Source: Candidatus Woesearchaeota archaeon (GTDB lineage: Archaea > Nanobdellota > Nanobdellia > Woesearchaeales > UBA10216). Taken from it: 64,000 nt of DNA. This document shows positions 1-64,000 of the stretch, piece after piece (position 1 is the stretch's first letter; each line of letters begins with the position of its first letter). The stretch spans positions 128,065 through 192,064 of the forward strand of contig JACPCV010000006.1 in NCBI GenBank assembly GCA_016184345.1, read 5' to 3'. The notes beneath the pieces are model-generated. The model was not told where the DNA came from. It saw only the letters and a list, made by a program, of their open reading frames with translations, and did not search any database. The position numbers were made by a program, and so were the translations under genes.

Positions 1-753
1 ATAGTTGTATTGCGTGTTGCCCAGTATTATGCCTGCAATGAATGCCCCGATTGCAAGGGAATAATCCAGGAAGGCAGCCCATGCAGCGAAAAGCATGCAT
101 ACTGAAAGCGCGAATATGAAAAGCAGCTCCTTTGAGGTTACCGCATACTTCATTACCTTGTTCAGGACATAGGCAGCCGCTATCGCGCTAAGGATTAACA
201 CAGCGCCCTTTCCAACTACCAGTGCAAGTGCAGCCGGGGTGAAGCTGCTTACTGTGGCCAGCAGCACCATTGCGAAGACTGCAAGGAGGTCCTGGACTAT
301 CAGGATGCCTAGCACGAGCTCGCCGTGGAGCGAGTCCAGCTCGTTCTTGTCCGAGAGCAGCTTTACCACTACCATTGTGCTTGAGAAAGCCACAATCAGT
401 CCGATGTATACTGCCTGGAGCGGGGAAAAGCCGACGGCTGTTGCTAGGAAGTAGCTTATCACCGTTGTTGCTATGACCTGGAAGAAGCCGACAAAAACAG
501 GCGAAAGCCCAAGCTGCTTCACCCTTTTCAGGTCAAGCTCTATGCCTATTATGAACAGCAGCAGGGCAATCCCGATTTCTGAGAAGTTGGCAATGGCTGC
601 CGTATCCTTGACAATTCCAAGGACCGGCCCTATCAGGAGCCCGGCCACGATATACCCCAGAATGGTTGGTTGCTTCAGCATGTTGAAAGCAACAGCCAGC
701 AGGGTCGCAGCTGCCACAGCAATGCCAATGTCGTAAAACAAAGAATAACTCAT
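1..753 (-). CDS. Cation:proton antiporter (CPA2/Kef-like Na+/H+ exchanger family), N-terminal part; 3' end runs off the window
   Basis: Absent from the ORF track because it is open at the window edge. Reading the minus strand from ATG (751-753) gives MSYSLFYDIGIAVAAATLLAVAFNMLKQPTILGYIVAGLLIGP...EIGIALLLFIIGIELDL, a multi-TM pattern typical of Na_H exchanger proteins. Plus-strand ORFs 239-736 are antisense shadows. Confidence 0.7.
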   Translation of the reverse strand, partial: MSYSLFYDIGIAVAAATLLAVAFNMLKQPTILGYIVAGLLIGPVLGIVKDTAAIANFSEIGIALLLFIIGIELDLKRVKQLGLSPVFVGFFQVIATTVISYFLATAVGFSPLQAVYIGLIVAFSSTMVVVKLLSDKNELDSLHGELVLGILIVQDLLAVFAMVLLATVSSFTPAALALVVGKGAVLILSAIAAAYVLNKVMKYAVTSKELLFIFALSVCMLFAAWAAFLDYSLAIGAFIAGIILGNTQYNY

Positions 754-887
754 TTTAGCCCCTTTTTCACGTTTTAATTCCGCAGCAGATTAAAAAACGT
801 TGCGGTTTCAGGCTGTGCGGCAGCAACACAGATAATAAGAGAAAGGATGGCAATGATAAATGCTTAACATTTAAACGCTTTCAAATA

Positions 888-1967
888 TCAGGCAAACTCT
901 ATCTTTTTTTGACTGGAATCAAGCTTCCATTCTCCAGAAAGCTTTAACGCGGCATATCCTCTTTTCTGCATAAATGGCGTTAGCTCGGTTTCAGAAGGAA
1001 ATTCAAATTCAAACTCTCTTTGCAAATCCGCTAACAGCGACTTCCCAAGATTTGCCCTATATTTATCTGAAAAGCAAGTTTTGTACCAGCACTCTAGATC
1101 TGAAATTGTGATTATTCCCTGTATTCGGCCGCCTACCGGGAGTTGGCTCATAACGCGTTCTATCAACTCGGATTCCCCATCTAGGCATACTAAGATTATC
1201 TTATCAGCGGCAATATTTTCCGACACATCCTCTGCGAGCTCTTCACTTAAAGATACATGTTTTACCTGCACGGCTGGACCGAAGTTAGTCCACATATCGA
1301 GACCGCTATCTGCTGCATTAGTGACTCCTACTCGGAATAGTTTTGCAGGCATCTTTATCGATGTCCTGTCTTTCGACAAACCCACTACCAATCTAACAAA
1401 TTTTTCAAAATCTGTTAAAATGCTCTTATTAACATTTCCCATGCTTAGCGTAACCTCCACTTTCAGTTCTTTCACAAGCGCACTGAACAGAGCGTAAACA
1501 GTTATTTCATAAGCTTTGTCAACGCTTCTTTTTAAGCCAGGATTGTTCTGGAATAAAGAAAGAAAATCCCTCAAATTAAACGTTTGAAGGCTTGAACGCT
1601 TTAGATATAACGATGCATCGCTAATCATCGCTAACCTCTCTTTAAGCTTATTGTAGATGTAACTTTCGACAATGCCTCCGTTTTTATTATTGAACTCTGC
1701 TAATTCTTTGAGCAATTTCGGCGGCATAGCGTTGGCGTCAAATATGTTATCTTGGAATTTTTGGGAAGATGTAGATATTCTCCCTACAAGAAGTTTACTC
1801 ACTTCATCGCGCCAGCGTTTGCTCGCATTTCGGTAAGATTCAACCTCAGAAATATTAAAATTGCTTTTAATTCTGTAGCGGTACAGAATTTCAGCTATCT
1901 GGATTGGTTTGTATAAGTGCACTCGGCTTATCGCTATTATCCGATCTAACGCTTCTTTACTTTTCAT
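888..1967 (-). CDS. Putative type II restriction endonuclease partner of the adjacent C5-methyltransferase (N-terminus reminiscent of HaeII-family enzymes; family assignment uncertain)
   Basis: 359-aa ORF whose start overlaps the methyltransferase stop by 11 nt (1957-1967). Same strand, AT-rich, no other recognisable domain. The ...SRVHLYKPIQIAEILY... N-terminus is recalled from HaeII-like REases but this is not verified. Confidence 0.45.
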   Translation of the reverse strand: MKSKEALDRIIAISRVHLYKPIQIAEILYRYRIKSNFNISEVESYRNASKRWRDEVSKLLVGRISTSSQKFQDNIFDANAMPPKLLKELAEFNNKNGGIVESYIYNKLKERLAMISDASLYLKRSSLQTFNLRDFLSLFQNNPGLKRSVDKAYEITVYALFSALVKELKVEVTLSMGNVNKSILTDFEKFVRLVVGLSKDRTSIKMPAKLFRVGVTNAADSGLDMWTNFGPAVQVKHVSLSEELAEDVSENIAADKIILVCLDGESELIERVMSQLPVGGRIQGIITISDLECWYKTCFSDKYRANLGKSLLADLQREFEFEFPSETELTPFMQKRGYAALKLSGEWKLDSSQKKIEFA

Positions 1968-2952
1968 TAGAAGTCATCACGTTTAATATCGTTTGCGCTT
2001 GATCTTCCGCAGTGATTATCCCAACACTCAATGGCTGCGCATTCATCGATATTATCATCTGTTTAGCTATTTCTCTAATCATTGGAACTGGAACGCTATT
2101 GCCTGCTTGTTTTCTAATCTGCTGATCAGAGACCGCTATTTTAAACTGTTCTGGAAATCCTTGTAACCTTAGAAGCTCCCGGGGAGTCGGCCGTCTTATC
2201 CCATCTACAAGAAGGTAATTATAAGAAGCGCCGGCTCTAATGGCGCATGAAAAATCATGTATTCCTATGTCCCCTGCCTTATTTTCGTGCCATATGGCTG
2301 GCTTTGGCACAATCTCCTCTTTGACCTTTTCCTGCCTTTTTTTAGTTATTTTGGCGGAAGCAAAATATTTCTTATCAACTTTGGAGTGATCTTCAATTAG
2401 CTCTGTTAGCGGAATTCTCTTTTTTACCGGTTTAGGGAAGAAGAACGGGCAGTTGTCTTTAAATCCTACAATGATTATTCTTTCTCGTTTTTGCGGCAAG
2501 CCGTAATCAAGCGCATTTAGCACTTTCCAATGAGTGTAGTATCCTAACGCGCTGAGTTTTTCCAATATAACTTTAAAGGTTTTATTATCGTCATGGCTTA
2601 CTAAGCGTTTTACGTTTTCTAACAAGAAAGCGTCTGGTTGTTTGTCTCTTAAAATTCGTTCTATCTCAAAAAAAAGAGTTCCGCGCGTATCAGCAAATCC
2701 CATCCCCTTCCCTATTATGCTAAACGATTGGCAAGGGAAACCCGCTAAAAGGATATTATGTTCAGGTATTTCTTCAGAAGGAATCCTTGTGATATCCCCT
2801 TTCGGTCTCTCTCCAAAGTTGGCTTCGTAAGTGTCTTGAGCGTATTCATCTATTTCTGAAGATAATACGCACTTTCCGCCTAGCTCCTCAAAAGGAATTC
2901 TTAGCCCGCCGATGCCGGCAAACAGGTCTATAAAGGTAAAGCTCTTTTTCAT
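1957..2952 (-). CDS. DNA (cytosine-5)-methyltransferase
   Basis: Canonical C5-MTase motifs: FIDLFAGIGG (motif I), GFPCQSFS (motif IV, catalytic Cys), ENV (VI), QKRER (VIII), GNSVPVP (X). Confidence 0.92.
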   Translation of the reverse strand: MKKSFTFIDLFAGIGGLRIPFEELGGKCVLSSEIDEYAQDTYEANFGERPKGDITRIPSEEIPEHNILLAGFPCQSFSIIGKGMGFADTRGTLFFEIERILRDKQPDAFLLENVKRLVSHDDNKTFKVILEKLSALGYYTHWKVLNALDYGLPQKRERIIIVGFKDNCPFFFPKPVKKRIPLTELIEDHSKVDKKYFASAKITKKRQEKVKEEIVPKPAIWHENKAGDIGIHDFSCAIRAGASYNYLLVDGIRRPTPRELLRLQGFPEQFKIAVSDQQIRKQAGNSVPVPMIREIAKQMIISMNAQPLSVGIITAEDQAQTILNVMTSNEK

Positions 2953-3001
2953 AAGCTATTTATATTGAACTGCCTTTATTAAATTTGTGCTTTGGGGCAA
3001 G

Positions 3002-3406
3002 ATGACAGACACTTTTACTCAAAAACAGCGCAGTTATATCATGTCTAGGATAAAAGCCGCTAATACCGCTCCTGAATTGTTTTTAAGAAAACTACTTCGT
3101 TCTAAAGGCATAAGATACAGATTGCATTACAAGCTTATTGGCAAACCAGATGTCGTAGTGGCATCTAAGAAGCTCGCAATCTTTATTGATGGATGTTTTT
3201 GGCATGGATGCAGGAAGTGTCTTCGATTGCCAAGAACAAATAAGCCTTATTGGATAGCAAAGATAAAAAGAAATGTAAATCGCGCTAAAATAGTCAACAA
3301 GAAGCTAAAATCAGAAGGATGGAAAGTAATGCGAATTTGGGAGCATGAACTTAAGCAAAGTGCGACGCCTTCTGTTAAGAAAGTTGAGAAGTTCTTTGAA
3401 AAATAG
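3002..3406 (+). CDS. vsr: Very short patch repair endonuclease (Vsr)
   Basis: SYIMSRIKAANTAPE...GIRYRLH...GKPDVV...AIFIDGCFWHGC... matches the Vsr family. Divergent from the C5-MTase, the classic dcm-vsr pairing. ATG at 3002 is preferred over the track's GTG at 2987. Confidence 0.85.
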   Translation: MTDTFTQKQRSYIMSRIKAANTAPELFLRKLLRSKGIRYRLHYKLIGKPDVVVASKKLAIFIDGCFWHGCRKCLRLPRTNKPYWIAKIKRNVNRAKIVNKKLKSEGWKVMRIWEHELKQSATPSVKKVEKFFEK

Positions 3407-3444
3407 GCTAAAACTATTTAAACCGCCCAGTCAGCATTCTCACC

Positions 3445-5307
3445 ATGAAATACTCCGAGCTTGTTGAGCTGTACGAGAGGCTTGACAGCACGACAAAGCG
3501 GCTTGAAAAGACCTATTACCTGTCAGAATTCCTAAAAAAAACCGCTGCTGATGATATTGAGCAGGTAATACTGCTGGTTCAGGGCAGGGTTTTTCCATCT
3601 TACGATGAGCGCGAGATTGGAGTGGCGAACCAGCTAGTTGTGAAAGCTATTAATATTGCTTCCGGCACAGAAACAGAGAAGATAGAGAAAGAGTGGGCAA
3701 AGACAGGTGACCTTGGCAAAGTAGCAGAATCATTAATCAAGGGAAAAAAGCAGTCAACACTAGCTGCAACAGAGCTGACTGTAAAGAAAGTGTTTGATAA
3801 CATCAGGAAGCTTACCGAATTGACAGGCCATGGCAGCGTTGGCAGGAAGCTGCAGCTCATAGCTGAGCTCCTTAGCTCGGCAAAAGGCGCTGAGGCAAGG
3901 TACATTACCAGGACTATCCTTGGCCAGCTAAGGGTTGGCACAGGAGCAGGCATACTCCGGGATGCCATTGCCTGGGCATACTTCCCAAAAGCAGTTGAGA
4001 AGGTCTTCGTAAAATGCGGCAGCTGCCGCAGCACAGTTCCGCCTGCTGATTCCTGCGTTGAATGTAACAAGCCGTTGGAAAAAGAAGCGAGGAAAGCAGG
4101 AACAGCAGCAGAAGGGAAGGAGGAAAACACTGCAGCAAGGGACGAGTACAACACAATTCTTGACAGGATACAGCAGGCCTACGACCTTACGAACGACTTT
4201 GGTGTTGTTGCCAGGAAAGCAAAAACCGAAGGCGTCAAGGGCCTTGAAACTGTAGAGATAAGGATTGGCACCCCAATAAAGGTCATGCTTGCATTAAAAT
4301 CAGAGACAGTTGAAGAAGCACTGGAGACAGTCGGGAAACCTGCCCAGTGCGAGTACAAGTATGATGGATTCAGGTTGGAGTGCCACCGCCTTGGCGACAA
4401 AATTTGGCTTTACACCAGAAGGCTGGAAAACGTTACCCGCCAGTTCCCTGATGTGGTTGAATGCCTGAAGAAATACGTGAAGGCAGACAACTACATTCTT
4501 GATGCTGAAGCAGTTGGCTATGACCCGAAGACGCAAAAGTATGTCCCGTTCCAGAACATCTCCCAAAGAATAAAGAGGAAATATGAGATAGAAAAGATGG
4601 CGGAGGAGCTTCCTGTTGAAGTAAACGTGTTTGACATCCTGTGCTACGAAGGCAGGAACCTGGTGAGCCAGCCGTTCAGGAAAAGGCGGGAGCTGATTGA
4701 GAAGATTGTGAGGAGCGCTGAGCGGAAGATTGTCGTTTCAAAAGCTATTGTAACAGGCAATGAAGCTGAGATTGAAAAATTCTTCAAACAAGCAAAGGCA
4801 GGCGGCACTGAAGGCCTAATGATTAAGGCGCTTGACGCGCCTTACCAGCCCGGAGCCCGAGTCGGTTATATGCTGAAATTCAAAAAAGTCATGGAAAACC
4901 TTGACCTTGCAGTTGTTGCTGCTGAGTGGGGCGAAGGCAAGCGCGCAAAGTGGCTGAGCAGCTACTACCTCGCCTGCAGGGATGACAGCGGGAAGTTGCT
5001 TGAAATCGGGAAGGTTTCCACGGGCCTGAAGGAAAAGAGGGAGGAAGGTCTCAGCTTTGATGAAGTGACAGAGATGCTGAAGCCGCTTATTGTTGAGGAA
5101 ACCGGCCGCCTAGTTAAAGTCAGACCGAAAATCGTAATTGAAGTTGCCTACGAGGAAATCCAGAAGAGCCCAACATACGAGTCAGGATACGCGCTGCGCT
5201 TCCCAAGGGTAATCCGCAACAGGAGCGATGAGAAAGGCATTGGCGACATAAACACGCTGCAGGACGTTGAACGATTGTACCGGCAGCAGAAGAGGCAGAA
5301 GGCGTGA
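3445..5307 (+). CDS. lig: ATP-dependent DNA ligase (archaeal Lig1-type) with an inserted CxxC...CxxC segment in the N-terminal DNA-binding domain
   Basis: Adenylation motif CEYKYDGFR (KxDG), EGLMIK, LKFKK, and an OB-fold tail with FPRVIR. 620 aa. Confidence 0.92.
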   Translation: MKYSELVELYERLDSTTKRLEKTYYLSEFLKKTAADDIEQVILLVQGRVFPSYDEREIGVANQLVVKAINIASGTETEKIEKEWAKTGDLGKVAESLIKGKKQSTLAATELTVKKVFDNIRKLTELTGHGSVGRKLQLIAELLSSAKGAEARYITRTILGQLRVGTGAGILRDAIAWAYFPKAVEKVFVKCGSCRSTVPPADSCVECNKPLEKEARKAGTAAEGKEENTAARDEYNTILDRIQQAYDLTNDFGVVARKAKTEGVKGLETVEIRIGTPIKVMLALKSETVEEALETVGKPAQCEYKYDGFRLECHRLGDKIWLYTRRLENVTRQFPDVVECLKKYVKADNYILDAEAVGYDPKTQKYVPFQNISQRIKRKYEIEKMAEELPVEVNVFDILCYEGRNLVSQPFRKRRELIEKIVRSAERKIVVSKAIVTGNEAEIEKFFKQAKAGGTEGLMIKALDAPYQPGARVGYMLKFKKVMENLDLAVVAAEWGEGKRAKWLSSYYLACRDDSGKLLEIGKVSTGLKEKREEGLSFDEVTEMLKPLIVEETGRLVKVRPKIVIEVAYEEIQKSPTYESGYALRFPRVIRNRSDEKGIGDINTLQDVERLYRQQKRQKA

Positions 5308-5382
5308 CTTACGGATTGAAACAAGGTTTTTGCAAAAAGATTATAAAGAGAACAATCAATGCATTGACAGGAGTGACTGCGC

Positions 5383-5775
5383 ATGGCTGACATTGGAGAG
5401 GTCGTAAGAGACACAATAACCCAGAGCAAAAATGGTTTCCCCATAGAATATGCATTGGATAAAACTTCCGGCCTAAATCGGGTCATTAGGAATGCAGAAC
5501 CTCTCGCGGCACAATTAGGCAGAAGGTATGAGTGTGCTGAGAGATTCGTAATTATGCTTGATGGCGTGGAGACAGGAGTATCCTTAAGTGGCAAGGTTAA
5601 AACTGATAGCGGTGCAGAAGTATACATGGGTTGCGGGTCTAGTGTGCTTTGTACCAAAGCTTCAGGAGGGGCTATCACTAAGGATGTTCCACCCGACGTA
5701 GTGGCTGGCGCTCCTTACTGCTGCGAAAAACCCATGTTGCTAATGAATCCAAAGCCGTTGCCATCGTCAGACTAG
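5383..5775 (+). CDS. Hypothetical protein (130 aa)
   Basis: Only plausible ORF in the lig-msrB spacer. Balanced composition, but no recognisable motif and no clear SD. Confidence 0.3.
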   Translation: MADIGEVVRDTITQSKNGFPIEYALDKTSGLNRVIRNAEPLAAQLGRRYECAERFVIMLDGVETGVSLSGKVKTDSGAEVYMGCGSSVLCTKASGGAITKDVPPDVVAGAPYCCEKPMLLMNPKPLPSSD

Positions 5776-5858
5776 CTTATCCATCATTCGTTTTTATTGT
5801 TCTTTCAATGTTTTTGAGTGGGTTGATGAGGTAAGCCCTTCCAGAAGCTTCTTTTAGA

Positions 5859-6245
5859 ATGATTCCAAAAACAGAATCCGAATGGCGAAAGAAACTCACG
5901 CCAGAGCAATACCGCATCGTGCGCGAGAGAGGAACAGAGCTTCCTTTTACAGGCAGGTACGACTGGTTCTTCGACAAGGGCAGTTACCGCTGTGCGGCTT
6001 GCGGCAATGTCCTGTTCAGTTCAGAAACAAAGTACGATTCAGGCTGCGGCTGGCCCGCGTTCTTTGAAGCAAACAAGGGCAGCATCGCAACAAAAGACGA
6101 CTACTCTTTTGGCATGCACCGCATCGAAGTCATGTGCAAGCGCTGCGGCTCTCACCTCGGCCATGTCTTCAATGACGGCCCAAAGGCAAAGGGCGGGAAG
6201 AGGTACTGCATTAACTCGCTGGCGCTCAGTTTTGAGAAGAGATGA
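5859..6245 (+). CDS. msrB: Peptide-methionine (R)-S-oxide reductase MsrB
   Basis: SelR signature: two CxxC pairs ([18 protein letters not shown]) and RYCINS near the C-terminus. Confidence 0.9.
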
Positions 6246-6249
6246 GTAT

Positions 6250-6555
6250 CTAAAGCATCTCTTCAGCTGTTTTCAAGCCCTCGAGGTAGTCTTCCATTGT
6301 TATATTGCTTTCTATCTTAAGTTCCGCAAATAAGTCAATAGTTTCTGATATGCTTAAGCCGGCAATTTCTGCAGCTTTGCCTATGGATATTTTCCCTTCC
6401 TTATACTGCTTAATCGCAAAATAAATTTTTCCAAGCTCGACCAATTCCCTGACAGTTGTAGATTTGTCTTTTTTCATTGCAGCCGAAAGTTGTTCAACTA
6501 TTTTAATGTCTTCCTTAGGCAGTCTTACCGTCATCACGCTACTCATTCTTTTCAT
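6250..6555 (-). CDS. UPF0175-family antitoxin-like protein
   Basis: 101 aa ending ...ISIGKAAEIAGLSISETIDLFAELKI..., typical of UPF0175. Overlaps the downstream end of the PIN-like gene by 17 nt. Confidence 0.65.
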   Translation of the reverse strand: MKRMSSVMTVRLPKEDIKIVEQLSAAMKKDKSTTVRELVELGKIYFAIKQYKEGKISIGKAAEIAGLSISETIDLFAELKIESNITMEDYLEGLKTAEEML

Positions 6556-7045
6556 ATTCCAGTTCCTCCTTCATTTTTTGAATCAGATTCCTGGCGTATC
6601 TGCCAAATTTCTTTAAATTGCTAAAGTACGCATTGGCTTCATCATTCATTATTAGTTTTTTACTATGAAGCCTTATGAGCAATCTTCCTGCTGTGGTGAA
6701 CTTTATGCCAAGTATCCTACAAGCGTTGATGGCCTTCTTGTCATCGGTTATCAGACTTGCCTTTTTCTCAAGGCAGAGAGTTATAGCTTCGGCTTCTCCT
6801 TCGCCGAAATTGAAATCTGCCTTAATCTTTTGACAAAGCCTGACATCTGCTATCTTTTCTTTTGCTATGACTTTTTTCTCAACCCTCTGCTTAATGAGTT
6901 TTGCATCCCAAGCTTCTTCTTTAGCTGTGCTCTCCTCATATATCTTCTCGCTTATTGTTGGCGTTTCTTTAAGATTTGTTATTACCTTGTCCAAAATCCC
7001 GATCTTGGCCAGCAGTATTAATGATGAGCTGTCGATAACAATCAT
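6539..7045 (-). CDS. PIN-like (DUF3368-type) nucleic-acid-binding toxin-like protein
   Basis: MIVIDSSSLILLAKIGILDKV... N-terminus with an acidic Asp, and ...SLITDDKKAINACRILGI.... This is the usual partner of UPF0175 proteins. Confidence 0.65.
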   Translation of the reverse strand: MIVIDSSSLILLAKIGILDKVITNLKETPTISEKIYEESTAKEEAWDAKLIKQRVEKKVIAKEKIADVRLCQKIKADFNFGEGEAEAITLCLEKKASLITDDKKAINACRILGIKFTTAGRLLIRLHSKKLIMNDEANAYFSNLKKFGRYARNLIQKMKEELEYEKNE

Positions 7046-7122
7046 GTAGTATGATGTATTACATTCGTATTATATAAACTTTTCGGTTTAGCCTTACAAT
7101 GAAACCAAATGCCAACAGGAAA

Positions 7123-7168
7123 GTGGTACTGCATTAATTCGCTGGCGCTGAAGTTTGAGAAGAAATGA
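7123..7168 (+). pseudogene. Orphan duplicate of the msrB 3' end (last ~14 codons plus stop)
   Basis: tggtactgcattaattcgctggcgctgaagtttgagaagaaatga aligns with 6201-6245 (aggtactgcattaactcgctggcgctcagttttgagaagagatga). It encodes [14 protein letters not shown] versus [14 protein letters not shown]. Confidence 0.75.
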
Positions 7169-7404
7169 AAATCACTTATTTAATTCATCAATCGGCTTTT
7201 TTACCTCAGTTATGCTCTGATTATAAACCTGCTCTTGTGTTTTTAATATCAAGTTAAGCACTAACCATACAGATCCTCCAGCTATAACAGGGAGTGTGAA
7301 TAATAAAAATAGCAAATAAAGTTCCTTTAGTGGAAACGGTAGAATTGAAGAGGCCCCAACAATACCACTAAGAAGGTTGCCAAAGTAGTTCCCATAGAAT
7401 TTGT

Positions 7405-7542
7405 TTATACTGGGGTTGCTAGAACAAAAGTAACAAAGGCAGCGAGTATAGAGACGGCTAATTTCAAGACCGTGTTATCTTTTCTAAATTTAAACTCTAT
7501 TAACTTCAGTTTTAAATCCAACATTTTCTCAGTTTTATCCAT
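7405..7542 (-). CDS. Small membrane protein (45 aa), hypothetical
   Basis: ATG 2 nt after the DHH gene stop, preceded by GGGGAG. MDKTEKMLDLKLKLIEFKFRKDNTVLKLAVSILAAFVTFVLATPV has one TM helix. Downstream (7172-7400) there are further TM-like reading frames broken by stops. Confidence 0.35.
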   Translation of the reverse strand: MDKTEKMLDLKLKLIEFKFRKDNTVLKLAVSILAAFVTFVLATPV

Positions 7543-7543
7543 C

Positions 7544-8605
7544 TCAAAACTCCCCCTTAAACTTCTCAATAAACCTTTCAAAGTCTTTCTTGTTGACTGA
7601 GCCGCCTGATGCGTTCTCATGCCCTCCGCCGTAGCCGTCAATCCCGACTAAAGCTTTTTGGAGTGCTGGCAGCACTGGCACGTTCCTTGCCCTGAAGCTG
7701 AGCATGTAGTAGTCCTGCCTTTCCCTGCCAACCACAAGGATTCTGTCAGGGTATAAGAAGAGAAGCTCATTGGCCAAATCCCCGCTGAAGCTCTGCTTGC
7801 CTTTGTAAGTGAAGATGAGGAATTTTTTGTCCTTGCTGCGCTCAGCCGCTTCCTTCGCATCTGCAAGGAGTTTCTCGTAGTCAGAATTTATCTTTTTGAA
7901 CTGGCGGTAGATGAACTTGCCGGGGCTTGTTGTCATGTTGAGTATCTCGTAAGGATCAGACACCTTTTCAAGGGCTCGGATGCATGCCATTGCCTCTGAT
8001 GTCGGGCCTTTGAGCATGAATGAAAATATCCTTCCGAGCTTTCCTATGTCTGTTGTGAAGAGCGCTTCCTCTGCTGTCATGGGCTTTGGCAGCAGCTGCG
8101 GGTATGCCTTTGTGAATTCGCCTGCAAATTCAGGCATGTGCCAGTCGCTTACTATACCTGCCATTGCCAGCCAGAAGTCGCTCCTGCTGGTTTCCTCAAC
8201 TGTTTTCCAACATAGGTAGCTTGCCGGAGGATTGTCAAGGTGCGAGCGCAGCCTTGGGTTGAAGTATTTTACCCCAGACAGCTTGACTAGCTGGTGGTGG
8301 TCTATCCAGACTACGTTTTTGACACCGAAGGTTTCGCTTTTTACCGTGTCAACGAAGGACTGCTGCATAAGCGCAACATCCAGGACAAAGATTGTATCAG
8401 GCTTGTTGCTTTTCACCGCGGCCAGGAACCTGTCATTGACGTTCGGTTCAGCTTTGACCATCATGCCGTAGCCCCTGCCAATGAAGCGCTTCAGCAGGAG
8501 GAAGGAAGTCAGCCCGTCAGGGTCATCGTGGAACAGGAAGAACGGCTTTTCAGCAGCTTTGAGCTCATCCCTTATTGTTTCATGCTCTTTTGACGTTAAT
8601 CCCAT
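7544..8605 (-). CDS. DHH/DHHA1-family phosphoesterase (RecJ/GAN-like)
   Basis: FFLFHDDPDGLTS (DHH N-terminal motifs), VWIDHHQ (DHH), GGGHENASGG (DHHA1). The internal ATG at 8605 (MGLTSKEH...) is preferred over the track start at 8905, whose N-terminal 100 aa look non-coding. Confidence 0.8.
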   Translation of the reverse strand: MGLTSKEHETIRDELKAAEKPFFLFHDDPDGLTSFLLLKRFIGRGYGMMVKAEPNVNDRFLAAVKSNKPDTIFVLDVALMQQSFVDTVKSETFGVKNVVWIDHHQLVKLSGVKYFNPRLRSHLDNPPASYLCWKTVEETSRSDFWLAMAGIVSDWHMPEFAGEFTKAYPQLLPKPMTAEEALFTTDIGKLGRIFSFMLKGPTSEAMACIRALEKVSDPYEILNMTTSPGKFIYRQFKKINSDYEKLLADAKEAAERSKDKKFLIFTYKGKQSFSGDLANELLFLYPDRILVVGRERQDYYMLSFRARNVPVLPALQKALVGIDGYGGGHENASGGSVNKKDFERFIEKFKGEF

Positions 8606-8774
8606 CTCCAGCTGCTTATTTGGGCCAGTATTAAATAATTTCCATCCGCAGAAGAGTTGGCCAATGCCTTGAATAGCTATAGCAGTATAGGTAAGCGTAA
8701 TCTTTATATAGTGGTATTTGGCTCTATGCACTGTTGGGGTGGACTGCAGAGGGGAGTCTGCGGGATGAGCTGTT

Positions 8775-9197
8775 ATGGTAATACTATTTGACCAGTTCCA
8801 TTTGCCAGAGGATATCTTTGAGGTAGTCTTTGCTACGACCCAGCAGAAGATAGTTGCTAAAGTTCTGATAAAGACCATGAAGGACAAGAACGGCGAAATC
8901 AACAAGACAGAGATGTCTTTTTTCGCGACAAAGCTTCACGATGGCCAGATGGTTACCGAGATTGACGAGCCGGGCTATGAGGGCAAGAAGGTCAAGCTTT
9001 CCTACAACAAGCGCCAGTTCTACGACCGCATCCTGACTCCCATGAAGAGCATGGGCATGATTGACTATGACCTTTACAAGAAGACTTACAAGCTTTCTGA
9101 TGCCTTCAACAAGGAGCTTATCAAGATTGGCCTTCTTTGGCTGCGCGAGCTGAAGAGGCCTGCATCGGAATTCAGGATTAAGGAGTCAAGGTCATAA
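8775..9197 (+). CDS. Hypothetical protein (140 aa)
   Basis: Clean ORF divergent from the DHH gene, with lysine-rich balanced composition. No motif recognised. Confidence 0.45.
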   Translation: MVILFDQFHLPEDIFEVVFATTQQKIVAKVLIKTMKDKNGEINKTEMSFFATKLHDGQMVTEIDEPGYEGKKVKLSYNKRQFYDRILTPMKSMGMIDYDLYKKTYKLSDAFNKELIKIGLLWLRELKRPASEFRIKESRS

Positions 9198-9222
9198 ATC
9201 TTCATCGGTAAAAGAGGCTGAA

Positions 9223-9930
9223 ATGTTGTTCTTAGGCAGCGCTGCGGTTGTAAACGCCCCCATCACCACGCCGTATTTCTTGCAGCATGTCCTGCCTTCC
9301 CTGTGGGAAAGGCTTGCCCAGCTTGCGGCAGCTCCTGTCAGCAGCCCTGAAATGCTTTGGATAGTATTGCCATTGATTGTTACGCTTTTTACGATGGAGT
9401 TTTATTTTGGCAGGTACAGGAGGGAAAGCCTTGGCTGGAACACTGCCGTCGGGAACAGCCTTGTGCTTATTTTTGTTTCACTGGACCTTTTGAGGCAGCT
9501 CTACGGCTCGGCCAGCATTAATTCTATGGCAGACGTCTTCGCGCTTTACCCAGGCAAGACAATCCTGGCTGTTGCCGTTGGCTTCAGCGGCCTGCTGATA
9601 CTTTACTTTGACTTTTTCCATCTGCTGCCAAAGCGCTTTGCGTTCACAATATCCTCATACCTCGGGGTTAACCTGCTTGCTTACCTGTCTGCTGCGGTGA
9701 TTTACGCTAATTTGAGGATTGACTGGTACACGCTTTTCGCAGCCCTGCTGCTTTTCCTTTTCGCGGCTATCTTCTTTGCAGTTGTGCGTAAAATTGAGCC
9801 AAAGTCGGCCGAGCGCTACTACATCAGCAAGGCAGAAAGGATAATTATCTCCATACTAAAGCCACTTGAGAAGGAGCATGAGAAAGACGGGAAGAAAAGG
9901 CAAAGGCGCAAAAAGTCAGGAAAATCATAA
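9223..9930 (+). CDS. Integral membrane protein, hypothetical (about 6 TM), basic C-terminal tail
   Basis: AGAGG SD 6 nt upstream of the ATG. Repeated hydrophobic helices and a KKRQRRKKSGKS tail. Confidence 0.55.
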   Translation: MLFLGSAAVVNAPITTPYFLQHVLPSLWERLAQLAAAPVSSPEMLWIVLPLIVTLFTMEFYFGRYRRESLGWNTAVGNSLVLIFVSLDLLRQLYGSASINSMADVFALYPGKTILAVAVGFSGLLILYFDFFHLLPKRFAFTISSYLGVNLLAYLSAAVIYANLRIDWYTLFAALLLFLFAAIFFAVVRKIEPKSAERYYISKAERIIISILKPLEKEHEKDGKKRQRRKKSGKS

Positions 9931-10911
9931 GCCAACATGCCTTGCATAAGAGGCTTTTGCCTCTCCGGCAGAGCCTGCTTTCACAAGCGCCCTTCCATCC
10001 TTAAAAAGCGTAATGTTTCTGAAGCTGACGCATTCCCCGAAATCAGCCACTTTCTCGCCTGTTTTTTGCAGTTGCAATTTCAGTGCAGGCAAATTGACAG
10101 CTTCCCCCTTTATCTGGTAAGTTCCCCGGCCGCACATCGCAACAGCGCTTTTTGCTTTCTTTCCGTCGAGGTAATCGTGGCTGCTGTCTTTACCGCAGCT
10201 TTTGCAGTTGGGATTTTTCTTCACAGCTATTTTTGCAAGCTCATTTTGCAGCACATTCAGCCTTAGCATTCTGGTTTCAGCTGCAATGCCAATCATCAGC
10301 TTAATTGCCTCTGTTGCCTGCATTGCAGCTATTATGGCTGTTGCCGAGCTTAGTACTCCAACTGTATCGCAGGTTCCTTCGGCAGCAGAATTTCCGAATG
10401 TACAGGCAAAGCACGGCTTCTCTGATTTTTTCCTGAAGTCAAACACCATCATCTGCGCAGTTTCCTTTATGGCTGCCGCATGCACCCAGGCCAGCTTATT
10501 TTTGAGGCAGTACTCGTTAATCATGAATCGGGTTTCAAGGTTGTCGGTGCAGTCAAGAATGACATCAAGCTTTCCGACAGCAGCTGTGATATTTTTATAG
10601 TCAATATCTTTTGCAGCCGCAATTATCTGAATTCCAGAATTGATCTTTTTCAGCTTCCCAGCAGCAGCCAGTGCCTTTGGTTTTCCAACATCGCTTTCAT
10701 CATAAAGCAGCTGCCGCTGCAGGTCTGTTGGCTCAACAACATCCCTGTCGATAATTTTTATGCTGCCAATGCCGGCCCTGGCAAGGAGTTCAGACGCAAC
10801 AGTTCCCAAAGCGCCAAGCCCGACAATAACAGTTGTGCTTCTCAATAGCTTCAGCTGCCCTTTTCTCCCGATAAAGGATAGCAGTTCCTGCCTGTTGTAG
10901 CGCGATGCCAT
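9925..10911 (-). CDS. ThiF/MoeB/HesA-family E1-like adenylyltransferase with C-terminal extension
   Basis: RYNRQELL start and the Rossmann motif VGLGALGTVASELLARAGIGSIKIIDRDVVEPTDLQRQ. CxxC pairs (CFAC, CKSC). ATG at 10911 is preferred over the TTG at 10932. Confidence 0.8.
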   Translation of the reverse strand: MASRYNRQELLSFIGRKGQLKLLRSTTVIVGLGALGTVASELLARAGIGSIKIIDRDVVEPTDLQRQLLYDESDVGKPKALAAAGKLKKINSGIQIIAAAKDIDYKNITAAVGKLDVILDCTDNLETRFMINEYCLKNKLAWVHAAAIKETAQMMVFDFRKKSEKPCFACTFGNSAAEGTCDTVGVLSSATAIIAAMQATEAIKLMIGIAAETRMLRLNVLQNELAKIAVKKNPNCKSCGKDSSHDYLDGKKAKSAVAMCGRGTYQIKGEAVNLPALKLQLQKTGEKVADFGECVSFRNITLFKDGRALVKAGSAGEAKASYARHVGL

Positions 10912-10966
10912 TGATTCTGCTGGAGTGTGCAAATCTTTATTAACCTTTGCCGCTGCCCAAGAGGCT

Positions 10967-12055
10967 ATGGAAAACTCCCGTACAGTGCAGCATGCGAAAG
11001 CGCCCTTAGAAACACCAAAGGAAGCTGTGTTTCTCTACTCTGTTCCAACCGCTGTTTTCCTCTTTGACACAAATCTGAAGCTGCTGCAGAAAGTAAAGGT
11101 TGCAAGCCCGGAAGCTGCCATCGCTGCCCTCACAAGAGGCGAGTGGCTTCCTGAAGAAACAGCCGCAGTGAAAAAAGCTGTTGGAGAGGGAAAAGCAGTT
11201 GTTATTCTCGGCTTCAGGAAAGAGAAAAAAGGTGATGTATCATTCTCGCAGGATGTTAAAAAGCTTGCATCTGCCACTGCTGCAGCAGAGGAGGACATTG
11301 GCAGGTTGAGGGAGATTGTAATCAGCTTCACAAAAAAAGCCGTTGCAGGCTCTGTGTCTGATGACAACCTCATAATACAGGCATCATCATCTGTTGATGA
11401 GCTTAACAAGGCAGCCAACCTTCTTGTTAAGCGCCTTAGGGAGTGGTACGGGCTTTACCTGCCTGAGGTGTCAGTTGGTACGGCAGGCCATGAGGAATTC
11501 GTAAGCCTGATTCTTGGCAGCACCAAAGCCGAGCTTCTAAAAAAGCTCAAGCTTAACGAGAGTGACAGCATGGGCGCAAGTCTTGGTAAAAGCGACGTGG
11601 ATGAAATCTTGGCATTTGCGGCAGTGGTAAAAGAGCTTTACGAAAAAAAGAAAGGCATGGCTGATTACTTGGCCAGTGCAATGAAAAGGCACTGCCCGAA
11701 CATTGCTGCCGTTGCCGGCGCTTCCACAGGCGCAGAGCTTATAGTTCAAGCTGGCTCTCTACAGCGGCTTGCCATGCTTCCGTCTTCAACAATCCAGCTT
11801 CTCGGAGCTGAGCGCGAGCTTTTCCGCCATTTGAAAGACAAGAAGCAGCGCCCCCCAAAGGCAGGCGTGCTGCACAGCCATCCGTTAGTAACTGCCACAC
11901 CTAAACAGCAGCAGGGAAGGGTTGCTAAGCTGCTTGCTGACAAGATTTCAATTGCCGCAAGGGTTGATTATTTCAATGGCAAATTCGTTGGTGACAGATT
12001 GCTTGACGAGCTGAAGAAAAAGCTGGACGCAAGGGCAACAGGGGCAGCGAAATGA
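10967..12055 (+). CDS. nop5: C/D box sRNP protein Nop5 (Nop56/58 homologue)
   Basis: NOSIC/Nop domain pattern: LREWYGLYLPE..., GAELIVQAGSLQRLAMLPSSTIQLLGAE, FRHLK...PKAGVLHSHPLV. Overlaps the fibrillarin start by 4 nt. Confidence 0.85.
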   Translation: MENSRTVQHAKAPLETPKEAVFLYSVPTAVFLFDTNLKLLQKVKVASPEAAIAALTRGEWLPEETAAVKKAVGEGKAVVILGFRKEKKGDVSFSQDVKKLASATAAAEEDIGRLREIVISFTKKAVAGSVSDDNLIIQASSSVDELNKAANLLVKRLREWYGLYLPEVSVGTAGHEEFVSLILGSTKAELLKKLKLNESDSMGASLGKSDVDEILAFAAVVKELYEKKKGMADYLASAMKRHCPNIAAVAGASTGAELIVQAGSLQRLAMLPSSTIQLLGAERELFRHLKDKKQRPPKAGVLHSHPLVTATPKQQQGRVAKLLADKISIAARVDYFNGKFVGDRLLDELKKKLDARATGAAK

Positions 12056-12705
12056 AGCAGATTTTTAACGGCGTTTTTCAGGAAGGCAGGAAGCTGTACA
12101 CTTTAAACAGCAGCCCGGGAGTGCAGCTTTTTGACGAAGAACTTCTTGTAATTGAGGGTAAGGAATACCGCAGTTGGAGCCCATTGAGAAGCAAATTGGC
12201 AGCCGCAATTGTAAAAGGCCTGCCGCAGCTGCCGATAAGCAAAAGCTCAAGAATCCTGTACCTTGGCGCTGCCCACGGCTACACCCCCTCATTTGTTTCA
12301 GACATAGCATCAGGAGGCATTGTTTTCTGCATTGACCCTGCGCCGAGGGTTGTGAGGGATCTTGTCTTTGCTTCTGAAAAAAGGAAAAACATCCTCCCGC
12401 TCCTGGCTGATGCAAACCACCCTGAAGCTTACTACAACCTTACCGGAGCGGTTGACATTGTTTACCAGGACGTCGCCCAGAAGAACCAGATTGAAATCTT
12501 TGTCAGGAATTGCGGCCTTTTCCTCAAGCCTGGCGGCTTTGGCCTTCTGGCGCTGAAGGCGAGGAGCATTGATGTACTGCAGCAGCCGCAGGGGATATTC
12601 CTCGCCGCAAAGAAGGAGCTTGAAAAGAAGTTCACAGTTGTCGACTACAGGCTTCTTTCGCCGCTGCAGAAAGACCACGCATTCTTTGTGTGTGCAAAGC
12701 CCTGA
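12052..12705 (+). CDS. flpA: Fibrillarin-like rRNA/tRNA 2'-O-methyltransferase
   Basis: YRSWSPLRSKLAAAI, SAM-binding motif ILYLGAAHGYTPSFVSDI, and VYQDVAQ. Canonical Nop5-FlpA operon. Confidence 0.9.
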   Translation: MKQIFNGVFQEGRKLYTLNSSPGVQLFDEELLVIEGKEYRSWSPLRSKLAAAIVKGLPQLPISKSSRILYLGAAHGYTPSFVSDIASGGIVFCIDPAPRVVRDLVFASEKRKNILPLLADANHPEAYYNLTGAVDIVYQDVAQKNQIEIFVRNCGLFLKPGGFGLLALKARSIDVLQQPQGIFLAAKKELEKKFTVVDYRLLSPLQKDHAFFVCAKP

Positions 12706-12716
12706 GCGTGACTTTC

Positions 12717-13988
12717 CTAGTCTTTGGTTTCCTGTTCTTTTTGCATGCTCTTGCCTGATTCAGGCTTTTCTGCAACTGCAGCCACTCTCCTGATAGTGCC
12801 TTCGTTTTTGCCGGAATTGCCTTGCCGTTCTTGTTGCTGTCCAGCAGCCTCAGCAGCTTTTTTCCTCTGGCGCTCTATTGCATCCATTGCCTTGGTATTC
12901 GGCGCTTTCACATCCTTTAAGCTGCCTGACTTTTCATCAGAATCATCTTCATTATCGTTTCCTGAGCGGTCCTCACGTTTCTCTTCTTTTCTTTCCCTGA
13001 TTGTTTTCTTCAGCTTGCCAAGGGCTTCGCTGAAATTGCCTTCCTTCCTGGCGTCGCCAAGCGACTCTGCAATTTCACTTACTTTGTTGCCCAAATTAGT
13101 AAGTTCCTCGGCATTGTATTGTGCGCTTTTGTTTTTTTTATCGCCATCTGTTCTGAGGTTTTTGGCGCGCTTCTCTGCTTCGTCAAGGAGCTTCTCTATC
13201 TCCTCAACGTCAGCCCCTTCCGCCTTTTTTTCCAGTATTTGTTCCTTGGCGCGCTCAATTGCTTCTTTTGCGCGTTCCATCTCCTTTTCTGCCCTTTCGT
13301 GCCTGCCCTTAGTAAGCCCTGTTTTTTCGCTTACGTCCATCTCCAAAGCATCTGCCTGCTCGCTGGTGAGGTTGGCGAGGGCTTTTTCCTTAATCTTAAT
13401 CCTGTCCTTCTTTGAATCAAGCTTTATTTCCATCTCGTGGGCCTTATCTTCAATCTTGCTGAAAACCTGCTGCAGGTGTGCAATCTGCTCAGGGCTCATC
13501 CTCTCTTTTTGCCTTTGCAGGATTTCATCCTTGGCCTCGGTAACTTTCATGTAATGGCTTTCTGTCTGGTTTTGCAGCCATGAGATTTTTTCCATTGCAT
13601 TCCTTGCTGCATTGGAATTTCCGTCGCTTTCTATTTCCTCTGCTGCTTTTGTTGCTGTAACCAAGGCTGTCTCGTATTCCCCCTCTGCTTTTGCCGCCTC
13701 TTTGAGCTTGCCTTCTTTGGCCATGGCCTTTACTTCCAAAAGCCTTTCCTGCGCTATCTTAAGGCCTTTCTCGGCCTTGGCTGCCTTGTCGAATGTTAAG
13801 GCCAAGCTAAGTCTGGAAAAGGCTGTTTCTAAGAAGTAAAGCGGGGAGTCCGGCATTACGCCTGCTGTTGCGTCTTCAGCAGCAGCGTTTCCCGCATCAT
13901 CTGCTGAAGCGTTATCTTCATGTGCCAATGCTGCCGGCATTAACAGCAGCAGAAATAAAATAGCAAAAATACCCATTGCACTTCTCAT
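12717..13988 (-). CDS. Secreted Lys/Glu-rich coiled-coil protein with N-terminal DUF5667-like domain
   Basis: GGAGG SD then ATG at 13988. Signal peptide MRSAMGIFAILFLLLLMPAALA, then GVMPDSPLYFLETAFSRLSLALTFDKAAKAEKGLKIAQERLLEVKAM. Paralogous to 14305-16053. Confidence 0.6.
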   Translation of the reverse strand: MRSAMGIFAILFLLLLMPAALAHEDNASADDAGNAAAEDATAGVMPDSPLYFLETAFSRLSLALTFDKAAKAEKGLKIAQERLLEVKAMAKEGKLKEAAKAEGEYETALVTATKAAEEIESDGNSNAARNAMEKISWLQNQTESHYMKVTEAKDEILQRQKERMSPEQIAHLQQVFSKIEDKAHEMEIKLDSKKDRIKIKEKALANLTSEQADALEMDVSEKTGLTKGRHERAEKEMERAKEAIERAKEQILEKKAEGADVEEIEKLLDEAEKRAKNLRTDGDKKNKSAQYNAEELTNLGNKVSEIAESLGDARKEGNFSEALGKLKKTIRERKEEKREDRSGNDNEDDSDEKSGSLKDVKAPNTKAMDAIERQRKKAAEAAGQQQERQGNSGKNEGTIRRVAAVAEKPESGKSMQKEQETKD

Positions 13989-14044
13989 TTTAACACAATC
14001 CTCCCACAACATCTTACAATTTAAGCCTTTTGCTTTTTTGGCAG

Positions 14045-14275
14045 CTAGGCTACCACTTCCATGCCTTCTGACCCTTCCTCCCCAGGGGCTTCGTCCCATT
14101 CAAACTCAAGGTCTATGTCTTCCATCTCTACTTCAATATCTTCTTCAGGCTCACTTTCAGCTGCTTTCGCTGTGAAGCCTTTCATGAACCCTTCTTCCTC
14201 AGGGCTTATCTGGTCGTCATCAAGGTATTCTTCATAGCTCTCGTAAAAGTCGTCATTTGTTTCGCCGTCTCCCAT
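14045..14275 (-). CDS. Small highly acidic protein (76 aa), hypothetical
   Basis: GAGGTGG SD then ATG at 14275. MGDGETNDDFYESYEEYLDDDQISPEEEGF...; lies between the two DUF5667-like genes on the same strand. Confidence 0.4.
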   Translation of the reverse strand: MGDGETNDDFYESYEEYLDDDQISPEEEGFMKGFTAKAAESEPEEDIEVEMEDIDLEFEWDEAPGEEGSEGMEVVA

Positions 14276-14304
14276 GCGTACCACCTCTTCCGGTTTGTTC
14301 AGTT

Positions 14305-16053
14305 TCAGCCTCTTCCCCTTTCGCGGCCATTGCCTCCAGTTTCAATTTCTATCTCAATTTCACCTTCGGCTTCCCGGCCACGAACCTCATCCTCATCAGC
14401 ATTGCCCCTGGCGTTTTCGCTAACCTCAAAATCGCGGCCGCGAATCTCAACTTCCCCATTGCCGCGGCCTCTGCCCCGCCTTCTGTCATCTCCGTCTTCC
14501 CTTTCGTTTTCGTCATCCTTTGCTTCCACCCTTGCAAGGGCTTTTACCTCTTCCACTGGCAGGCCTGTCCGTGAGGCAATCTCGCTGAAAAGGGCTGACT
14601 CATTGGTGAATGGCAGGGAAAACCTGGCCCTGCTGTCGCCAACCTCAACCTTGACCCTGGCCATTCCATCTTCTACTTCAATCTCAATCTCCCTCTCGTC
14701 CTCATCTTCCCTTTCCCTTATCTCTGCGGCCAGGGCTGCTTCCAGGTCTGCCTTCGTCAGCGTGGACAGCTTGTTGAAGATTCCGTCAACAAGCGCCTGC
14801 CTGTCTGTGGTGTTCAGGGCGAACTCGTGCTCAAACCTTACCTGGGCAAGGCCTTCCTTTGCCTTGATTTCGGTTCTCGTCCTTTCCCTAAGCTGCTCTG
14901 ACTCGTTCTCTATTTCGAGGAGCTGACCGATCTGCTCCTTTGACAAGTTTTTCACTTTTGACAGCAGCTCGTCCAGCAATGCAAACCTGTTTGTTGACAG
15001 CGATGTAAACCTCACCTCAACCTTGACTTCTGAGGAGCCGTTGAACGCCTCTGCCTTTATCCTGAGCCGTTCAAAGCCACCCACTGTGGCAGCAGGCAGC
15101 TGGCGCTCAAGCAATCTTTCAGCGTTCCTTGCGAGCCGTTCAGCAGCGGTTGCCTGGCCGAATGCCTCGCCGAACTTGGACTCGTTAAATGCCTGCCTTG
15201 CGCTCTGCAGCCTTGTTTCAGCTTCAAAAATAAGCTGTGCAGCAGTCACGGCTATTGTGGAGTTCACGCTCAGGTTGGCTGCCTGGAGCTTGGCTTTGGC
15301 TTGTGCAATATCTTCAGCTGCGTCTTCAATCCTTGCCTCAGCCCTTGCCATTCTCAGCTCAACAAGGCCATTTACTTGTTCCATCTCGTTGAATTCAAGC
15401 TCTACCTCATTCTCCAGCTTGCCTTCCTCGAATTTAATCTTGGTCTTGGTTTCGCCTTTCTTGTTTTCTATGCTTATCTTTACCTCTCCGGTCTTGTTCT
15501 GAAGCGAATCAAGTATTGAGTCAATGAGCGCCTGCTGTTCTGCAGTTACCTCTCCCTTGACCTTCATCCTTACTTCAAGGTTGCCCCTTACAGTCTCAAC
15601 CTCCATTTCATGCTCTTCAAGCGCTTTCTCAAGCCTTATCTCCTCGTTGGCTTCTGCCCTGGAGTCTGACCTTGAGAGCTTCCTTATGGAATTCTCAACA
15701 CTGGCCAGGATTCGGTCGTGCTCGCGCTGGGCTTTTTGTGCTGCTTCAAGCTTGTCCTCTGATGCCATTGCCTGAACTTCCAGCAGCCTCTTTCTGGCAA
15801 TCTTCAGCCCTTTCTCTGCTTTCTCAGAGTGGTCGAATGCCAGGGCAAGGTTTATCCTATCAATGGCTGTCTGCAGCCCCCATAGAAACGAGTCCGGCAT
15901 TACGCCTAACTTAACTTCAGCGTTGGCGTTTGCATTGGCGCTTGCGCCGGCATTGCCTGTTCCTTCCGCTGCGTGCGCTGCCTGTGCTCCAAAGAGCATG
16001 ACCAAAATCGACAGCACCGCCAAAACTGCGCTTATTGTTATTGACTTTTTCAT
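14305..16053 (-). CDS. Secreted coiled-coil/repeat protein with N-terminal DUF5667-like domain and RG/acidic tail
   Basis: GGAGGG SD then ATG at 16053. Signal peptide MKKSITISAVLAVLSILVMLFGAQAAHA, then GVMPDSFLWGLQTAIDRINLALAFDHSEKAEKGLKIARKRLLEVQAM. C-terminus RRRGRGRGNGEVEIRGRD...EIEIEIE. Confidence 0.6.
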   Translation of the reverse strand: MKKSITISAVLAVLSILVMLFGAQAAHAAEGTGNAGASANANANAEVKLGVMPDSFLWGLQTAIDRINLALAFDHSEKAEKGLKIARKRLLEVQAMASEDKLEAAQKAQREHDRILASVENSIRKLSRSDSRAEANEEIRLEKALEEHEMEVETVRGNLEVRMKVKGEVTAEQQALIDSILDSLQNKTGEVKISIENKKGETKTKIKFEEGKLENEVELEFNEMEQVNGLVELRMARAEARIEDAAEDIAQAKAKLQAANLSVNSTIAVTAAQLIFEAETRLQSARQAFNESKFGEAFGQATAAERLARNAERLLERQLPAATVGGFERLRIKAEAFNGSSEVKVEVRFTSLSTNRFALLDELLSKVKNLSKEQIGQLLEIENESEQLRERTRTEIKAKEGLAQVRFEHEFALNTTDRQALVDGIFNKLSTLTKADLEAALAAEIREREDEDEREIEIEVEDGMARVKVEVGDSRARFSLPFTNESALFSEIASRTGLPVEEVKALARVEAKDDENEREDGDDRRRGRGRGNGEVEIRGRDFEVSENARGNADEDEVRGREAEGEIEIEIETGGNGRERGRG

Positions 16054-16280
16054 TTTACATCCCTCCATATGTGTTGGTCGCCAGCAATCATCTCTGCCTT
16101 CCCGATTGCCATGTGCAGTGCATTACGGGAAATCGGGAACAATCCTGGCCCTGAAGCCCAAAACAGTTCAACACTGTTTGAATTTTCAGTTTTCATCATG
16201 GAGGTTAGTAGGTAAGGCAAGTATTTAGTTAATTCGTGAAACAAGGTGAAACAAGAAGTAACAATGAAGAAACTGGCTGC

Positions 16281-17198
16281 TCAGGCCTTCTTGAGCCTGA
16301 TTTTGTTGGCGTTGCCGTAGGGTATCTTTTCAACAAGGCCTTTTTGCTCGATGCTTCTGAGCTTCCTTGAGAGCTTTACCTTGGAAATGCCGCTCTTTAT
16401 TTCAAGTTGTTTCTGCCACATGCCTTCCTCACCGGCTGTAAGAAGCAGCTCAACAATCTTCTTCTCATCCTCGAAAAGGTTTCTTGTCAGGTCAGAATGT
16501 GTTGTTTTTTCTTTTTCAGCAGTAACGCCTGGGACGGCCGCTGCCCCTGCTTTTCTCCGCCGGTAAAAAGCAATGGTAGCCCCTGCGAGCAGCATAATCC
16601 CTGCTGCCGCAACCGCAACAGCAGTGTTGAATTTGCCTGCTTCTTCATAAATTACAAGGATTGCTTCCCCGTTCACCAGGCTTGTTTCGTTCCAGCTTAT
16701 TATTATCCTTTTCCCGTCTGTCCTGACGCTGCCTGCTCTTGGGATTACCGATGCCTGTGGGGAGTCCAGGCTGTACTTCAGCGTAGCTTCAGCAGGCAGC
16801 CTTACGGTCACAGACTTCCTGGCTGCGCCTATGCCTGCCAGGTCAAGTATGAAGAAGCTGTTCCTTGTTTTTTCAAGGACAGAGCTTGTTGAGTATGAAA
16901 AAACGATTGTGTCAAATGGCTGGCCGCCAGCCTGCAACCTCTTGAAGCTTTTCAAATCAACAACCTCAAAGCTGAGGCCTTCAACAGCAACATCAGCCGC
17001 ATCCTCAGGAAGGCTCCATTCAAATTCTGAAACCTTTGAGTCTAATGTCACTGTAACCTTTACGGAAGCCCCGCTGTTGAGGATGCTGTAGTCAGCAGAA
17101 TAGGCTGCCAGGCCTGCAGCCCCGGCCATCTGTGCAAGGAACAGGACAAGCATGGCTGCCGCGATTGTTGCCAAAGCGAGGCGATGCGTGGCTTTCAT
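16281..17198 (-). CDS. Membrane-anchored protein: signal peptide + extracytoplasmic domain + TM + cytoplasmic winged-helix DNA-binding domain
   Basis: N-terminal hydrophobic signal and a TM at AVAVAAAGIMLLAGATIAFY followed by RRRK. C-terminal EKKIVELLLTAGEEGMWQKQLEIKSGISKVKLSRKLRSIEQKGLVEKIPYGNANKIRL (MarR/ArsR-like wHTH). Confidence 0.6.
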   Translation of the reverse strand: MKATHRLALATIAAAMLVLFLAQMAGAAGLAAYSADYSILNSGASVKVTVTLDSKVSEFEWSLPEDAADVAVEGLSFEVVDLKSFKRLQAGGQPFDTIVFSYSTSSVLEKTRNSFFILDLAGIGAARKSVTVRLPAEATLKYSLDSPQASVIPRAGSVRTDGKRIIISWNETSLVNGEAILVIYEEAGKFNTAVAVAAAGIMLLAGATIAFYRRRKAGAAAVPGVTAEKEKTTHSDLTRNLFEDEKKIVELLLTAGEEGMWQKQLEIKSGISKVKLSRKLRSIEQKGLVEKIPYGNANKIRLKKA

Positions 17199-17233
17199 AA
17201 GATTGGAAAGATGCGCTTTTCCTATTTAAAAGC

Positions 17234-17944
17234 TTATGCGCGGTTCACGAACAGCCTATAGAACTCCGCAAACAGCATTGCATGGTTGTGATTGCTCCTT
17301 GTGCCATTGACCTGGTCTTTCACTGTCTTCGCATTTGCTACTATCAGGGTGAGCGAGTCCTCGCGCGCCTGAAGCGGATGGTGGTATTTTCCTGGCACTG
17401 AAAGCATGCTGACTTTGCCATTGCCGCTGCCAAGCAGGGATTCTGAGGCTTTTTCAGCGCTGTATGCGCCTTCCCTGAGCAAAAAAGCGCTGGCAGAGCC
17501 ATAAACAGGCACATATGATTCAGATTCAGGATGGCTGTGCACAGAAGTGTGGGCACCGGCTTCAAGGTACTGCAAAAGAATGCCAATATCCAAGCTCTCG
17601 TTCAGGAAATGCCCCAGGTAAAGTGCTTGGGAATCCTCAGAGCCGGAACGGGCTGGCTGCTTGTATATTTCAAGCTGGGAGCGCACAACTGCAAGGCTGA
17701 GCTTGCCGGCTTTGATGAGCTTCAGCCCCTTCCCTTCAAAACTTAAAGGCAGGCCTGCTGGCATGCCAGACGTGCTTATGAAGGCCGCAAACACTGCACC
17801 GTCAATGCCTTTAGCCTTCTTGGTGTGGAGAAATTCCCCAGGATTGCCGTCATCTGCATAATGCTGAATCCTGTACCCAACGCCAGGAAAATCTGAGCCG
17901 GAAACGCAAACAAAATCCGCCATTTGCTGAAAGGTAATCGTCAA
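17234..17944 (-). CDS. Hypothetical protein, possibly cupin-like
   Basis: 236-aa ORF. GAHTSVHSHPESESYVPVYG resembles a cupin metal-binding motif. The start is ambiguous (TTG 17944 or ATG 17923). Confidence 0.4.
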   Translation of the reverse strand: MTITFQQMADFVCVSGSDFPGVGYRIQHYADDGNPGEFLHTKKAKGIDGAVFAAFISTSGMPAGLPLSFEGKGLKLIKAGKLSLAVVRSQLEIYKQPARSGSEDSQALYLGHFLNESLDIGILLQYLEAGAHTSVHSHPESESYVPVYGSASAFLLREGAYSAEKASESLLGSGNGKVSMLSVPGKYHHPLQAREDSLTLIVANAKTVKDQVNGTRSNHNHAMLFAEFYRLFVNRA

Positions 17945-18029
17945 CAGTTTTTATTGGTTGCTATCAGCAACGTCTCGCATCAGGCTGCGATGACAGCAAC
18001 CTTTAAAAGCCGTTTCTGCACGCTAGCTG

Positions 18030-19439
18030 ATGATGCTGGAGCTTTACAACACCCTAACCCGCAAGCAGGAACCCTTTAAGCCCCTCAAAGGCAAAAAGGT
18101 TGGGCTTTATAGTTGCGGGCCTACGTCGTACAATTATCCCCACATCGGCAACTACAGGGCTTATGTCTTTGTTGACCTGCTGAAGCGCTACCTTCTGTAC
18201 AATAGCTTTAAGGTAAAGCACGTCATGAACATTACTGATGTTGATGACAAGACAATAAGGGACAGCCAGAAGGAGGGCATCGGCCTGAAAGAGTTCACGG
18301 CAAGGTATGAGAAGGCATTTTTTGAGGACCTCAAATCCCTCAATATATTGCCTGCTGATAATTACCCAAAAGCTACCGAATACATCAGGGAAATGGTTGC
18401 AATAACCCAGGCACTGATGAAGAAAGGGCTTGCCTACAAGGGTGAGGACGGCTCAATCTACTACAACATCCGCAAGTTCAGGGATTACGGCAGGCTTGCC
18501 AACATTGACCTCAACAAGCTCAGGGCCGGCGCTTCAGGAAGGGTGAAGAAGGACGAATACGAAAAGGACAACATCCAGGACTTCGCATTGTGGAAGGCTT
18601 ACGATAAAGCCGACGGCAATGTTTTCTGGGAAACGCCAGTTGGGAAAGGCAGGCCGGGCTGGCACATTGAATGCTCTGCCATGTCCATAAAAAACCTTGG
18701 CAAGACGTTTGACATCCACTGCGGCGGCATAGATCTGATATTTCCCCACCACCAGAACGAGATTGCCCAGTCAGAGGGCTGGACCGGGAAGAAATTCGTT
18801 AACTACTGGTTGCATAACGAGTGGCTTCTAGTCAACGGCCAGAAAATGAGCAAGTCGCTCGGCAATTTCTACACGCTCAGGGACATGTTGGCTAAAGGGT
18901 TCCCTGCTGTTGCCGTGCGCTATCTACTGCTGTCAACCCACTACCGCCAGCAGCTCAACTTCACGTTTGAAGGCATTGACGCTGCAAAGGCATCGGTAGA
19001 GCGCCTTAATGAGCTTATCAGAAAGCTCCAGGACATAAAAGGCAGCAGCAAAAGTGGCGTTTTAATCAGGAAAGAAATCACTGCTGCAGAAGCTGCGTTT
19101 GAAAAAGCAATGGACGACGACCTTAACACAAGCGAAGCCCTTGCTGCTGTATTTGAGCTTGTCAAGAGCATCAACCAGCACATTGGCAACAGCAGCATTG
19201 ACAAAAAATCAGCGGAAGAAGCCCTGAAATTCCTTGAGAAAGTTGACAGCGTGCTGGGCGTAATGAATTTTTCCAGAGAGGAAAAGCTGCCGGAAGGGCT
19301 GATGAAACTGATTGACGAAAGGGAAAAACTGAGGAAATCGGGAAACTTCGCTGCTGCAGACAAAATTCGCTCGCAACTGCGGGAAAAAGGCATCCAGCTT
19401 GACGACACTCCCGAAGGTGTAAGGTGGAAGAGACTATAA
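18030..19439 (+). CDS. cysS: Cysteine--tRNA ligase
   Basis: HIGNYRAY (HIGH), GWHIECSAM, KMSKSLGN (KMSKS). 469 aa. Confidence 0.93.
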   Translation: MMLELYNTLTRKQEPFKPLKGKKVGLYSCGPTSYNYPHIGNYRAYVFVDLLKRYLLYNSFKVKHVMNITDVDDKTIRDSQKEGIGLKEFTARYEKAFFEDLKSLNILPADNYPKATEYIREMVAITQALMKKGLAYKGEDGSIYYNIRKFRDYGRLANIDLNKLRAGASGRVKKDEYEKDNIQDFALWKAYDKADGNVFWETPVGKGRPGWHIECSAMSIKNLGKTFDIHCGGIDLIFPHHQNEIAQSEGWTGKKFVNYWLHNEWLLVNGQKMSKSLGNFYTLRDMLAKGFPAVAVRYLLLSTHYRQQLNFTFEGIDAAKASVERLNELIRKLQDIKGSSKSGVLIRKEITAAEAAFEKAMDDDLNTSEALAAVFELVKSINQHIGNSSIDKKSAEEALKFLEKVDSVLGVMNFSREEKLPEGLMKLIDEREKLRKSGNFAAADKIRSQLREKGIQLDDTPEGVRWKRL

Positions 19440-19573
19440 TGATGCCTGCAGCATCAAAATATTAATAAACTCCTGTTGCTATGGCGCTATCAGAGGCAGG
19501 AACCCAAATCGAGGGATCTCGATTGGGCCCAGTCGAACTGTGTTCGACTTGGGATAAAAAGGGGTGTGTTATT

Positions 19574-20083
19574 TTGAAGAAAGTATTTGCAGCGCTTGTT
19601 GCCGTGCTTGCTGTAGGCACAGTTGGCTATGTCTTGATAGAGAAGATGCAGTTTCCTGACGCTTTGCTGTCTGCGGTTTCTGTGATGGCGACTGTTGGCA
19701 TTCCGGAAGGCCTTACTGCTGCAGGAAAGCTTTTCACAACCGCACTGATAATTGCCTCAGTCAGCATAATCATCACGGCTGTTTACAGGTTTTTCAACCC
19801 GCCAGTGGAAGAGGGTGAGGAAGCGCTTTCCGGCTTTTTCAGCCAGGCGCCGCAGCCGGAAAACCTCCTCATGAAAGAGCTCAGTATTACCGGCAAGAGC
19901 CCGCTTGCAGGCCTGCAAAAGGGCCAGATTATCCAGAAGTACGGCGTTGTTGTTGTTGGAGTGAAGCGCAAGGGCGGCTTTGACATAAACGTGCCCCTTA
20001 CAGCCAGGGTTAAAAGCGGCTCGTCAGTTATCGTTCTCGGAAGCCCTGCGACAATCCTTGGTGTTGAAAAGAAAAGAAAGTAG
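19574..20083 (+). CDS. Small 2-TM channel-like protein with C-terminal TrkA-C (RCK_C) domain
   Basis: TM1, a pore-like segment SVMATVGIPEG (degenerate TVGYG), and TM2. C-terminal LSITGKSPLAGLQKGQIIQKYGVVVVGVKRKG...GSSVIVLGSP is TrkA-C-like. TTG at 19574 with an AAAGGGG SD is preferred over the track's ATG at 19481. Confidence 0.5.
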   Translation: MKKVFAALVAVLAVGTVGYVLIEKMQFPDALLSAVSVMATVGIPEGLTAAGKLFTTALIIASVSIIITAVYRFFNPPVEEGEEALSGFFSQAPQPENLLMKELSITGKSPLAGLQKGQIIQKYGVVVVGVKRKGGFDINVPLTARVKSGSSVIVLGSPATILGVEKKRK

Positions 20084-20092
20084 GTTTCTGTC

Positions 20093-20431
20093 ATGTACCT
20101 GAGAAAGCGCTACGGAGAGTCGCGAATTGATGGCTGCCCGTTCTGCGGCAAGCCTTCAACTTCCAAGAACAGCCAGGGTGTTCCTGTTTGCATTGCCCAT
20201 AAGAAGCTCCTGCTTGACGGGCTTCGCTGCGTATGCGGCAGCTTTCTTGACGTCATGGCAGGCAAGTGGGGCGCGTACTGCCGCTGTCCGAAATGCGGAA
20301 ACGTTAATTTCAAGAGGGCATTGGAGATGAACCCGAACCTTCTGAAGCCGCAGGTGCCTAAACCACAAAAGTCATCAGAAAAAAAGAAGGAAGTTGTAAT
20401 TCGCTCTGACGAGCTGCACTTGTATTACTAA
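20093..20431 (+). CDS. Zinc-ribbon protein (topoisomerase-type C4 finger-like), hypothetical
   Basis: CPFCG...CIAH and CVCG...CPKCG cysteine pairs. Basic C-terminus. Confidence 0.5.
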   Translation: MYLRKRYGESRIDGCPFCGKPSTSKNSQGVPVCIAHKKLLLDGLRCVCGSFLDVMAGKWGAYCRCPKCGNVNFKRALEMNPNLLKPQVPKPQKSSEKKKEVVIRSDELHLYY

Positions 20432-22851
20432 AACACCATCTGCAGCTCGCTGCCGTAAGTTATCTTTGCAATGTTGTGCGCTGCCTTCAAATCGCTTTCT
20501 ATCAGCTTGAACTTTTCCGGAATGGCTGCCTCTTTAATCTCGGCCTTCAGCGAGAGCTGCTTTTCTTTCTTCTGCTTCCAGATTTCGCTGTCCAGCGCTT
20601 CCAGCTCTGCCCCTGTAAATCCTGCAAGCTTGTAATCTTCTGCGGCAGGGAATTTTTCAAAGTGCACGTCCTTGCCGTACAGGTCGTTGTACAGCTTGTA
20701 GGTTATCATGGGCACTATGGGTGCCATTACCAGCAGCAGCCTTTCCATGCAGTAGTGCAGGGTTGCAATGGCAGCGTTTTGCTCTTCTTCAGGGAATTTG
20801 CCTTCGCTGTTGTAAGCCCTGTTCTTTGCCAGCTCAAGGTAGTGCGATGCAAACGTCTCCCAGAGGAAATGCTTTGCCTTCTGTGAAGGGTTGTGGAAGT
20901 CATACTGCTCATACCCTTTGGCAGCTTCTTCCAGCAGGTCGTTGGCCTCGTGCCTTATCCACTCATCCAAAGGCTGAAGCTTGGCTTTGCCCTTTGGCTT
21001 TTCAAACATGGAAACAAACCTTGCCGCATTCCAAAGCTTGACTATAGTTTTGCCGGCTCCGTCAATCCTGTCAAATGCACAGCGCAAGTCACCGATAGTG
21101 ATGTTGCCTTCAATTGCAGTCCAAAGCCTGAATGGTTCTGCACCATATTTCTCAATAATATCGTGCGGGTCAATCACATTTCCCTTGCGCTTGCTCATCT
21201 TCTTTCCAGCCAGGTCGACAACATGGTAGTGAATCCATGCATCGTCAAAGGCTGGCTTGTCTGTCAGGAGGTATGCCTTCAGTAGCGTATAGTAAAGCCA
21301 TGTTCTTACGATTTCTTTTCCTTGCGGCCTCAGCGTGCACGGGAAGTTTTTCCTGAAGAAAGCATCATCCCTGTTGTATTTCAGAACATAAAGCGGTGTG
21401 TTGCTGCTGTCAAACCATGTGTCAAGCACCCTTGTCTCCCCTTCAAACTCCTTATTGCCGCACTTGGCGCACTTTTCAACAGGGGCTTTCTCCTTCCACG
21501 GCTGGTAGTATTTGCCTTTTGGGGGCACAACCGCTTCACGGCACTTCCTGCAGTACCACAGCGGAATCTCTGTCGCATAGTATCTCCTTCTTGAGATTGG
21601 CCAGTCAATCGAAACAGAGTTTATCCAGTCTATCAGCATCTGCCTGCTTGACTCTGCGTAGAATTTGAGTTCGCCAGCAATCTTGAGCATCTTTTCCTTG
21701 AATTCAATCTGCCTGACGTAGAATTCCTTCATCTGTATGAACTCAACGTGGTCTCCTGACCTTTCGCAGACCGGGGTGCGGTGCACTGTTGGTGTTTGCT
21801 TTACCAGCAGCCCCTTGTTTTGCAGCTCTGCTGTCATTGCTGCCCTTGCATCCTTAATCCTCATCCCCTTTAGGAATCCTGCATTCTCATTCATGGTGCC
21901 GTCAAGGCTGATTGAGATTATAGGAGCAAGCCCTACCTCCCTTGCGAACCTTATGTCTGCTGTATCACCGGCAGTGCACATCATCACCAGCCCGGTGCCT
22001 TTGTCAATGGCTGCCTGCGGGTGGGCCATTATCTTTACTTCCCTGTTGTAGATTGGCGTCAGGGCTGTCTTTCCTGCCAGCTTCTTGTACCGTTCATCTT
22101 CCGGGTTGAATATGACTGCTATGCAGCTTGCAATGAGCTCAGGCCTTGTTGTGCCGATTATGATGTCTTCTTTTGTTTCCTTTACCTTGAACTTTACCTC
22201 GTTCCAGCTGCTGTTGATTTCAGCATAGTCGATTTCGGCATCTGCAATTGTTGTGCGGCAGCCCGGGCAGTAGTTGTTTATCCTCTCTTCCTCGTAAATC
22301 ATGCCCTTGCCCCACAAGTCAATGAACGTCTCCTGCGTCAGCTTCCTGTAATCTTCGCTGTCTGTCTCGTATACCTCTCCTATTCCTGTGCCTCTTTTCC
22401 ACGAGTTAAACCCTATTCCAAGCTTCAGGAAGCTGTCAACTGACGCTGTCCCGGCTTCTTCCAGCACCTGCCTGCATTTTTGCAGGAACTCCTCTCTTGA
22501 CAGTTGGTGGAATCTTATGTTGAACTTCTTCTCAGCAGCCATCTCAATCGGCAGCCCATTATTATCAAGCCCTAAGGGGAACAGGACGTTGAAGCCCTTC
22601 ATCCTTTTGTAGCGGGCAAACATGTCCATGAGAGAATAAGTTGTGGCGTGCCCAATGTGTATTGGCGTGTTCAAATACGGAGGCGGTGTGTCTATGGAAT
22701 AAACTTTGCCTTTAGCCGCAGCATTAAACTTATATGGCTCGTCCTTCTTCCACTTCCCGTAAACAGCAGCTTCCAGCTCCTTGGACCACTTCTTTTCAGA
22801 AATGCTAGGCTGCGGGAAGGACTTTTCGCCCTTATCGTCATTTGCAGTCAT
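20428..22851 (-). CDS. valS: Valine--tRNA ligase (class I aaRS; Val assignment from size and motifs)
   Basis: DTPPPYLNTPIHIGHATTY (HIGH), DWPISRRRYYATEIPLWYC, TWFDSS, KMSKRKGN (KMSKS). At 807 aa it fits ValRS rather than IleRS or LeuRS. Confidence 0.78.
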   Translation of the reverse strand: MTANDDKGEKSFPQPSISEKKWSKELEAAVYGKWKKDEPYKFNAAAKGKVYSIDTPPPYLNTPIHIGHATTYSLMDMFARYKRMKGFNVLFPLGLDNNGLPIEMAAEKKFNIRFHQLSREEFLQKCRQVLEEAGTASVDSFLKLGIGFNSWKRGTGIGEVYETDSEDYRKLTQETFIDLWGKGMIYEEERINNYCPGCRTTIADAEIDYAEINSSWNEVKFKVKETKEDIIIGTTRPELIASCIAVIFNPEDERYKKLAGKTALTPIYNREVKIMAHPQAAIDKGTGLVMMCTAGDTADIRFAREVGLAPIISISLDGTMNENAGFLKGMRIKDARAAMTAELQNKGLLVKQTPTVHRTPVCERSGDHVEFIQMKEFYVRQIEFKEKMLKIAGELKFYAESSRQMLIDWINSVSIDWPISRRRYYATEIPLWYCRKCREAVVPPKGKYYQPWKEKAPVEKCAKCGNKEFEGETRVLDTWFDSSNTPLYVLKYNRDDAFFRKNFPCTLRPQGKEIVRTWLYYTLLKAYLLTDKPAFDDAWIHYHVVDLAGKKMSKRKGNVIDPHDIIEKYGAEPFRLWTAIEGNITIGDLRCAFDRIDGAGKTIVKLWNAARFVSMFEKPKGKAKLQPLDEWIRHEANDLLEEAAKGYEQYDFHNPSQKAKHFLWETFASHYLELAKNRAYNSEGKFPEEEQNAAIATLHYCMERLLLVMAPIVPMITYKLYNDLYGKDVHFEKFPAAEDYKLAGFTGAELEALDSEIWKQKKEKQLSLKAEIKEAAIPEKFKLIESDLKAAHNIAKITYGSELQMVF

Positions 22852-22880
22852 TATTAACGATCAGGCAACGAAGCTGGTTT

Positions 22881-23338
22881 TTAAAGGTTGTTGTGAGCTT
22901 CAGCCAGTTTCTTCAGTTTCAGGTAAACAGCTTCCAGAAATTGCAAAACCTGCTTCGCGTAAGCAGCGTCAAATCTTTTGCCGTAATAGTTTATTCCATT
23001 CCGGAAATAGCGAAGATCGTTGGCAAATCTCACGTCTGGCTCTTAGAATCCCATATTTCGCAAGTAAGCCACTTCTGCCTCGTGCGCGTATGCCCCTCCG
23101 GACTTGAATCCGTCACGCAGCAGCTTGGCGCGGATGAGCTCCATAATCACGTCATAGGCTGCTTCAACATAATAGTTCGCATTTCATCTGAAAGCCCTAA
23201 TTTGCCGGCAATTTCCTTGAGAAAAGCTTTTCTTTTTTCTGCTTCCTCAACCAGAGAGGCAGAGCGTGGAAGGTCTCTTCTTTGCTTTTTGATGGTTCCA
23301 TCGCTGACAAATTCCTCAAAGCGCCTCAAGCTGTTCAT
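22881..23338 (-). pseudogene. HEPN-domain gene, disrupted (one frameshift near 23180-23195 and an in-frame TAA at 23043-23045)
   Basis: The 63-aa ORF (MNSLRRFEEFVSDGTIKKQ...) continues in another frame as NYYVEAAYDVIMELIRAKLLRDGFKSGGAYAHEAEVAYLRNMGF*EPDVRFANDLRYFRNGINYYGK...AEAHNNL*. Position is downstream of, and overlapping, the wHTH-NTase gene. Confidence 0.6.
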
Positions 23339-23880
23339 AGCCGCATTGCCCCTTTTAGGACTATCCCATTTATGATACTCTCTTTTAAGTTTTTGGTTAT
23401 GGCGGCAAGGCTTTCATAAAAATTCAGCCTTATTTCCCTTTGGAGAAGCTTGCTGAATCTTTCCAGTTCCAGCGCTTTTTCCTTGGAACCAATCACGGCC
23501 ATATCAACGTCTGAAGTGCTGGTGTCCTCTCCGAAGGAGTAGCTGCCGAAAAGCACAATGGCTGCTCCGGGGAAGCTATCGCCCAAATAATCCGCAAGCC
23601 CTGACTCATACACCGCCTTCAGGTTCTCTGCCCTCTTAAGATGAAAAACCCAGGGGTTGTCCCTGTTCAGCTTAATGGCAAGCCTTCCTGAGTCTCTGTC
23701 CTTTTCAACCTTAACAAGGCCTTCTTTTTCAAGCCCTTTCAGCGATTTCGCTATCGCTGTTGGTGATACGCTTAAAGCATTTGCCAGCGCCCTGCCTGTA
23801 AACGCCATCTCAGGCCTTGCAAACAGCCCATTAAGCACAGCCTGCTGGAGCTTTGTAAACTTTAGTTTATATCTATCCAT
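23335..23880 (-). CDS. wHTH-fused minimal nucleotidyltransferase (MNT-type, HEPN partner)
   Basis: N-terminal wHTH (FTGRALANALSVSPTAIAKSLKGLEKEGLV) and the NTase motif LFGSYSFGEDTSTSDVDMAV. Confidence 0.75.
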   Translation of the reverse strand: MDRYKLKFTKLQQAVLNGLFARPEMAFTGRALANALSVSPTAIAKSLKGLEKEGLVKVEKDRDSGRLAIKLNRDNPWVFHLKRAENLKAVYESGLADYLGDSFPGAAIVLFGSYSFGEDTSTSDVDMAVIGSKEKALELERFSKLLQREIRLNFYESLAAITKNLKESIINGIVLKGAMRL

Positions 23881-23912
23881 TTTAGTTTACATACGTAAAC
23901 TTTAGTTTATAT
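23855..23912. promoter_or_regulatory. 18-bp direct repeat gtaaactttagtttatat (23855-23872 and 23895-23912) plus a partial copy (23881-23890), spanning the MNT start codon and upstream region; candidate operator
   Basis: Exact 18-mer seen twice, 40 bp apart. One copy lies inside codons 3-8 of the wHTH-NTase gene, the other upstream of it. Confidence 0.55.
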
Positions 23913-23980
23913 ACTTTTCTGTTTTGAGCCATCCAAGCGCCAGCCCGGAGGCCCCAAAACGGGAAGGGGAGCAGAAATCC

Positions 23981-24048
23981 TCAGCCCTTGCCAATAACCA
24001 GCTTCCCGCTCTTCTCTTCAGCCTCCAGGTTGTCGCCTTCCTTCCAGC
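23981..24048 (-). pseudogene. 3' remnant (about 22 codons) of a SpoVT/AbrB-like small gene, paralogous to 24723-24884
   Basis: The reverse strand reads ...WKEGDNLEAEEKSGKLVIGKG*. About 70% nt identity to 24723-24790 (GWKEGDSLEGKEKKGELLIRKA*). No upstream coding continuation. Confidence 0.5.
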
Positions 24049-24268
24049 TTCAAAAAGCCCAGGACAATTTTTGACAGCTTTGCCTCATTAGTCCGTTTTT
24101 AAGCTGACTTCTGGGGCAGGCGGCTGACTTTTGGGGCAAGAAGCACTTTTAAGGCAAAGCCATTTTTGGCAAAAAGCTTATAAACTCATACTGTGAACAT
24201 TAGCAGATAGCAAAATGGAAACCGTAACTGTTTCAAAAAAGGAGTATCAGCGCCTGAAAAAGGCAGGC

Positions 24269-24604
24269 TTAAGCCGTGGGATTAGATTTATTTTGCTTTA
24301 CCCATTCTTCAACTTCTTGCCTGTAAATTTCCAGAAATTTCATGACGGTGTTTATTGCCGTTTGCTGGTCTTTTTTCTCGCTTATTGTTATGAGGTACAG
24401 GATAAGGCACTCTTTGTAAATCAGATAGTAGATGCGATATTTTTTGTATTTCTTCTCCCTGAAAAAGTCCGAATGCAGGGGTTTTCCCTCAAACGGGTTT
24501 TCTTTTAGCTTGTCCCTTATCTTTTCAATGGCTCTTTGAACATCGGGAGAAAGCTTTGCGAACTTCCTGTCAAAAAGCTCTGTTTTCAAAATCCTATAAG
24601 CCAT
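24269..24604 (-). CDS. RelE/ParE-superfamily toxin-like protein
   Basis: FDRKFAKLSPDVQRAIEKIRDKLKENPFEGKPL...YRIYYLIYKECLILYLITISEKKDQ matches the RelE/ParE fold pattern. Confidence 0.6.
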   Translation of the reverse strand: MAYRILKTELFDRKFAKLSPDVQRAIEKIRDKLKENPFEGKPLHSDFFREKKYKKYRIYYLIYKECLILYLITISEKKDQQTAINTVMKFLEIYRQEVEEWVKQNKSNPTA

Positions 24605-24722
24605 TGGTTCTTCTGGGATGAACTTATATTTAAACCCTAGACTTGGTTTATCTCAGAAATCCGGAAAATATTCAGGAAGCCGGGGCCGCAATCTCCTCAA
24701 GCTCCCATTTCGATTCCACCCA

Positions 24723-24884
24723 TCAAGCCTTCCTAATCAGCAATTCCCCTTTCTTCTCCTTACCTTCCAGACTGTCGCCTTCCTTCCAGCCCAGGGACTT
24801 GATGAGGTTTTCCTTGATGACTATGACGTACTTGAAGTACTGTTTGTCCTCAACGCGGTGGGTTTTCTGCTTCTGCAGCTTCAT
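24723..24884 (-). CDS. Small SpoVT/AbrB-like protein (53 aa), possible antitoxin
   Basis: Below the ORF-track size cutoff. Hand translation: MKLQKQKTHRVEDKQYFKYVIVIKENLIKSLGWKEGDSLEGKEKKGELLIRKA. A TTTATAAA box lies about 25 nt upstream of the ATG. Confidence 0.5.
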   Translation of the reverse strand: MKLQKQKTHRVEDKQYFKYVIVIKENLIKSLGWKEGDSLEGKEKKGELLIRKA

Positions 24885-24955
24885 GGCTTAACTTTGCTTA
24901 TCGCCGTTTATAAAGGCATTGGTACCCAAGAGCTTATCTCTATTAGCTGGGGAGC

Positions 24956-25049
24956 CAGCTGCGGTTGGCTTGCAGCCAACTCCTTTTCCCTCCCCTACGC
25001 TTAAGCGTGGGGAGGAGAAAAGAACCTAAGCGTTACTTAGGCGCAGCTG
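24956..25049 (+). repeat. Structured four-way-junction element, copy 1 (outer 8-bp stem + three hairpins)
   Basis: CAGCTGCG / GTTGGCT-tgc-AGCCAAC / TTTTCCCTCCCC(T)ACGC-ttaa-GCGTGGGGAGGAGAAAA / CCTAAG-cgtta-CTTAGG / CGCAGCTG. Same architecture as 32719-32809, with compensatory substitutions in the stems. Confidence 0.65.
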
Positions 25050-25100
25050 ACCTGAACAACCGGCAAACTCCGTGCCTGACATACATATTGCAATAAAAGG

Positions 25101-25118
25101 TATTTGGGTACCCAAATA
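25101..25118. promoter_or_regulatory. Perfect 18-bp palindrome TATTTGGGTACCCAAATA within a cluster of three GGTACCCAA copies
   Basis: Self-complementary 18-mer. GGTACCCAA also occurs at 24921-24929 and 25135-25143. Tandem aaatactt x2 at 25114-25129. Confidence 0.5.
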
Positions 25119-25182
25119 CTTAAATACTTGCTTAGGTACCCAACTTAGTGCAAAATGCCCCTCTACACCACCTACACCCATT

Positions 25183-25348
25183 CAGAAGCCATTCAGATAA
25201 TGAAATTTCTGATTTTATATGCCATTGCATTCATTGCAGCATTTGCGTGGTTGTGGTGGAGGAGTGGCTGTGGGGGCGGGGAGGTTCGCTGAAAGAATTA
25301 CGGCAGAAATAGGAAGAACCACTGGGCATTTCGGAATGTTTGCGAAAA
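25183..25348 (+). repeat. Island intergenic repeat R1, copy a
   Basis: Aligns with 26095-26240. The 66-nt core ggttcgctgaaagaattacRgcagaaataggaagaaccactgggcatttcggaatgtttgcgaaaa differs at one position. The left part starts cagaagccattcagata in both copies. Confidence 0.8.
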
Positions 25349-25470
25349 AATCATAGGTTCCACTGGACACTGGACACGTGCCTGCGCAGGATTTATTAAT
25401 AGCCCTTCGCGGTAAATATTTAACAGACGCTGAAAAGACAACCGAAAGTTTTATAAATGAGGCATGCTTA

Positions 25471-25722
25471 ATGAAGAATGAAATGATTGTAAGGATAAGC
25501 AAGGGACAGCAGATAACAATACCCTCAGAGTACAGGGTGGAGTTTGGCTGGCAGGTTGGAAGCAAAATTGAGCTTACTAAGGAGGGGAACAAGATAGTCA
25601 TAAAGCCAATTGGAGAAGACTTACAGAAGCTCTTTGAAGAGGCCCACAATATTAGGCCTAAATTCAGGCTCACTGCAAAGCAGATGGATGAAGTGGTTGA
25701 ACGTGAAATTCTTGGACGCTAA
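25471..25722 (+). CDS. AbrB/SpoVT-family antitoxin (VapB-like)
   Basis: MKNEMIVRISKGQQITIPSEYRVEFGWQVGSKIELTKEGNKIVIKP is a swapped-hairpin AbrB motif. Overlaps the PIN gene. Confidence 0.7.
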   Translation: MKNEMIVRISKGQQITIPSEYRVEFGWQVGSKIELTKEGNKIVIKPIGEDLQKLFEEAHNIRPKFRLTAKQMDEVVEREILGR

Positions 25723-26077
25723 TGTGCTGGCTTACGCCTTTTACAGCAATGAAAACACCAATAAATGCCAAGCTGCCATTAAGGAAGGGGGCATTACCGA
25801 TACCTTCGGGCTTATTGAGGCTTTTCGCGTAATAGAGAAGGAAACTGGAAGCAGGGAAAGGGCACAGGGCGCGATTAAGGGCCTTCTTAAGTCCAGTATT
25901 GAGGTTATTGACGTTGACGTCAACGCTGTTTTTGAGGCGCTTAAGCAGGTAGGCCTGTCCAGGCTAAGCATATTTGACTCTGTGCATTACGCATGCGCAG
26001 CCATTAGCCATTGCAGCTCAATTCTTAGCTACGATAAGGATTTTGACAGGCTTGAGATTCCAAGGGAAGAACCTTAA
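25688..26077 (+). CDS. PIN-domain toxin (VapC-like)
   Basis: FLDANVLAYAF (first acidic residue), ...IFDSVHYACAA..., ILSYDKDFDRL (C-terminal Asp). ATG at 25688 overlaps the antitoxin end. Confidence 0.75.
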   Translation: MKWLNVKFLDANVLAYAFYSNENTNKCQAAIKEGGITDTFGLIEAFRVIEKETGSRERAQGAIKGLLKSSIEVIDVDVNAVFEALKQVGLSRLSIFDSVHYACAAISHCSSILSYDKDFDRLEIPREEP

Positions 26078-26094
26078 CAGCGCCCAGCCCCGTC

Positions 26095-26240
26095 CAGAAG
26101 CCATTCAGATAGCCAAATTCGTGGCCATTTACGTTGTTGCGTGGGTTGTGGTCGTGTGGTGGGTGAGGTGGAAGGGTTCGCTGAAAGAATTACAGCAGAA
26201 ATAGGAAGAACCACTGGGCATTTCGGAATGTTTGCGAAAA
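26095..26240 (+). repeat. Island intergenic repeat R1, copy b
   Basis: See 25183-25348. Same orientation; it directly precedes the second AbrB-PIN pair. Confidence 0.8.
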
Positions 26241-26321
26241 TTTTGTAGGAAGCACAAGTCGCGTGTGCACGACTGTGCCCAGTCGCAGCGGCGAGTAATA
26301 CTTTCTTACGAGGTGGTTTTT

Positions 26322-26585
26322 ATGCCGGAAGTGACGAAAATGACTACGAAAGGCCAGGTTGTAATTCCTTCAGAAATCAGGAAAGAGCTTGGGTTGGGCG
26401 AGGGAAGCCAGATGGTAGTCAGTAAGCTGGGGGAGCTTGTCCTGCTTAAGAAGATAGAAATTCCCGACCCAAAAAAGGAGCTGGATAGGCTCACAAAGTG
26501 GGGCAGCGCTTTTGCGAAAAAAACCGGGATAAAAAGTGAGGCTGATGTAGTTGCCAGAATACACAAGTTCAGGAAAGGCGCTTAA
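26322..26585 (+). CDS. AbrB/MazE-family antitoxin
   Basis: GAGGTGG SD then ATG at 26322. MPEVTKMTTKGQVVIPSEIRKELGLGEGSQMVVSKLGELVLLKK. Confidence 0.7.
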   Translation: MPEVTKMTTKGQVVIPSEIRKELGLGEGSQMVVSKLGELVLLKKIEIPDPKKELDRLTKWGSAFAKKTGIKSEADVVARIHKFRKGA

Positions 26586-26994
26586 CGTAGTTTTTGACAC
26601 GAACATATTCGTTTCCGCCATCTTCTGGCAGAAAGGGAACCCTCACAGGCTCTTTGAATTGGCAATTGACCAAAAGATTAAGGCTTTTACTTCTGTTGAA
26701 ATCCTGGGCGAGCTTCTCCGTGTTCTCAGGAGGGATTTTCCAGGGCAGGGGCAGGAGGAAACCATCCTTGATTACCTCTCCCTCATTTTGAAACGCATAA
26801 AGATTGTTGAAGCAAAGGCCAAGCTTGACGTGGTTAAGAACGATCCTGATGACAACAAGATCCTCGAATGCGCTGTGGCTTGCGGAGCAGATTACATAGT
26901 CACAGGCGACAAGCACCTGCTTGACCTAAAGGAATATGAGCGGATAAAGATAATAACGGCGGCGACACTGGTTGGGATTATGCGGCCCAGCTAA
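26551..26994 (+). CDS. PIN-domain toxin (PIN_3/TIGR00305-like)
   Basis: VVFDTNIFVSAIFWQKGNPHRL..., DPDDNKILECAVACGADYIVTGDKHLL. TTG start overlapping the antitoxin by 35 nt. Confidence 0.75.
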   Translation: MPEYTSSGKALNVVFDTNIFVSAIFWQKGNPHRLFELAIDQKIKAFTSVEILGELLRVLRRDFPGQGQEETILDYLSLILKRIKIVEAKAKLDVVKNDPDDNKILECAVACGADYIVTGDKHLLDLKEYERIKIITAATLVGIMRPS

Positions 26995-27055
26995 GGCGAA
27001 GAGAAATTGCGGTCCGGAAGCCATAATAAAAGTACCCAAAAGAGGAGGAGTCAAG

Positions 27056-28189
27056 TTGTCTAATCAGATTTGTGAATGGAAAGAGCTTCCTAAAAACATG
27101 AATAATAAGCTACATACAATCTGTAGCTATATGGCTATGTTTCCACCTTCACTCCCCCATTATTTTATTCAGAAATACTCTAATGAAGGTGATGTGGTTT
27201 TGGACCCCTACTCGGGAAGGGGTACGACTGTTCTTGAAGCTTGCTTGATGAGTAGGATTGGAATAGGAAACGATAAGAATATTCTTGCACATCTTTTGAC
27301 CAAAGCAAAGAGTGATATTCCTGCGAAAGGCCGTATACTTTCGAGGATAAATCAATTGGAAAAAGATTTCAATCCATCACTAATCTCCCTTAACAGTATA
27401 GACCCCAACGTGAGAATGATTTTCAGTGATACTACCCTCTCGCAGATGGCATTCCTGAAAGACAAATTGAATTGGAGAAGAAGTAATGTTGACTCATTTA
27501 TTGCCGCTATGGTCCTGGGCATTATGCATGGAAATTCCGAAGGTTATCTATCCGTCAGTATGCCGAACACATTCTCAATGGCACCAAATTATGTCAGAAA
27601 GTATATTCACGAGCACAATTTGCAGAGACCTATTCGGGACACATTTGCATTGCTCCGAAGAAAGTTGGAACGCTGCTATCAAAAAAGTTCGGTCAGTGGA
27701 AAAGCTTACAGTCAGGATGCAAGGAAGATAACCAGAATAAAGAATTCCTCTGTAGACCTCATTGTTACTTCCCCACCTTACACAAGGGTCATAAGGTATG
27801 GGCAATTCAACTGGATTAGATTATGGTTCCTTGGCAAGTCAGGCAAGGAAATTGACAAGGATTTGTTTTTCTCGCAGTCAATTCCGAAATACTCGGAGTT
27901 CATGGTTCAATCACTGCAAGAGATGAAAAGGGTGTTGAAACCTGGCGGCAAGGCAGTTCTGATTATAGGTGATGTAAAAGACAGAACAAGTGAAAAAATT
28001 TTCAATCTTGCTCAAACCATTTGGGATGACTGCGCCAAATCTGTAGGTTTCAAATTAATGCAGCCCATAATTGAGGACGCAATTAGAGACGACACCAAAG
28101 TTTCAAAAATCTGGGGAGAAACAAAGGGAAATGCTACAAAAAAAGATAGGATTTTGATTTTAGAAAAAACTGATTCATCTACCTCTTAA
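27056..28189 (+). CDS. DNA amino-methyltransferase (N6-adenine or N4-cytosine), motif I upstream of motif IV
   Basis: YMAMFPPSLPHYFIQKYSNEGDVVLDPYSGRGTTVLEA (motif I region), DLIVTSPPY (motif IV), RVLKPGGKAVLIIGD. About 190 aa lie between motifs I and IV (presumed target-recognition region). TTG at 27056 behind GAGGAGG is preferred (alternative ATG at 27098). Confidence 0.8.
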   Translation: MSNQICEWKELPKNMNNKLHTICSYMAMFPPSLPHYFIQKYSNEGDVVLDPYSGRGTTVLEACLMSRIGIGNDKNILAHLLTKAKSDIPAKGRILSRINQLEKDFNPSLISLNSIDPNVRMIFSDTTLSQMAFLKDKLNWRRSNVDSFIAAMVLGIMHGNSEGYLSVSMPNTFSMAPNYVRKYIHEHNLQRPIRDTFALLRRKLERCYQKSSVSGKAYSQDARKITRIKNSSVDLIVTSPPYTRVIRYGQFNWIRLWFLGKSGKEIDKDLFFSQSIPKYSEFMVQSLQEMKRVLKPGGKAVLIIGDVKDRTSEKIFNLAQTIWDDCAKSVGFKLMQPIIEDAIRDDTKVSKIWGETKGNATKKDRILILEKTDSSTS

Positions 28190-28843
28190 CAAAATTTTTA
28201 ACTCCTTATCGAATCTTTTCTTGAGGGTATTGTGAAATTCAGAGCAAAGTTCCAAATCTTTTAAATCAAACAAAATCTTCCCTCTTTGTTGAATTACTCT
28301 CTCCATATTACTTTCTTCAAGGAACCTTTTTGCTTCTGATAAAGTTTGCTCTATATGTTTTAATCTTTCATTAACAATTTTTGGCGGGCTACCAGCGGCT
28401 ATGCTCCAAAACCATCCCGCATCTCTAAATTGAGTGGGTTTTTCTTTATTCTTAAGCCATTCTTTAAAGATTGGATGGTCTATGATTTTTATTATTGCTT
28501 CTTGCAGAGCTCTCGTAGCTTTTAGCTGTAGTTCTTCACTATGTGGTTTCAATCTTAGAGCGGTGGTAAGTCCAGCTTCACTTATTGTATATGCCCTCTC
28601 GCCAACCTTTTTAAGTAAACCTTTAGCCACGAGACCATCTTTACCATCCAGTTTAGTAAAAACGATATTTGAATCAGGAAATTTACTCTCGTAGCCTCTC
28701 AATCCGAATGCAGAATTATCATCTTCCCAAGCTTTGACTATGACTTCTTCAGCTGTGAATTTCGTAGTTACACTTCCCTCACTTAACGACAATGCAGCTA
28801 TAAGAACTCTTTCATTTAATGTAAAATTCTGACTATCGTTCAT
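28175..28843 (-). CDS. Hypothetical protein (222 aa), N-terminal wHTH-like; last gene of the four-gene operon
   Basis: ATG overlaps the upstream gene end by 11 nt. The 3' end overlaps the convergent MTase 3' end by 15 nt. ...LDGKDGLVAKGLLKKVGERAYTISEAG is wing-like. No catalytic motif seen. Confidence 0.6.
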   Translation of the reverse strand: MNDSQNFTLNERVLIAALSLSEGSVTTKFTAEEVIVKAWEDDNSAFGLRGYESKFPDSNIVFTKLDGKDGLVAKGLLKKVGERAYTISEAGLTTALRLKPHSEELQLKATRALQEAIIKIIDHPIFKEWLKNKEKPTQFRDAGWFWSIAAGSPPKIVNERLKHIEQTLSEAKRFLEESNMERVIQQRGKILFDLKDLELCSEFHNTLKKRFDKELKILLRGR

Positions 28844-31184
28844 TTTCAGTCATACCTCCTGCACTTTTTATCCAAGGTGCTAATTTATCCCACATTTTAG
28901 AAGTTAAATCTACGTAGAACCTCTCGTAATTGGCTTTGTGAGATGACCATAATTCAGGTTTCTCATTATCACCCTTCCTTATATATTCGTGGCTCATCCA
29001 TACTTGAATCATCATTTCTACAAATAACTTTGCATGAAAGAGACGCCAGGCAGTTAAATCAATTTTTCGAAGTTCATAGGCGAAATTAGCGTCTTTGCTT
29101 TGCATATTAAGCCACCAGATATTGTTTTGCACATCAATAACTTCCTGCCATAATGCGGGTTGTTCAGAGTTTCCTTGCCTAATTTCTCCAGTAATAGGGT
29201 CTTTGTCTTTGCCCGTCATCAGGAGCTGTGGGAACCCACTACCGCCACTTTCATTAATAACGCCTTTTATTACTTCGACTTCTGTTGGAATTGTATTCCA
29301 CAAACCGTCATTTATATCCACTCCAGCGTATATGTTCGTTTTGCCAATAACATTCCCAAATATGAACCCTTTTGGAGTTATTTTTACAAGTTCGGAATTA
29401 TCGGAATCATGTCTCCAATTCAAAAGAACGTCAATCGATGCTATTCCCTCGTAATCAATCACTTTCGCGGTTATCTGTTTAGATTGTCCCAAAGGAACTT
29501 GTATTATTCTTGGAATCAAATAAATTTCTTTTATGTTGACAACTTTTACTTCCAGAAGAGGGCTACTTATATTACTGCCTTCAATATATGCGTATGCTGT
29601 GCATTTTCCTTTTGATAAAGCTTCCAAATCACCTTCAGGGGTCACATTCAGAATTTTACAGTCATTACTTTTCCAATGGATGGTGGTTATTACTGGTTTA
29701 TCATTAAAATCTTTAGCAACCGCCTTCACTATTGATACGATGTTTGTTTTGAAACCCGTGGCACATTTTATCTGGTAAGTCGACAGATTTATTCTGTCAA
29801 CAATCTTCCCCCAATCAATTTGGTGCCCTTTTTTTTTCTTTTTACCACCAGCTTCATTTCCAAGAATCGATGACAAATCAATTTGACCTTCTTCAGGCAT
29901 AAATTCGTTTTTTATTTCGTTCAGGAACTTGTTATCCTTGTGAATGTCATCAAGAATATTTTCATCCTGTTCCATCATTCTTGTTTCATTTATTTTCCGC
30001 GCCAACGCTCTGATGTTTTCAGCCAAGAAGTCATCTAAAGCCATCATTAAGTCACCGTCAGTAGGTCTTAATCTTCCAGTGTTTACAAAGTCCGTAAGAG
30101 CATCCAGCTCAGCACTTGCGTAAATGAAATGCGAACCTGGAACAGTCGGAGCGACTTCTGATATATCCTTTTGCCCCACAGTTTCGAATTTCGTTTTATA
30201 GGTTACCTTCCATCTGGGTTTCAATCTTACAAAATTTGACTCCATACTATCTTTTGAAGTAAACAGGACTATCTTCCCTTGATTATATTTTCCGTTTTTT
30301 GTGGTGGAGACCCCTTTATTGTTCTCAGGATTTTTTAAGGAAGCTGGTATTTCATACTCAAATGGACCTTCAAACCCAAGATATGGGGGTATCTGCTCTA
30401 ATTGAAGAGGATTTCCATCAAATAATAATTTTCCATTGTGGATAGCATAGAATTTAATTTGTTGAACTGGCAAAGTTGCCTGTGATTTTTTGAGCACTTT
30501 TTTTATAAAAAAATTAATGTCAGGTTTTTCTTCCCAATTAAGTGGTTCAATACCTTGAACAAGCGTAAATGCTTTTCTATCATTTAACGCCTTTCTTATT
30601 TCAGAAGGTAAGTCACTTAAGCCAAAATCGTAGTCCTTTAACTGTTCAACCAACATATCTTCCCATGAGCTAATCAAGCAATCTTTAGCTTTTGTTGTAT
30701 CTGGTATGTATCCGGGAATGCCTCTTTCAAGCGTTTTTATATCGCCCACAAATCCTTTACAATTTAACTTATTATCTTTTACACCAAAAATGTAAGCAGG
30801 TCCCTTGAAAAGCCTATACATGTAAGATTTCCCACCATTTCCTTGAGTTATCTCATCAAATTTGTCCGAACCTCTTCTTGAAGCATCTGGGTCTTGCCAT
30901 ACGCCCCATCTCTCAACGTCTTCATTGGTTGCACCACCCACATCCAAAATTCCTAATCTCGCTGGGGCATTACCTTCCTTATCCTTGAATAACAGTGCCG
31001 CTACCCTATGTTCAGGTTTTACATTGGCTCTATCTTGTTGATAAGCTGCTCTCACATTTTTCATCCATTCTGGGAATCCATCTTCGTGCTGATTTAACCA
31101 TCTTGTAACAGCTGCCAAAGTTCCTTCCTCGTGAAACTTTATTTGCTTATCCCTTTCAATCTGATTCTTTTGGTTCATTTTCAC
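28833..31184 (-). CDS. Large protein (about 782 aa): N-terminal GHKL-like (Bergerat-fold) ATPase motifs, central region, two Big_2-like Ig domains, Trp-rich helical C-terminus
   Basis: FPEWMKNVRAAY (N-box-like ExxxN), LGILDVGGATNED (DxGxG-like), ITQGNGGKSYMY (GxxGxG-like). IQVPLGQSKQITAKVIDYEG...LLNWRHDSDNSELVKITPKGFIFGNVIGKTNIYAGV (Big_2-like). GTG at 31184 overlaps the upstream stop (ATGTGA); the ATG at 31178 behind GGGAGA is an alternative start. Confidence 0.6.
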   Translation of the reverse strand: MKMNQKNQIERDKQIKFHEEGTLAAVTRWLNQHEDGFPEWMKNVRAAYQQDRANVKPEHRVAALLFKDKEGNAPARLGILDVGGATNEDVERWGVWQDPDASRRGSDKFDEITQGNGGKSYMYRLFKGPAYIFGVKDNKLNCKGFVGDIKTLERGIPGYIPDTTKAKDCLISSWEDMLVEQLKDYDFGLSDLPSEIRKALNDRKAFTLVQGIEPLNWEEKPDINFFIKKVLKKSQATLPVQQIKFYAIHNGKLLFDGNPLQLEQIPPYLGFEGPFEYEIPASLKNPENNKGVSTTKNGKYNQGKIVLFTSKDSMESNFVRLKPRWKVTYKTKFETVGQKDISEVAPTVPGSHFIYASAELDALTDFVNTGRLRPTDGDLMMALDDFLAENIRALARKINETRMMEQDENILDDIHKDNKFLNEIKNEFMPEEGQIDLSSILGNEAGGKKKKKGHQIDWGKIVDRINLSTYQIKCATGFKTNIVSIVKAVAKDFNDKPVITTIHWKSNDCKILNVTPEGDLEALSKGKCTAYAYIEGSNISSPLLEVKVVNIKEIYLIPRIIQVPLGQSKQITAKVIDYEGIASIDVLLNWRHDSDNSELVKITPKGFIFGNVIGKTNIYAGVDINDGLWNTIPTEVEVIKGVINESGGSGFPQLLMTGKDKDPITGEIRQGNSEQPALWQEVIDVQNNIWWLNMQSKDANFAYELRKIDLTAWRLFHAKLFVEMMIQVWMSHEYIRKGDNEKPELWSSHKANYERFYVDLTSKMWDKLAPWIKSAGGMTENER

Positions 31185-32119
31185 ATTCTCCCAATTATGC
31201 TATAATCATTTCTTTCGTTTTTTACTAGCCCCAGCTCCCTTAGCAGAGAGATTTTTCCGGAACTAAATGTGGTTGCAAGGTTGCTGAGCTGTTTCTTAAA
31301 TTCAACAGGATCATTTGTCTTCGAGCTTACTTTTTTCACATAAGCAACAAATTTAGGATTATTCTCGAACCACTTCCACAAATCATCTTTACCATTATTG
31401 CCTTTCTTGATAAAAGAATAAACGTCAGAGAGAAGAGTATATTCCTTGAAACCCTGTCTGTCTATACTTTTGAGGTAATTCAAAAGCCAGATTTTTTCCT
31501 CAGGCGTTAATACTTGATTCTTGTCGAGGTTATCAAAAATATTATTTTTTAATCTTGCAAATTCCAAACCTTGGCTGGTTGGCCTCACCAATATCTTATC
31601 CCAATCTTCATTCCATATGTTCTTTTTTTGAGCTCCCTTTTCAAGATGAACTTCAAAAAGCCCAAGATTACGGAAACCATCAAGAAAATGAGTCACTAAC
31701 CTTCTGATTGAAAAGTTGTCGTCTAAATCCTTTGGAAACCCTTTCAATTTGGATAATTCATATCTTTTTATGATCTTTTTTGACTCACCAATTAGTTTAG
31801 TCAGAGGTACATATTCTACCTTTTGGGTATAAAGAAGATTTGCTGAGATTCGTAATAAAGCCTTTCCAGAAAAGAAATCATTAAACATACCCCACAGCCC
31901 AACAGACCTCGTCAGATCATCTAGAACAATTTGTCCGGAAGGGACTTTAATTTGAGGAGGGATAGTTAAATAGTTCAGCTCTTTAGATACTGATTGTGAA
32001 TTGATTCCGTTTGGACCAAAACCGCAAAGAGGACAACCATCAGAGTTCTTATTAAGGTCAAACTCCGAACCACATTTCCCACACTTTACGCGATTTTCTC
32101 CTGTTGCGAACAAAGGCAT
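31181..32119 (-). CDS. Zinc-ribbon protein (312 aa) with helical/wHTH-like remainder, hypothetical
   Basis: VKCGKCGSEFDLNKNSDGCPLCGF at the N-terminus. C-terminal ...GKISLLRELGLVKNERNDYSII is wHTH-like. AGGTAGGTG SD, 8 nt after the upstream stop. Confidence 0.6.
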   Translation of the reverse strand: MPLFATGENRVKCGKCGSEFDLNKNSDGCPLCGFGPNGINSQSVSKELNYLTIPPQIKVPSGQIVLDDLTRSVGLWGMFNDFFSGKALLRISANLLYTQKVEYVPLTKLIGESKKIIKRYELSKLKGFPKDLDDNFSIRRLVTHFLDGFRNLGLFEVHLEKGAQKKNIWNEDWDKILVRPTSQGLEFARLKNNIFDNLDKNQVLTPEEKIWLLNYLKSIDRQGFKEYTLLSDVYSFIKKGNNGKDDLWKWFENNPKFVAYVKKVSSKTNDPVEFKKQLSNLATTFSSGKISLLRELGLVKNERNDYSIIGRM

Positions 32120-32126
32120 AACACAC

Positions 32127-32339
32127 CTACCTGATTGAAGTTACGGTCATTCTAATTCTGCCGTCCTTTCCTTTTTTGTGGTCATAAATAGCGAGGTCAA
32201 AACTCGGGCTGCCACTTATCGCATTCAAGATAGACTGAGCTAGGCTTAGGCCTTCATCTTTACTAATAACTAAATTCACAGATTTGGCGCCCCTGTAAAC
32301 CTTAGTTAATTTCACAAATCCGTAATATTTCCGTTTCAT
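32127..32339 (-). CDS. Small protein (70 aa), hypothetical; first gene of the operon
   Basis: GAGGGGG SD 8 nt upstream of the ATG. MKRKYYGFVKLTKVYRGAKSVNLVISKDEGLSLAQSILNAI.... No motif recognised. Confidence 0.5.
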   Translation of the reverse strand: MKRKYYGFVKLTKVYRGAKSVNLVISKDEGLSLAQSILNAISGSPSFDLAIYDHKKGKDGRIRMTVTSIR

Positions 32340-32381
32340 AAGTCAAACCCCCTCTTATTTATTTATTATAAGTTGACTTAT
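32338..32381. promoter_or_regulatory. Perfect 9-bp inverted repeat ATAAGTCAA...TTGACTTAT enclosing the SD and touching the start codon of the operon's first gene
   Basis: Arms at 32338-32346 and 32373-32381 with a 26-nt AT-rich spacer containing GAGGGGG (minus sense). A TATA-like ctttaatatataaag lies at 32391-32405. Confidence 0.5.
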
Positions 32382-32471
32382 AGAGAAAAGCTTTAATATA
32401 TAAAGTTTTCGGAATCTTTCCGGAAATGCCGGGAAAAATTACGAAAAGGTTTCCAGCAAGAACTCGGATTT

Positions 32472-32648
32472 TCACATTACAGTTTCATTTATTATTTTCC
32501 GAACGTTTCCGTAAAAATTTTTCAAAGCTTTTCTCACTTCACCTTGCTTTCTTATTTGAACTTCCCTGCCTATTCGAGCCAATTCTTCCTGAAATTTTAA
32601 ATCAATCTCGTGTTTTAACATCTCACTTAAGTATTTTTTCGAATTCAT
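32472..32648 (-). CDS. Small helical protein (58 aa), hypothetical
   Basis: The internal ATG (MNSKKYLSEMLKHEIDLKFQEELARIGREVQIRKQGEVRKALKNFYGNVRKIINETVM) has a TTTATAAA box about 26 nt upstream. The longer track ORF would run into the repeat element. Confidence 0.4.
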   Translation of the reverse strand: MNSKKYLSEMLKHEIDLKFQEELARIGREVQIRKQGEVRKALKNFYGNVRKIINETVM

Positions 32649-32684
32649 GCTTAGGTCACAAGAAATTGAGATTTTATAAATCTT

Positions 32685-32846
32685 CTGCCGACTCGGCAAA
32701 GTCAAGTTAATTGTGGTAGCCGACTTTGGTCTTGCAGACTTGCTTTTCCTCTCCTACGGTTACCGTGGAGAGGAGAAAGCAACCCAAGCTCAGCTTGGGC
32801 AAAGTCGGCACAAAAACACGGAGAAGTTGACTTTACCTGCCGACTC
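32685..32846 (+). mobile_element. MITE-like unit containing structured element copy 2 (32719-32809), bounded by the 10-bp direct repeat CTGCCGACTC and imperfect inverted termini
   Basis: CTGCCGACTC at 32685-32694 and 32837-32846. Inner ends are GGCAAAGTCAAGTT... and ...AAGTTGACTTTAC (11-12 of 14 complementary). Core: GCCGACTTTG / GTCT-tgc-AGAC / TTTTCCTCTCC(T)ACGG-tta-CCGTGGAGAGGAGAAA / CCCAAGC-tca-GCTTGGG / CAAAGTCGGC. Confidence 0.5.
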
Positions 32847-32873
32847 ACCCCTCCCCCCTCCCACACCCTCCAA

Positions 32874-32911
32874 CCCGTCCCTCTCCTCTGCCGCCATGGA
32901 GCTTGCCTTTG
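32874..32911 (+). repeat. Direct repeat R2, copy a (flanks the HEPN/NTase module)
   Basis: cccgtccctctcctctgccgccatggagcttgcctttg versus 34234-34271 cccgcccctctccgctgccgccccggagcttgccttgg. 33 of 38 identical, same orientation. Confidence 0.7.
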
Positions 32912-33000
32912 AGGATGGTGAGGGCGCCTGTTCGCAAGCTGCGGTTTCACCTTCACTTTCAGCTTCAGCTTGCTTCAGCTTTAGTCATTTTGTGCCGGTC

Positions 33001-33501
33001 TTACCCTTGAACAATGCCCTTGGTGTCTTTAATCATGTCCTGGCAAATGCCAAGAAGTTCCTCCACTTTCTGCTTATCAATCTCTATGATGGGCGTGTAC
33101 TGGTACTTCTCACGCATAGGAATCACCTTATCTTCACCCATATCAGCACTGATGGCGTCCACATACCTTTTGAAGTGCTGGCTGATTTTGCCTTCTTCAA
33201 TAAGGCTCTCAACAGCGGCCAGCGTACAGTCCTGGTTCCTGCTCTCATAGCCAAACTTAGTTATAATAGCCAAGCAGCAATGGTACGTCACGTAAAAGCC
33301 AATATTGATCGCCCAATCATAAAAACCATGCTTCCTATTCAGCAGGAAAACCTCAAGATTATGCTCCGCCTTAACAATATATTCCTTAGCTAAAGCATCA
33401 TCCGGCTTTACTTTAACCAAGCCGCGATGCTTTGCGCCAGATGCCAATTGCTTCTTTGCCTGGTCCAAACACCATCGCACCTTATGCTCTGCTTTGGACA
33501 T
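33001..33501 (-). CDS. HEPN-domain protein
   Basis: Four-helix HEPN pattern (AKEYIVKAEHNLEVF...GFYVTYHCCLAIITKFGYESRNQ...). Overlaps the upstream wHTH-NTase gene by 20 nt. Confidence 0.72.
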   Translation of the reverse strand: MSKAEHKVRWCLDQAKKQLASGAKHRGLVKVKPDDALAKEYIVKAEHNLEVFLLNRKHGFYDWAINIGFYVTYHCCLAIITKFGYESRNQDCTLAAVESLIEEGKISQHFKRYVDAISADMGEDKVIPMREKYQYTPIIEIDKQKVEELLGICQDMIKDTKGIVQG

Positions 33502-34087
33502 TCTTCAGCATCCCCACAAAAAGTTCCTGGCCATGAACCACAACGCATGTTCTTACCATATCAACTAACGGCTTGTCTTTCTCCCTTAGCTTCTTTTCAA
33601 ACTCCCCCTCAGTAAGATATAACGGGTGAATTCTCAGGCGATTCTTCCGGTTCATCTCAGCCACGCCGCTTTGCAGCCTGCCATAATCCTTTGCATCCTT
33701 GAGTATGAAACACGCGTCCACATCACCAGCACGCCTCTCTTTTGTCAGGATTGAACCAAACAAAAACATGGCCTTAGTATCCGGAATGAATGACCGCAAA
33801 TCATAAATCCAGCCTTTCACGAAGCTTGACAAGCTGCTATGTTCAAGAAAAATCAGCTCCAGAAGCTTCAGCACATACTCATTATCAAGGTTTGGCTTGT
33901 AAAAAATGGCGTTGCCCATCTTCTCGCTAACCAGAAGATTCTTCTCATTCAGGCTTCTCAACAGTTTCAGGCTGCCAACGCCACTAATCCCAAGCTTTTC
34001 CTTAATATTGTAAGAGTTGTAGCTAGTCAAAAAGTCGGTAAAGATAACCTTCAAAGCTCTCTTACCATTCTCACTAACCTCAACCAT
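33482..34087 (-). CDS. wHTH-fused minimal nucleotidyltransferase (MNT-type)
   Basis: N-terminal wHTH (NIKEKLGISGVGSLKLLRSLNEKNLLV) and NTase motif LFGSILTKERRAGDVDACFIL. Confidence 0.75.
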   Translation of the reverse strand: MVEVSENGKRALKVIFTDFLTSYNSYNIKEKLGISGVGSLKLLRSLNEKNLLVSEKMGNAIFYKPNLDNEYVLKLLELIFLEHSSLSSFVKGWIYDLRSFIPDTKAMFLFGSILTKERRAGDVDACFILKDAKDYGRLQSGVAEMNRKNRLRIHPLYLTEGEFEKKLREKDKPLVDMVRTCVVVHGQELFVGMLKNVQSRA

Positions 34088-34233
34088 CTTACCATAACCT
34101 CAAGTTAGAGTACTATAACTTTAAGTTATATATAAGCTTTTCTATTCCCGCAAACCGCATTGGCTTTTTCGGTAGCTGCTTCGGCCACTTTTCTTCTTTA
34201 ACGATTTTTGCCAGCGTATGCGCCACTGGACAC

Positions 34234-34271
34234 CCCGCCCCTCTCCGCTGCCGCCCCGGAGCTTGCCTTGG
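34234..34271 (+). repeat. Direct repeat R2, copy b
   Basis: See 32874-32911. Confidence 0.7.
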
Positions 34272-34322
34272 CATCTGAGCCGAAAACCACGCTTACCGTT
34301 TCTTTGATGACTGCGCTATTTA

Positions 34323-35110
34323 TTAGTCCCCCTTCTTTTTGTGCCCGAGCCTTTTTTGCCCTTCCGGCTTTTCAAGGAAGTTGCCACTGGAGACAACGCT
34401 TTTCCCGAGCTTTTGCTCAATGTCCTTTCGTGTTGAGCCGGCAATGTCCCCGCCATCCTTTGCGTCTTTTTTCATGGTTGGAAACTCTTTGGAATCGCGC
34501 TCCCTTGTGAACCGTGTGGTCGTTGCTTCCCCAAGCATTGTCAGGATAAGCTCCAGGTCATCCATGTGGTCTCTGAGGTTTTCTTGCTTATCTCGTTGGT
34601 GAGAATAGCATATTCTCTATCTTCCCCAACGCCCCGCTTCTTCCATTCATCCGTAAGCTCATCCCTTACCGCTATGCCTCTGGCTCGCTTCTCAATCCAC
34701 TCGTTTGAGTAGCCTTTGGCTGCGTAAATCTCCTTCATTCGCTTTTGTGCCAGTTCAGGATTTTCTATCTCCTTAACGCGGTCGTAGCCCACTTTTGCCA
34801 GCCAAAGCTTGAAAGGTTCGGCTTTTGGGGAAGGTATTGACTGAATTATCCTGAAGGCGCCTTCTGTGTTGATGCAGTTCATTTTCTGTTTTCCTCCAGC
34901 GGTATCAACTGGAAGGGTATGTACAATTTGTACCCACCCTTGAGCTAGAATTGGATCCCTTTGCTTGACTTTTTGAATATACTGCTTAGGGTCATTAGAA
35001 TCAGTAAGGGCGGCTACAATATCCTCCACCACAAACCACCATTCATCATTGAACCAAGTTCTTCGAATGTTCTTGCCTTGAAATACCACCATTGCATTGT
35101 CAGTGTCCAT
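34323..35110 (-). pseudogene. Bro-N / DinD-like (DNA-damage-inducible protein D family) gene, split by an internal deletion or frameshift near 34565-34585
   Basis: The 189-aa ORF has a Bro-N N-terminus (VFQGKNIRRTWFNDEWWFVVEDIVAALTDS) and ends ...ILTNEISKKTSETTWMTWSLS*. The +1 frame reads QENLRDHMDDLELILTMLGEATTT..., continuing as the 80-aa ORF 34323-34565. Confidence 0.6.
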
Positions 35111-35548
35111 TTTGCCTGCTTAGTATGTATTTGCTTATAAATCCTCGCCGCCCATTTGTCCAGTGTCCAGTGCTTCGAAAGTTCGCCTAAATTTTTAGGC
35201 GACCCACCGTTTACTTTACAGCCCAGCATAATCCGCTTTAGGCAGATTCGGTTCATTCCTGTTTTCAAACAAGTCCAGCCATATCGAAGTGTCCAGATAA
35301 TAGCTGTTCATTTCATCTTTGAAGTGATGGTTCTTAATAAGCTTTTTGGCTGTTTGTCGTCGGAGAATTTACGGATTTAATGGAAAGTTTTCAAAAAATT
35401 GCCGTTTTAGCGGCAAGTTTCCGGATAATGCCGAAAATTAAACGCTAATGCCGTAATTCTTGCGGCATTTCTGGGGCAAGGCTTAATTTGCCTGCCAATT
35501 CAGCTGTTTCCATGGAAAACTATAAATATAGGGTATGGTGTACCATAT

Positions 35549-35836
35549 ATGGCTGAGAAGATAATTGACCACAAGTATGCTGAAGGGGAGGAAGTCCTTC
35601 AGATTCGCATATTCAAGGTAGAGGTGTCTGAGAAAAACCCGGAAGGCTATTCATATTCGCTTGTTTACATTAAAAACGGCAAAAGGCTTGTCGGCTATGA
35701 CAACTTTGAAGGCCACTCAAAGGGAGGCAACAACCATCATAAGCACGTAAAAGAAATGATAAGCGAGTACTGTTTCGTTGACATTTGGCAGCTTATGGAA
35801 GACTTCAACCGCGATGTTGAAAGGGTGAAAAAATGA
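35549..35836 (+). CDS. DUF6516/TumE-like toxin-like protein
   Basis: YSYSLVYIKNGKRLVGYDNFEGHSKGGNNHHKH matches the pattern recalled for this family. 4-nt ATGA overlap with the next gene. Confidence 0.55.
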   Translation: MAEKIIDHKYAEGEEVLQIRIFKVEVSEKNPEGYSYSLVYIKNGKRLVGYDNFEGHSKGGNNHHKHVKEMISEYCFVDIWQLMEDFNRDVERVKK

Positions 35837-36207
35837 AGGCAAGTAATATAAAGGTAACAATCAAAAGCCGGGCGCAGGTTTTGCAGGAGTTTGGCGAAGC
35901 TTTTGAGAATTTGAAGAAAGGAGAGCCTGTGCTTTACCGGAACGAGTTGTCGTTTGGCAGCCTTGAAGCGCTCAGAAAGGTTCTGACAGAAAAGAGAACA
36001 GAGCTTCTTAAAGCCATAAAGGAAAAATCTCCCGAATCTGTATACGGGCTTGCAAAGCTTGTCAGCAGGGACCTGAAGAGCGTCAGCACTGACCTTAAGA
36101 TTCTTAAGAGCCTTGGGTTGGTGTCACTTGCGAAATCAAATGAGGGCAGGTTCAGGGTCAGGCCTGAAGTTCTCTTTGACAAGCTGAGCATTGAAATTGC
36201 GGTATAA
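35833..36207 (+). CDS. wHTH DNA-binding protein (HVO_A0114/TumA-like antitoxin-like)
   Basis: ...RKVLTEKRTELLKAIKEKSPESVYGLAKLVSRDLKSVSTDLKILKSLGLVSL is wHTH. This is the usual partner of DUF6516 genes. Confidence 0.55.
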   Translation: MKASNIKVTIKSRAQVLQEFGEAFENLKKGEPVLYRNELSFGSLEALRKVLTEKRTELLKAIKEKSPESVYGLAKLVSRDLKSVSTDLKILKSLGLVSLAKSNEGRFRVRPEVLFDKLSIEIAV

Positions 36208-36217
36208 GCGGCGTTTT

Positions 36218-36970
36218 TCAAATCCCCACCTTCTCCGCCAAGTCAGAAACAACTGCGGATTGTCCTTTTCCAATTTTTAGCTCTTGCAGTGTGAGCTTTC
36301 CTATGGCTGTCCTTTCAAGCCGGGTGACTTTGTTTCCTAGGGCTTCCAGCATCCGCCTGGCCTCGCGCTTCTTGCCTTCTGTGAGAACAAGCTTTAGATG
36401 CTTTCTGCCAGGCGGAATTATCTCTGCCGTGCACGGCCTTGTTGTGTAGCTGGTGATTTTTCCATTTTCTTCAAGCTGTATCATTACTCCTTTCCGGAGC
36501 TTGTCCAACTCTTCATCGGTTATGGGCCTGGCAAGTGCTGCCTCATACGTCTTCTCAATTCCTGAGCCTGGTGCCGTGATTCTTGAGCCGAGCTTGCCGT
36601 CGTTTGTGATTATGAGGAGCCCTGAGCTGTCCTCGTCAAGCCGGCCAGTGCAGAACAGGGACTTTTCTGTTTGGCTATCAAGGTTGCTTACGAGCTCAAA
36701 GACGCTCTTTTTTCCAAGCCGTGCATCTTCCGGAGTAAGCCTGGATGACAGGTAGCCTTCAGGCTTGTTTATTGCGATGTATGTTTTGGCAGTTATCCTT
36801 TCCAGGGGCTTTCCTTTCCAGCACACTTTTTTCTTCGTGTCAAATATGTGCATCGGGTTGGTAATTGTCTTGCCATCAATTGTTAGTTCTGCCTTGGCTA
36901 CCGCTGTAATCAGTTCCTTCTTGCTGCTGAAGGCGCCTGTCCTGCTTTTAGTGGGGTGAGCTGTATCCAA
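36218..36970 (-). CDS. Pseudouridine synthase, RsuA/RluB family
   Basis: Catalytic motif GRLDEDSSGLLIITNDG, then YEAALARPITDEELDKLRKGV. TTG start at 36970 in the track (start uncertain). Confidence 0.8.
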   Translation of the reverse strand: MDTAHPTKSRTGAFSSKKELITAVAKAELTIDGKTITNPMHIFDTKKKVCWKGKPLERITAKTYIAINKPEGYLSSRLTPEDARLGKKSVFELVSNLDSQTEKSLFCTGRLDEDSSGLLIITNDGKLGSRITAPGSGIEKTYEAALARPITDEELDKLRKGVMIQLEENGKITSYTTRPCTAEIIPPGRKHLKLVLTEGKKREARRMLEALGNKVTRLERTAIGKLTLQELKIGKGQSAVVSDLAEKVGI

Positions 36971-37004
36971 ACTCTTTTAAACATCCTGTTTTCTGGGAGT
37001 ATCC

Positions 37005-38855
37005 ATGTCCCTTTTTCCTTACGATAAGATCCGTCCCGAGCAGGATGTGTTAATCAGGGACATTCACGCAGCTGTCAGCAGCGGGAAGTGCCTTATTGCT
37101 CATGCCCCGACAGGGCTGGGCAAGACTGCTGCTGCCCTGGCTCCTGCGCTTGAGTTCGCAATAAAGAGCAGGAAAACTGTTTTCTTCCTGACTTCAAGGC
37201 ATACCCAGCACGCTATTGCTGTTGAGACTGCCCGGCTGATTAAGGAGAAGCACAAGGCGGGCTTTTCAGTTACTGACATTGTCGGGAAGAAGAACATGTG
37301 CGCTAGGGATGACATTTCAGGCCTGTACAGCAGGCAGTTTCACGATTACTGCCGCTCATTGGTTGAGAGCGGCAGCTGCAGCTTTTATTCAAGCTTCAGG
37401 AAGGGCAGCGTGCTGACTCCTGATTCTAAGATTGTGATTGCAACGATAGCTGGGGAGCCGATGCATACTGAGGAGGTTGTTGGCTTGGCCAGGCGCCATG
37501 GCATCTGCCCGTACGAGGCGGCTGTTGCTGCTTCCAAGGATGCTTCCTTAATAATTGCTGATTACAACTACATGTTCAGCGGGAAGATTCGTGATAGTTT
37601 TATGAGAAAATCAGGAAAAGCACTAGAGGACTCCATAATTATTATTGATGAGGCGCACAACCTTCCTGACAGGCTGAGGGAGATGCTGACTGACAAGCTT
37701 TCAACTTTGGTGGTTGAGAGGGCAATGAAGGAGGCTGAAAAGGTTGGTGATAGCGAAATTAGGCGGTTCCTGTTTGATCTGAAGAAGTGTATAGAAGGAC
37801 TTGGCAGCGAGCCTGGCCAGAAAATAATTTCACAACAAAATCTTCTGAAGCCTTTGGCCAGCCATGGTTTGGCTGCGATGCTTGAAAAGATGTCTGTAAT
37901 TGCAGAGTCTGTGAGGGAAACCGGGCAGCAGAGCTTTATTGGCAGTGTTGCTGAGTTCCTTGAGGGCTGGCAGGGCAGTGATGAAGGCTATGCCAGAATT
38001 CTCAGCAGCATACAGGGGCAAAAAGGGAGGGTTGTTACAATTTCAAACCAGTGCCTTGACCCTTCGCTGGCGGCTTCTGAAATAGTCAGGCAGGCCCACT
38101 CTGTCATCATGATGTCGGGGACATTGACACCAACAGCGATGTACCGGGATATTCTTGGCTTTCGTGAGGACGCTGTGCTTAAGGAGTACAGGAATCCGAT
38201 GCCGCGGGAGAACAGGCTTGCTCTGGTGGTCACACAGGCAACTACAAAGTTCAGCAAGCGCAGTTCAGTTCAATTTTCAAGGATAGCTGATGTTTGCAGC
38301 AGGGCAGCTGTTGCGATTCCTGGCAATGTCATCCTGTTTTTCCCAAGCTACACTGTGATGGAGGAAGTGCATAAGCAGCTTCACGGCAAAATAAGCAAGG
38401 CTGTGTTTAAGGAGCGCCAGGATTTGTCAAAGGAGGATAAGCAGAGGCTTTTGCAGGAGTTCAAGGGCAATCATGTTGCTGGCGGGGTCCTGCTTGCTGT
38501 GATTGGGGGAAATTTCAGCGAGGGCATTGACCTTCCGGGCACTTTGCTTAACGGTGTTATTGTTGTTGGGCTTCCTCTTGGCCAGCCAGACCTGTTCACT
38601 AAGGAGCTTATCAGGTATTACGACACAAGGTTCGGCAAGGGTTGGGATTACGGCTATGTTTTTCCTGCTTTTACGAAGGCACTGCAGTCAGCCGGCAGGT
38701 GCATCCGCTCTGAGACAGACAGGGGTGTAATTGTTTTTGTTGATGAGCGGTATGCCTGGGACAGGTACTATGCGTGCTTTCCCATGGACATGACGCCTAA
38801 GACGACTGAGTTTTATGCCGAAGCGATTGATGATTTCTTCGCAAGGAAGGGCTAA
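37005..38855 (+). CDS. xpd: XPD/Rad3-family 5'-3' DNA helicase (DinG superfamily) with FeS-cluster cysteines
   Basis: AHAPTGLGKT (Walker A), IIIDEAHNL (DEAH), four Cys (MCARDD, DYCRS, GSCSFY, GICPYE), C-terminal GRCIRSETDRGVIVFVDERY. Confidence 0.85.
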   Translation: MSLFPYDKIRPEQDVLIRDIHAAVSSGKCLIAHAPTGLGKTAAALAPALEFAIKSRKTVFFLTSRHTQHAIAVETARLIKEKHKAGFSVTDIVGKKNMCARDDISGLYSRQFHDYCRSLVESGSCSFYSSFRKGSVLTPDSKIVIATIAGEPMHTEEVVGLARRHGICPYEAAVAASKDASLIIADYNYMFSGKIRDSFMRKSGKALEDSIIIIDEAHNLPDRLREMLTDKLSTLVVERAMKEAEKVGDSEIRRFLFDLKKCIEGLGSEPGQKIISQQNLLKPLASHGLAAMLEKMSVIAESVRETGQQSFIGSVAEFLEGWQGSDEGYARILSSIQGQKGRVVTISNQCLDPSLAASEIVRQAHSVIMMSGTLTPTAMYRDILGFREDAVLKEYRNPMPRENRLALVVTQATTKFSKRSSVQFSRIADVCSRAAVAIPGNVILFFPSYTVMEEVHKQLHGKISKAVFKERQDLSKEDKQRLLQEFKGNHVAGGVLLAVIGGNFSEGIDLPGTLLNGVIVVGLPLGQPDLFTKELIRYYDTRFGKGWDYGYVFPAFTKALQSAGRCIRSETDRGVIVFVDERYAWDRYYACFPMDMTPKTTEFYAEAIDDFFARKG

Positions 38856-38894
38856 GCCGAAACCCATTTAAGCAGCAAAAGGATTGTCACGCTT

Positions 38895-39683
38895 ATGAAC
38901 TGGCTTTTGGCTGTGGTTGTTGTAACTGTTGTTTTTGCTTCTGGGTGCGCTGTGCTGGAAGATAAGCAGCTACAGCAGCAGGCTCCGCAGGAAGAGTTTA
39001 TACAGCAGCCCGGGGAGCTAGTGAGTGAAGTTGTGCCGGAAGCTCCTGCAGCTGAAGCTGTGAAGCCAGGCGCTAAGGATGAATTCTCTTACATTGACAG
39101 ACCCCACTGGGGGCACATGCCTTTGGCTTACTCCATATTGAATGAACAAGAGTGCGGCAGGTATGAGTCCAACAGGGTAAGGCGGGCTCTGGCTGACATT
39201 ATGAACGAGACAGGCAATGTTGTGTCGTTCAGGAAAGCAAATGCCAGTGAAGCTGCGGATATTGAAATATCTTGCAGTTTCATTGAGGACTGCTACAAGA
39301 TTACAACAGACATAACTGACGAGTACACTATCAGGTATGAGACCATCTGCGGCCACAAGCTGGGAGTCACAAGCACAACCCTGCTTGGCAGCAGGATTGT
39401 AAAGGCTGACATTGAGATGTTCGGCCTTGCTGGCTTTGCTGAGACAAACCACGAGGGCCCTTCGGGCTTTTATGTTGGAACGTGCGGTCACGCGATAACC
39501 GAAGTGCATGAGCTGCTTCACGCGTTTGGCTACCCTCATTCTGATGACAACAGCAGCATAATGTACCCCTCGGCTGACACATTTTCCCTGGTAACCCAGG
39601 AGGAAGGCGCCTGCGTTGGAAGCGGCAGGGAAATTGACAATGCAATAGTTGAGGATTTGGTTAGGACTTATACAAAGGGTTAG
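38895..39683 (+). CDS. Secreted/lipoprotein zinc metalloprotease (metzincin, matrixin-like)
   Basis: Lipobox-like VVFASGC and the zinc motif HELLHAFGYPHSDD (HExxHxxGxxH) followed by IMYP (Met-turn). Confidence 0.7.
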   Translation: MNWLLAVVVVTVVFASGCAVLEDKQLQQQAPQEEFIQQPGELVSEVVPEAPAAEAVKPGAKDEFSYIDRPHWGHMPLAYSILNEQECGRYESNRVRRALADIMNETGNVVSFRKANASEAADIEISCSFIEDCYKITTDITDEYTIRYETICGHKLGVTSTTLLGSRIVKADIEMFGLAGFAETNHEGPSGFYVGTCGHAITEVHELLHAFGYPHSDDNSSIMYPSADTFSLVTQEEGACVGSGREIDNAIVEDLVRTYTKG

Positions 39684-40156
39684 TTCAGCCTGAGGATTCC
39701 GTAGTTTAGCGCAGCTGCAAAGCTCACCCAGAGGATGTAAGGTATCAGCAGGGCTGCGGCTGCTTTTGATATTCTCCAAAACAGGAAGATTGTGACGATT
39801 ATGGCAAGCCAGAGGGCTGCAATGCCTACCATTGCAAACAACGGTGAACGCAGTCCGAAGAACAGCATTGACCATATCACGTTAAGCCCAAGCTGGACGT
39901 CAAAGGCTGCCATTGCTGCTTTCACGCCTTTTTTCCCTTCTTCCCTCCACACAAGGTAAGCGGAAATTCCAATCAGCATGAACAGCACTGTCCATACGGG
40001 GCCGAAGAGCCATGCTGGCGGTGTAAACCATGGCTTTTGCAGTGCAGGATACCAGCTGTTCACAGAAGCTGCTGTGAATAGCGAGCCCACAAAGGCAGCA
40101 AGGTAGCTTACTCCCAAAGTTACAATGAGCTTCCATGCTTTTTTGATTTTTGGCAC
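39680..40156 (-). CDS. tspO: TspO/MBR tryptophan-rich sensory protein
   Basis: WYPALQKPWFTPPAWLFGPVWTVLF and five TM helices. GTG at 40156, just after the msrA stop, is preferred over the track start at 40243. Confidence 0.85.
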   Translation of the reverse strand: MPKIKKAWKLIVTLGVSYLAAFVGSLFTAASVNSWYPALQKPWFTPPAWLFGPVWTVLFMLIGISAYLVWREEGKKGVKAAMAAFDVQLGLNVIWSMLFFGLRSPLFAMVGIAALWLAIIVTIFLFWRISKAAAALLIPYILWVSFAAALNYGILRLN

Positions 40157-40160
40157 CTCT

Positions 40161-40637
40161 TTAGATGTGGCATGTTGACAGCCCTTTCTTCTCAAGGTAC
40201 TGCTGATGGTATTCCTCTGCGCGGTAAAAAGGCTGCGCTGCAACGATTTCTGTTGCTATTCTGCCTTTGGTTTTCTTTTGCTGCTGCTGTCTTGATTTTT
40301 CTGCAGCTATTTTTTGCTTTCTGTCGTGGTAGAAAATTACTGAGCGGTACTGGGTTCCAACATCGGGGCCCTGCTTGTTTACCTGTGTCGGGTCGTGGCT
40401 GTTCCAGAACACTTCAAGCAGCTTTTCGTAAGAAACTTTCTTCGGGTCAAAGGTTATCTCTACTGATTCTGCATGGCCTGTCGTGTCTGTGCAGACGTCC
40501 TCGTAGGTTGGGTTGGGCATTTCCCCGCCAGAGTAGCCAACTTGAGTTGACTTAACGCCCTTTATTTGGCGGAATTCTGCCTCTACTCCCCAGAAGCACC
40601 CTGCTGCGAAGGTTGCTTTTTCCAGCTCGGTCCCCAT
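40161..40637 (-). CDS. msrA: Peptide-methionine (S)-S-oxide reductase MsrA
   Basis: ATFAAGCFWGVEAEF active site, GHAESVEITFDP, and YHQQYL. Confidence 0.92.
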   Translation of the reverse strand: MGTELEKATFAAGCFWGVEAEFRQIKGVKSTQVGYSGGEMPNPTYEDVCTDTTGHAESVEITFDPKKVSYEKLLEVFWNSHDPTQVNKQGPDVGTQYRSVIFYHDRKQKIAAEKSRQQQQKKTKGRIATEIVAAQPFYRAEEYHQQYLEKKGLSTCHI

Positions 40638-40650
40638 TTTAGCTCTTTAC

Positions 40651-41529
40651 ATGTTTATTAGTTTAAAAAGGTTATATGAGCTCAGAACTTTTGTCAAAAC
40701 CAATATAAATAAGCGTAGTTACAATAAATGTGCTGAATGCTGCCCTACGGCAGGGGATATAACAATAACAATTCCGGTTGACGGCCCTCCAATTAACATA
40801 GAGAACCAAAAAAGTTATGAGGTTATATCCGCTTTTAATACAGATGGCGGAGTCTACGCTGTCAAAGTTGGAGAATGGATTGAAGCAAAAGTATCCTGTT
40901 ATGGTTTTATGCGGAAAACAAATGAACACAGTGTATGTTTAAAAATTAATGAAAAAGGTCATAGCATAAATGGGTCTGTAGGAAAAGTTATTATTAAGAA
41001 AGGAGGAGTCTATTTAGATGTCGGCGCATTGAACTTTTTGTTACATAATAAAAACGACGTTGATAAGACTGCCACCGGTAAGAAGCTTACGGCATTTGGC
41101 ATTTCTAACAGGGATTATGTCATGCTTGAAGCTTCGCTATCAATGAATGTTTTAAGAAAAGGGAGCGAAGCTGAGATTTATGGCAAGGAGAGAAAATATT
41201 GGGCTAGCGATAGTAAGGGTTTCTTAGCCATAATTCCGTTTAGCGCAAGTAAAGGAAGATATACTTTCAACACTTATAAACCAAAAAGGGGTCTTTATGA
41301 ATTACTCCTAGCAGAAACAGTAACAAATGTCATACGATGTCTTCTTAAAAAAGAAGCCATTTCTGAAAAACAGATTAGCCAAATCCTGGTAACATCTATT
41401 AAGGAGGTAAAATCTGTTGTTGATGAACTTTCTGGTCATGGCATTGTTGATACAGTCTCAATACCAAACACTAATGATAGGGTAGTTTATCTGAGGGCAA
41501 AAGTTGTTTATATAGAGGGCAGGGAATGA
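40651..41529 (+). CDS. Hypothetical protein (292 aa), AT-rich, C-terminal wHTH-like segment
   Basis: Clean ORF ending 1 nt before the rfcL ATG. ...ISEKQISQILVTSIKEVKSVVDELSGHGIVD... is wHTH-like. No other motif. Confidence 0.5.
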   Translation: MFISLKRLYELRTFVKTNINKRSYNKCAECCPTAGDITITIPVDGPPINIENQKSYEVISAFNTDGGVYAVKVGEWIEAKVSCYGFMRKTNEHSVCLKINEKGHSINGSVGKVIIKKGGVYLDVGALNFLLHNKNDVDKTATGKKLTAFGISNRDYVMLEASLSMNVLRKGSEAEIYGKERKYWASDSKGFLAIIPFSASKGRYTFNTYKPKRGLYELLLAETVTNVIRCLLKKEAISEKQISQILVTSIKEVKSVVDELSGHGIVDTVSIPNTNDRVVYLRAKVVYIEGRE

Positions 41530-41530
41530 A

Positions 41531-42766
41531 ATGATAAGCACAGATTCTATTCCGTGGAGCAGGAAGTACCAGCCAAAGTCGCTGAAGGACGTGGTTGGGC
41601 AGTCTGAGGCAGTTGAGCAGCTTGTTAAGTTTGTGAGGGATTTTGACGCCAGAAAATCTAAGAAGAAGGCTGCCCTGCTTTACGGGCCTGTCGGCTGCGG
41701 CAAGACATCATCAGTTTATGCTGTTGCAGCAGAGCTGAATCTGGAAGTTCTGGAAACGAACGCGTCTGATTTAAGGAATGCAGAGGGGATAAATTCTGTA
41801 GCCGGTAATGCGAGCAGGCAGATGAGCCTTTTCAGTCGCGGGAAGATTATCCTGATTGATGAGCTTGACGGTCTTGCGGGGAGGGAGGACAGGGGCGGTG
41901 TGGGCGCTGCCCAGAGTGTAATTGAGCAGTCGGCGTTTCCTGTTGTCATGACAGCTAACGACCCTTACGAAAAGAAGTTCTCTCCTTTGAGGAAGGCGTC
42001 TGTGATGGTTGAGTTTAAGGGGTTGAGCGCGGCTCATGTAAGGGGCGCTTTGGCCAGGATTGCTGCTGCAGAGAAGATAATAGCAGATGATGAAGCCCTG
42101 GTAGTTCTTGCAAACAGGTCTGCCGGTGATTTGAGGGGCGCTGTGGTTGATTTGCAGCTGCTGTGTTCCGGTTCAACAAGGCTCACAAAGGACATGGTGG
42201 CTGAGCTTTCCGAGAGGAACAGGGTTGAGGGCATGGAGTCTGCTTTGGTGAGGGTTTTCAAGACAACTGACCCTGCAATCGCTGCAGGGGCGTTTGATAA
42301 GGTTGAGGAGCAGCCTGAGGACTGCTTTGCCTGGATTGACGAGAACCTGCCTGCTGAGTACAAAAAGCCAGAGGAGCTGGCTGCTGCGTATGAAGCATTG
42401 TCAAAGGCAGATGTGTTCCGGGGCAGGATTATGAGCAGGCAGCACTGGCGCCTTCTCAGCTATTTTGTTCAGGTTATGAGCATCGGGACTGCAATCGCGA
42501 AGGGAAAAAAGTACGACACAGTAGCGGATTACAAGCGTCCTGACCGGGGCTTGAAGTTTTTCATTGCCAAGGCAAGGCACCAGAGGAAGCTGGACATTGC
42601 CGAGAAGATAGCAGGCAGGCTTCACTCTCCAAAGTCAGCAGTTCTGGCCGACACTTTGCCGTTCATGAGGCTGATTTTCTCAAAAGAAAAGGATAAGAAT
42701 AAGGTTGAAAAAATGGCAGCCGAGCTCGGCCTTGACGCTGATGAGGTTGAGTGGCTGGCCAGGTAG
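41531..42766 (+). CDS. rfcL: Replication factor C large subunit
   Basis: PWSRKYQPKSLKDVVGQ, Walker A LLYGPVGCGKTS, ILIDELDG (Walker B), GDLRGAV (sensor). 411 aa. Confidence 0.82.
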   Translation: MISTDSIPWSRKYQPKSLKDVVGQSEAVEQLVKFVRDFDARKSKKKAALLYGPVGCGKTSSVYAVAAELNLEVLETNASDLRNAEGINSVAGNASRQMSLFSRGKIILIDELDGLAGREDRGGVGAAQSVIEQSAFPVVMTANDPYEKKFSPLRKASVMVEFKGLSAAHVRGALARIAAAEKIIADDEALVVLANRSAGDLRGAVVDLQLLCSGSTRLTKDMVAELSERNRVEGMESALVRVFKTTDPAIAAGAFDKVEEQPEDCFAWIDENLPAEYKKPEELAAAYEALSKADVFRGRIMSRQHWRLLSYFVQVMSIGTAIAKGKKYDTVADYKRPDRGLKFFIAKARHQRKLDIAEKIAGRLHSPKSAVLADTLPFMRLIFSKEKDKNKVEKMAAELGLDADEVEWLAR

Positions 42767-42779
42767 CGGTATCTTCTGC

Positions 42780-42974
42780 TTATATCTTCTCAACGCCTTC
42801 TGCTTTCTTTCCGCGGTCGCCGTCAACGACCTCAAACTTTACCTTGTCGCCCTGCGCTATCGTGACACCAGGCTTGATGCCGCTTGCGTGGACAAAGTAC
42901 TCGCTCCCGTCGTCTGCCGCGATGAAGCCGAAATGTTTGGCCTCGTTAAAGAATTTTACAGTCCCTTCTACCAT
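42780..42974 (-). CDS. csp: Cold-shock domain protein
   Basis: GTVKFFNEAKHFGFI (RNP1) and EYFVHAS (RNP2). AAGGAGGGGA SD. Confidence 0.9.
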   Translation of the reverse strand: MVEGTVKFFNEAKHFGFIAADDGSEYFVHASGIKPGVTIAQGDKVKFEVVDGDRGKKAEGVEKI

Positions 42975-42977
42975 TTT

Positions 42978-43151
42978 CTAATCCCCTCCTTGGTTGAATT
43001 TTTTGACGCAGGTTATGCAGTAGTTGCCGGAAAAATGCCCTTTTTCCTTGTCAACCACGAACCTTATCTTGCACAGCCTGCATGTCCCTATTACCTTGTA
43101 CAGTATCCTTCTCGGCTTTGCAGCCCTCTTAATAGCTCCGCGTGCTTCCAT
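42978..43151 (-). CDS. Small zinc-ribbon protein (57 aa), hypothetical
   Basis: Below the ORF-track cutoff. Hand translation: MEARGAIKRAAKPRRILYKVIGTCRLCKIRFVVDKEKGHFSGNYCITCVKKFNQGGD (CxxC...CxxC). The stop is 3 nt before the csp start. Confidence 0.45.
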   Translation of the reverse strand: MEARGAIKRAAKPRRILYKVIGTCRLCKIRFVVDKEKGHFSGNYCITCVKKFNQGGD

Positions 43152-43208
43152 TAAAGGGGTGTAGCCTGCCTCTTTTCTTAAAGCTATGTTTTTTGGGGTG
43201 TTTTTTGC

Positions 43209-44135
43209 CTAATTTAGCACTTTTTCCAGCAATTCGGCTGCGGTAACAGCCAGCTTTTGTTTCCCACTGCCAAAAGCCCTGTTGGTAAGGCCGTAGAGGT
43301 GGATTCCGATGACTTTTAATTCACTTCCTGCATTGTTCACTGCCGCTGCTGTTTTCATTGATGCTTGGAGGTTTTCCCTGGCCAGCCTTACGGTTGCTGC
43401 GTAAGCTGCCCTGCCGCTTTTTTTCTCGGCAGCTGCCAGTTGGGCAATGAATCCTGAATCGGTTATTAATCCTGGCTTTTCCCTCACGATAGCCCTGCAT
43501 GTGGCTGCTGAGAAGGGGATAAGGACTCCAATCCTTACCTCGCATTTTATTTTCAGCAGCGGCTTTAATGTTGTAGCCAGCTCTTTCCAGTTGCTTCTGA
43601 ACACCGGCTGCGTGCAGAATAGCGTTGCCCCTGCTGCTGCTTTCCTGGCAATCCTTTCAGCTTCGTTCTTTCTCGTGAATACAACGGCAGCTGCCACTTT
43701 GAACCTTTTTTTGTCAATGCTGCAGATGAGGTTAAAGATGCTGATGTCAGAGCCGGATGCCTTGTCACCGGTTACTGCCAGTATTGTCTTCACGCCTTTT
43801 ATTCTGGCTACTGCAGCAATTGCTTCGTTCGCAGCAGCGATTGTCTTGATATTCCTGCAGACCTGCGTGTAAACCAGGTTTGCAGAGTATTTTGAGAGCT
43901 GCCGGGCTGCTGCGATAGTGTTAATCTTTGCTGCATGGTAATTTGGGATGCAGTAGGATGAAGCTGCCGTTTTAGTCTGCCGGATTGCTGCTATTGCTGC
44001 AGCTATGTCCTGTTTCTCCCTTAACGGAAGCTCAACAGACACTGACAGATGGTTTCTCCCCTGATTCAACATTGCAGTTGCAGAGAATAACTGGCAATTT
44101 ATAGCTTTCTGAATTGGGCTAAGCTGGAACTGCAA
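43209..44135 (-). CDS. Methylenetetrahydrofolate reductase (MetF)-like TIM-barrel protein, divergent paralogue 2
   Basis: SVELPL..., KTILAVTGD, FCTQPVF resemble MTHFR strand-end motifs. Overlaps the upstream paralogue by 17 nt. Confidence 0.45.
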   Translation of the reverse strand: MQFQLSPIQKAINCQLFSATAMLNQGRNHLSVSVELPLREKQDIAAAIAAIRQTKTAASSYCIPNYHAAKINTIAAARQLSKYSANLVYTQVCRNIKTIAAANEAIAAVARIKGVKTILAVTGDKASGSDISIFNLICSIDKKRFKVAAAVVFTRKNEAERIARKAAAGATLFCTQPVFRSNWKELATTLKPLLKIKCEVRIGVLIPFSAATCRAIVREKPGLITDSGFIAQLAAAEKKSGRAAYAATVRLARENLQASMKTAAAVNNAGSELKVIGIHLYGLTNRAFGSGKQKLAVTAAELLEKVLN

Positions 44136-45057
44136 TCGTGAGAGGGTCTGCCTTTGCTGAATCCAGAAGGTTACGGTAGTTTTGCACTATTTTGTCAGCA
44201 ACCGGAACATCTGCTGAGTTCATAAGCACAAAGTTCGTGATGCCGCGCTGCAGGTGCAGGCATGCCATTGATTTTGACACCTGCTCATGCTGTGGAATGC
44301 CTTGGGCATAAGCGGCAACAACGTCTGCAGGAACAGTTATCTTCACTCCGCTCTGCCTGTTTAGCAGCTTTCCTTCCTTATCTCCCTTGAGCACGCCGTA
44401 AGCAACTGGCAGCGAAGCGAGGCCGTGCTCGCGCAGGTTTTTTTGCGCCTGCCCAACTTTTGGCCCTTCTGCATAGGAAACCGGCTGTGTTTGCAGGAAA
44501 GAGATTTCGTATTCAGAGAGGAGCCTGGTTAGTGTTGTTTTTGGGAACTGCTCCCTGTGGGGGTCAAAGGATGCGCCAAGGTAAAGCGTGCTGCCTCCTG
44601 CCGTATTCCTGACTGCCTCTGCAAGGCCTAACGTGCTGGTAATTTCCCGCTTGTATGGTGTGCCATCAGCATTCATGTGCTGGTCTCCTGGCACTAGCAG
44701 GAAGTGGGAGTATCCCTCGCTAAGGGCAGCATCAACAATGCCTTCAACTTCAGCTTGGGTGTGGTTGCAGCTCAGGTTCAGGATTACATGGCTTTTATCA
44801 TCAGGTGAAAGGCTGCTCATCCTGTTAAGCAGGCCTGCCACAGCCATGCCTGGCTGGCCCATGTGCCCGTCTGAAAGATTGGCGTACCAGCGGCGCCCTG
44901 TGGCAAACGCCTGCAACCTCTCCTCAAGCTCGCCCAGCTTTCTGTCAGCAGTTTCTGCGCTGTCCGAGGCAAGCGGTGGATTGAGCTCTACGGTAATGAC
45001 CCGGCCCTGTTTAAGGGCGTCAGGGTATGCGCTGCCGGTGCCGCCTGCCAGTCCCAT
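44119..45057 (-). CDS. Methylenetetrahydrofolate reductase (MetF)-like TIM-barrel protein, paralogue 1
   Basis: VITVELNPP, SHFLLVPGD, LGASFDP, FLQTQPV resemble MTHFR motifs. Confidence 0.5.
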   Translation of the reverse strand: MGLAGGTGSAYPDALKQGRVITVELNPPLASDSAETADRKLGELEERLQAFATGRRWYANLSDGHMGQPGMAVAGLLNRMSSLSPDDKSHVILNLSCNHTQAEVEGIVDAALSEGYSHFLLVPGDQHMNADGTPYKREITSTLGLAEAVRNTAGGSTLYLGASFDPHREQFPKTTLTRLLSEYEISFLQTQPVSYAEGPKVGQAQKNLREHGLASLPVAYGVLKGDKEGKLLNRQSGVKITVPADVVAAYAQGIPQHEQVSKSMACLHLQRGITNFVLMNSADVPVADKIVQNYRNLLDSAKADPLTIAVPA

Positions 45058-45125
45058 GGCATTACAGTGTGTAAGCTAATTAAAAAACATAATGTTTAAA
45101 AATAAACAAATTTTTGATTTTGTGT

Positions 45126-45788
45126 ATGGAAAAGAACCCGGTTAACAGTGCAACTACTGCCCAGCTCGTTAAGGGGCATTTGCAGACTAACGTGTTTCTG
45201 CTGGACTACCTGTCAAGGGACCTTATTAACATAGCCAGCCTTGCAAGGGAGATACTCCCTGACATTCAAAAGCAGAACCCCAAGGCAACGCTTGAATCAG
45301 TATCCATTGCAGTTAAGCGGAACTTTGGCGCTTGGAAGCCGCAAATCACGAGGCAGCTGCAGCGCATACTTTCAAATGTGCAGATTGCCATGCGCACTGA
45401 CCTTGTGCTTTTCTGCCTGCCTAAGACAGCAAAGCTTCCAGACATAAAGGAGTTCCAGTCTGATGACGTGTTTTTCATCAACCAGGGCTACAACGAGGTT
45501 ACCGTGATTATAGACAAGAGGAATTCCAATCTTGTAAGGGGGCCTGTGCTCCTGCAGCAGAAGAATCTCGCGCTTATCTCCCTGAAGGACACGCTGATTA
45601 ACGAGAAGCAGAACTTTAGGGTTACGCCCGGCTTTGTCAGTGCCTTTCTGGGCAACATCAGCATGGCTGGCATAAACATCAGCGACATTGTGTCAACGTA
45701 CAGCCAGGTTACGTTTGTTGTGGAGCAGAAATACCTGCTAAACGTCTACCAGATATGCCAGGACGTTGTTAATCTGAAGCACCTGTAA
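45126..45788 (+). CDS. Hypothetical protein with C-terminal ACT-like domain
   Basis: LISLKDTLINEKQNFRVTPGFVSAFLGNISMAGINISDIVSTYSQVTFVVEQ resembles ACT_7-type domains. ATG at 45126 is preferred. Confidence 0.4.
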   Translation: MEKNPVNSATTAQLVKGHLQTNVFLLDYLSRDLINIASLAREILPDIQKQNPKATLESVSIAVKRNFGAWKPQITRQLQRILSNVQIAMRTDLVLFCLPKTAKLPDIKEFQSDDVFFINQGYNEVTVIIDKRNSNLVRGPVLLQQKNLALISLKDTLINEKQNFRVTPGFVSAFLGNISMAGINISDIVSTYSQVTFVVEQKYLLNVYQICQDVVNLKHL

Positions 45789-45829
45789 TGCCAAAACATT
45801 TAAAACTAAAGTGAGAACCTGTGAGGCCT

Positions 45830-47347
45830 ATGATTACGATTGAAGAGCTTGCCACTTTCTGCAAGAGGAAGGGCTTTGTTTACCCAAATTCCGAAATCTA
45901 TGGCGGCTTGTCTGGCTTCTTTGATTACGGGCCGTTGGGTGTTGAGCTTAAGAACAGCATCAAGCAGGAGTGGTGGAAATCCCATGTCCGGTCAAGGGCT
46001 GATGTTGTCGGCATTGACGGCAGCATTATCACTCATCCAAAGGTGTGGGAGGCGTCAGGCCACGTTGCAAACTTCACGGATATTATGGCAAAGTGCGGCA
46101 AATGCGGCAGCAGCGCAAGGGCAGACCACATCGTTGAGGAAAAAGCAAATGTTGCAACAGCAGGCATGAATGCACAGCAGCTGCAGGAGCTTATTGGGAA
46201 GCACAAGATTAAGTGCCAGCGCTGCGGCAGCGATGCTCTTAAGGTTGCCCAGCCGTTCAACCTCATGTTCAAGACAGCAGTCGGGCCGAGCGAGGGCAAG
46301 GAAGCGGTTGCTTACCTGAGGCCTGAGACTGCCCAGCTCATCTTCGCTGACTTCAAGCTTGCACAGGAAAATGCCAGGATGAAGCTTCCTTTTGGCATTG
46401 CCCAGGTTGGGAAGGCATTCAGGAATGAGATTGCGCCCAGGGATTTTCTTTTCCGCTGCCGCGAGTTTGAGCAGATGGAGATAGAATACTTCGTCCACCC
46501 CGGCAAGATAGGACAGTGCCCTTACGTTGACGAGTTCCTGAGCCACGAGTTGAATGTCCTGACAAGCGACATGCAGCTAAAGGAGCAGCCGCACAAAAAA
46601 ATGAATGTGAAGGATATGCTTGACAAGAAGCTCATACTTCCCTGGCATGCTTACTGGCTTGCGTTTGAGCACCAGTGGTTTGTTGAACTTGGCGCAAAAG
46701 CCGGCAACATCAGGATAAGGCAGCACGTGAAGGAAGAGAAGAGCCATTATGCTACTGACACCTGGGACCTTGAGTATAACTTTCCGTTTGGCTGGAAGGA
46801 GCTTGAGGGCATAGCCAATCGCTCGGATTATGACCTGCAGCAGCACATCAAGGCCTCAGGGAAGGATTTGAGTTACTTTGATTCTGAAACAAACACAAAA
46901 GTTGTTCCCCATGTTGTTGCAGAGCCAAGCTTGGGAGTTGACCGCACCTTCCTCGTTTTCCTTTTTGATGCTTACGAGCATGACAAGAAAAGGGACAACA
47001 TAGTGCTGCACCTCAACCCGAAGCTTTCGCCTATTAAGGCTGCCGTGTTCCCGCTTTTGTCCAACAAAGAGGAGTTGGTTGCGGCCGCGAGGAAAATCTA
47101 CGACGAATTGAGACAGGAGTTCAGCTGCTCCTATGACGAGAACGGCAGCATCGGGAGGAGGTATGCAAGGATGGACGAATCAGGAACTCCTTACTGCATC
47201 ACAGTTGACTTTGACTCCCTTACTAAACATGACGTTACAGTCAGGGACAGGGACAGCACAAAGCAGGCAAGGGTTAAGATGAAAGATTTGGCGAATGTGT
47301 TGAATCAGCTGCTTTCTGGAAAAATAGATTTTGGGAACCTGCACTGA
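45830..47347 (+). CDS. glyS: Glycine--tRNA ligase (archaeal/eukaryotic alpha2 type)
   Basis: KRKGFVYPNSEIYGGLSGFFDYGPLG, FNLMFKT, YLRPETAQ, FRNEIAPR, EPSLGVDR, RRYARMDE.GTPYCITVD. Confidence 0.92.
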   Translation: MITIEELATFCKRKGFVYPNSEIYGGLSGFFDYGPLGVELKNSIKQEWWKSHVRSRADVVGIDGSIITHPKVWEASGHVANFTDIMAKCGKCGSSARADHIVEEKANVATAGMNAQQLQELIGKHKIKCQRCGSDALKVAQPFNLMFKTAVGPSEGKEAVAYLRPETAQLIFADFKLAQENARMKLPFGIAQVGKAFRNEIAPRDFLFRCREFEQMEIEYFVHPGKIGQCPYVDEFLSHELNVLTSDMQLKEQPHKKMNVKDMLDKKLILPWHAYWLAFEHQWFVELGAKAGNIRIRQHVKEEKSHYATDTWDLEYNFPFGWKELEGIANRSDYDLQQHIKASGKDLSYFDSETNTKVVPHVVAEPSLGVDRTFLVFLFDAYEHDKKRDNIVLHLNPKLSPIKAAVFPLLSNKEELVAAARKIYDELRQEFSCSYDENGSIGRRYARMDESGTPYCITVDFDSLTKHDVTVRDRDSTKQARVKMKDLANVLNQLLSGKIDFGNLH

Positions 47348-47506
47348 CTTTCGACAAACTTTAAATAGTTAAGAAAAAATTAAAACTGTTATGGTTGTTA
47401 GGGAACGTGCCAAGAACTTATCAGCTATTGTTCGGCAACTTAGGGGTCCTTCTGCAGCCACTAGAAGACTGCCTTACCTTGAAGCCCAGCTTCTTACTCT
47501 ATCGAA

Positions 47507-48145
47507 ATGGAAGGAGGTAAGAGCATTGACTTGGCAGTCACCGGTAACCTCCAAGGGAAAATTGTGACGCCTGTCGGGTTAGCAGGATTGACTGCGAGTT
47601 TGACCTATGACTCGTTAAACCCCGAGGTGTACCTTTTTGTTCTTACATCCAGTCACAGACTAAAACCATTAGCGGGATTGTGGCTGGGTGATAACAATCC
47701 ACAACGACTATCCACTTATGAGCGCAACTTAGGAGTACGTTTAAAAGCTAGCTTCCAAATCTTTCCGAAAAATCCGAACAGCATTCCCGGTTGGGGGATT
47801 TTTCGAGGTGAAGCGCCAACTTTTTCTGGTCCTGATGTTTCAAACTGGACATATCATAGTAGAATTCATAGTTTGGACTATATCGAACGCCTTCCGCATG
47901 TAGAGCCGGAAATGCTTCAGCTGCACAGGCTTGCAGGTCCTGATTTCAGCTACGCCGTTCGGCTTCCATATGACGAGCCTCCAGCAGAGCATCATCTGGT
48001 TTTCCAGACAGGCGGGCTGTCGAAAGTTGAAATTTTCAGGCGCAGCGTAGACGCGCTCTGCAGAATGATTGACTATTATGAAGGCAAAGTCGACAAGCCC
48101 GTAATAGGGCAAGTTGCTGCCACCCCAACTTTGCCACGTCAGTAA
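47507..48145 (+). CDS. Hypothetical protein (212 aa)
   Basis: Clean ORF with no motif recognised. An upstream 58-codon ORF (47392-47568) overlaps it in another frame. Confidence 0.4.
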   Translation: MEGGKSIDLAVTGNLQGKIVTPVGLAGLTASLTYDSLNPEVYLFVLTSSHRLKPLAGLWLGDNNPQRLSTYERNLGVRLKASFQIFPKNPNSIPGWGIFRGEAPTFSGPDVSNWTYHSRIHSLDYIERLPHVEPEMLQLHRLAGPDFSYAVRLPYDEPPAEHHLVFQTGGLSKVEIFRRSVDALCRMIDYYEGKVDKPVIGQVAATPTLPRQ

Positions 48146-48211
48146 CCGGCAGCAGAAAGGGCGCAAACAAAAGCAGGTTTATGGCAATCAAATAGCTTTA
48201 ATTTCTATACC

Positions 48212-48219
48212 TTTAAATA
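48212..48219 (+). promoter_or_regulatory. TATA-like box TTTAAATA upstream of tRNA-Pro
   Basis: Located about 40 nt upstream of tRNA position 1, the usual archaeal spacing to a TSS just before the tRNA. Confidence 0.4.
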
Positions 48220-48258
48220 TTCTCAGCATATCCGTTTTTCGATTGACCCAAGGGTCAC

Positions 48259-48332
48259 GGGGCTGTAGTGCAACTTGGTTAACACCCGGCGTTCGGAACG
48301 CCGTAATCGGGGTTCAAATCCTCGCAGCCCCA
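48259..48332 (+). tRNA. tRNA-Pro (anticodon CGG)
   Basis: Hand-folded cloverleaf. Acceptor GGGGCUG/CAGCCCC, anticodon stem CGGCG/CGCCG with loop UUCGGAA, T arm CGGGG-UUCAAAU-CCUCG, discriminator A. No encoded CCA. Confidence 0.85.
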
Positions 48333-48341
48333 TTAATCTTC

Positions 48342-49412
48342 TTACGGAACAAGGACTATTTTGCCAAAGCTTTCCCTCGACAGTAGCCGCTCCTGTGCCT
48401 TTCTGGCGTCTTTGAGGCGGTAGACTGAGTCAATGACTGGCTTTATCTCCCCTTCTGCAGCCAGCTTGTTCACGGCAAGGAAATCTTTTAGTGTACCGCC
48501 AATTGAGCCGAGGATTGAGCGCTGCGCCATGAAAAGCTCTCTTATGTTTATGGTAGCTTCGCTGCCTGCCGTTACCCCGCAGCTTACCAGCCTGCCGTTC
48601 TTTGCAAGGCACCTTATGCTTTTTGCGAACGTCTCAGCTCCTACAGGGTCAATGACTACGTCAACGCCCCTGTTTTTTGTGGCCAGCATTACCTCATCTG
48701 TCCAGTTGTCTTCTGTGTAGTTTATTGTCCGCTCGGCGCCGATGCGCTGCGCTTTCCTGAGCTTTTCCTCGGTTGACGAAGTTGCGATTACCTTTGCCCC
48801 GAGGAACGACGCTATCTGGATTGCTGCTGCTCCAACCCCGGCTCCTGCGCCCAGCACAAGGACTGTTTCTCCGGGCTGCGCTTTTGCCCTGTCAATGAGC
48901 ATGTGGTAGGCTGTCGTGAACGTCAGGGGAAGGGCTGCCGCCTCCTCAAACTTTAGCCTGCCCGGTATTCCCAGCAGGTTCTTCACAGGGACAGCTATGT
49001 ATTCTGCGTAGCTTCCGTCCACATGTGCGCCCAGGGTGTGGTAGCTTGTGCACAGGTTGTGGCTACCCTCTATGCAGTATTTGCAGTGGAAGCATGCAAG
49101 GGTGGGGTAAACCATGACTTTCCTGCCAACAAGTGAGGAGTCGCTGTCTTTTACCTCTTCAACTACTCCTGCTGCGTCGCTTCCCGGGATGTGCGGCAGG
49201 CCTGCCTTGTAGTAGCTGCCTTTTTGCACCCAGAAGTCAATGTGATTTATGGAGGCTGCTTTTACCTTTACAAGCGCCTCGCCAATGTTGAGAGCCGGCT
49301 TTGGCGCTTCCTCGTAACTAAGGACTTCAGGGCCGCCGTATTCGTGAAAGCGTACTGCCTTCATTGTTGCGGCTATAGCTTCTTGTTTTGTTTCTGCAGC
49401 TTCCTCTCCCAT
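48342..49412 (-). CDS. Zinc-type alcohol dehydrogenase / quinone oxidoreductase family (MDR superfamily)
   Basis: MKAVRFHEYGGPEVL, GSDAAGVV, NAD-binding VLVLGAGAGVGAAAIQIA, and GKIVL at the C-terminus. An AT-rich box lies about 25 nt upstream of 49412. Confidence 0.8.
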   Translation of the reverse strand: MGEEAAETKQEAIAATMKAVRFHEYGGPEVLSYEEAPKPALNIGEALVKVKAASINHIDFWVQKGSYYKAGLPHIPGSDAAGVVEEVKDSDSSLVGRKVMVYPTLACFHCKYCIEGSHNLCTSYHTLGAHVDGSYAEYIAVPVKNLLGIPGRLKFEEAAALPLTFTTAYHMLIDRAKAQPGETVLVLGAGAGVGAAAIQIASFLGAKVIATSSTEEKLRKAQRIGAERTINYTEDNWTDEVMLATKNRGVDVVIDPVGAETFAKSIRCLAKNGRLVSCGVTAGSEATINIRELFMAQRSILGSIGGTLKDFLAVNKLAAEGEIKPVIDSVYRLKDARKAQERLLSRESFGKIVLVP

Positions 49413-49530
49413 TCAGCGGGGTTAATGCAGCTTTGTTTTTATATTTTCGCAAGGACTGGCAGAATTTACGTTAAATTTAAGAAGCCTCTACAATTAGTTT
49501 TTGGATCAACCCTTTTCGCAAAAGGGTTGC

Positions 49531-49616
49531 GCGGGGGTAGCAAAGCCTGGTCAAATGCGCAAGCTTCAGGAGCTTGTCCCTTAGTGGGTTCACGTGTTCG
49601 AATCACGTCCTCCGCA
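49531..49616 (+). tRNA. tRNA-Leu (anticodon CAG), long variable arm
   Basis: Acceptor GCGGGGG/CCUCCGC, anticodon stem CAAGC/GCUUG with loop UUCAGGA, about 15-nt variable arm, T arm ACGUG-UUCGAAU-CACGU, discriminator A. Confidence 0.85.
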
Positions 49617-49794
49617 CTTAATCAACAACCCAACCACAGCAAGCTGTGGGGTATGATAATAGTTGGGTTCAAAGGAACCATAAGGTTCCTTGTGCTCAGA
49701 ACCGCAAGGTTCTGACAGGGGTAAGGACCCAGTGAAGAAATCTAACGGAAAAGTATTAAAAGCAGTTGCTGCTGTGGCAGTGCTGTTAGTTAAA

Positions 49795-51132
49795 ATGACT
49801 GTTGAAATTTGCACTGTTTCTGGCTTTGATGAAGTCGGCAGGAATATGGTCGCTGTCAGGGTGGACGATGAGGTTATCATCTGCGACATGGGCCTGCACC
49901 TTGAGAACTACATCAAGGTAACCGATGAGGGTGAGGATGTTGTCAGGCTGAATCGGGAAGTCCTGATTAAGGCGAGGGCAGTGCCTGATGACGGGCTTAT
50001 CAAGGACTGGCGTGGCAAGGTTAAGGCCATCATCCCCAGCCATGCCCACCTTGACCATCTTGGCGCGATACCTTACCTGGCTCATCATTATGATGCGCCT
50101 GTGATTGGCACGCCTTATACGATTCAGGTGCTTAAGCACATCATCAGCGATGGCGGCATTCAGGTTAAGAACAGGCTGAGGGCAGTTGACCTGAACGGCA
50201 AGGTTTCAATATCAAAAAACCTGCAGGTTGAGCTTGTGAACATAACACATTCAACCCCCCACACTGTAATGGTTGTCATTCACACCCCTCATGGAGCGGT
50301 TGTGTATGCAAATGACTTCAAGCTTGACGACAACCCAACCCTTGGCAAGCCTCCGAACTACGACCGGATCAAGGAGCTTGGCAAGGAGGGCGTGCTGGCT
50401 GCCTTTGTTGACAGCACAAACGCATCAATTGATGCGAAGACGCCTTCTGAGAAGGTTGCAAAAGACATGCTTGCTGATGTGCTCCTTAGCCAGAACCATG
50501 ACGGCCGCGGCCTCATTGTGACCACATTCTCAAGCCACATTGCCCGCCTTAAGAGCATTATTGAGCTTGGACAGAAGATGGGAAGGAAGGTTGTTATTCT
50601 TGGCAGGAGCATGTCAAAGTACATAACAGCCGCCGAGGAACTCAAGATGGTGGATTTTTCTGGCAAGGCTGAGCTGGTCCGCTTCTCCGCCAAGGTGGGA
50701 AACAAGCTCAGGCAGATTGACCGCGATGGCAAGGAGCATTACCTCATCATTTGCACAGGCCACCAGGGCGAGCCGAAGTCTGTGCTTTCAAAGATTGCCT
50801 CAGGGCTTTTGCATTTTAGCCTTGGCCCGAAAGATTCAATAGTGTTCTCGTGCAGAGTGATACCGACGCCAACCAACCGGAAGAACAGGGAGCGCCTCGA
50901 GTCGCTGCTGCGCCGGACAAACGTCAGGATTTTTCGCGATGTTCACCAGTCAGGGCATGCCTCTGGCCAGGACGTGCGCTACCTTATTGAAATGCTGCGG
51001 CCAAGGCATGTAATACCGAGCCATGGCGAGAGGAAGTCAAAAGAGGCAGTGAAGCACATGGCTGCCAGCTTGGGGTATGACGGCAGGAATGTGCACATGG
51101 CCCGTGACGGCCAGCGTATAAGTCTCGCATAA
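49795..51132 (+). CDS. rnj: Archaeal RNase J (beta-CASP metallo-beta-lactamase ribonuclease)
   Basis: HAHLDHLGAIPYL (MBL motif 2), NDFKLD, GHQGEP, HQSGHAS, PSHGE. The ATG at 49795 gives about 445 aa, the usual archaeal size. Confidence 0.85.
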   Translation: MTVEICTVSGFDEVGRNMVAVRVDDEVIICDMGLHLENYIKVTDEGEDVVRLNREVLIKARAVPDDGLIKDWRGKVKAIIPSHAHLDHLGAIPYLAHHYDAPVIGTPYTIQVLKHIISDGGIQVKNRLRAVDLNGKVSISKNLQVELVNITHSTPHTVMVVIHTPHGAVVYANDFKLDDNPTLGKPPNYDRIKELGKEGVLAAFVDSTNASIDAKTPSEKVAKDMLADVLLSQNHDGRGLIVTTFSSHIARLKSIIELGQKMGRKVVILGRSMSKYITAAEELKMVDFSGKAELVRFSAKVGNKLRQIDRDGKEHYLIICTGHQGEPKSVLSKIASGLLHFSLGPKDSIVFSCRVIPTPTNRKNRERLESLLRRTNVRIFRDVHQSGHASGQDVRYLIEMLRPRHVIPSHGERKSKEAVKHMAASLGYDGRNVHMARDGQRISLA

Positions 51133-51328
51133 GCGCAGCTGCAACTGTAAGAAAAAAGTTAATAGGAAAATTCAGTTGGGCTGCTTAAGATGCTGTTCCT
51201 GCGATAAGCTGCCACGGGTAGCCTGGGAACGCCATCCTAAGGCCTGGGAGCTGTCCGCAAGCTAAAAACAAAACATTTAAATATTAGATATACTTATCCA
51301 TTAGATATTAATATCCAAAGAAGGGAAA

Positions 51329-51622
51329 ATGGTTGCGGCAGAATCAAAGCAAGCAGAACTGAAGCATTACGAGCATTCCCCTACGCTGAGGACGATAGAG
51401 ATGGTGGAAATTTTCCTAAAGCAGCATGAAGGAGAGCTGTTCAGCAGGAACGGGCTTGAAATAAAACTGCCGAGAAGGGTGCAGAGGCACACCCTAAACA
51501 GGATTCTTGGTTACTTGGAAAGCTCCAACAAGGTGCTTATTGGCTCTAAAGGCATCATGTGGGTATGGAATGACAGTCCGAAAATAAAGGGGCTTATTGC
51601 TAAAGGCACAAGGATAGCGTAA
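51329..51622 (+). CDS. Small wHTH-like protein (97 aa), hypothetical
   Basis: ...RRVQRHTLNRILGYLESSNKVLIGSKG... is winged-helix-like. Confidence 0.4.
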   Translation: MVAAESKQAELKHYEHSPTLRTIEMVEIFLKQHEGELFSRNGLEIKLPRRVQRHTLNRILGYLESSNKVLIGSKGIMWVWNDSPKIKGLIAKGTRIA

Positions 51623-51629
51623 TGGCCAG

Positions 51630-52055
51630 TTATCCCTTTCTGTAGCCGAAGATTTTTTCATAAGTTCTGTGGTCTATCAAGTCAACAATCGATACTACAA
51701 TCCTTTCCTCTTCCCCGCTGATAAAATAAATCGCCCTCCAGGCGAGAGCAAGATTGCATTTCCAGAGATTTTTGACATCGTACAGGTCAGTATACTTCTT
51801 AGGGATGAGTTTTTTAGGTATTTGGATGCCATAGAAGGGGTCTCTTTTTAGCTCTTCCTTTTTAGTTGCAATCGATTGAAACAGAGTCTGTAAAAATGTG
51901 CCTGTTTTATTTTGCAATAATTCTTGCTCTATCTCTTGCTTGAGGCCAAAAAGAAAAGCATTTGCATCTCCAACAACATAAACGTGTATGGCTTTATTCT
52001 GTAACAATGCTACCACCGTAAATTCTGTGAAACTCGGCAATGTACTCTTCCGCAA
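51630..52055 (-). CDS. RelE/ParE-like toxin-like protein (C-terminal half), start uncertain
   Basis: LWKCNLALAWRAIYFISGEEERIVVSIVDLIDHRTYEKIFGY fits the RelE/ParE C-terminal pattern. The track start overlaps the PLD gene end by 62 nt. Confidence 0.4.
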   Translation of the reverse strand: MRKSTLPSFTEFTVVALLQNKAIHVYVVGDANAFLFGLKQEIEQELLQNKTGTFLQTLFQSIATKKEELKRDPFYGIQIPKKLIPKKYTDLYDVKNLWKCNLALAWRAIYFISGEEERIVVSIVDLIDHRTYEKIFGYRKG

Positions 52056-53040
52056 CAGCAGGATTTTCTATTATGATTATGTTCTCATCATTTCTGGTGT
52101 CAGCGTTTTCCGTCGGGTTGAAGCTGCCTGTTATGACAGTTCTGTTGTCGACAACGAAGAACTTGTGGTGCATCAGCCTTTTTGAGGTTTCAAGGTAGAC
52201 GTTTACGCCGTTTTCGGCCAAAACTGCATGCTTTGAGTATTTGCTTCCGGTTGTGGATTTTTCAATTACGCCTGACACTGCTATTCCTTCGCTCCTTTTT
52301 AGTATCAGTTCATTGGCTATTTCCGGATGCGTGAAGGAGTAAGCTGCAAAGATTATGCTGTCATTTGCCATTTTCAGCTTGTTTTTTACAGCTTCCAGGC
52401 AACCGTCTTGAGGGCAGAAATAGGCTTCCACGGCAGTTTTGTTGAGAATTGCTGTTTTTTGTTTGAGCTCCTTGCTTGCAACTGCAGCAGTGGTAGGTGT
52501 TTTCTTGTTATCGCCTGCCTTCAGCCTTTGAAAATCACTGCTGTAAAAGGAGGCAAGTGCTGTGGAGTTTATTATGAGAATGTTGTTGTAGTCGTTTTTG
52601 GCAGCTGCAGCCGGGTTGAAAGAGCCTGTTATTATTCTGGAGCCGTCAATTACGCAGTATTTGTCGTGCATAATTCCTCTTGAGCCGCGCTTCAGGACAA
52701 AGCCGCCCTGTGAGCTGCCCTGAATAAATTTTTCGGGCACTTTTGAGTTCTTGTCAACAACAACCTCTAGAGTAATTTTGGCTGCAGTGCTGAAAGATGC
52801 CGTGTCTGCCAATAAGCTGCTGTCTACGCTGTAAAATGCGCAGCTGATTGACAATCTTGCAGTTTGCAACTGGGCGGAAACTGCCTGAAGGCATTCCTGC
52901 CCGGGGCAGAAGTAGGTAGTGTAGTTGAAGGATTCCTCCTTTATTTGCCTGGGCTGCTCTTGCAACACACAGCCGGAGATAACAGCCGCGAAGAATAGGC
53001 AGGCTGTAACAGCAGCAGCCGATGTGTATGCTCTTGCCAT
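51994..53040 (-). CDS. Phospholipase D-family lipoprotein (two HKD motifs)
   Basis: Lipobox AAVISGC. MHDKYCVIDGSRIITGSFNP and MHHKFFVVDNRTVITGSFNP. Confidence 0.82.
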   Translation of the reverse strand: MARAYTSAAAVTACLFFAAVISGCVLQEQPRQIKEESFNYTTYFCPGQECLQAVSAQLQTARLSISCAFYSVDSSLLADTASFSTAAKITLEVVVDKNSKVPEKFIQGSSQGGFVLKRGSRGIMHDKYCVIDGSRIITGSFNPAAAAKNDYNNILIINSTALASFYSSDFQRLKAGDNKKTPTTAAVASKELKQKTAILNKTAVEAYFCPQDGCLEAVKNKLKMANDSIIFAAYSFTHPEIANELILKRSEGIAVSGVIEKSTTGSKYSKHAVLAENGVNVYLETSKRLMHHKFFVVDNRTVITGSFNPTENADTRNDENIIIIENPAVAEEYIAEFHRIYGGSIVTE

Positions 53041-53187
53041 GAGAAGCCCAAAGCGTGCACTCTTCTTATGCCTAATCCCTGAATTTCAGCAAAAAATTTG
53101 CTAGAATGGGATTTTTTCCGCTGCTGTGAGGAAAAGTTTCGCGAAAAGGAGGAAAAAGCAAAAATTTTCCGCAGAAGCCGGAATTTG

Positions 53188-53424
53188 TTACTTCTCCTGT
53201 TCAAGCTCCAGCCCGGATTTATATATGGTCTCGTAGCCTTTATGCAGCCTGACCCAGGCAACGTAAAGGGCTATGAAAATGGCGTCAGTAATGAAGACAT
53301 TTTTTATGATGGCAAGCATGTCCGAGGCCGAGAAAAAGGCGAGGCTGCCTGCCGCTGTTAGGATTGAGACTAGCGCGAGGCCGATGAAAAAGACAGCCAC
53401 TTTCTTTTTTGTTTCCTTTTGCAT
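53188..53424 (-). CDS. Small membrane protein (78 aa), hypothetical
   Basis: Two hydrophobic helices. The stop of the upstream gene lies 3 nt before its start. Confidence 0.4.
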   Translation of the reverse strand: MQKETKKKVAVFFIGLALVSILTAAGSLAFFSASDMLAIIKNVFITDAIFIALYVAWVRLHKGYETIYKSGLELEQEK

Positions 53425-53427
53425 GTG

Positions 53428-53964
53428 TCAGAGTTCACCTAACTGCCTGGCGGATTTGGCAAGCGCCTCTATTGTGCCAGGATGCCTTGCCTGAAGCGCC
53501 TGTATCCTTTGCTTTACACCCCTGTTTTTGGCTTTCGTGTATTTAATCCTTTTTATATCTGCGTAAAGCTCCAGATCTTTTTCGGTTATTGACTCAAGGA
53601 TGTTTACTGCTGCAGCTTCATGTTTCGCCGGCAGCAGGGAATCCTTACCGGTAATTTTCTCAAGGAAACATGCAGCAAGGTCATCTGCACATTTCGCTGT
53701 AACAACAGCCTTATTTTTTGCCATGCCTCTCATTGGTATCCGAAGCTTGGCCGCCCTTTTAATAAGGTAAGCTGCTACATTGCACTGGAGGGATTTTTTG
53801 CTGCCACATTCAAGCACGATTTCGCTGCCTGCCAGTGCGCCGAGCTTACTCTTTACCCTTTTTTCTACAACCTCAACTATGCAGCGGCTGCAGTATTCTG
53901 CTTCCTTCAGCCTGCTGTTTTTGATGCAGCGGCTGCAGATGTTTTGTTTGGCTATTGGCAGCAT
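53428..53964 (-). CDS. Hypothetical Cys-rich protein (178 aa), possibly a degenerate PP-loop/TtcA-like fold
   Basis: N-terminal CSRC...CSRC pairs. No intact SGGxDS motif seen, so function is not assignable. Confidence 0.35.
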   Translation of the reverse strand: MLPIAKQNICSRCIKNSRLKEAEYCSRCIVEVVEKRVKSKLGALAGSEIVLECGSKKSLQCNVAAYLIKRAAKLRIPMRGMAKNKAVVTAKCADDLAACFLEKITGKDSLLPAKHEAAAVNILESITEKDLELYADIKRIKYTKAKNRGVKQRIQALQARHPGTIEALAKSARQLGEL

Positions 53965-54160
53965 GGCGTCTGTGCTGTTGCCCTGTTATTTTAAGCTATG
54001 CCGGCTCAGGATTCGTCCGCAGGCAGTTGTTACTACTCTTATATACTCAACTACAGAAAAGCTTATATAGTAGCTATACCACTAGAAAGTAGAAAATAGT
54101 AGTTTACAATCACCTCTTTTTGCCCAGGTGCCGGTTCCGCGAGGAGCCGTCGCCCAGGGT

Positions 54161-56101
54161 TTAGTTCTTTGTTTTCCTGATTAGAAGCCTTTTTTTTGTT
54201 GTGGCTTTTCCTGCTGAAGCCTTTGCAGCGAGGAAAAACAGCAGCCCTGCTGCAAAGCCTATGGCTCCGGCAACAATAAGGGTGAATGCTGTTTTAATTT
54301 TGCTGCTGCCCTCAACAGGACTAGAAGGCCCTGTTTTTGCGTTGTGGTTTAGGTACACCTGCAGGTTGCTTAGCTCAAGCGCATATTCTGAGTATAAAAG
54401 GGCTGACGGCAGGTCGGTGTCCTTGAGTGAGTTGGAGTACTCGTAGTAGCTGTAGCTTATTATTGGGAAATCGCCTTCGCTTGTTTGCCTTACTATGCTC
54501 TCCTTGGCTGCTTTCAGCTTGTTGCTGACGAGTTTCGTGAGGTTTTCGTTTCCGCTGAGCGCGCTCAGCATTGCATTTGCTTTTGCTTTGGAGATGCTGG
54601 CCTTGTATATGCATGATGTGTAGTCACCCTGCCTTAGGTAGGAGTAGACAGGGCCGAGCTCTTCCTTGTTGTTGAGTATTCCTGGAAGGTAAACGTCAAG
54701 GTACTGTATGTGCTCGTCTGCTTCCTGCAGCCTTGCGACGCAGCCGTTCCTGAGTGATTCTGTTGCGTAAGAAGCTGCTTGTAAGGCTTTCTCGCTGCTG
54801 CTGTCTGGTGTGAGGAACCTGTTCCATGCCTTGGCGCTTCCCAATCTTTCATTTGCAAACGCAAGCCTGTATATTCCGTCGTTGTAATCCTGTTTTTCCA
54901 GGTCTTCACGGCTGAGCTTTAGAAGCTGCCTTGCCTCTTCCAGCCTTTCCATGACGTTGCCTCTGGCCTGCATCGCGGAAAGCGTTTCTGCCTTTGGGAT
55001 TTCCTTTTCAAAGCTGTCGGCAGCTTGGGCTGTCTGGTTTATTTGCAGCAGCGCTTCATGGTAGCTGAGGTTTTTGTTAAGCAGCAGCAGGTAGCTGTAC
55101 CTGACATTGGAGCCGAAGCACCTGCTTGCCGCAGAGTAGTGGCTGCCTTTCCTTTTTTCCTCGAGGCCTGCTGAAGCTGAGTCTTTTGCAGCCTCAAGCG
55201 CTCGCCTCAGTTCTTCTGCTGGATTTTCTTTCGGCGTGGCTTGCTGCGAAGCGTTCCCCTTCTCCTTCGGTTCAATGTTCTTTGCAATGGCTGCGATGTC
55301 AATCTCTGATGCCTCTTTAGAGAGTTCAGTGCTCTGGCCGCATATCTCGGTTGCCAGCTTTCCCATGACGTCTGAGTATCTCTTGTCTATTTCCAGCGTT
55401 TTTTCCTCTTCAGAGTAGTTTTTTCCTGTGAGCTGCAAAAGGGCTTCCTGGATGTCACTTGCCTCCTCTACCTTAATTCCCAATGATTTTCCATACTCAG
55501 CCAGGTCAAGTGCAGATGCTGTTGCTGTTCTGTTTCTTCCCTTGTAATAGCGCTCGCCGCCTGGGATCAGGACCTTGGAAAGGCCGCCTTCTGCTGCTGC
55601 TTCAATCTTTTCCTTCAGCCCACCAACCTCGCCGATAAGCCCCCCAGAAGTTATCGTGCCTGTGACAGCTACGGATGGGTTTATGCTGGCATCGTCAAGC
55701 GCTGCTATTGTCAGCGCTGCTGCGGCTGCGCCTGCGCTCGGCCCTCCAAGGAGTGAGGCGTTTGCGTCAATCCTGAAAAAGAAATCGTGGTTGCCGCATT
55801 CCTCATAGACTTGCTGTATGCTCTGGCATGCAATCTCCTTTGCCAGCTTGAGCGATATCCTTGTGTCAAGCTTTGTAACAGGCTCTGCCTCTATGAACAC
55901 GTTGCCTGTTCCAGGGGCTGTCCTCAGGTAGAGGTCTGCAGTTACCCCTTTCTCTCCTGTTTCAGACACGGCAAGCAGCTTAAGGCTATACTCTTCTTGA
56001 GTTGGGCTTTCAGCTGCATGGCTTGTTGCTGCTGCCGCTGCTGCGAGGGTAATCAGCACTGCAAAAATAAGCGCTGCAGCTATTCTTGCTTTTTTCATCA
56101 T
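54161..56101 (-). CDS. Membrane-anchored Lon-like S16 serine protease domain protein (no AAA+ module) with long helical region and C-terminal TM
   Basis: Signal peptide. LLGGPSAGAAAAALTIAAL (catalytic Ser context), VAVTGTITSGGLIGEVGGLKEKIEAA (Lys). C-terminal TM LIVAGAIGFAAGLLFFLAA. Confidence 0.7.
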   Translation of the reverse strand: MMKKARIAAALIFAVLITLAAAAAATSHAAESPTQEEYSLKLLAVSETGEKGVTADLYLRTAPGTGNVFIEAEPVTKLDTRISLKLAKEIACQSIQQVYEECGNHDFFFRIDANASLLGGPSAGAAAAALTIAALDDASINPSVAVTGTITSGGLIGEVGGLKEKIEAAAEGGLSKVLIPGGERYYKGRNRTATASALDLAEYGKSLGIKVEEASDIQEALLQLTGKNYSEEEKTLEIDKRYSDVMGKLATEICGQSTELSKEASEIDIAAIAKNIEPKEKGNASQQATPKENPAEELRRALEAAKDSASAGLEEKRKGSHYSAASRCFGSNVRYSYLLLLNKNLSYHEALLQINQTAQAADSFEKEIPKAETLSAMQARGNVMERLEEARQLLKLSREDLEKQDYNDGIYRLAFANERLGSAKAWNRFLTPDSSSEKALQAASYATESLRNGCVARLQEADEHIQYLDVYLPGILNNKEELGPVYSYLRQGDYTSCIYKASISKAKANAMLSALSGNENLTKLVSNKLKAAKESIVRQTSEGDFPIISYSYYEYSNSLKDTDLPSALLYSEYALELSNLQVYLNHNAKTGPSSPVEGSSKIKTAFTLIVAGAIGFAAGLLFFLAAKASAGKATTKKRLLIRKTKN

Positions 56102-56155
56102 GGCGTGTAAGGAAAGTTTGTTTAAGAACTTTGTGAACAGGAAGTTTAGGCTTGT

Positions 56156-56413
56156 TCAATCCCATCCGGCAAACTTTGGCGTTATGGAAATCATTGAGGC
56201 GATGAACATGAGCACGAAGACTATGTCAAAGGCCACACCCCAGCTTAATGGAACACGTCCTGATACGGTAAACACCGTTGTTATGATAAAGCCTAGAAGC
56301 CCTATTAGCGAGAAAGTTGCCGGCAGCGGCTCAATGTGAAATGCGCTTTGCGGGACAGCCTTTGGGGTTTTTCTTGCGGCTGCCGCTTTTGTTCTTGCTT
56401 TTGCTTTTTTCAT
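56156..56413 (-). CDS. Small membrane protein (85 aa), hypothetical
   Basis: Basic N-terminus then two TM helices. Confidence 0.4.
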   Translation of the reverse strand: MKKAKARTKAAAARKTPKAVPQSAFHIEPLPATFSLIGLLGFIITTVFTVSGRVPLSWGVAFDIVFVLMFIASMISITPKFAGWD

Positions 56414-56490
56414 TTACCTGCTGGCCTCTTTTTTGCCTGCAGCAGAACTCGCAAGCTGCTTTTATAAATCTTTTGCCACGAGCTTGTTTA

Positions 56491-57045
56491 TCACTTCCCT
56501 GCTGCTACCAACTGTGCCTGAGGGGTTGCGTACCTTGCAAAGACATCTTTACGTGTTGGGACCTGCTTGGGAAGCTGCGCTCCCCACCCCTTGACAAGCT
56601 CAACAACACCGAACGGCCCAACTTTACTATTACTGGCGGAAGGGGTTACGCTTACCATGTTCATTGTGCCTTCGCCCCTTCCCTGCCTTCCCTGAGGACG
56701 TTCATATAAAGCGACCGTAGCTACTACTCTTTCCCTCTTCCCGGTATTAAGTGTTATTTCAAGACCCCCGCTGTCGGTTTGGTGGGAATCAAGTCTGCCA
56801 TTTACATCTGCGGCAACAAGCGCCCTCTGCACAAAACCATAAAAGTCACGACCCACAAGTTCAACAGGTTTGCCGCCGCCCATTGGCGTTGGAAAGCCGA
56901 CAACATAGTGCCTTCCGCCAGGATTTCCATTATGTGAAAGTTCATCAAACCGGTAACATACCGCGAACCACCTACTTGATTTTATACCCTCAAGCTTACC
57001 TGCTATGTCATTTCCGTTTCTGCTCATTAGAATCCCTCCTTTCAT
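56491..57045 (-). CDS. Hypothetical protein (about 180 aa)
   Basis: Clean ORF downstream of gap. No motif recognised. An alternative ATG is at 57027. Confidence 0.4.
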   Translation of the reverse strand: MKGGILMSRNGNDIAGKLEGIKSSRWFAVCYRFDELSHNGNPGGRHYVVGFPTPMGGGKPVELVGRDFYGFVQRALVAADVNGRLDSHQTDSGGLEITLNTGKRERVVATVALYERPQGRQGRGEGTMNMVSVTPSASNSKVGPFGVVELVKGWGAQLPKQVPTRKDVFARYATPQAQLVAAGK

Positions 57046-57052
57046 CTTTATC

Positions 57053-58177
57053 TCACTTTATTTCGGATTGCTGTGCAGCCTGATAGCTTTTGTTTGCCAC
57101 AACTGACAGCAAAGGGGCTGCAGGCAGTTGCTCTCTTACCCTTAACACGCCTATCCCTAGCGCCCTGTTCGTTAGCGCTACGGACTGCTGCCTGTCGGCA
57201 ATGCTGCACATGGCCCTGATTGCGTCAATGTTTTCAGGGATGACGTCTGCCTGCTGGTCTATGGCCAGGTGCATGCCAATCTCCCCTGAGTCGTCAACGC
57301 CTATGCCTTCCTTCCATGCGCAGACCTCGTAGACGTTGCCGTTCCTGCCGTTGCCGCTGACTGAGAAGAGGTCTTTCAGCTTTGCTGTTGACGTCAGGCC
57401 CTTTTCAGATGAGCACAGGAGTATTCTCGGGTTGCGCTGCAGGGTTTCAATCACGCCAGGCACGGTGGCGGGCATGCTGTTTTTCTCGAGCTCTATGAAA
57501 AGCATGTGCCCGTGCATCAGCGTCATTGGGGCGATGCCTGCAAGCGTTGTGATTTGCAGGCCTGGCATCAGGCATTTCACGTCTTTGGAATGGTGGCTTG
57601 GGAATCCTGTGTCAGGCACCCAGGTGTTTATGATGCTGTTCTCGCCGTCTGACTGGTCAGCACTTCTCCTCACGAGGGTTGCCCTGACTTTCTTTATCTG
57701 GAATGTGGTGTTGAGCGTGCTTATTACCCTGCACAGTGCTGTTGTGTTGCAGGAGACAACCCTGACAAGCTTCTTTCCATTGGCCTGCTCGTAGTTGCAG
57801 TCGCTGTTGAATGAGAATCCTGTGAGCTCGTGCTTCTCCCCTCCCTGGAATACGGCTTTGAGCTTGGGGAAGCTGCTGTAGATTGCGAGGTTCTCCTTTC
57901 CCTTGCCTTTTGGCGCGCAGTCAACAACTATGTCGCACTGCTGCAGCATGCCGTTTAGGTCGCCCTCGACGGGATAGCCTAAGTCCAGGAAAGGCTTTGC
58001 GCCGCTTACAGAATATACTTTGATGCCTTTTTCCTGCGCCTCGTCAATCCTGTAGTCTGGAGTTGCCTTGGTCACTCCCACAAGCTCCATGTCAGGCTGC
58101 TTGAGGACTGCGTCAGCAACCCTTCTGCCGATTGTGCCGTAGCCGTTGACTCCGACCTTGATTTTCGTGATTTGCAT
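57053..58177 (-). CDS. gap: Glyceraldehyde-3-phosphate dehydrogenase, archaeal type II
   Basis: KVGVNGYGTIGRRVADAV and the catalytic VVSCNTTALCRV. Abuts the fbp stop. Confidence 0.85.
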   Translation of the reverse strand: MQITKIKVGVNGYGTIGRRVADAVLKQPDMELVGVTKATPDYRIDEAQEKGIKVYSVSGAKPFLDLGYPVEGDLNGMLQQCDIVVDCAPKGKGKENLAIYSSFPKLKAVFQGGEKHELTGFSFNSDCNYEQANGKKLVRVVSCNTTALCRVISTLNTTFQIKKVRATLVRRSADQSDGENSIINTWVPDTGFPSHHSKDVKCLMPGLQITTLAGIAPMTLMHGHMLFIELEKNSMPATVPGVIETLQRNPRILLCSSEKGLTSTAKLKDLFSVSGNGRNGNVYEVCAWKEGIGVDDSGEIGMHLAIDQQADVIPENIDAIRAMCSIADRQQSVALTNRALGIGVLRVREQLPAAPLLSVVANKSYQAAQQSEIK

Positions 58178-59350
58178 TCACCTGTGCAGCAGCTTTTCCA
58201 CTTCCTGCTCCTTCTTGAGGAGCTTTTCCATCTGCCTTTCTTCCCTGGCAAAGTCCTCTCTCACTTTGAATTTTGGCTCAAGCTTGTTAAGTATCTCCAT
58301 GACCCCTGTGTATTCAAGCTCGTTCATTCCGAGCATTGCCGGCCCTGAGAAGCCCTGCTCCCGTAAGGCAAGTGCCTTGTCAGCTGACTTTGCCCTTACT
58401 GAGTCCCAGACTGGGTCTGAGTCAAACATGTCGACAGAGTCAGTGAGCTTTCCGTTGTGCACGCAGAAGCCCTGCGCGCAGACTATTGGCGGCCCGTCAA
58501 AATAACTCGCTCCCTGTCCGACCCTTACCGGTGTCAATGGCCCGTTATGGCTGCCTCTCATGAAGCCTGCAACATAGTGGCATATTTTGAACGGTGATAA
58601 AACTTCGCCGGTAGCTGGAAATTGGCTTTGCGTCCTTACCAGCATTGGAGGGTCATCCTTGCCTGTGTATTTTCCTGCAATGTTGTGCAGCCTTGTTGTG
58701 CCTACTGCGACTGCCTGCTCGCCTGTTGCCCTGCTGTAGATTCCCTCAATGACAAATCGGTCATTATCCCTTATCAATGCGGCAAGCTCGTAAAGCTCTT
58801 CAGGTGAATTAAGCTGTATTACCCTGTCTCCTTCCGTGTATGTTACGTCCATTACCGTGAACTTGAATCCCTGGCTGAGCTTTGAGCTGAGCAGCAGCCC
58901 GGCGCAATGCATCGGGTCAGCAAACGCGAGGTATAATGGGAGGTTGAACGCTCCTGCATCGCACTTGTCTGCTGCAAATGCGATGAACGGCTCGTTAGGC
59001 CTTTCCTCAATCTCCATTTCAGCTACTGACGGCCCCATTCCCTTTACGTTGCCTGAGAATGCGTCCTTGAGCATGTCCTGCCCTGCACCATAGAGGCCCT
59101 GCTCCTTGGCAATCATTGTCGCAAAGCTAAAGGCGTCCCATGCTATCTTGTGCACTTCAGGGCTGTCCTTGCCCTGGGTGTGAGTCATCAGGATGCCGAT
59201 GTCATCTCCTATTGAGAAAACGCGGTAGTCAATTATCCACTGGCTTTTGCCAACGAAGTCCTTGATCGCGGAAAGAACCTCCTTGCTTGGCCTGACATGC
59301 CCTCCTATAGAGCCGATATCAGCTTTAATCAGGGTTATAGTTGTTTTCAT
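58178..59350 (-). CDS. fbp: Fructose-1,6-bisphosphate aldolase/phosphatase (class V FBPase)
   Basis: MKTTITLIKADIGSIGGH, DDIGILMTH, GMGPSVAEME, MRGSHNGPL. GGAGGTG SD before the ATG at 59350. Confidence 0.9.
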   Translation of the reverse strand: MKTTITLIKADIGSIGGHVRPSKEVLSAIKDFVGKSQWIIDYRVFSIGDDIGILMTHTQGKDSPEVHKIAWDAFSFATMIAKEQGLYGAGQDMLKDAFSGNVKGMGPSVAEMEIEERPNEPFIAFAADKCDAGAFNLPLYLAFADPMHCAGLLLSSKLSQGFKFTVMDVTYTEGDRVIQLNSPEELYELAALIRDNDRFVIEGIYSRATGEQAVAVGTTRLHNIAGKYTGKDDPPMLVRTQSQFPATGEVLSPFKICHYVAGFMRGSHNGPLTPVRVGQGASYFDGPPIVCAQGFCVHNGKLTDSVDMFDSDPVWDSVRAKSADKALALREQGFSGPAMLGMNELEYTGVMEILNKLEPKFKVREDFAREERQMEKLLKKEQEVEKLLHR

Positions 59351-59456
59351 GCCCAACACCTCCAAATATGACGAAATCATACGACATGTGAGCTTATATT
59401 TAAAGATTGTTGTTGCGAGGAATAGATAACTGAAAAAGAAGTTGGTGGTTGGCTGT

Positions 59457-60368
59457 TCACTGGATGTATCTTTCTGCTTCCAGCGCAGCCTGGCAGCCCA
59501 TCCCTGCTGCTGTTACAGCCTGCCTGTATATCTTGTCGTGAACATCACCGGCTGCAAAAACTCCCGGCAGCTTTGTCCGCATCCTGCCATCGGCAATGAT
59601 GTAGCCGTTCTCGTCCAGGTCAAGTATGCCCTTGAACACTGCCGTGTTTGGAACGTGGCCGATTGCGAGGAAAACGGCGTCTGTTTTTAGCTCAGTTGTT
59701 TTGCCGCTGTTGACATCTTTAATCCTTACTGCAGTGACTTTCTTGCCGTCGCCGAGGATTTCCTCAACGGCAGAGTTCCATACCGCTTTTATCTTGCTGT
59801 TGCTGAACACCCTTTCCTGCATTATCTTGCTTGCCTTGAAGGCATCTTTTCTGTGTATTATTGTTACTGAATTAGCCACTTTTGACAGGAAAAGCGATTC
59901 TTCGCAGGCGCTGTCCCCGCCCCCTACAACCACCACGTCTTTTCCGCTGTAGAAGTACCCGTCGCATGTCGCGCATGTATGCACCCCCTTTGCCCAGTAC
60001 TTTTTTTCCGACTCAAGCCCGAGAGTCCTTGCTGATGCGCCTGTCGCAATAATGACTGATTCTGTCTCTATCTTTTCTCCTTCAACAGTCAGCTCGTAAA
60101 TGTTGTTTGGCTTTGCCGCAAAAGCTTCCAGGTTCCCGTCCTTGAACCTTGTGCCGAACTTTTTGGCCTGCTCCCTGCATTTCGCAATCAAATCAGGGCC
60201 AAGCACCCCTTCAGGGAAGCCGGGGTAATTTTCCACTTCGGTTGTCAGCATTAGCTGGCCTCCTTCCTCCTTTCCGGCAATGACAAGCGGCTTCAGGTTT
60301 GCCCTTGAGGCGTAGATTGCCGCGGTCAGCCCGGAAATTCCAGCCCCTACAATTACAAGCTTTTCCAT
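59457..60368 (-). CDS. trxB: Thioredoxin-disulfide reductase
   Basis: VIVGAGISGLTAA (FAD), CATCDG redox centre, VVVGGGDSACEE (NADPH), FAAGDV. Confidence 0.9.
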   Translation of the reverse strand: MEKLVIVGAGISGLTAAIYASRANLKPLVIAGKEEGGQLMLTTEVENYPGFPEGVLGPDLIAKCREQAKKFGTRFKDGNLEAFAAKPNNIYELTVEGEKIETESVIIATGASARTLGLESEKKYWAKGVHTCATCDGYFYSGKDVVVVGGGDSACEESLFLSKVANSVTIIHRKDAFKASKIMQERVFSNSKIKAVWNSAVEEILGDGKKVTAVRIKDVNSGKTTELKTDAVFLAIGHVPNTAVFKGILDLDENGYIIADGRMRTKLPGVFAAGDVHDKIYRQAVTAAGMGCQAALEAERYIQ

Positions 60369-60430
60369 TTTAGAAGCAGCGGCTAATCAGTGCCTATTTA
60401 AAATTAGTGCTAAAAAAGAATAACCAAAAA

Positions 60431-61168
60431 TTAGTCCGTATCAACCCTTGGCGCGAGTATGAATGCCATCATTACCTTGTCCACTGTTGCGTAAGTGATT
60501 TTGAGCGGGTAGTCCTTGTTGAACTGGATTAATACCCTATCCGAGAGCTTGCTGCCTTCTATCATTTTTTTCAGGTATTCTATGGAGTATTTTGCTTTTG
60601 TCTTTTCCTTGGCAGCCACTTTGGTTGTTTCTGAGTCCCTGATTTCTATCGCTGCCGTGTTGAGGTCGCCCTCTGCCTGCAGCGAGAGCTTGCCTGGCTC
60701 TGCAACCAGGCTGACCGATTCTGAGACTATGTCTGCGTCGTTGACTGCCTCGTTGAACAGGGCTGCGTCAGCCTCTATGTTTACGGGGAATGCCAGCTCA
60801 GGGACTTTCTGGTCCTTCTCCTCCATGTCAATTATCGGCAGGCTGAATGTCCTTGTGGATGCTGACTTGAGCTGTATCTTGAGCTTGTTTGCGTCAAGCT
60901 CCAGTGTGAGCATATCTGTAGGATTAGCCCTCCTTAGTATCTGCTTGAGGTTTGTGAGGTTTATGGCTATGTCTGCCGGCTTTTCAACATCGTACTCTGT
61001 GAATGCTGTTGGCAGGAGCTTGAATATGACCATTGCCACGTTTGCAGGGTCCATTGCTACAAGCTCTATGCCGTCTTTTGAAATCCTGAGCTTTGCCTCA
61101 TTGACAAGCTCTGAGATTATGGCTATGCTCTCTTTTAAGTACTTCGGCTCTGCAAGTGTCAGCCTCAT
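60431..61168 (-). CDS. pcn: DNA polymerase sliding clamp (PCNA)
   Basis: 245 aa with a two-domain PCNA pattern (ISKDGIELVAMDPANVAMV... / KYSIEYLKKM...), plus an acidic C-terminus. Confidence 0.85.
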   Translation of the reverse strand: MRLTLAEPKYLKESIAIISELVNEAKLRISKDGIELVAMDPANVAMVIFKLLPTAFTEYDVEKPADIAINLTNLKQILRRANPTDMLTLELDANKLKIQLKSASTRTFSLPIIDMEEKDQKVPELAFPVNIEADAALFNEAVNDADIVSESVSLVAEPGKLSLQAEGDLNTAAIEIRDSETTKVAAKEKTKAKYSIEYLKKMIEGSKLSDRVLIQFNKDYPLKITYATVDKVMMAFILAPRVDTD

Positions 61169-61205
61169 GTTTCAACCCCCAAGATAGTTGCTGCGTCCGC
61201 TGCGT

Positions 61206-61706
61206 CTATTTATATATTTTTTGCAGCGCAACGCTCGTTACGAACACCAACGCCTTCGCCAAAAGCAGCGGATTAAAGCCTGTTTCCTTTAGTATTTCCA
61301 AAAGCGGAGCGCGTTGCACTTTCGTAACGTTAGTTTTCCCTATGATTGCATCAGCTATGCGTTCCTTAAACATTTGAAGCAGCGGTGTTGGGAGCCTGTT
61401 TGCGCTGAAAAAGCCGAGCCGGATTGACTCCCAGTTCTTCCTGAGCCTGCCGCCGGTGACTTTGCACATGAATAAGTGAGTTGCGTGGCCGTACATCCAG
61501 TGCTTGATAAGATACTTGCCAACGTACGCTGTCGGATTTACCTTAAGCCCTGTTTCCTCAAGCACCTCGCGCACAGCAGCTTGTTGGGGAGTTTCACCTT
61601 CCTCGATCTTTCCGCCAGGAAGCGCCCAGATTGGCACATCGCTTCTCAGCTGAAGCAAAACTTCACCTTCTTTGTTAATAATTACGGCTGTTGCCCCTTC
61701 TCTCAT
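61206..61706 (-). CDS. NUDIX hydrolase
   Basis: Nudix box GGKIEEGETPQQAAVREVLEETG. Confidence 0.82.
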   Translation of the reverse strand: MREGATAVIINKEGEVLLQLRSDVPIWALPGGKIEEGETPQQAAVREVLEETGLKVNPTAYVGKYLIKHWMYGHATHLFMCKVTGGRLRKNWESIRLGFFSANRLPTPLLQMFKERIADAIIGKTNVTKVQRAPLLEILKETGFNPLLLAKALVFVTSVALQKIYK

Positions 61707-61808
61707 GCTGGGAAGGTTGCAGCTGCCGGTTAAAAAGCTTGTCAGAACTAACCATGCCCGCCATCTCCAATAACAAAGTTTAAAATAAGCTGCTTCTGCT
61801 GCTTAATC

Positions 61809-62738
61809 ATGGCCAACCTTGTTATTGTCGGCTCCCTTGCTCTTGACACTGTAAAGACCCCTTTCGGGCAGGTCAGGGATGCGCTTGGGGGAGCAGCCAC
61901 TTACGCCAGCTACTCTGCCTCGTTCTTCACAAAGCCAGCCACAGCCACAACAGGCGTTGTTGGGGTCGTTGGAGTAGTTGGCAACGATTTTCCAAAACAG
62001 CATCTGCAGCTGCTGCAGCAAAGGGGAATTGACACCTCAGGTGTTTCTGTTGACAAAACCGGCAACACATTCAGGTGGGAGGGCTGTTACGAGTACGACA
62101 TGAACGAGGCAAAGACGGTCATGACAGAGCTTGGCGTTTTCGCGAATTTCAGGCCGCAGCTGCCAGACAGCTACAAAAGTGCTGAGTACGTCTTCCTCGC
62201 AAACATAGACCCAGAGCTCCAGCTTAAAGTGCTTAAGCAGGTAAGAAAGCCCAAACTTGTGCTGCTCGACACAATGAATTATTGGATACAAAACAAAAAG
62301 CAACTGCTGCTGGACGTGATTAAGAAGGTTGATGTGCTGCTGCTGAATGACAGCGAGGCAAGGCAGTTATTCGAAACTCCTAATCTTGTCAAGGCAGCGG
62401 CAACAGCGTTGAAGCTTGGCCCAAAGTACATCATAATCAAGAAAGGCGAGCACGGCGCCTTGCTGTTCAGTGATGGAAATCACTTCAGCGCCCCAAGCTA
62501 CCCTCTTGAAGCAATCAAGGACCCGACTGGCTGCGGCGACAGCTTCGCAGGCGCCCTGATTGGCTATCTGGCATCCAAAAACAGCAGCAGCGAAAAGGAA
62601 ATAAGAAAAGCCATAATTTACGGTTCTGTTGTCGCGTCATTTAACGCTGAGGATTTTAGCTTGGAAAGGATGAAACACATCGCGGCAGAGGATATTGAAA
62701 AACGGTATGAGGAGTTTGAGAGGATTAGGGAGTTCTAG
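61809..62738 (+). CDS. PfkB-family carbohydrate/nucleoside kinase
   Basis: GGAATYASY, IIIKKGEHGA, DPTGCGDSFAGA (PfkB signature 2). Adjacent to ahcY, so an adenosine/nucleoside kinase role is possible. Confidence 0.8.
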   Translation: MANLVIVGSLALDTVKTPFGQVRDALGGAATYASYSASFFTKPATATTGVVGVVGVVGNDFPKQHLQLLQQRGIDTSGVSVDKTGNTFRWEGCYEYDMNEAKTVMTELGVFANFRPQLPDSYKSAEYVFLANIDPELQLKVLKQVRKPKLVLLDTMNYWIQNKKQLLLDVIKKVDVLLLNDSEARQLFETPNLVKAAATALKLGPKYIIIKKGEHGALLFSDGNHFSAPSYPLEAIKDPTGCGDSFAGALIGYLASKNSSSEKEIRKAIIYGSVVASFNAEDFSLERMKHIAAEDIEKRYEEFERIREF

Positions 62739-62793
62739 CTGCCGCAATAGCGTAAACTTTATAATACGTTCAGCAACTGCAGCTGTCGGAAAA

Positions 62794-64000
62794 ATGGACG
62801 AAACCCAGAACTACGCTGTGAAGGACCTCTCCCTTGCAGAGCAGGGCCTGAAGAATATTGAGTTTGCCGAAAGGGAAATGGGCGCTTTGCTGAAAGTCAG
62901 GGAGCGCTTTGCGAAAGAGAAGCCGCTTAAAGGGCTGCGCGTGGGCATGGCCTTGCATGTTACGAAAGAAACTGCGGTTCTTGTGAAGACTCTAATTGCT
63001 GGTGGCGCTGACGTTTCTATCTGCGGCTGCAATCCGCTCTCAACCCAGGATGACGTTGCTGCTGCCTTGGCGAAATCAGGTGTGAAGGTTTTCGCTTACA
63101 AGGGCGAAACAAAGGAGGATTATTACAAGTTCCTCAATGCTGTTATTGCGGCGAAGCCGAACATAACTATTGATGACGGCTGCGACCTGGTTTCAGAGAT
63201 TCACAACAAGCACCCGCAACTGATAAAAGATATTATTGGCGGTGCTGAGGAAACTTCTACAGGAGTAATACGGCTTAAGGCGATGGAAAAAGATAATGCC
63301 CTGAAATATCCTGTTGTTGCTGTCAATGAGTCAAACACAAAGCACCTGATGGACAACGTTAAGGGCACTGGCCAGTCCACAATAGACGGAATCCTTAGGG
63401 CAACGAATATTTTATTGGCAGGGAGGAACTTTGTTGTTTGCGGCTACGGCGATTGCGGCAAGGGCCTTGCAAAGAGGGCGCAGGGCATGGACGCGCACGT
63501 TATCGTCATTGAGGTTGACCCGTTCAGGGCATTGCAGGCTGTCATGGACGGCTTCAGGGTCATGCCAATAAGTGAAGCAGCAAAAATTGGCGATATCTTC
63601 GCTACAGTTACCGGCAACAAGAACGTCATTGACGTTGACCACATGAAGCTTATGAAAGACGGTGCTGTTCTGGCCAATTCCGGGCATTTTGATGCTGAAA
63701 TCAACATAAATGGCTTGAGGAAAGTTGCGAAAAGCGAGAGGAAGATAAGGCAGTTTATGGACGAGTTCACGCTTGACAACAAAAGGATTTACATCCTTGG
63801 AGAAGGACGCCTTATCAACCTCGCAGCTGCCGAGGGCCACCCTTCTGCCATAATGGCGATGTCATTCTGCAACCAGGCGTTTGCCTGCGAATACCTTGTT
63901 AAGAACAAGGGCAAGCTGAAGCCTGGGGTTCATGTTCTTCCTCATGAAAAGGATGATGAAGTAGCAAGGCTGCAGCTCGCTGCTATGGGCGTTGAAATAG
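62794..64000 (+). CDS. ahcY: S-adenosyl-L-homocysteine hydrolase, 3' end beyond the window
   Basis: Hand translation from ATG 62794: MDETQNYAVKDLSLAEQGLKNIEFAEREMGALL...LKGLRVGMALHVTKETAVL...CGCNPLSTQDDVAAAL...GYGDCGKG.... Not in the ORF track because it is open-ended. Confidence 0.9.
   Translation, partial: MDETQNYAVKDLSLAEQGLKNIEFAEREMGALLKVRERFAKEKPLKGLRVGMALHVTKETAVLVKTLIAGGADVSICGCNPLSTQDDVAAALAKSGVKVFAYKGETKEDYYKFLNAVIAAKPNITIDDGCDLVSEIHNKHPQLIKDIIGGAEETSTGVIRLKAMEKDNALKYPVVAVNESNTKHLMDNVKGTGQSTIDGILRATNILLAGRNFVVCGYGDCGKGLAKRAQGMDAHVIVIEVDPFRALQAVMDGFRVMPISEAAKIGDIFATVTGNKNVIDVDHMKLMKDGAVLANSGHFDAEININGLRKVAKSERKIRQFMDEFTLDNKRIYILGEGRLINLAAAEGHPSAIMAMSFCNQAFACEYLVKNKGKLKPGVHVLPHEKDDEVARLQLAAMGVEI

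Follow-up and report, generated by a model that had tools for sequence, protein, structure and literature searches.

A probable new MITE family with a branched palindromic core, represented by two covarying four-way junctions in a Woesearchaeota genome

Two four-way junctions found in the window (the whole stretch of 64 kb of woesearchaeal DNA analysed here) are probably the cores of two copies, diverged and each inserted on its own, of a non-autonomous foldback element (MITE) of ~141-144 bp that belongs to Woesearchaeota, a group of DPANN archaea. MITEs are an already known kind of element, and we regard the present one as a new family among them, its core being a branched palindrome. Each unit is composed, in this order, of an arm of 20-29 nt, a 10-bp outer stem, hairpin 1, a long bulged hairpin 2, hairpin 3, the returning strand of the outer stem and a second arm. 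Six copies are known, namely copies 1 and 2 of the window and four copies at other loci, here called L001, L002, L006 and L029. Exact direct repeats of 8-10 bp flank four of the units, and a 9/10 match flanks a fifth. Filled and empty alleles of one site, together with near-identical copies elsewhere, are signatures of mobility. The shape of the element is preserved to an unusual degree although most of the sequence has drifted, and the combination of a conserved internal hairpin with variable arms inverts what is normally seen in MITEs.

Fold, covariation and family members

Copy 1 occupies positions 24954-25051 and copy 2 positions 32719-32809, both on the plus strand, as delimited by MFE folds, covariance models and pair counts. 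An earlier note on this DNA had reported two elements of the same four-armed architecture at 24956-25049 and 32719-32809, which sequence and MFE folds both confirm. In either copy the MFE and centroid structures consist of a closing stem that bears three hairpins, with almost no unpaired nucleotides at the junction. The outer stem of copy 1, CAGCTGCG/CGCAGCTG (24956-24963/25042-25049), continues past a C.A mismatch with an extra G-C pair (24954/25051), which extends it to 24954-24963/25042-25051. It encloses hairpin 1 (24964-24980, GTTGGCT-TGC-AGCCAAC), hairpin 2 (24983-25022) with a bulged T at 24996 and a bulged A at 25016, and hairpin 3 (25025-25041, CCTAAG-CGTTA-CTTAGG). The corresponding parts of copy 2 are the outer stem GCCGACTTTG/CAAAGTCGGC (32719-32728/32800-32809), hairpin 1 (32729-32739, GTCT-TGC-AGAC), hairpin 2 (32740-32782) and hairpin 3 (32783-32799, CCCAAGC-TCA-GCTTGGG). 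The two copies are 77% identical. The earlier statement that the outer stem and hairpins 1 and 3 differ almost completely between them needs correction for hairpin 3, in which a single pair is changed and a single pair added.

On the plus strand the fold has an energy of -59.5 kcal/mol in copy 1 and -54.9 kcal/mol in copy 2, against means of -35 and -29 kcal/mol for shuffled sequences (z = -6.8 and -7.7, respectively; 0/200 shuffles equally stable). The minus strand folds equally well (z = -8.7 in copy 1 and -8.2 in copy 2), and z ranges from -6.8 to -8.7 over both copies and strands.

The alignment used for covariation comprises five distinct copies with 42 pairs and 199 cells, of which 97.5% are standard pairs. 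Double-sided changes are present in 15 of the 42 pairs (25 cells), with seven of the ten pairs of the outer stem, two pairs of hairpin 1, four of hairpin 2 and two of hairpin 3 affected. None of 500 column shuffles reached the observed pairing, pair count or covariation score, and registers slid against each other are paired to only 38-48%. The structure is therefore kept while the sequence changes, as the earlier note had proposed in postulating selection on structure. Four of the five distinct aligned copies have an outer stem of 10 bp. Sequence conservation is confined to hairpin 2 and includes its bulged T in the 5' arm and its bulged A in the 3' arm. G.U pairs occur in only two cells, compared with 25 cells of double changes, and each copy has 0-3 G.T pairs among ~40 on either strand. 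In RNA families G.U intermediates are common, so that change restricted to Watson-Crick pairs is less typical of them. The almost wholly Watson-Crick changes of the present element are as expected from base complementarity in DNA, and fit DNA at least as well as RNA. The element is a clean natural example of compensatory evolution by Watson-Crick changes only, and calls for caution in RNA-discovery pipelines based on covariation scores.

The covariance-model search suggested in the earlier note led from copy 1 to copy 2, and other searches added four more copies in Woesearchaeota-type MAGs. A model of copy 1 alone, run on the 64-kb window with filters off, scored 120.5 bits for copy 1 and 72.9 bits for copy 2, with no more than 11.6 bits anywhere else in the 64 kb. 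A second model, built from five sequences and searched against 280 kb (the window and related loci), gave 91.1 bits for copy 1, 98.4 bits for copy 2 and 76-100 bits for all six copies, and no match beyond these six in the 280 kb. A strict pattern of hairpin 2 yielded three true matches among 185,579 species genomes: L001 and L006, both from Woesearchaeota MAGs, and L002, located on a 2.4-kb contig binned as Methanosarcinales. The sixth copy, L029, was recovered by fetching orthologues of the gene adjoining L006. Its hairpin 2 reads GGGGAGAGGAAAG where the pattern required GGGGAGGAGAAAG, which indicates that the pattern was too narrow and the family under-sampled. A metagenome pattern scan and three viral scans returned chance matches only, and BLAST against plasmids and phages returned no matches.

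The units have no coding capacity, their ORFs being short spurious frames only; a concatenated six-frame peptide query over the element (a long query, probably insensitive) found nothing at E up to 10. Against Rfam, the scan of which the earlier note had recommended, the element has no match at gathering thresholds and produces only noise at E up to 10, the best noise match being HgcC with 16.4 bits against a 50-bit cutoff. The only sequence in the window that reaches a gathering score is a tRNA-Pro at 48259, and ARAGORN likewise lists only this tRNA-Pro and a tRNA-Leu (49531), neither of them at the element. A tRNA, a permuted or intron-containing tRNA, a riboswitch and a ribozyme were accordingly rejected for want of ARAGORN or Rfam support and because the loops are too small. 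Hairpin 2 was also considered as a relative of helix 45 of the 16S rRNA. The minus strand of L006 has GGTAACCGTAGGGGA in common with the 16S sequence; we regard the resemblance as a coincidence, because copy 1 and L029 carry a compensatory G-C to C-G change in the apical pair. A role as 5' leader of small hydrophobic peptides was likewise dismissed: ORFs of this type lie downstream of copy 1, L001 and L002 and are absent at copy 2 and L006.

Unit boundaries and mobility

The boundaries of the unit are clearest in copy 2. Its left target-site duplication TGCCGACTC (32686-32694, plus strand) is repeated exactly at 32838-32846 (plus strand), and with the preceding C included the duplication is 10 nt long (CTGCCGACTC); only 4/2000 shuffles gave as long a repeat. 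Between the duplications lie the left terminal inverted arm GGCAAAGTCAAGTTAATTGTGGTA (32695-32718, plus strand), the junction and the right terminal inverted arm ACAAAAACACGGAGAAGTTGACTTTACC (32810-32837, plus strand), resulting in a unit of 143 nt (32695-32837) with the layout TGCCGACTC / GGCAAAGTCAAGTT...junction...AAGTTGACTTTACC / TGCCGACTC. Twelve of 14 positions of the left arm agree with the reverse-complemented right end (GGTAAAGTCAACTT; 4/2000 shuffles as good), and the motif CAAGTTAAKTGKGR of this arm recurs in L001, L002 and L031, the last with another insert described below.

Three of the copies outside the window have both ends. L002 is laid out as TTTCATTTCG / ATGATTTCAAGTTAAGTGGGAA...junction...TCCCGCATTACTTGACATTATC / TTTCATTTCG, with a 10-bp repeat (25/2000 shuffles as long) and arms that match at 16 of 21 positions (16/2000 shuffles as good); its unit of 191 nt measures 141 nt once a nested insert of 50 nt is subtracted. 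The 8-bp repeat of L029, TTCCAAAC, is weak when taken alone (226/2000 shuffles as long), and the arms of this 144-nt unit, GGGTTGTTGCAAAA and GGGTTATCGCATAA, match at 11 of 14 positions (33/2000 shuffles). L006, also with a unit of 144 nt, has weak arms and the imperfect repeat TCAGAAGCCG / TCAGAAACCG (9/10 match). No duplication can be assigned to L001, as its right end is missing.

Copy 1 permits two delimitations. Its left direct repeat GGTACCCAA (24921-24929, plus strand) is a candidate target-site duplication, of which the exact 9-mer returns at 25107-25115 (plus strand) inside a perfect 20-bp palindrome, GTATTTGGGTACCCAAATAC (25100-25119). Repeats of this length were matched in 49/2000 shuffles, and the assignment is ambiguous because the same 9-mer is found a third time in the vicinity, at 25135-25143. 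The left arm (24930-24953, plus strand) has 24 nt, in line with the left arms of 20-29 nt elsewhere, and is called degenerate because it shows no significant complementarity with the right arm. The right arm (25052-25106, plus strand) ends either at 25070 or at 25106. In the former case, the unit has 141 nt, tips GAGCTT/AAACTC and a decayed repeat CGTGCCTGA that matches at 5/9 positions; in the latter it has 177 nt and ends at the exact repeat, which lies 55 nt beyond the right side of the junction. The 141-nt option agrees with the units of 141-144 nt in the other copies.

In all five cases the left repeat begins 30-37 nt ahead of the junction. Of the five copies with both ends, three (copy 2, L002 and L029) have significant inverted arms, and in the other two, copy 1 and L006, the shuffle test found none. 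Terminal arms and tips differ between copies even within the window, where copy 1 opens with GAGCTT... and copy 2 with GGCAAAGTC.... A possible resemblance of the tips GGCACTGTAGAAAA (of L034, an insert of another family, see below) and GGGTTGTTGCAAAA (L029) to ends of the IS6 family, such as GGCACTGTTGCAAA, was set aside. A nested, independently mobile core was considered and rejected, as no direct repeats stand immediately beside the outer stem.

Direct evidence for insertion is provided by the short interval between the AbrB-PhoU genes and their divergent neighbour, which we compared in seven assemblies with PhoU proteins 70-100% identical. The site upstream of PhoU is empty in L035 (TTTTAAATgttttTCAACGGAAaacaataaaaac) and L036, and filled by the element in L006 and L029. 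In L034 the same site contains an unrelated branched palindrome of 101 nt between exact 9-bp repeats, TCAACGGAA, and this insertion is proven because TCAACGGAA is present once in the empty site of L035. A third insert, found in L031 (JAIYOL010000020.1), L032 and L033, opens with the L002 arm CAAGTTAAGTGGGAA, then diverges and runs off the contigs. The empty allele leaves only ~12 nt between two divergent promoters. Outside this site, L001 and L002 are 97.6% identical over 125 nt in unrelated contexts (next to a DUF433 gene and a CutA1 gene, respectively). A link to one particular neighbour gene was discarded, as the neighbours differ between copies and comprise a 53-aa gene without Pfam match, a 58-aa unknown, DUF433, CutA1 and AbrB-PhoU.

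These observations agree with most diagnostic features of MITEs, and the "MITE core" that the earlier note had listed among its readings fits them, with direct repeats, inverted arms that are significant in three copies, filled and empty alleles and near-identical copies in unrelated contexts. The units are non-coding and far smaller than ~800 bp (141-144 nt; 191 nt in L002, 141 or 177 nt in copy 1). Duplications measure 9-10 bp in copy 2, 10 bp in L002, 9 bp in copy 1 (ambiguous) and 8 bp in L029, with the 9/10 match in L006. Orthologous alleles, filled and empty, exist at the PhoU site, and several copies per genome as well as near-identical copies elsewhere are seen in the window (n = 2) and in the pair L001/L002. 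Some points are less easily accommodated. Six copies, with few or none from two large pattern scans, suggest a copy number that is low for a MITE; the dissimilarity of the arms between copies is not what a single end-reading transposase predicts; and stems kept perfectly in all copies are unexpected for dead, neutrally decaying insertions. Since every copy has perfect helices, either the insertions are recent or the folded single strand is subject to selection or to a copying mechanism.

Genomic setting and rival explanations

Both copies of the window are located in a variable region. For the ValRS gene that adjoins copy 1, the best matches (60-90% identity) come from MAGs of Woesearchaeota and Nanoarchaeota. 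In three relatives (L014, L015 and L017; ValRS 74-89% identical), a gap of 0.2-1.9 kb lies between ValRS and an XPD-type helicase, which is free of genes in two of them and contains three small genes in the third, and a fourth relative (ValRS 90% identical) has other toxin-antitoxin genes in this interval. In the window the same interval extends from 22.9 to 37.0 kb as a 14-kb toxin-antitoxin and restriction island that holds both copies, with MNT/HEPN, ParE-like, Bro-N and TumE genes, two VapBC pairs, a type II methyltransferase and a low-GC five-gene operon without Pfam or PADLOC match. The 7.7-kb segment between the copies contains the two VapBC pairs, the methyltransferase and this operon. 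The syntenic regions of the ValRS relatives contain no copy of the element. Pfam detected no transposase, integrase or reverse transcriptase across the 63 ORFs of the window, and none among the neighbours of L001, L002 and L029, a result that counts against the MITE reading.

The insertions are placed in a uniform way with respect to promoters. Judged from its sequence, the box TTTATAAA at 24907-24914 (minus strand) is a putative TATA box and the probable promoter of a leaderless 53-aa gene (24723-24884, minus strand), whose ATG follows 22 nt downstream; copy 1 is inserted 6 nt beyond this box. A second TTTATAAA box at 32673-32680 (minus strand) belongs to a leaderless 58-aa gene (32472-32648, minus strand), and the duplication of copy 2 begins 5 nt beyond it; the purine-rich AGAAGA on the gene side of this box is a candidate BRE. 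The earlier note had mentioned the boxes and given the minus-strand ATGs, at 24884 and 32648, correctly, and both small genes are also called on Logan contigs. In copy 1, copy 2, L029 and L006 a distance of 4-6 nt separates the TATA box of a leaderless gene from the start of the duplication, and likewise in L034, which belongs to another family. The spacing of 71-72 nt between element and ATG follows from this position of the duplication and the 20-29 nt of the left arm. Fixed spacing to the TATA box may reflect either purifying selection or targeting. On the basis of five insertion events at three loci, all with the duplication 4-6 bp past the TATA box, insertion may also be targeted; if true, this would be a prokaryotic parallel to the promoter-targeted elements of eukaryotes.

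The element also coincides with breaks in assemblies. Logan contigs of the source population end at 25019, 32777 and 32748, leaving an overlap of 30 nt (k-1) over the upper part of hairpin 2; the NCBI contig L030 ends within the hairpin-2 loop; and all three matches of the genome scan (L001, L002 and L006) lie within ~500 nt of a contig end. The MITE reading would account for the failure of assembly at the element, and the breaks could be due to additional copies with the same 30-mer or to sequencing errors at inverted repeats. That short-read assemblies break at hairpin 2 matters for the quality of DPANN MAGs.

Mobilisation of the MITE could proceed as follows. A transposase acting in trans, encoded outside the window, would make staggered cuts of 8-10 bp and insert the unit. 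The fold would be needed as single-stranded or cruciform DNA during mobilisation or, alternatively, might be selected in transcripts, as has been proposed for the bcr1 repeat of Bacillus. Hairpin 2, including its bulged T and A, would serve as the sequence-specific recognition determinant, and the other helices would need only to pair. Copies might survive 4-6 nt beyond the TATA box of a leaderless gene transcribed divergently, as one of the few harmless places for insertion in compact genomes, where the duplication would preserve the BRE-TATA context. A more specific proposal, to which we give a small probability, is movement by a structure-reading enzyme that would recognise hairpin 2 in the folded strand or cruciform and cut at the foot of the ~142-nt foldback. 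Such a mechanism would leave the arms, the outer stem and hairpins 1 and 3 free to covary by Watson-Crick changes, and would lead to differing termini within one genome and to a fixed unit length of 141-144 nt. Should structure indeed define the termini and the internal hairpin serve for recognition, a hitherto undescribed route of DNA mobilisation would be indicated.

The strong covariation in four helices, and the conservation of the hairpin 2 sequence with both of its bulges, would also be expected of a structured non-coding RNA, either as a free-standing gene or as a MITE-borne fold adopted by the host, with transcription from a palindromic TATA box used in common with the divergent leaderless gene and with hairpin 2 as protein-binding site. 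This explanation gains from the palindromic A/T box (TTTATAAA in two cases, TTATATAA and a TTTAAA core) that four copies possess 38-44 nt upstream of the outer stem and that could permit divergent transcription from ~16 nt before the stem, as well as from the bacterial analogue bcr1, which PMC3184786 describes as transcribed and kept in its fold by compensatory changes. We nevertheless consider it quite unlikely. The pairing is Watson-Crick nearly throughout (25 double changes compared with two cells of G.U; each copy with 0-3 G.T pairs), both strands fold equally, and almost no conserved nucleotide is unpaired. In copy 2, L001 and L006 the purine-rich BRE-like sequence is on the neighbour-gene side of the TATA box, and the nearby TATA boxes appear to be oriented better for the adjoining genes than for the element. 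Transcription initiating 24-27 nt from the box would begin within the left arm and yield an RNA without part of the unit; moreover, no oligo-T terminator follows the element, Rfam offers no match even at E = 10, and the mobility signatures explain the distribution of copies. The structured RNA gene raised in the earlier note is thus disfavoured as a stand-alone gene; the element may nevertheless be transcribed and have a secondary role at the RNA level.

Some of the same features suit single-stranded DNA folded as the target of a site-specific or HUH-type enzyme, whether attC-like, an IS200/IS605 end (PATE) or a RAYT-mobilised REPIN: the structure is conserved while the sequence varies, hairpin 2 retains an extrahelical T and A, and Watson-Crick-only pairing agrees with a fold at the DNA level. 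To our knowledge, however, attC, IS200/IS605 and REPIN systems make no target duplications, and flanking duplications of 8-10 bp are present here. The base of the stem has no RYYYAAC/GTTRRRY boxes; instead of one copy for each cassette there are just two in the window, separated by 7.7 kb; the two smaller hairpins (1 and 3) are unlike each other, contrary to left-end and right-end pairs; and Pfam found neither a tyrosine recombinase nor TnpA (Y1) nor TnpB in the 63 ORFs of the window; the earlier note had recommended looking for a tyrosine recombinase or TnpA. The comparison with attC and IS200/IS605 sites drawn there is not supported, and we judge a site of this kind very improbable. The least credible explanation takes the copies as attL/attR-like boundaries, or as ends of a composite transposon, around the 7.7-kb segment. 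The copies do share their orientation, the GC content of the flanked segment falls to 0.36-0.37, and the whole region is a variable island missing from relatives. Each copy, however, has direct repeats of its own (GGTACCCAA against TGCCGACTC), and as the left repeat of copy 1 is unlike the right repeat of copy 2, the segment was not moved as one unit. In addition, the copies are 77% identical rather than near-identical duplicates such as integration creates, L001 and L029 are single with no partner within 8-10 kb, and population contigs break at 27025, inside the segment.

With the MITE as the preferred reading, the "covarying cloverleaf" is a tempting false lead that would be removed, being neither a new class of RNA nor a recombination site. 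At the same time a MITE family would be on record for DPANN archaea, a group in which mobile DNA has received little study.

Comparison with known systems

MITEs are dense in a Woesearchaea genome, with 105 per Mb according to the archaeal cMITE census (PMC11602168). The element shares with canonical MITEs a size in the range of 50-800 bp, its non-coding and intergenic nature, target duplications in the range of 2-10 bp and presence/absence polymorphism, and in three of five copies significant terminal inverted repeats. Canonical prokaryotic MITEs include the Correia elements of Neisseria and SM1-SM4 of Sulfolobus. In canonical MITEs the termini are conserved and match those of a cognate IS, whereas here the termini vary and the internal bulged hairpin is conserved. 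The covariation of all four helices and the number of only six known copies likewise set the element apart, and no cognate autonomous IS was seen in the window or the fetched loci.

REPIN/RAYT systems and IS200/IS605-derived PATEs are likewise hairpin-forming miniature mobile DNA, in which an enzyme reads the folded strand and often an extrahelical base. They differ from the present element in making no target duplications and in relying on a Y1 HUH transposase; the window contains no Y1_Tnp or OrfB matches, nor Y1 or TnpB, and hairpins 1 and 3 are unrelated. The attC site of integrons resembles the element in favouring structure over sequence, in its conserved extrahelical bases and in acting as folded single-stranded DNA. 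However, attC is a single bulged hairpin, and the element a four-way junction flanked by duplications. Furthermore, the closing stems CAGCTGCG and GCCGACTTTG are devoid of R/L boxes (R''/R' and L''/L'), the copies do not stand at cassette ends in an array, and no IntI or other Phage_integrase match was found in the 63 window ORFs. A tRNA is similar only in being a four-way junction of ~90 nt with a closing stem, here of 8-10 bp; the loops of the element have 3-5 nt, motifs of D-loop and T-loop are absent, and the "anticodon arm" has 17-19 bp.

The closest analogue appears to be the bcr1 repeat of the Bacillus cereus group, of ~155 bp, with a cruciform-like fold and a proposed action at the RNA level (as summarised in PMC3184786). 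According to the same source, bcr1 is small, gene-less and interspersed, is flanked by short direct repeats, has a distribution that is not conserved among related strains, and keeps a branched fold by compensatory changes, all of which recalls the present family. No sequence similarity is expected. As described there, bcr1 is bacterial and transcribed, and has 5-bp direct repeats and two independent stem-loops (PMC3184786); by contrast, the element reported here is archaeal, carries duplications of 8-10 bp, and combines three hairpins, one of them conserved in sequence, within a 10-bp stem and inverted arms.

Small inserts within and beside the elements

The copy of the element in L002 carries a 50-nt insert (L002 2159-2208) within the 5' arm of hairpin 2, the long bulged hairpin of the core. 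The ends of this insert are perfectly inverted over 7 nt (CACAAGT...ACTTGTG). It forms two extra hairpins, and because of it the L002 element is a nested multi-way junction. Outside the insert the copy is 97.6% identical, and no target duplication is present around the insert itself.

The site upstream of the PhoU genes is in relatives also occupied by two other small inserts, both on the minus strand. One, at L034 6106-6206, is a 101-nt branched palindrome with the 9-bp sequence TCAACGGAA duplicated exactly on its two sides. The second (L031 1-135) shares its first terminal arm with the L002 copy and has a different interior. Inserts of the latter type reach beyond the ends of three contigs, and it is possible that they represent the autonomous partner.

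Sequences flanking the copies

The right boundary of copy 1 is confused by a perfect 20-bp palindrome (GTATTTGGGTACCCAAATAC, window 25100-25119) and by a third occurrence of the 9-mer GGTACCCAA at window 25135-25143. Immediately past the right duplication of copy 2 lies a pyrimidine-rich 50-nt tract (CACCCCTCCCCCCTCCCACACCCTCC..., window 32848-32895). Read on the HEPN-coding strand this tract is G-rich and could form a G-quadruplex. The HEPN gene has at its stop codon (window 32988-33006) an inverted partial copy of copy 2 sequence (GGGCAAAGTCGGCACAAAA), which matches the 3' outer-stem arm and the right arm's first 6 nt at 15 of 19 nt and may be the relic of another insertion.

Three copies are followed, at a distance of 20-150 nt, by small plus-strand ORFs of 30-44 aa whose N-terminal halves are hydrophobic (e.g., MKFLILYAIAFIAAFAWLWWRSGCGGGEVR; ORFs at window 25200-25292, L001 650-739 and L002 2291-2425), and none is found downstream of copy 2 or of the copy in L006. 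We regard their position beside the three copies as probably coincidental.

Population variation and assembly breaks

At two places the window is shorter than Logan contigs from its own population that are otherwise 100% identical to it: it lacks 54 nt near 34583 (compared with L022-L025) and 57 nt near 24260 (compared with L019/L020). Short direct repeats (GGTTTTC; AAAAG) border the two deletions, neither of which shifts the reading frame, and the one near 34583 reduces a Bro-N gene of 280 aa to an ORF of 189 aa.

Hairpin 2 is an end point of short-read assemblies in several runs (window 25019, 32748 and 32777, and position 1 of the NCBI contig L030), where the contigs to the left and right of the break share an overlap of exactly 30 nt (k-1). 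These breaks reflect either additional copies with the same 30-mer or sequencing errors in the inverted repeat that branch the assembly graph.

Defence and possible defence genes in the window

A 14-kb toxin-antitoxin and defence island (window 22852-37004) lies between the genes for ValRS and an XPD-type helicase. The island is missing in three related genomes (L014, L015 and L017), and a fourth (L016) has other toxin-antitoxin genes between the same two neighbours; the intergenic site is a gene-gain hot spot.

A minus-strand operon of five genes with a GC content of 0.36-0.37 (window 28175-32648; products of 58, 70, 312, 783 and 222 aa) is convergent with a plus-strand type II N6/N4 DNA methyltransferase gene (window 26972-28189). 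Pfam and PADLOC give no match for any of the five proteins, and the methylase may have in this operon a restriction or defence partner of a kind not yet described. Near the left end, window 888-3406 encodes a HaeII-like restriction endonuclease, a C5 cytosine methyltransferase and a Vsr mismatch endonuclease, which together are a complete type II restriction-modification module.

Follow-up and report, generated by a model that had tools for sequence, protein, structure and literature searches.

A candidate restriction-modification-like module in a woesearchaeal genome, centred on a MORC/Hsp90-like ATPase and a winged-helix partner

The conserved unit of the gene block described here is a pair of proteins, a GHKL ATPase (B) and a winged-helix protein (C), to which an exchangeable adaptor (A) and an optional DNA methyltransferase (MTase) are added. 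We suggest, with a probability of about one half, that the block is a horizontally acquired conflict (immunity) module of the restriction-modification (R-M) type built around this two-protein core. Defence is the function to which the genomic context points.

Layout of the locus

The window is a 64,000-nt stretch of a Candidatus Woesearchaeota archaeon genome (GCA_016184345.1, contig JACPCV010000006.1, 128,065-192,064 of the forward strand). Within it, four closely coupled minus-strand ORFs face a plus-strand MTase gene. The features are as follows.

32402-32395, minus: TATA-like box TTTATATA, about 55 nt 5' of the 70-aa ORF, read directly
32339-32127, minus: 70-aa small protein, first gene of the operon, with a strong SD, 7 nt ahead of A
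32119-31181, minus: A, 312-aa adaptor with an N-terminal CxxC...CxxC zinc ribbon (zinc-ribbon profile matches)
31184-28833, minus: B, 783 aa, GTG start
31184-29895, minus: B residues 1-430, GHKL (Bergerat) ATPase, S5-type transducer and coiled coil (helices 378-428)
29807-29265, minus: B residues ~460-640, two tandem Big_2 Ig-like domains
29237-28836, minus: B residues 650-783, conserved helical C-terminal domain with a WW-L-N motif
28843-28175, minus: C, 222 aa, N-terminal winged helix and helical domain (AF2 pLDDT 90.7)
26972-28189, plus: open frame of the MTase
27056-28189, plus: N6/N4 amino-DNA MTase, motif I DPYSGRGTT followed by TSPPY (PF01555, 6.9e-23)

The TATA-like box is likely the promoter by which the archaeal host would transcribe the operon. 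Direct reading also places a strong SD, AAGAGGGGG, 5' of the 70-aa ORF, whose TAG stop lies within AGGTAGGTG, with the ATG of A 7 nt further on. The TGA stop of A (31183-31181) shares 4 nt with the GTG start of B, or stands 2 nt ahead of the alternative ATG at 31178, from which the 781-aa protein of the NCBI record is read. The end of B and the start of C share 11 nt, and the convergent genes of C and the MTase have 15 nt in common at their 3' ends (28175-28189). Homologues of the MTase begin to align at residue 29-35 of the ORF open from 26972, which makes 27056 a plausible start (377 aa).

GC content is 0.36-0.40 over 27-32 kb, while the flanks have 0.45-0.52. Around the block lies a toxin-antitoxin (TA) island, in which Pfam detects two MazE/PIN pairs, HEPN, TumE with an HTH partner and Bro-N; an additional ParE-like match is below the Pfam threshold. 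The first-pass annotation of this DNA had described the four coupled ORFs with their convergent MTase, the 4-nt (31181-31184) and 11-nt overlaps, the low GC and the TA-rich setting, and ORF calls, direct reading, computed composition and Pfam matches bear it out; its SD and coupling upstream of A also stand, whereas the gap that it gave as 8 nt measures 7.

The B-C core, its partners and its spread

C lies directly 3' of B in all 34 genome loci that have an intact B and downstream sequence. The adjacency is seen in about 48 loci overall, including metagenome, plasmid and extra loci, at identities down to 22-24%. C-type genes are also paired with the GHKL proteins of two further clusters (c9 and c20), and hhalign of C against c7, c123 and c124 is not significant. 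The AF2 model and Foldseek give C a winged helix plus helices, in line with the wHTH-like reading made at first pass; its best match, to the N-terminal region of MukF, is not significant (E 0.025, TM ~0.3).

The core is B and C because the 70-aa gene is rare, A is swapped in bacteria, and the MTase is missing from most bacterial loci. The four- or five-gene block initially put forward as one system thus does not hold, since only B and C recur throughout and the other genes are rare, swapped or optional. Homologues are syntenic for B-C, and for A-B-C-MTase in 11 loci, but, one further place apart, not for the 70-aa gene, and mostly not for an MTase in bacteria.

For the 70-aa protein, phmmer against 1.84 billion representatives returns about 28 full-length relatives of 61-88 aa, one of which lies 5' of an N6_N4 MTase. 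Elsewhere its gene stands 5' of A in one place only (L128/L129, a single locus assembled twice), and it was not found in the remaining 125 loci. Judged by these relatives, it is a genuine small-protein family rather than a conserved part of the system, and a role as a regulator is possible.

The B family has hundreds of full-length members, found in archaea, Acidobacteriota, Planctomycetota, Actinomycetota, Verrucomicrobiota and Pseudomonadota, and the B-C pair is spread sporadically over archaea and at least seven bacterial phyla. At other loci the setting includes integrases, serine recombinases and IS elements, and one copy is carried by a conjugative plasmid of the cultured bacterium Ensifer adhaerens. 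In strain CTYH.Ch1 this copy spans 59223-62548 of NZ_CP118613.1 and codes for proteins of 75, 800 and 229 aa. Acidobacterial loci have a tyrosine integrase upstream and a large serine recombinase immediately downstream; 380-440-aa proteins upstream in Acidobacteria, grouped with B by a single-linkage clustering artefact, are tyrosine integrases or PilZ/SPOR proteins.

These mobile settings, together with the lack of a nuclease and the weak C-MukF similarity, would also fit a module for maintenance or chromatin of a mobile element, in which a MORC-like clamp and its kleisin-like partner would condense, partition or silence their carrier, or act as a xenogeneic silencer. We consider this reading unlikely. 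The cassette has two to four genes only and is also chromosomal among housekeeping genes; linkage to an MTase and to TA islands is what defence cargo typically shows; C and MukF are not significantly similar, and partition or replication genes are not consistently adjacent. No SMC ATPase of the kind found in SMC-kleisin systems (MukBEF/Wadjet) is present. Against the immunity reading, in turn, the bacterial loci often lie among housekeeping genes and not in dense defence islands.

A has about 110 homologues, and those with a named source all come from Pacearchaeota or Woesearchaeota. Profile matches confirm the N-terminal ribbon that had been read in this protein, and the profile finds only eL37-like zinc ribbons among PDB sequences; the rest of the chain appears helical and winged-helix-like by eye. 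In the 80 metagenome loci A is always followed immediately by B or another large-protein/C-like module. It also stands 5' of at least six other large-protein clusters, often MTase-linked, two of them above the Pfam GHKL threshold and two below. hhalign of B against these clusters is not significant, and a C-terminal motif that seemed by eye to be common to them and B is unsupported.

An N6/N4 or C5 MTase lies within five ORFs in 23 of the 35 A-type loci with enough sequence, across all partner types. Some A-linked families carry C5-class enzymes, several A loci have no MTase at all, and several have an HhH-GPD-like glycosylase (assigned by eye). One A-linked sister cluster (c122, L113/L116) matches the PADLOC candidate PDC-M33A at 5.6e-25, which means that part of the A-linked supergroup was already flagged as a defence candidate. 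A is not a solitary Type II restriction enzyme: it is always coupled to a large-protein/C-like gene, and several of its loci are MTase-free. Its match to PADLOC mREase_II (E 0.0068 over 35 residues) is taken as noise.

In bacteria, a HARE-HTH-like or other protein occupies the place upstream of B. HARE-HTH was matched in all four bacterial adaptors tested and was the top Pfam match in three of them, in each case below the gathering threshold. Since the A family shows no significant hhalign similarity to the families found upstream in bacteria (fam1a, fam1b, VapC and VapB), A is truly replaced there, by unrelated DNA-binding proteins. A member-by-member Pfam census of the A and C families assigned no family.

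The convergent gene had been annotated as an amino-DNA MTase, and matches to PF01555 and to PADLOC MTase_II (9.3e-42) agree. Among solved structures it is closest to N4-cytosine MTases and TTHA0409, so that it probably modifies N4-cytosine. Identity of the MTase is 58-70% across most intact A-B-C loci and 45% in one (L072); the 3' overlap with C is conserved, at 18 nt in L126 against 15 nt in this locus. Where the identity of B and C drops to 22-29%, A and the MTase still show 57-64%, and this better conservation indicates modular exchange. DNA MTases are missing within 8-10 kb from most bacterial B-C loci, and few have one; methylation is thus not intrinsic to the core mechanism.

Might the genes be unrelated neighbours, the MTase being an orphan or part of an unrecognised Type II pair and A-B-C acting independently of methylation? 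Most bacterial B-C loci are indeed MTase-free, and the MTase is encoded on the opposite strand. We regard this as quite improbable: in each of the 11 intact A-B-C loci an MTase of the same family converges on the operon with overlapping 3' ends, including those whose B and C are only 22-29% identical, and further A-linked families have C5-class MTases instead. Because the same layout occurs in 11 independent loci, the A-B-C-convergent-MTase order is not due to chance.

An ATPase with Ig-like domains and no detected nuclease

B is a member of the GHKL (Bergerat-fold) ATPase superfamily by both motifs and fold. Motifs I (ExxxN), II (DxGxG), III (GxxGxG-like) and IV (Thr) are all present, and the ATP-site residues (E39, K42, N43; D81, G84; G115-N-G-G-K119; T207) are kept in 90% or more of the 40 sequences of lineage 1 and in at least 6 of the 7 of lineage 2. 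In the AF2 model (pLDDT 87.6), residues 1-430 match the ATPase modules of MORC4/3/2, SMCHD1 and Hsp90 (TRAP1, GRP94) with Foldseek probability 1.00 and E from 5e-9 to 1e-6, the best being MORC4 (E 5.2e-9, 415 columns). The alignments span 415-500 columns of ATPase-plus-transducer crystal structures, which places an S5 transducer after the GHKL domain. Hence B is of the GHKL+S5 class, the group of MutL, Hsp90, topo-ATPase and MORC, with an intact ATP site. R371 is conserved in both lineages, and we infer that it is the basic finger residue of the transducer. Pfam HATPase_c_3 gives no match to B at E<=1, yet MORC is its top structural GHKL match; the S5 motif GhXhhpXXRhl of MORC sensu stricto was not recognised by eye around G303-K339.

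A disordered Lys-rich linker (residues 433-451) leads to the Ig region, which matches teneurin-like Big_2 repeats by profile against PDB (1.6e-15) and LigA (1.8e-12) and SbsC by Foldseek; Pfam Big_2 is detected in homologues. The earlier picture of a large GHKL-like and Ig-like protein is thus upheld by the model, the MORC/SMCHD1/Hsp90 matches and the Big_2 profile match. The C-terminal domain is modelled with helices at 697-773. Only P652, P663, P676, W691, N693 and S696 are conserved in it across both lineages, with no acidic residue among them, and residues 650-783 have no structural match among those reported. This domain probably serves dimerisation or partner binding.

Since no acidic or His residue is conserved across the deep lineages, and the conserved residues do not look catalytic, neither C nor the C-terminal domain of B is likely to hide a nuclease. 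Profile searches of all subunits, and structure models of B and C, reveal no nuclease, helicase or other effector. Searches of the 70-, 312-, 783- and 222-aa proteins against Pfam, NCBIfam, PHROGs and PADLOC yield nothing past zinc-ribbon noise; no model of PADLOC-DB v2.0.0 is matched by A, B, C or distant B homologues; and profiles of B, A and C find among PDB sequences only the Big_2 repeats and the zinc ribbons. An SFII helicase or an RE-fold, HNH, HKD or TIR nuclease was found neither in the window nor in recurring neighbour clusters of related loci. On the missing nuclease and helicase hallmarks, and on the four proteins having no place in these catalogues, the first-pass annotation was right.

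The Ig domains suggest another role, in which they sense a viral protein and ATP-driven remodelling triggers toxicity of B or C, with the MTase as an accessory. Big_2 domains are common in protein recognition and unusual in cytoplasmic ATPases, abortive infection is the route of many nuclease-free defence systems, and the bacterial core is independent of an MTase. We give such a sensor roughly a one-in-ten weight in our thinking, as no toxin-like, membrane, NADase or nuclease domain was detected, and all partners are of the winged-helix/zinc-ribbon DNA-binding type, which argues for DNA rather than protein as the substrate. A virion or cell-surface structural operon, suggested by the Big_2 domains and by Foldseek matches to many phage tail and capsid Big_2 proteins, is highly improbable: these matches are confined to the ~180-residue Ig region, the N-terminal 430 residues of B are an ATPase, no signal peptide is seen by eye, and no viral relative occurs among 2.9 million IMG/VR contigs or 50,697 INPHARED phage genomes, so that the virion origin considered at first pass falls away.

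Comparison with known systems and a proposed mechanism

MORC and paraMORC1-5 GHKL ATPases were predicted in R-M systems by Iyer, Abhiman and Aravind in 2008 (PMC2292703). The claim that the block has no named counterpart is therefore correct in that it is uncatalogued, but its ATPase type had been foreseen. The B-C cassette fits this prediction as a new, nuclease-less variant. Both have a GHKL+S5 module with a family-specific C-terminal extension, sporadic and laterally transferred occurrence in bacteria and archaea, and an MTase neighbour (in this window and in the intact A-B-C loci); links to cytosine or adenine MTases are shared too, with mismatch-repair enzymes beside C5 MTases in A-linked sister loci. 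Unlike the predicted systems, the cassette has no SFII helicase or RE-fold/HNH/HKD/TIR nuclease, fused or adjacent; B escapes Pfam HATPase_c_3 and every PADLOC model; two Ig domains are inserted in B, which is accompanied by C as its obligate winged-helix partner and by an adaptor A that can be exchanged; and most bacterial copies are MTase-free.

Eukaryotic MORC2/3/4 and SMCHD1 are the best structural matches to residues 1-430 (E 5e-9 to 2e-7, 415-500 columns) and similarly place a coiled coil and protein- or DNA-recognition domains after an ATPase head. Their action on DNA depends on methylation state. Identity is only ~11-12%, B has no CW, chromo or SMC-hinge domain, and the eukaryotic proteins have no co-encoded partner genes.

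BREX likewise combines an MTase, an ATPase and accessory proteins without an obvious restriction nuclease, which allows a non-cleaving block. The cassette is far smaller and lacks PglZ, BrxC, BrxL and BrxA/B; against PglX, only the generic MTase domain scores (1.3e-13). The four non-MTase proteins match nothing of BREX (PglZ, BrxC) or DISARM (DrmA/B/C helicase, DUF1998, PLD) at PADLOC E<=1, and no REase, HsdR or Res model of classical R-M Types I-III is matched. PDC-M33, an unvalidated PADLOC candidate, is matched by the A-linked sister cluster and not by A, B or C of the window. CapK/CapS regulators, small anti-sigma-type kinases with STAS partners upstream of immune operons (PMC13373217), were considered and rejected.

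GHKL domains take part in validated anti-phage defence in VcSduA GHKL-Shedu, fused to a DUF4263 nuclease (PMC12137116), and in SLFN-pAgo-GHKL, fused to Schlafen plus Argonaute (bioRxiv 10.64898/2026.05.29.728809). There, too, the GHKL ATPase is a regulatory or clamp module; the effector is fused, while the B-C cassette has none. Literature searches on paraMORC, GHKL defence, HARE-HTH with GHKL and PDC-M33 found no named system, and the literature searched holds no characterised prokaryotic MORC/paraMORC ATPase, barring GHKL domains fused to known effectors.

For the R-M-like module we propose the following scheme, in which the clamp and silencing step is drawn purely by analogy.

Step 1: B would dimerise constitutively via its C-terminal domain, and via its GHKL heads upon ATP binding, as MORC, Hsp90 and MutL do. 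C and A, as winged-helix proteins, would load the resulting clamp onto DNA.

Step 2: The MTase, probably N4-cytosine-specific, would mark the host DNA, so that A would not steer the clamp there. In bacteria, with no linked MTase, another adaptor of the HARE-HTH type or other might provide the target discrimination.

Step 3: Unmarked incoming DNA would be entrapped or compacted, and its replication or transcription blocked, or it would be passed to a host nuclease. As no nuclease was detected in it, the effect of the cassette itself would be non-nucleolytic, like that of BREX and of eukaryotic MORC silencing.

In its broadest form, B-C would be a prokaryotic prototype of MORC silencing: a nuclease-free, ATP-gated clamp with swappable adaptors, by which foreign DNA is entrapped and inactivated. 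We put this forward tentatively, as a possibility of perhaps a little over one in five. Were it true, self would be spared by the linked MTase in archaea or by adaptor specificity in bacteria, and A would define a supergroup of at least seven ATPase families, mainly archaeal.

Last of all, the size of the B family did not bring it to the notice of Pfam, PADLOC, NCBIfam or PHROGs, and through A several ATPase families are linked to MTases in a modular way. A minimal nuclease-free system of two to four genes would allow a direct test of MORC-type clamp action and of its steering by methylation, and the plasmid copy in the cultured Ensifer host makes experiments feasible. The cassette would extend the short list of defence candidates of DPANN archaea, and it may bear on the origin of eukaryotic MORC/SMCHD1 silencing.

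Layout of the cassette in the window

Proteins B, A and C are 100% identical to HYU40_05055, HYU40_05060 and HYU40_05050, respectively, which the record annotates as 'hypothetical protein' in all three cases. The ORF listing and Pfam place the genes as follows.

ORFs of the cassette and of the flanking island (window positions)
32339-32127, minus strand: 70-aa protein, first gene of the operon
32119-31181, minus strand: A, 312-aa zinc-ribbon protein
31184-28833, minus strand: B, 783-aa GHKL+S5 ATPase with Ig domains
28843-28175, minus strand: C, 222-aa winged-helix protein
end at 28189, plus strand: MTase, amino-DNA methyltransferase
24269-24604: ParE-like match, sub-threshold
25378-26077: MazE/PIN pair
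26232-26994: MazE/PIN_3 pair
33001-33501: HEPN
33482-34087: nucleotidyltransferase-like by reading, overlapping the HEPN ORF (sole Pfam match, weak DUF6932)
34541-35110, minus strand: Bro-N domain protein (PF02498, 1.4e-16)
35549-35836: TumE
35833-36207: HVO_A0114-type HTH, partner of TumE

The 11-nt B/C overlap and the 15-nt convergent C/MTase overlap described in the first-pass annotation are both seen. The spacing of the 70-aa ORF and A is tight as reported, but direct reading of the junction gives 7 nt instead of 8. At the A/B junction, read earlier as an overlap, B starts either with GTG, overlapping the A stop by 4 nt, or with ATG 6 nt later. The 70-aa ORF has a TATA-like box and a strong Shine-Dalgarno sequence upstream. 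The low GC content of the block is borne out (0.36-0.40 over 27-32 kb versus 0.45-0.52 on either side), and so is the toxin-antitoxin island around it, which is dense at 24269-26994 and 33001-36207. The Bro-N family is typical of viruses and proviruses, and its member here may be a mobile-element remnant.

The B-C core and its exchangeable surroundings

The scan for B, with one genome for each of 185,579 species, yielded 40 loci, whose ORFs were called by a crude longest-ORF method and grouped by single-linkage BLAST clustering; many metagenome contigs in the locus set are short. C directly follows B in 34/34 loci with intact B and downstream sequence, and the pairing holds down to a B identity of 22-24%, in three loci. 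The B-C pair occurs in about 48 distinct places, counting metagenome loci, L126 (the closest relative, with a C/MTase 3' overlap of 18 nt), a plasmid of Ensifer and three loci looked up in addition. The candidate system is real and well conserved. The five-gene boundary drawn for it does not stand, as B-C alone is constant, A is replaced in bacteria, the 70-aa gene accompanies A in just one other place, and the MTase is missing from most bacterial B-C loci.

The gene before B varies: archaeal loci have A, and bacterial loci one of two other families. The first combines a coiled coil with a HARE-HTH-like domain (top Pfam match in 3/4 tested proteins and present in 4/4, all below threshold), and the second is unannotated, of about 200 aa. 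Profile-profile comparison finds no relationship among these upstream families, and some loci have just an unrelated VapBC pair or integrase there. In the degenerate or invaded locus of L098 and L100 (8966-9421 and downstream), an intact A is followed by a B fragment of about 150-167 aa and then by three paralogous ORFs in tandem (294-323 aa, cluster c15). In some acidobacterial loci (L133 13296-16380; L010, L034) two conserved unannotated genes of about 620 and 410 aa (clusters c34, c71) come after B-C, with PilZ/SPOR proteins before.

The MTase is convergent in all 11 intact A-B-C loci, at 58-70% identity (45% in L072). With four MTase query families, the census of about 35 bacterial loci places an amino-MTase beside B-C in L041, L042 and the Ensifer plasmid alone, with L043 and L045 as possible further cases. 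No MTase lies within 10 kb in three more bacterial loci. The linkage is conditional but very regular. On one rival reading, which is less likely, the MTase and A-B-C would be independent neighbours.

The cassette is horizontally mobile cargo, because its relatives lie beside integrases and recombinases, transposases and on a conjugative plasmid, and in the window it has low GC within a toxin-antitoxin island. Acidobacterial loci carry a tyrosine integrase upstream (L009, L016, L021, L027) and, directly downstream of C, a large serine recombinase (Resolvase + Recombinase + Zn_ribbon_recom; L013, L016, L021, L038, L012, L134) in the same orientation, which suggests that B-C is the cargo of a small integrative element in Acidobacteriota. 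Other loci adjoin IS110 or IS200-type transposases. A distant copy (75 aa + 800 aa + 229 aa; B profile 5.8e-78, C profile 1.3e-30) resides on a conjugative plasmid of cultured Ensifer adhaerens CTYH.Ch1. On this plasmid (NZ_CP118613.1; L127, 1734-5915) a group of genes lies about 1-5 kb before the cassette. The first encodes a DNA MTase of 417 aa, and an ORF 50% identical to it adjoins B-C in L042. Next, convergent with it on the opposite strand, come genes for a hypothetical protein of 410 aa and an AAA ATPase of 583 aa. The group may extend the cassette or form a second defence-like module. On another rival reading, likewise less probable, the cassette would be a mobile-element maintenance or chromatin module. 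The bacterial neighbourhoods examined contain no dense defence islands, therefore architecture and analogy are the grounds for assigning the cassette to defence.

Architecture of the encoded proteins

The domains first guessed by eye, namely GHKL and Ig in B, a zinc ribbon in A and a winged helix in C, proved right by Foldseek, profiles and models. B itself has no match in Pfam, NCBIfam, PHROG or PADLOC scans. Its full-length homologues number more than 246 (42-78% identity; archaea and many bacterial phyla), and the AlphaFold2 model built from 100 homologues is confident (pLDDT 87.6, pTM 0.78). In Foldseek against the PDB, the N-terminal part of B (to about residue 430) aligns structurally with the ATPase-plus-transducer modules of MORC4, MORC3, MORC2, SMCHD1 and Hsp90-family proteins, with E 5e-9 to about 1e-6 over 415-500 aligned columns. 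The Bergerat-fold ATP-binding motifs (E39/K42/N43, D81/G84, G115-K119, T207) are kept in at least 90% of 40 lineage-1 and at least 6/7 lineage-2 sequences. B is almost certainly an active ATPase, since these motifs are conserved across two deep lineages of just 22-26% identity.

Residues from about 460 to 640 form two Big_2 Ig domains (Foldseek; sequence profile 1.6e-15), through which, on a third rival reading, the cassette would act as an abortive-infection sensor. The last 130 residues are helical, and Foldseek reported no PDB match for them. Only P652, P663, P676, W691, N693 and S696 are comparably conserved there; no acidic residue is conserved across both lineages, which argues against a MutL-like metal nuclease. 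The role of this domain is probably structural, in dimerisation or partner binding. The last and weakest rival, a structural protein operon, faces an ATPase active site in B, and relatives of B are found neither among 2.9 million viral contigs nor among 50,697 phage genomes.

In BFVD, the alignment of two giant-virus proteins, A0A1V0SGC9 (Hokovirus) and A0A5K0UA26 (Yasminevirus), runs along the entire B model, beyond the Ig region (885-916 columns, TM 0.30-0.36, E 7e-13 and 5e-9). They may be MORC/Hsp90-like ATPases of similar overall layout.

The confident model of C (pLDDT 90.7) shows a winged helix and then a helical domain. The nearest structure to it, the N-terminal part of the kleisin MukF, scores E 0.025 and falls short of significance. 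The positions conserved in all C-like proteins are structural, e.g. the invariant Pro of the [FY]P[DR] turn. A begins with a four-Cys zinc ribbon; we read the remainder as helical and winged-helix-like. The MTase is a Type II-like N6/N4 amino-methyltransferase (PF01555 6.9e-23; PADLOC MTase_II 9.3e-42), and its TSPPY motif and nearest solved relatives, N4-cytosine MTases, suggest N4mC as the product.

The 70-aa protein belongs to a genuine small-protein family of about 28 proteins (phmmer; consensus RrYyG...K.YrG.KSiNLv...fDLaiyd...mTVTs), with members at window 32127-32339 (minus strand), L128 735-947 and L132 85-309. Apart from the window, a homologue precedes an A gene at a single locus, represented by two assemblies (L128/L129); HMM search of six-frame translations finds none in the other 125 loci. 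Among the relatives, one shows translational coupling to an A gene, and another is the gene immediately before an N6_N4 MTase, in the company of ParB and MazE genes. The protein may regulate R-M-like modules in the manner of a controller protein. Repeated segments of 4000-4900-aa giants (P0268, 4861 aa; P0270, 4195 aa; P0287; P0294) also match it (phmmer E 2e-16 to 2e-14), and it may be a free-standing copy of this repeat domain.

Proposed function and the wider A-linked group

What is established is a MORC/Hsp90-class ATPase with a conserved active site, its obligate winged-helix partner C and an exchangeable DNA-binding adaptor; neither nuclease nor helicase is detectable in the cassette. 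We put at 0.5 the probability that the cassette is a conflict module of R-M-like kind, with B-C as its ATPase core. A nuclease-free clamp mechanism for it is a doubtful, tentative proposal. To our knowledge, the characterised GHKL+S5 ATPases (MutL, Hsp90, MORC) all dimerise, by the heads on ATP binding and constitutively by the C-termini, hence B would be an ATP-gated dimeric clamp. It would be loaded on or targeted to DNA by C and A; host DNA would be spared through methylation in the archaeal version, and foreign DNA would be entrapped, silenced or passed to a host nuclease.

PADLOC scans rule out BREX, DISARM, Wadjet, Shedu and any other PADLOC v2 system. The claim that no named counterpart exists holds for PADLOC v2 and the literature searched, but the concept is preceded by MORC/paraMORC in R-M systems, proposed by Iyer, Abhiman and Aravind (PMC2292703). 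Like these, the cassette has a GHKL+S5 module, moves laterally and is linked to an MTase. Unlike them, it lacks the characteristic SFII helicases and nucleases, B bears Ig domains, and B has an obligate partner and a swappable adaptor. By this comparison, we classify it as a putative nuclease-less form of the predicted MORC/paraMORC R-M-associated kind.

Metagenomes were also searched with the A family and the ORFs mapped. A large protein always follows A, with or without a C-like protein, and its identity differs.

Genes following A (c numbers, ORF clusters)
B: 18 loci
c5, 750-920 aa: 15 loci
c6 with c7: 12 loci
C-like, then c9: 8 loci
c12: 6 loci
C-like with c20: 5 loci
c122-c123-c124: 2 loci

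Clusters c9 and c20 exceed the Pfam HATPase_c_3 threshold, c5 (HATPase_c_3) and c12 (HATPase_c) score below threshold, c6 has GHKL-like motifs by eye only, and c122 matches the PADLOC candidate PDC-M33A (5.6e-25). An N6/N4 or C5 DNA MTase lies at most 5 ORFs away in 23/35 A-type loci with enough sequence. It is a C5 cytosine MTase (PF00145, 1.5e-67) in A-c6-c7 (L050, L060, L093, L105, L107, L109, L115, L124, L125), A-c122-c123-c124 (L113, L116) and A-c12 loci (L058, L096), often with an HhH-GPD/EndoIII-like glycosylase (4-Cys cluster; by eye, not Pfam), which looks like a mismatch-repair companion of the MTase. A and the MTase hold 57-64% identity across loci where B and C fall to 22-29%, thus the modules have been recombined. 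In archaea, A is best regarded as an adaptor that a group of large ATPase modules share and that links them to DNA methylation.

Follow-up and report, generated by a model that had tools for sequence, protein, structure and literature searches.

We find that a Candidatus Woesearchaeota archaeon encodes a protein, here called protein B, in which a predicted GHKL ATPase is joined to two Ig-like domains of the Big_2 type, and that the gene directly downstream, encoding a winged-helix protein (protein C), is its obligate partner. We suggest, with somewhat less than even confidence, that protein B forms the ATPase core of a previously undescribed, horizontally mobile conflict module of two to four genes, in which it would serve as a methylation-linked, ATP-gated DNA clamp in defence. 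The combination of domains had been thought undescribed when the gene was first annotated, and our literature searches on GHKL together with Ig-like domains or anti-phage function, and on SMCHD1 together with Ig-like domains, gave none. The protein B family escapes Pfam, NCBIfam and PADLOC despite its fully conserved ATP site, its fixed partner and its recurrent link to predicted m4C methyltransferases. Coordinates (Table 1) refer to the window, that is, the whole stretch of 64,000 nucleotides analysed here (contig JACPCV010000006.1).

Table 1. Features of the protein B operon and of the convergent methyltransferase gene, in window coordinates
Feature	Position	Strand	Basis
TATA-like box (CTTTATATATTAAAG) ~55 nt upstream of the operon's first ORF; candidate archaeal promoter	32391..32405	-	sequence inspection
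70-aa leading ORF, GAGGGGG Shine-Dalgarno-like site before start	32127..32339	-	
Protein A, 312 aa, accessory component	31181..32119	-	
Protein B ORF, 783 aa counted from GTG (781 aa from the ATG two codons in, where gene callers place the start)	28833..31184	-	
Protein B, predicted GHKL (Bergerat) ATPase domain, residues 1-215	30540..31184	-	motifs, AF2 model, Foldseek, alignment
N-box E39xxxN43, G1 box D81-V-G-G84, G2 box G115-N-G-G-K119, motif IV T207	within protein B residues 1-215		
Protein B, S5-fold-like transducer with invariant R371, residues 216-375	30060..30539	-	Foldseek, conservation
Protein B, coiled-coil-like arm of two long helices (378-402 and 408-428), residues 376-432	29889..30059	-	model
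Protein B, disordered Gly/Lys-rich linker (GNEAGGKKKKKG), residues 433-458	29811..29888	-	pLDDT <50
Protein B, first Ig-like (Big_2-type) domain, hypervariable, residues 459-548	29541..29810	-	model, DSSP, profiles
Protein B, second Big_2 domain, residues 549-642	29259..29540	-	model, DSSP, profiles
Protein B, conserved C-terminal alpha/beta and long-helix domain, residues 643-783 and stop	28833..29258	-	
Protein C, 222 aa, obligate partner of protein B	28175..28843	-	
Beta-class N6_N4 DNA methyltransferase, convergent; probable start ATG at 27098	26972..28189	+	Pfam, PADLOC

The predicted GHKL ATPase of protein B

The initial annotation placed three ATPase boxes near the N-terminus of protein B, and all three are found there, EWMKNVRAAY at residues 39-48, ILDVGGATNED at 79-89 and QGNGGKSYMY at 114-123. 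In a superfamily alignment of 53 sequences, which extends down to 20% identity and has a mean column identity of 29%, exactly eleven columns are invariant, namely G36, E39, K42, N43, D81, G84, G115, G117, K119, R371 and N693. The three boxes make up about 4% of the protein and hold eight of these eleven residues, with G36 just outside, three residues ahead of the first box; judged from this alignment, the conservation of the boxes is far beyond chance. E39 and N43 are in a predicted helix (36-47), and the broad consensus of the N-box, EWxKNSxDAY, is close to the canonical ExxxNSxDA. D81 and G84 of the G1 box stand at the end of a strand (76-81) that is followed by a helix (87-93), and the box has the variant form DxGG/DFxG (LDVGG in protein B, LDFxG in the broad consensus). 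The G2 box, GNGGK, is at the N-terminus of helix 117-124, after an ATP lid of low pLDDT (region 100-125), and in motif IV the nearly invariant F206 and T207 are on a strand (206-212).

The AF2 model of protein B (pLDDT 85.7, pTM 0.75) points the same way as these motifs. Foldseek matched it to MORC2 (9cdh, 1e-8) and also to MORC4, MORC3, SMCHD1, Hsp90 and TRAP1, with E-values for the ATPase module of 1e-8 to 1e-6 and a probability of 1.00 over 415-570 columns, and the alignments of about 415 columns cover the GHKL domain and transducer of the MORC2/3/4 crystal structures. A Bergerat alpha/beta sandwich is predicted, and in the model the GHKL domain is followed by an S5-type transducer. Within residues 216-431, no basic column other than R371 reaches 85% conservation in the 53 sequences, and R371 is a candidate arginine finger. 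The original reading of the N-terminus as a Bergerat-fold ATPase, here placed in the MORC/MutL/Hsp90 class, is upheld by the invariant boxes and by these matches to both MORC and Hsp90 modules.

Profile searches bore out the earlier expectation of HATPase_c or HATPase_c_3 and Big_2 matches in part, namely for Big_2 and in relatives of protein B. Protein B itself had no match among Pfam, PADLOC, NCBIfam and PHROGs profiles, nor with phmmer against the PDB. In four distant relatives HATPase_c_3 scored 13-16 bits against a cut-off of 25, and the match covers exactly the stretch from the N-box to the G2 box. Family profiles searched against PDB sequences matched in the Ig part only and found no GHKL protein. 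With hhalign, the N-terminal profile gave no signal with a single sequence of E. coli MutL and aligned to that of E. coli HtpG with the three boxes in register (E=0.016, 2.8% probability); single-sequence templates being too weak, this is no more than suggestive. The GHKL assignment accordingly rests on predicted structure and motifs, no sequence method having reached significance.

The prokaryotic MORC and paraMORC1-5 proteins are GHKL and S5 ATPases of restriction-modification operons (Iyer, Abhiman and Aravind, 2008; PMC2292703), and those of the paraMORC1-5 families are described with RecB-like nuclease, TIR and HxH domain extensions and with ExxxH in the S5 domain (PMC2292703). Protein B resembles them in its N-terminal GHKL domain with intact ATP motifs, its S5 domain with a conserved basic residue, its family-specific C-terminal extensions and its sporadic, laterally mobile occurrence in bacteria and archaea near Vsr and (mostly cytosine) DNA methylases. 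It differs in falling below the Pfam threshold for HATPase_c_3, in carrying two Big_2 domains and a novel C-terminal domain instead of RecB-like, TIR or HxH extensions, and in having as obligate partner a winged-helix protein and not an SF-II helicase or nuclease. The MORC-specific S5 motif GhXhhpXXRhl was found in none of the 53 members with either a strict or a relaxed regular expression, and the family is therefore MORC-like in fold but not a MORC. We regard it as a new paraMORC-like family, set apart from paraMORC1-5 by their descriptions only. GHKL/MORC-type ATPases are known both from restriction-modification neighbourhoods and from silencing in eukaryotes.

The best structural matches to the first ~420 residues of protein B are eukaryotic MORC2/3/4 and SMCHD1, with which it shares GHKL, transducer and coiled-coil elements; in contrast to these, it has no CW, chromo-like or hinge domains, its sequence identity to them is ~10-14%, and it is encoded in a prokaryotic operon with a winged-helix partner and a methyltransferase. 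Eukaryotic MORC and SMCHD1 proteins dimerise and clamp or compact DNA in an ATP-dependent manner, and they act without a nuclease. To our knowledge, Ig-like domains have not been described in MORCs. They are not mentioned in the literature that we found on paraMORC/MORC GHKL proteins, and for SMCHD1 a review notes no more than beta-sheet predicted in the middle region, which is unstudied (PMC7458401).

The C-terminal domain of protein B has the signature GFPxLLxTGxDxDP...NIWWLN, which contains the invariant N693, and no nuclease-type set of invariant residues was found in it in the 53-sequence alignment. By analogy with MutL, Hsp90 and MORC it is probably a constitutive dimerisation domain.

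Two Ig-like domains without an export signal

Both Big_2-type domains proposed in the initial annotation are present in the model by DSSP, although the two segments then quoted as marking one domain each (residues 563-575 and 587-622) lie within the second, the first being too divergent to be recognised by eye. For protein B alone Pfam Big_2 stayed below the reporting threshold. Big_2 was matched in 31 of 50 close relatives (best 4e-8) and in one distant relative at 3.8e-12, the family profile found the tandem Big_2 domains of the teneurin-like protein 9ifo in the PDB (2e-14 and 7e-19), and Foldseek aligned the model to tandem Big_2 domains of LigA (8gyr) at 1.6e-12.

Of the folded parts of protein B the first Ig-like domain varies most, with a mean pairwise identity of 0.33 against 0.51-0.57 elsewhere; the second Big_2 domain and the C-terminal domain are conserved to the same degree as the ATPase, and the linker (433-458) has the highest entropy of all segments. 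The variability of the first domain is compatible with a sensor or specificity role, but no more so than with specificity for DNA or for a partner.

Big_2 domains typically occur in surface and phage proteins, and Ig-like domains are normally extracellular. Protein B was rightly taken to have no signal peptide or transmembrane segment; its N-terminus is hydrophilic and its maximum Kyte-Doolittle value (window of 19) is 1.09. A phage structural origin was rejected, as there were no relatives of protein B on 2.9 M viral contigs and the BFVD matches concern the Ig domains only.

Partner genes, methyltransferases and genomic setting

Genes for proteins B and C are adjacent, and usually overlap, in 39 loci, which come from archaea, from five or more bacterial phyla and, in one case, from a conjugative plasmid of Ensifer; in another of these loci (L047) a short relative of protein B without Big_2 domains has the gene order swapped and protein C is still adjacent. 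The protein B family is distributed sporadically over Archaea and at least five bacterial phyla, at 40-50% identity. In the window the start of protein C overlaps the stop of protein B by 11 nt. In the model of protein C (AF2 pLDDT 88), a winged helix at the N-terminus, which has a conserved FTAE...PDSN loop, is followed by a helical bundle. Acidic residues E32 and D57, the latter in the PDSN loop, are conserved in distant relatives, and its invariant residues contain no nuclease-type set. Its best Foldseek matches, the MukF N-domain, PadR and forkhead, are all weak and none reaches E <=0.001.

Protein A, whose stop overlaps or abuts the start of protein B, has an N-terminal CxxC...CxxC zinc ribbon (eL37-like), an uncharacterised alpha-rich body and a wHTH-wing-like motif at the end. 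Its family has more than 110 members, mainly in DPANN archaea. In archaea protein A precedes protein B, and it is also found upstream of B in three other loci (L001, L007, L049), whereas most bacterial loci retain B-C but lack it. Searched against the PDB, the profile of protein A matched an eL37-like zinc ribbon and that of protein C an IdeR-wing-like piece, and neither matched anything else. No nuclease was detected in proteins A, B and C with Pfam, PADLOC, NCBIfam or PDB profiles, nor in C by Foldseek; protein A may nevertheless hide one. PADLOC-DB v2.0.0 had no matches for proteins B and C and a weak mREase_II match for protein A (E 0.0068), and we rejected the idea that A is a methyl-directed restriction enzyme, since this match spans 35 residues and occurs in only 3 of 30 members. 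The 70-aa leading ORF is not a conserved component, having no homolog in 50 loci and no Pfam match. Nor is archaeal protein A related to the upstream gene of a bacterial group of loci (cluster 0), with an hhalign probability of 2% and only the C-terminal wing-like motif in common.

Proteins of type A also accompany another GHKL-motif protein, beside Vsr and a C5 methyltransferase. A homolog of A in Pacearchaeota is followed by an 817-aa protein with a GHKL-like motif series of its own, for which neither BLASTP nor hhalign gave any homology to protein B.

The 3′ end of the methyltransferase gene overlaps the gene for protein C by 15 nt. Its product matches N6_N4_Mtase (7e-23) and PADLOC MTase_II (9e-42), PglX-type models match weakly, and its motif IV is SPPY, from which N4-cytosine specificity is predicted. 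A methyltransferase adjoins B-C in the window and in L001, L005, L007, L037, L043 and L049, which include branches at 27-31% identity, and the convergent layout is the same in L001, L005, L007 and L049, the overlapping junction with the gene for protein C being kept across branches at 31-49% identity. The adjacent enzymes are of two different permuted architectures, all with SPPY or SPPF, and at the Ensifer locus an SPPF methyltransferase is 4 kb away. Within the fetched flanks a methyltransferase occurs in only ~7 of ~40 distinct loci, so dependence on methylation may be facultative or lineage-specific.

The supposed link to conflict systems is also borne out by the surroundings: the gene for protein B is in a conflict island of the restriction-modification and toxin-antitoxin type, with HEPN/MNT and PIN modules in the window besides the methyltransferase. 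Neighbours across the loci include PIN/MazE, serine recombinases, integrases, DndB, Vsr and IS66. By restriction-modification criteria, the window locus has the methyltransferase, and no endonuclease was identified among A, B and C.

Possible functions of the B-C module

The explanation that we favour, that of a methylation-linked DNA clamp, could work as follows. By analogy with MutL, Hsp90 and MORC, protein B would be a constitutive dimer held by its C-terminal domain, and its GHKL heads would close on ATP binding to form a ring. Protein C, with A where present, would supply the DNA contacts, and the ring would load on DNA that does not carry the cognate m4C mark and block its replication or expression by ATP-dependent clamping or compaction, as eukaryotic MORCs do. 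The variable first Ig domain could line the clamp and set target or partner specificity. That DNA and not protein is surveyed is suggested by the winged-helix partner, the recurrent predicted m4C methyltransferase and the upstream zinc-ribbon protein, and as A, B and C show no recognisable nuclease domain, the execution step would be non-nucleolytic, BREX-like or MORC-like.

BREX combines self-marking by a DNA methyltransferase with ATPases, has no dedicated restriction nuclease, and is a precedent for a block that does not cleave. It differs in that its components have no homology to B-C, the weak match of PglX-type models to the methyltransferase being the sole link, and the B-C module is much smaller (2-4 genes). 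Tiamat, GHKL-Shedu (VcSduA) and SLFN-pAgo-GHKL have in common with B-C a GHKL head, which presumably gates or regulates a module at the C-terminus, and a place in defence islands, some of them beside methyltransferases, but in all of them the ATPase is fused to or paired with a recognisable nuclease (PD-(D/E)xK/DUF4263, NOV_C, Ago/SLFN) and protein B has none; the PADLOC models, including those of Tiamat and Shedu, did not match it. Protein C furthermore faintly recalls the N-terminal winged-helix domain of the kleisin MukF, a partner of SMC-type clamps (Wadjet/MksF), as a winged helix and helical bundle encoded beside a predicted DNA-clamp ATPase. This likeness is weak (Foldseek probability 0.66-0.91, E 0.02-0.06, TM ~0.3 against MukF chains), and protein B is a GHKL and not an SMC/ABC ATPase, with no MukE- or JetD-like genes.

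A more specific version, which we consider rather doubtful, is that B-C is a nuclease-free immune system resembling MORC/SMCHD1 silencing, in which an ATP-gated GHKL ring, guided by winged-helix partners and a hypervariable Ig-like specificity domain, traps and inactivates DNA without an m4C self-mark. If it were true, B-C would be the prokaryotic equivalent, in function, of MORC-type epigenetic silencing and perhaps its forerunner, and would hold the first intracellular Big_2 domain to act as specificity module of a DNA clamp. If B-C defends cells, it would show that a MORC-like clamp can suffice alone as immunity and that Ig-like domains can have an intracellular specificity role.

Alternatively, protein B could be an ATP-driven switch that binds an invader protein, for instance a phage structural one, through its intracellular Ig-like domains; binding would lead to GHKL closure and activate a response through protein C that could be transcriptional or abortive. 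The first Ig domain, as the fastest-evolving folded part of B, behaves as expected in an arms race, most loci have no adjacent methyltransferase, so that self/non-self discrimination by methylation cannot be universal, and the concept has a parallel in the Tiamat preprint, with Hsp90-like defence proteins and rapidly evolving C-terminal sensor domains. We nevertheless judge this unlikely, given that the recurring partners are of nucleic-acid type (winged helix, zinc ribbon, DNA methyltransferase), that no toxic effector domain was found and that the second Big_2 domain and the C-terminal domain match the ATPase in conservation; variability in the first Ig domain could also reflect nothing more than relaxed constraint on a spacer.

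We give the same low credence to a restriction-like system with a cryptic endonuclease in A, C or the C-terminal domain of B, in which B, as has been proposed for paraMORCs, loops or translocates DNA between the sites of recognition and cleavage and the m4C methyltransferase protects the host. In this case protein C folds as a winged helix and not as PD-(D/E)xK, although its E32 and D57 are conserved and acidic; A is missing from most bacterial loci that keep B-C, although its weak mREase_II match is partly recurrent and its relatives stand beside another GHKL-motif protein, Vsr and a C5 methyltransferase; and the only superfamily-invariant residue in the C-terminal domain of B is one Asn. Pfam, PADLOC, NCBIfam, PDB profiles and Foldseek detected no nuclease fold or motif, although it is such a system that has been proposed for the prokaryotic MORC/paraMORC operons (PMC2292703).

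It is quite improbable, in our view, that B-C is not a defence system at all and instead organises or maintains DNA of mobile elements or islands (by MORC/SMCHD1-like compaction or silencing of the DNA of the element itself, or through partition or stability), with the methyltransferases as unrelated cargo. B-C is often beside integrases and serine recombinases and is carried on a conjugative plasmid, protein C weakly resembles MukF, and most loci have no methyltransferase nearby. On the other hand, the convergent overlapping junction kept at 31-49% identity, and the recurrence of one predicted m4C chemistry in two enzyme architectures, are hard to explain as chance cargo, and neighbours such as TA, DndB and Vsr are what a defence island typically contains.

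Finally, a secreted or surface adhesin with coincidental GHKL-like motifs, as the usual place of Big_2 domains and the BFVD and PDB matches of the Ig part to adhesins, S-layer proteins and phage decoration proteins might suggest, is effectively refuted already by the missing signal peptide and transmembrane segment, the invariance of the ATP-binding residues in the superfamily, the confident MORC-like fold over more than half of protein B and its operon with a winged-helix protein. As a copy is carried on the conjugative plasmid of a cultured Ensifer adhaerens strain, the module is directly testable.

Operon organization and domain architecture of B

The gene for B, the protein under study, is a single ORF (ORF check of the window) and the third gene of a closely packed operon, preceded by a short ORF and by the gene for the zinc-ribbon protein A, and followed by the gene for the winged-helix protein C. 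The observation made in the initial annotation is confirmed, with all five quoted peptide strings present at their reported residues, and needs correction on two points, namely the strand, which is minus, and which Ig-like domain had been seen. The genes for A and B abut, stop to start, the start of C and the stop of B overlap by 11 nt, and a converging DNA methyltransferase (MTase) gene shares 15 nt with that for C. In the window the operon is bordered by HEPN/MNT and PIN modules (Pfam search). Two separate studies recovered the identical operon sequence in groundwater metagenomes, so an assembly artefact is ruled out.

Coordinates of the operon genes in the window and of the domains of B
Feature	Position	Strand
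70-aa ORF, non-conserved	32127-32339	minus
A, 312 aa	31181-32119	minus
B, 783 codons	28833-31184	minus
C, 222 aa	28175-28843	minus
DNA methyltransferase, convergent on operon	26972-28189	plus
GHKL ATPase	B residues 1-215	
S5-like transducer, invariant R371	B residues 216-375	
Two long helices	B residues 378-428	
Disordered Gly/Lys linker	B residues 433-458	
Ig-1	B residues 459-548	
Ig-2 (Big_2)	B residues 549-642	
C-terminal domain, conserved, alpha/beta plus long helix	B residues 643-783	

Searches with B alone found nothing meaningful in Pfam, PADLOC, NCBIfam and PHROGs, and nothing in the PDB by phmmer. Its family consists of ‘hypothetical proteins’ of ~780 aa (89 clusters in a word-indexed search), which an exhaustive search extended to a wider superfamily. 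From 50 homologs, AlphaFold2 gave a confident model of B (mean pLDDT 85.7, pTM 0.75), whose Foldseek matches are of two kinds: tandem Ig-like domains (LigA, 1.6e-12; S-layer proteins; NUP210), and GHKL-plus-transducer ATPase modules, the latter being MORC2 (1e-8) and then MORC4, MORC3, SMCHD1, Hsp90 and TRAP1, with probability 1.00 over 415–570 aligned columns. Comparison with MORC and Hsp90 had been proposed in the initial annotation, and both are among the matches. The secondary-structure order of the model corresponds to the Bergerat topology, with the N-box in helix 36–47, the G1 box where strand 76–81 ends, a low-confidence lid at ~100–116, the G2 box capping helix 117–124 and T207 on strand 206–212.

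In an alignment of 53 superfamily members (identity down to 20%, column mean 29%), the sole invariant columns are G36, E39, K42, N43, D81, G84, G115, G117, K119, R371 and N693, that is, ATP-binding residues together with one arginine of the transducer region and one asparagine of the C-terminal domain. R371 is the only conserved basic column within residues 216–431, and the N-box consensus, EWxKNSxDAY, is very near the canonical ExxxNSxDA. HATPase_c_3 appears below threshold in four distant members (E 0.012–0.1, profile positions 4–107) at the homologous place, and hhalign of the B family against E. coli HtpG brings the N, G1 and G2 boxes into register in a weak match (E 0.016). No sequence method (Pfam, family profiles, hhalign) gives a significant GHKL match for B, and support at this level is weak and consistent. 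It is on predicted structure and motif conservation that we take B to be a probable GHKL ATPase. The earlier proposal of a Bergerat-fold ATPase is supported by four GHKL motifs, the predicted fold and ATP-site residues invariant in all 53 members; with an S5-type transducer and its conserved basic residue, B is, as modelled, a module of the MutL/Hsp90/MORC class.

The B family profile matches tandem repeats of Big_2, a bacterial Ig-like domain family, in the PDB (2e-14 and 7e-19), and 31 of 50 relatives of B pass Pfam Big_2. Two Ig domains are present, as had been described from two Big_2-type segments, while both strings quoted for them fall in Ig-2. Ig-1 is an outlier in conservation, with a mean pairwise identity of 0.33 versus 0.51–0.57 in each other domain and a column entropy of 2.17 bits versus ~1.4.

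The B–C gene pair and its link to predicted m4C methyltransferases

Wherever downstream DNA is present, C is the next gene after B and mostly overlaps it (39 loci, HMM search). The pairing holds in relatives of B at 27–31% identity (loci L037, L043 and L049), and at L047 a C-type gene (2e-11) lies beside a short B relative in swapped order. A B–C pair is also found on pCTYH.Ch1_3, a conjugative plasmid from an Ensifer adhaerens strain in culture; RefSeq gives ‘hypothetical protein’ for both members (WP_275028150.1 and WP_127664459.1), and this distant pair (L053; NZ_CP118613.1, 54211-62548) follows a 75-aa ORF. The confident model of C (pLDDT 88) has an N-terminal winged helix followed by a helical bundle, with the MukF kleisin N-domain (probability 0.66–0.91, E 0.02–0.06), PadR and forkhead domains as best structural matches (Foldseek). 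Its most distant relatives keep only E32, a PDSN loop and a few glycine and aromatic residues.

A is found with B only in archaeal loci and in L049, and it belongs to a family of over 110 proteins, chiefly from Pacearchaeota and Woesearchaeota. It combines an eL37-like zinc ribbon with an unassigned body, and of 30 family members only 3 show a weak match to PADLOC mREase_II. Many homologs (P0283, P0291, P0301 and others) bear the JGI label ‘ribosomal protein L37E’, which is misleading since the likeness is limited to the 35-residue N-terminal ribbon (E ~0.05), the other ~270 residues being unrelated.

The locus set comprised 38 loci from species-representative genomes plus metagenome contigs. 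Hosts of B include Methanomicrobia, Aenigmatarchaeota, Acidobacteriota, Planctomycetota, Actinomycetota, Verrucomicrobiota and Pseudomonadota, at 40–50% identity to the window protein, a spread that reads as a signature of lateral mobility. No relatives were found in 2.9 M viral contigs searched. The genes around B–C are of the kind commonly seen in islands, namely PIN/MazE pairs, large serine recombinases, tyrosine integrases, an IS66 transposase, DndB and Vsr. Several MAG loci (L013, L017, L024, L025, L029, L030, L034, L035) have B divided among two or three ORFs, perhaps through pseudogenization or long-read assembly indels; the two fragments in L030 lie ~1.4 kb apart, and an insertion is possible. 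In five loci of Acidobacteriota and related genomes (L003, L011, L012, L029, L034), B is preceded on its own strand, at a distance of 160–290 bp, by a PilZ (plus SPOR) domain gene, which may reflect common synteny and no functional link.

The commonest immediate neighbour of B–C is an N6_N4-type DNA methyltransferase, adjacent in 7 of about 40 distinct loci (the window, L001, L005, L007, L037, L043 and L049), as counted within 6–8 kb with N6_N4-type seeds and a Pfam tally over the two closest genes per side. It is mostly convergent with, and overlapping, the 3′-end of C, and it occurs in the deepest branches as well. SPPY or SPPF in motif IV of such enzymes is the signature of N4-cytosine methylation, and DPPY that of N6-adenine enzymes. 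Every B–C-linked MTase, in these seven loci and in L053, has SPPY or SPPF in motif IV, and we predict m4C specificity for them; they fall into two circularly permuted architectures, which place this motif at ~230–270 or ~36–105. On the Ensifer plasmid the SPPF enzyme lies 4 kb from the B–C pair; the region ~1–5 kb upstream, on both strands, also encodes a 410-aa hypothetical protein and a 583-aa AAA-family ATPase, and these genes may form a second defence module or serve as extra components.

Relation to known systems and possible mode of action

The MORC family is defined by the GhXhhpXXRhl motif of the S5 domain (Iyer et al., 2008; PMC2292703). As none of the 53 superfamily members has this motif, B is not a MORC sensu stricto. 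The paraMORCs (paraMORC1–5), GHKL-plus-S5 ATPases of restriction-modification operons, are alike in concept, sharing with B a family-specific C-terminal extension, a sporadic distribution and neighbourhoods with cytosine methylases and Vsr (PMC2292703). None of their extensions or partners (RecB-like nuclease, TIR, HxH domain, SF-II helicases) occurs with B, and no paraMORC family is described with Ig-like domains. Other defence-linked GHKL proteins, namely Tiamat, GHKL-Shedu and SLFN-pAgo-GHKL, all have recognisable nucleases. Our literature search found no description of a GHKL-plus-Big_2 architecture. We therefore assign B to a new paraMORC-like family in which both the architecture and the obligate partner are novel, set apart from the paraMORCs by their descriptions.

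By analogy with MutL, Hsp90 and MORC, B would dimerize through its C-terminal domain and its GHKL heads would close when ATP binds. The DNA contacts may come from C, and from A where present, and the complex would load on DNA lacking the cognate m4C mark and inactivate it through clamping or compaction, with specificity set by the hypervariable Ig-1. We tentatively favor this reading of an ATP-gated B–C clamp, and regard it as a real possibility that falls just short of probable.

Alternatively, B could sense an invader protein, as first proposed; the variability of Ig-1 and the many loci without an MTase speak for such a role, which we consider unlikely. A restriction system with a cryptic nuclease appears similarly improbable. 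A, B and C contain no recognisable nuclease, helicase or other effector (Pfam, PADLOC, NCBIfam and PDB profiles; Foldseek for B and C), and nothing nuclease-like is among the Foldseek matches of C. A non-defence role in organising DNA for mobile elements is, in our view, more doubtful still. B has neither signal peptide nor transmembrane helix, as had been noted (hydropathy maximum KD19 = 1.09), and a surface adhesin is effectively excluded.

Related loci of different composition

The model of B also matches uncharacterised giant-virus proteins in BFVD (A0A1V0SGC9, Hokovirus; A0A5K0UA26, Yasminevirus; A0A5B8HX62, ChoanoV1) over 530–910 columns (E 4e-12 to 1e-6, TM ~0.3), presumably GHKL-class ATPases. 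At L047:2139-6146, the ~600-aa B relative P0190 has only the GHKL, S5 and coiled-coil part in common with B; it lacks Ig domains and has a weak HEPN_LA2681 match at its C-terminus (E 0.027), which suggests that C-terminal modules are swapped in this ATPase family. The C-type gene lies directly upstream of P0190, a 435-aa protein without assignment downstream, and a serine recombinase nearby. Homologs of A also lead another operon on Pacearchaeota contigs (L050:6001-11680; also L051 and L052), in the order A (326 aa), a 66-aa ORF, the 817-aa P0386, a 253-aa protein, Vsr and a convergent C5 DNA methylase. P0386 shows no similarity to B by BLAST or hhalign and has no Pfam match; it carries a GHKL-like motif series of its own (DAIQN ... 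WDAGTTG ... GSFGRGK ... GTRITILDL).
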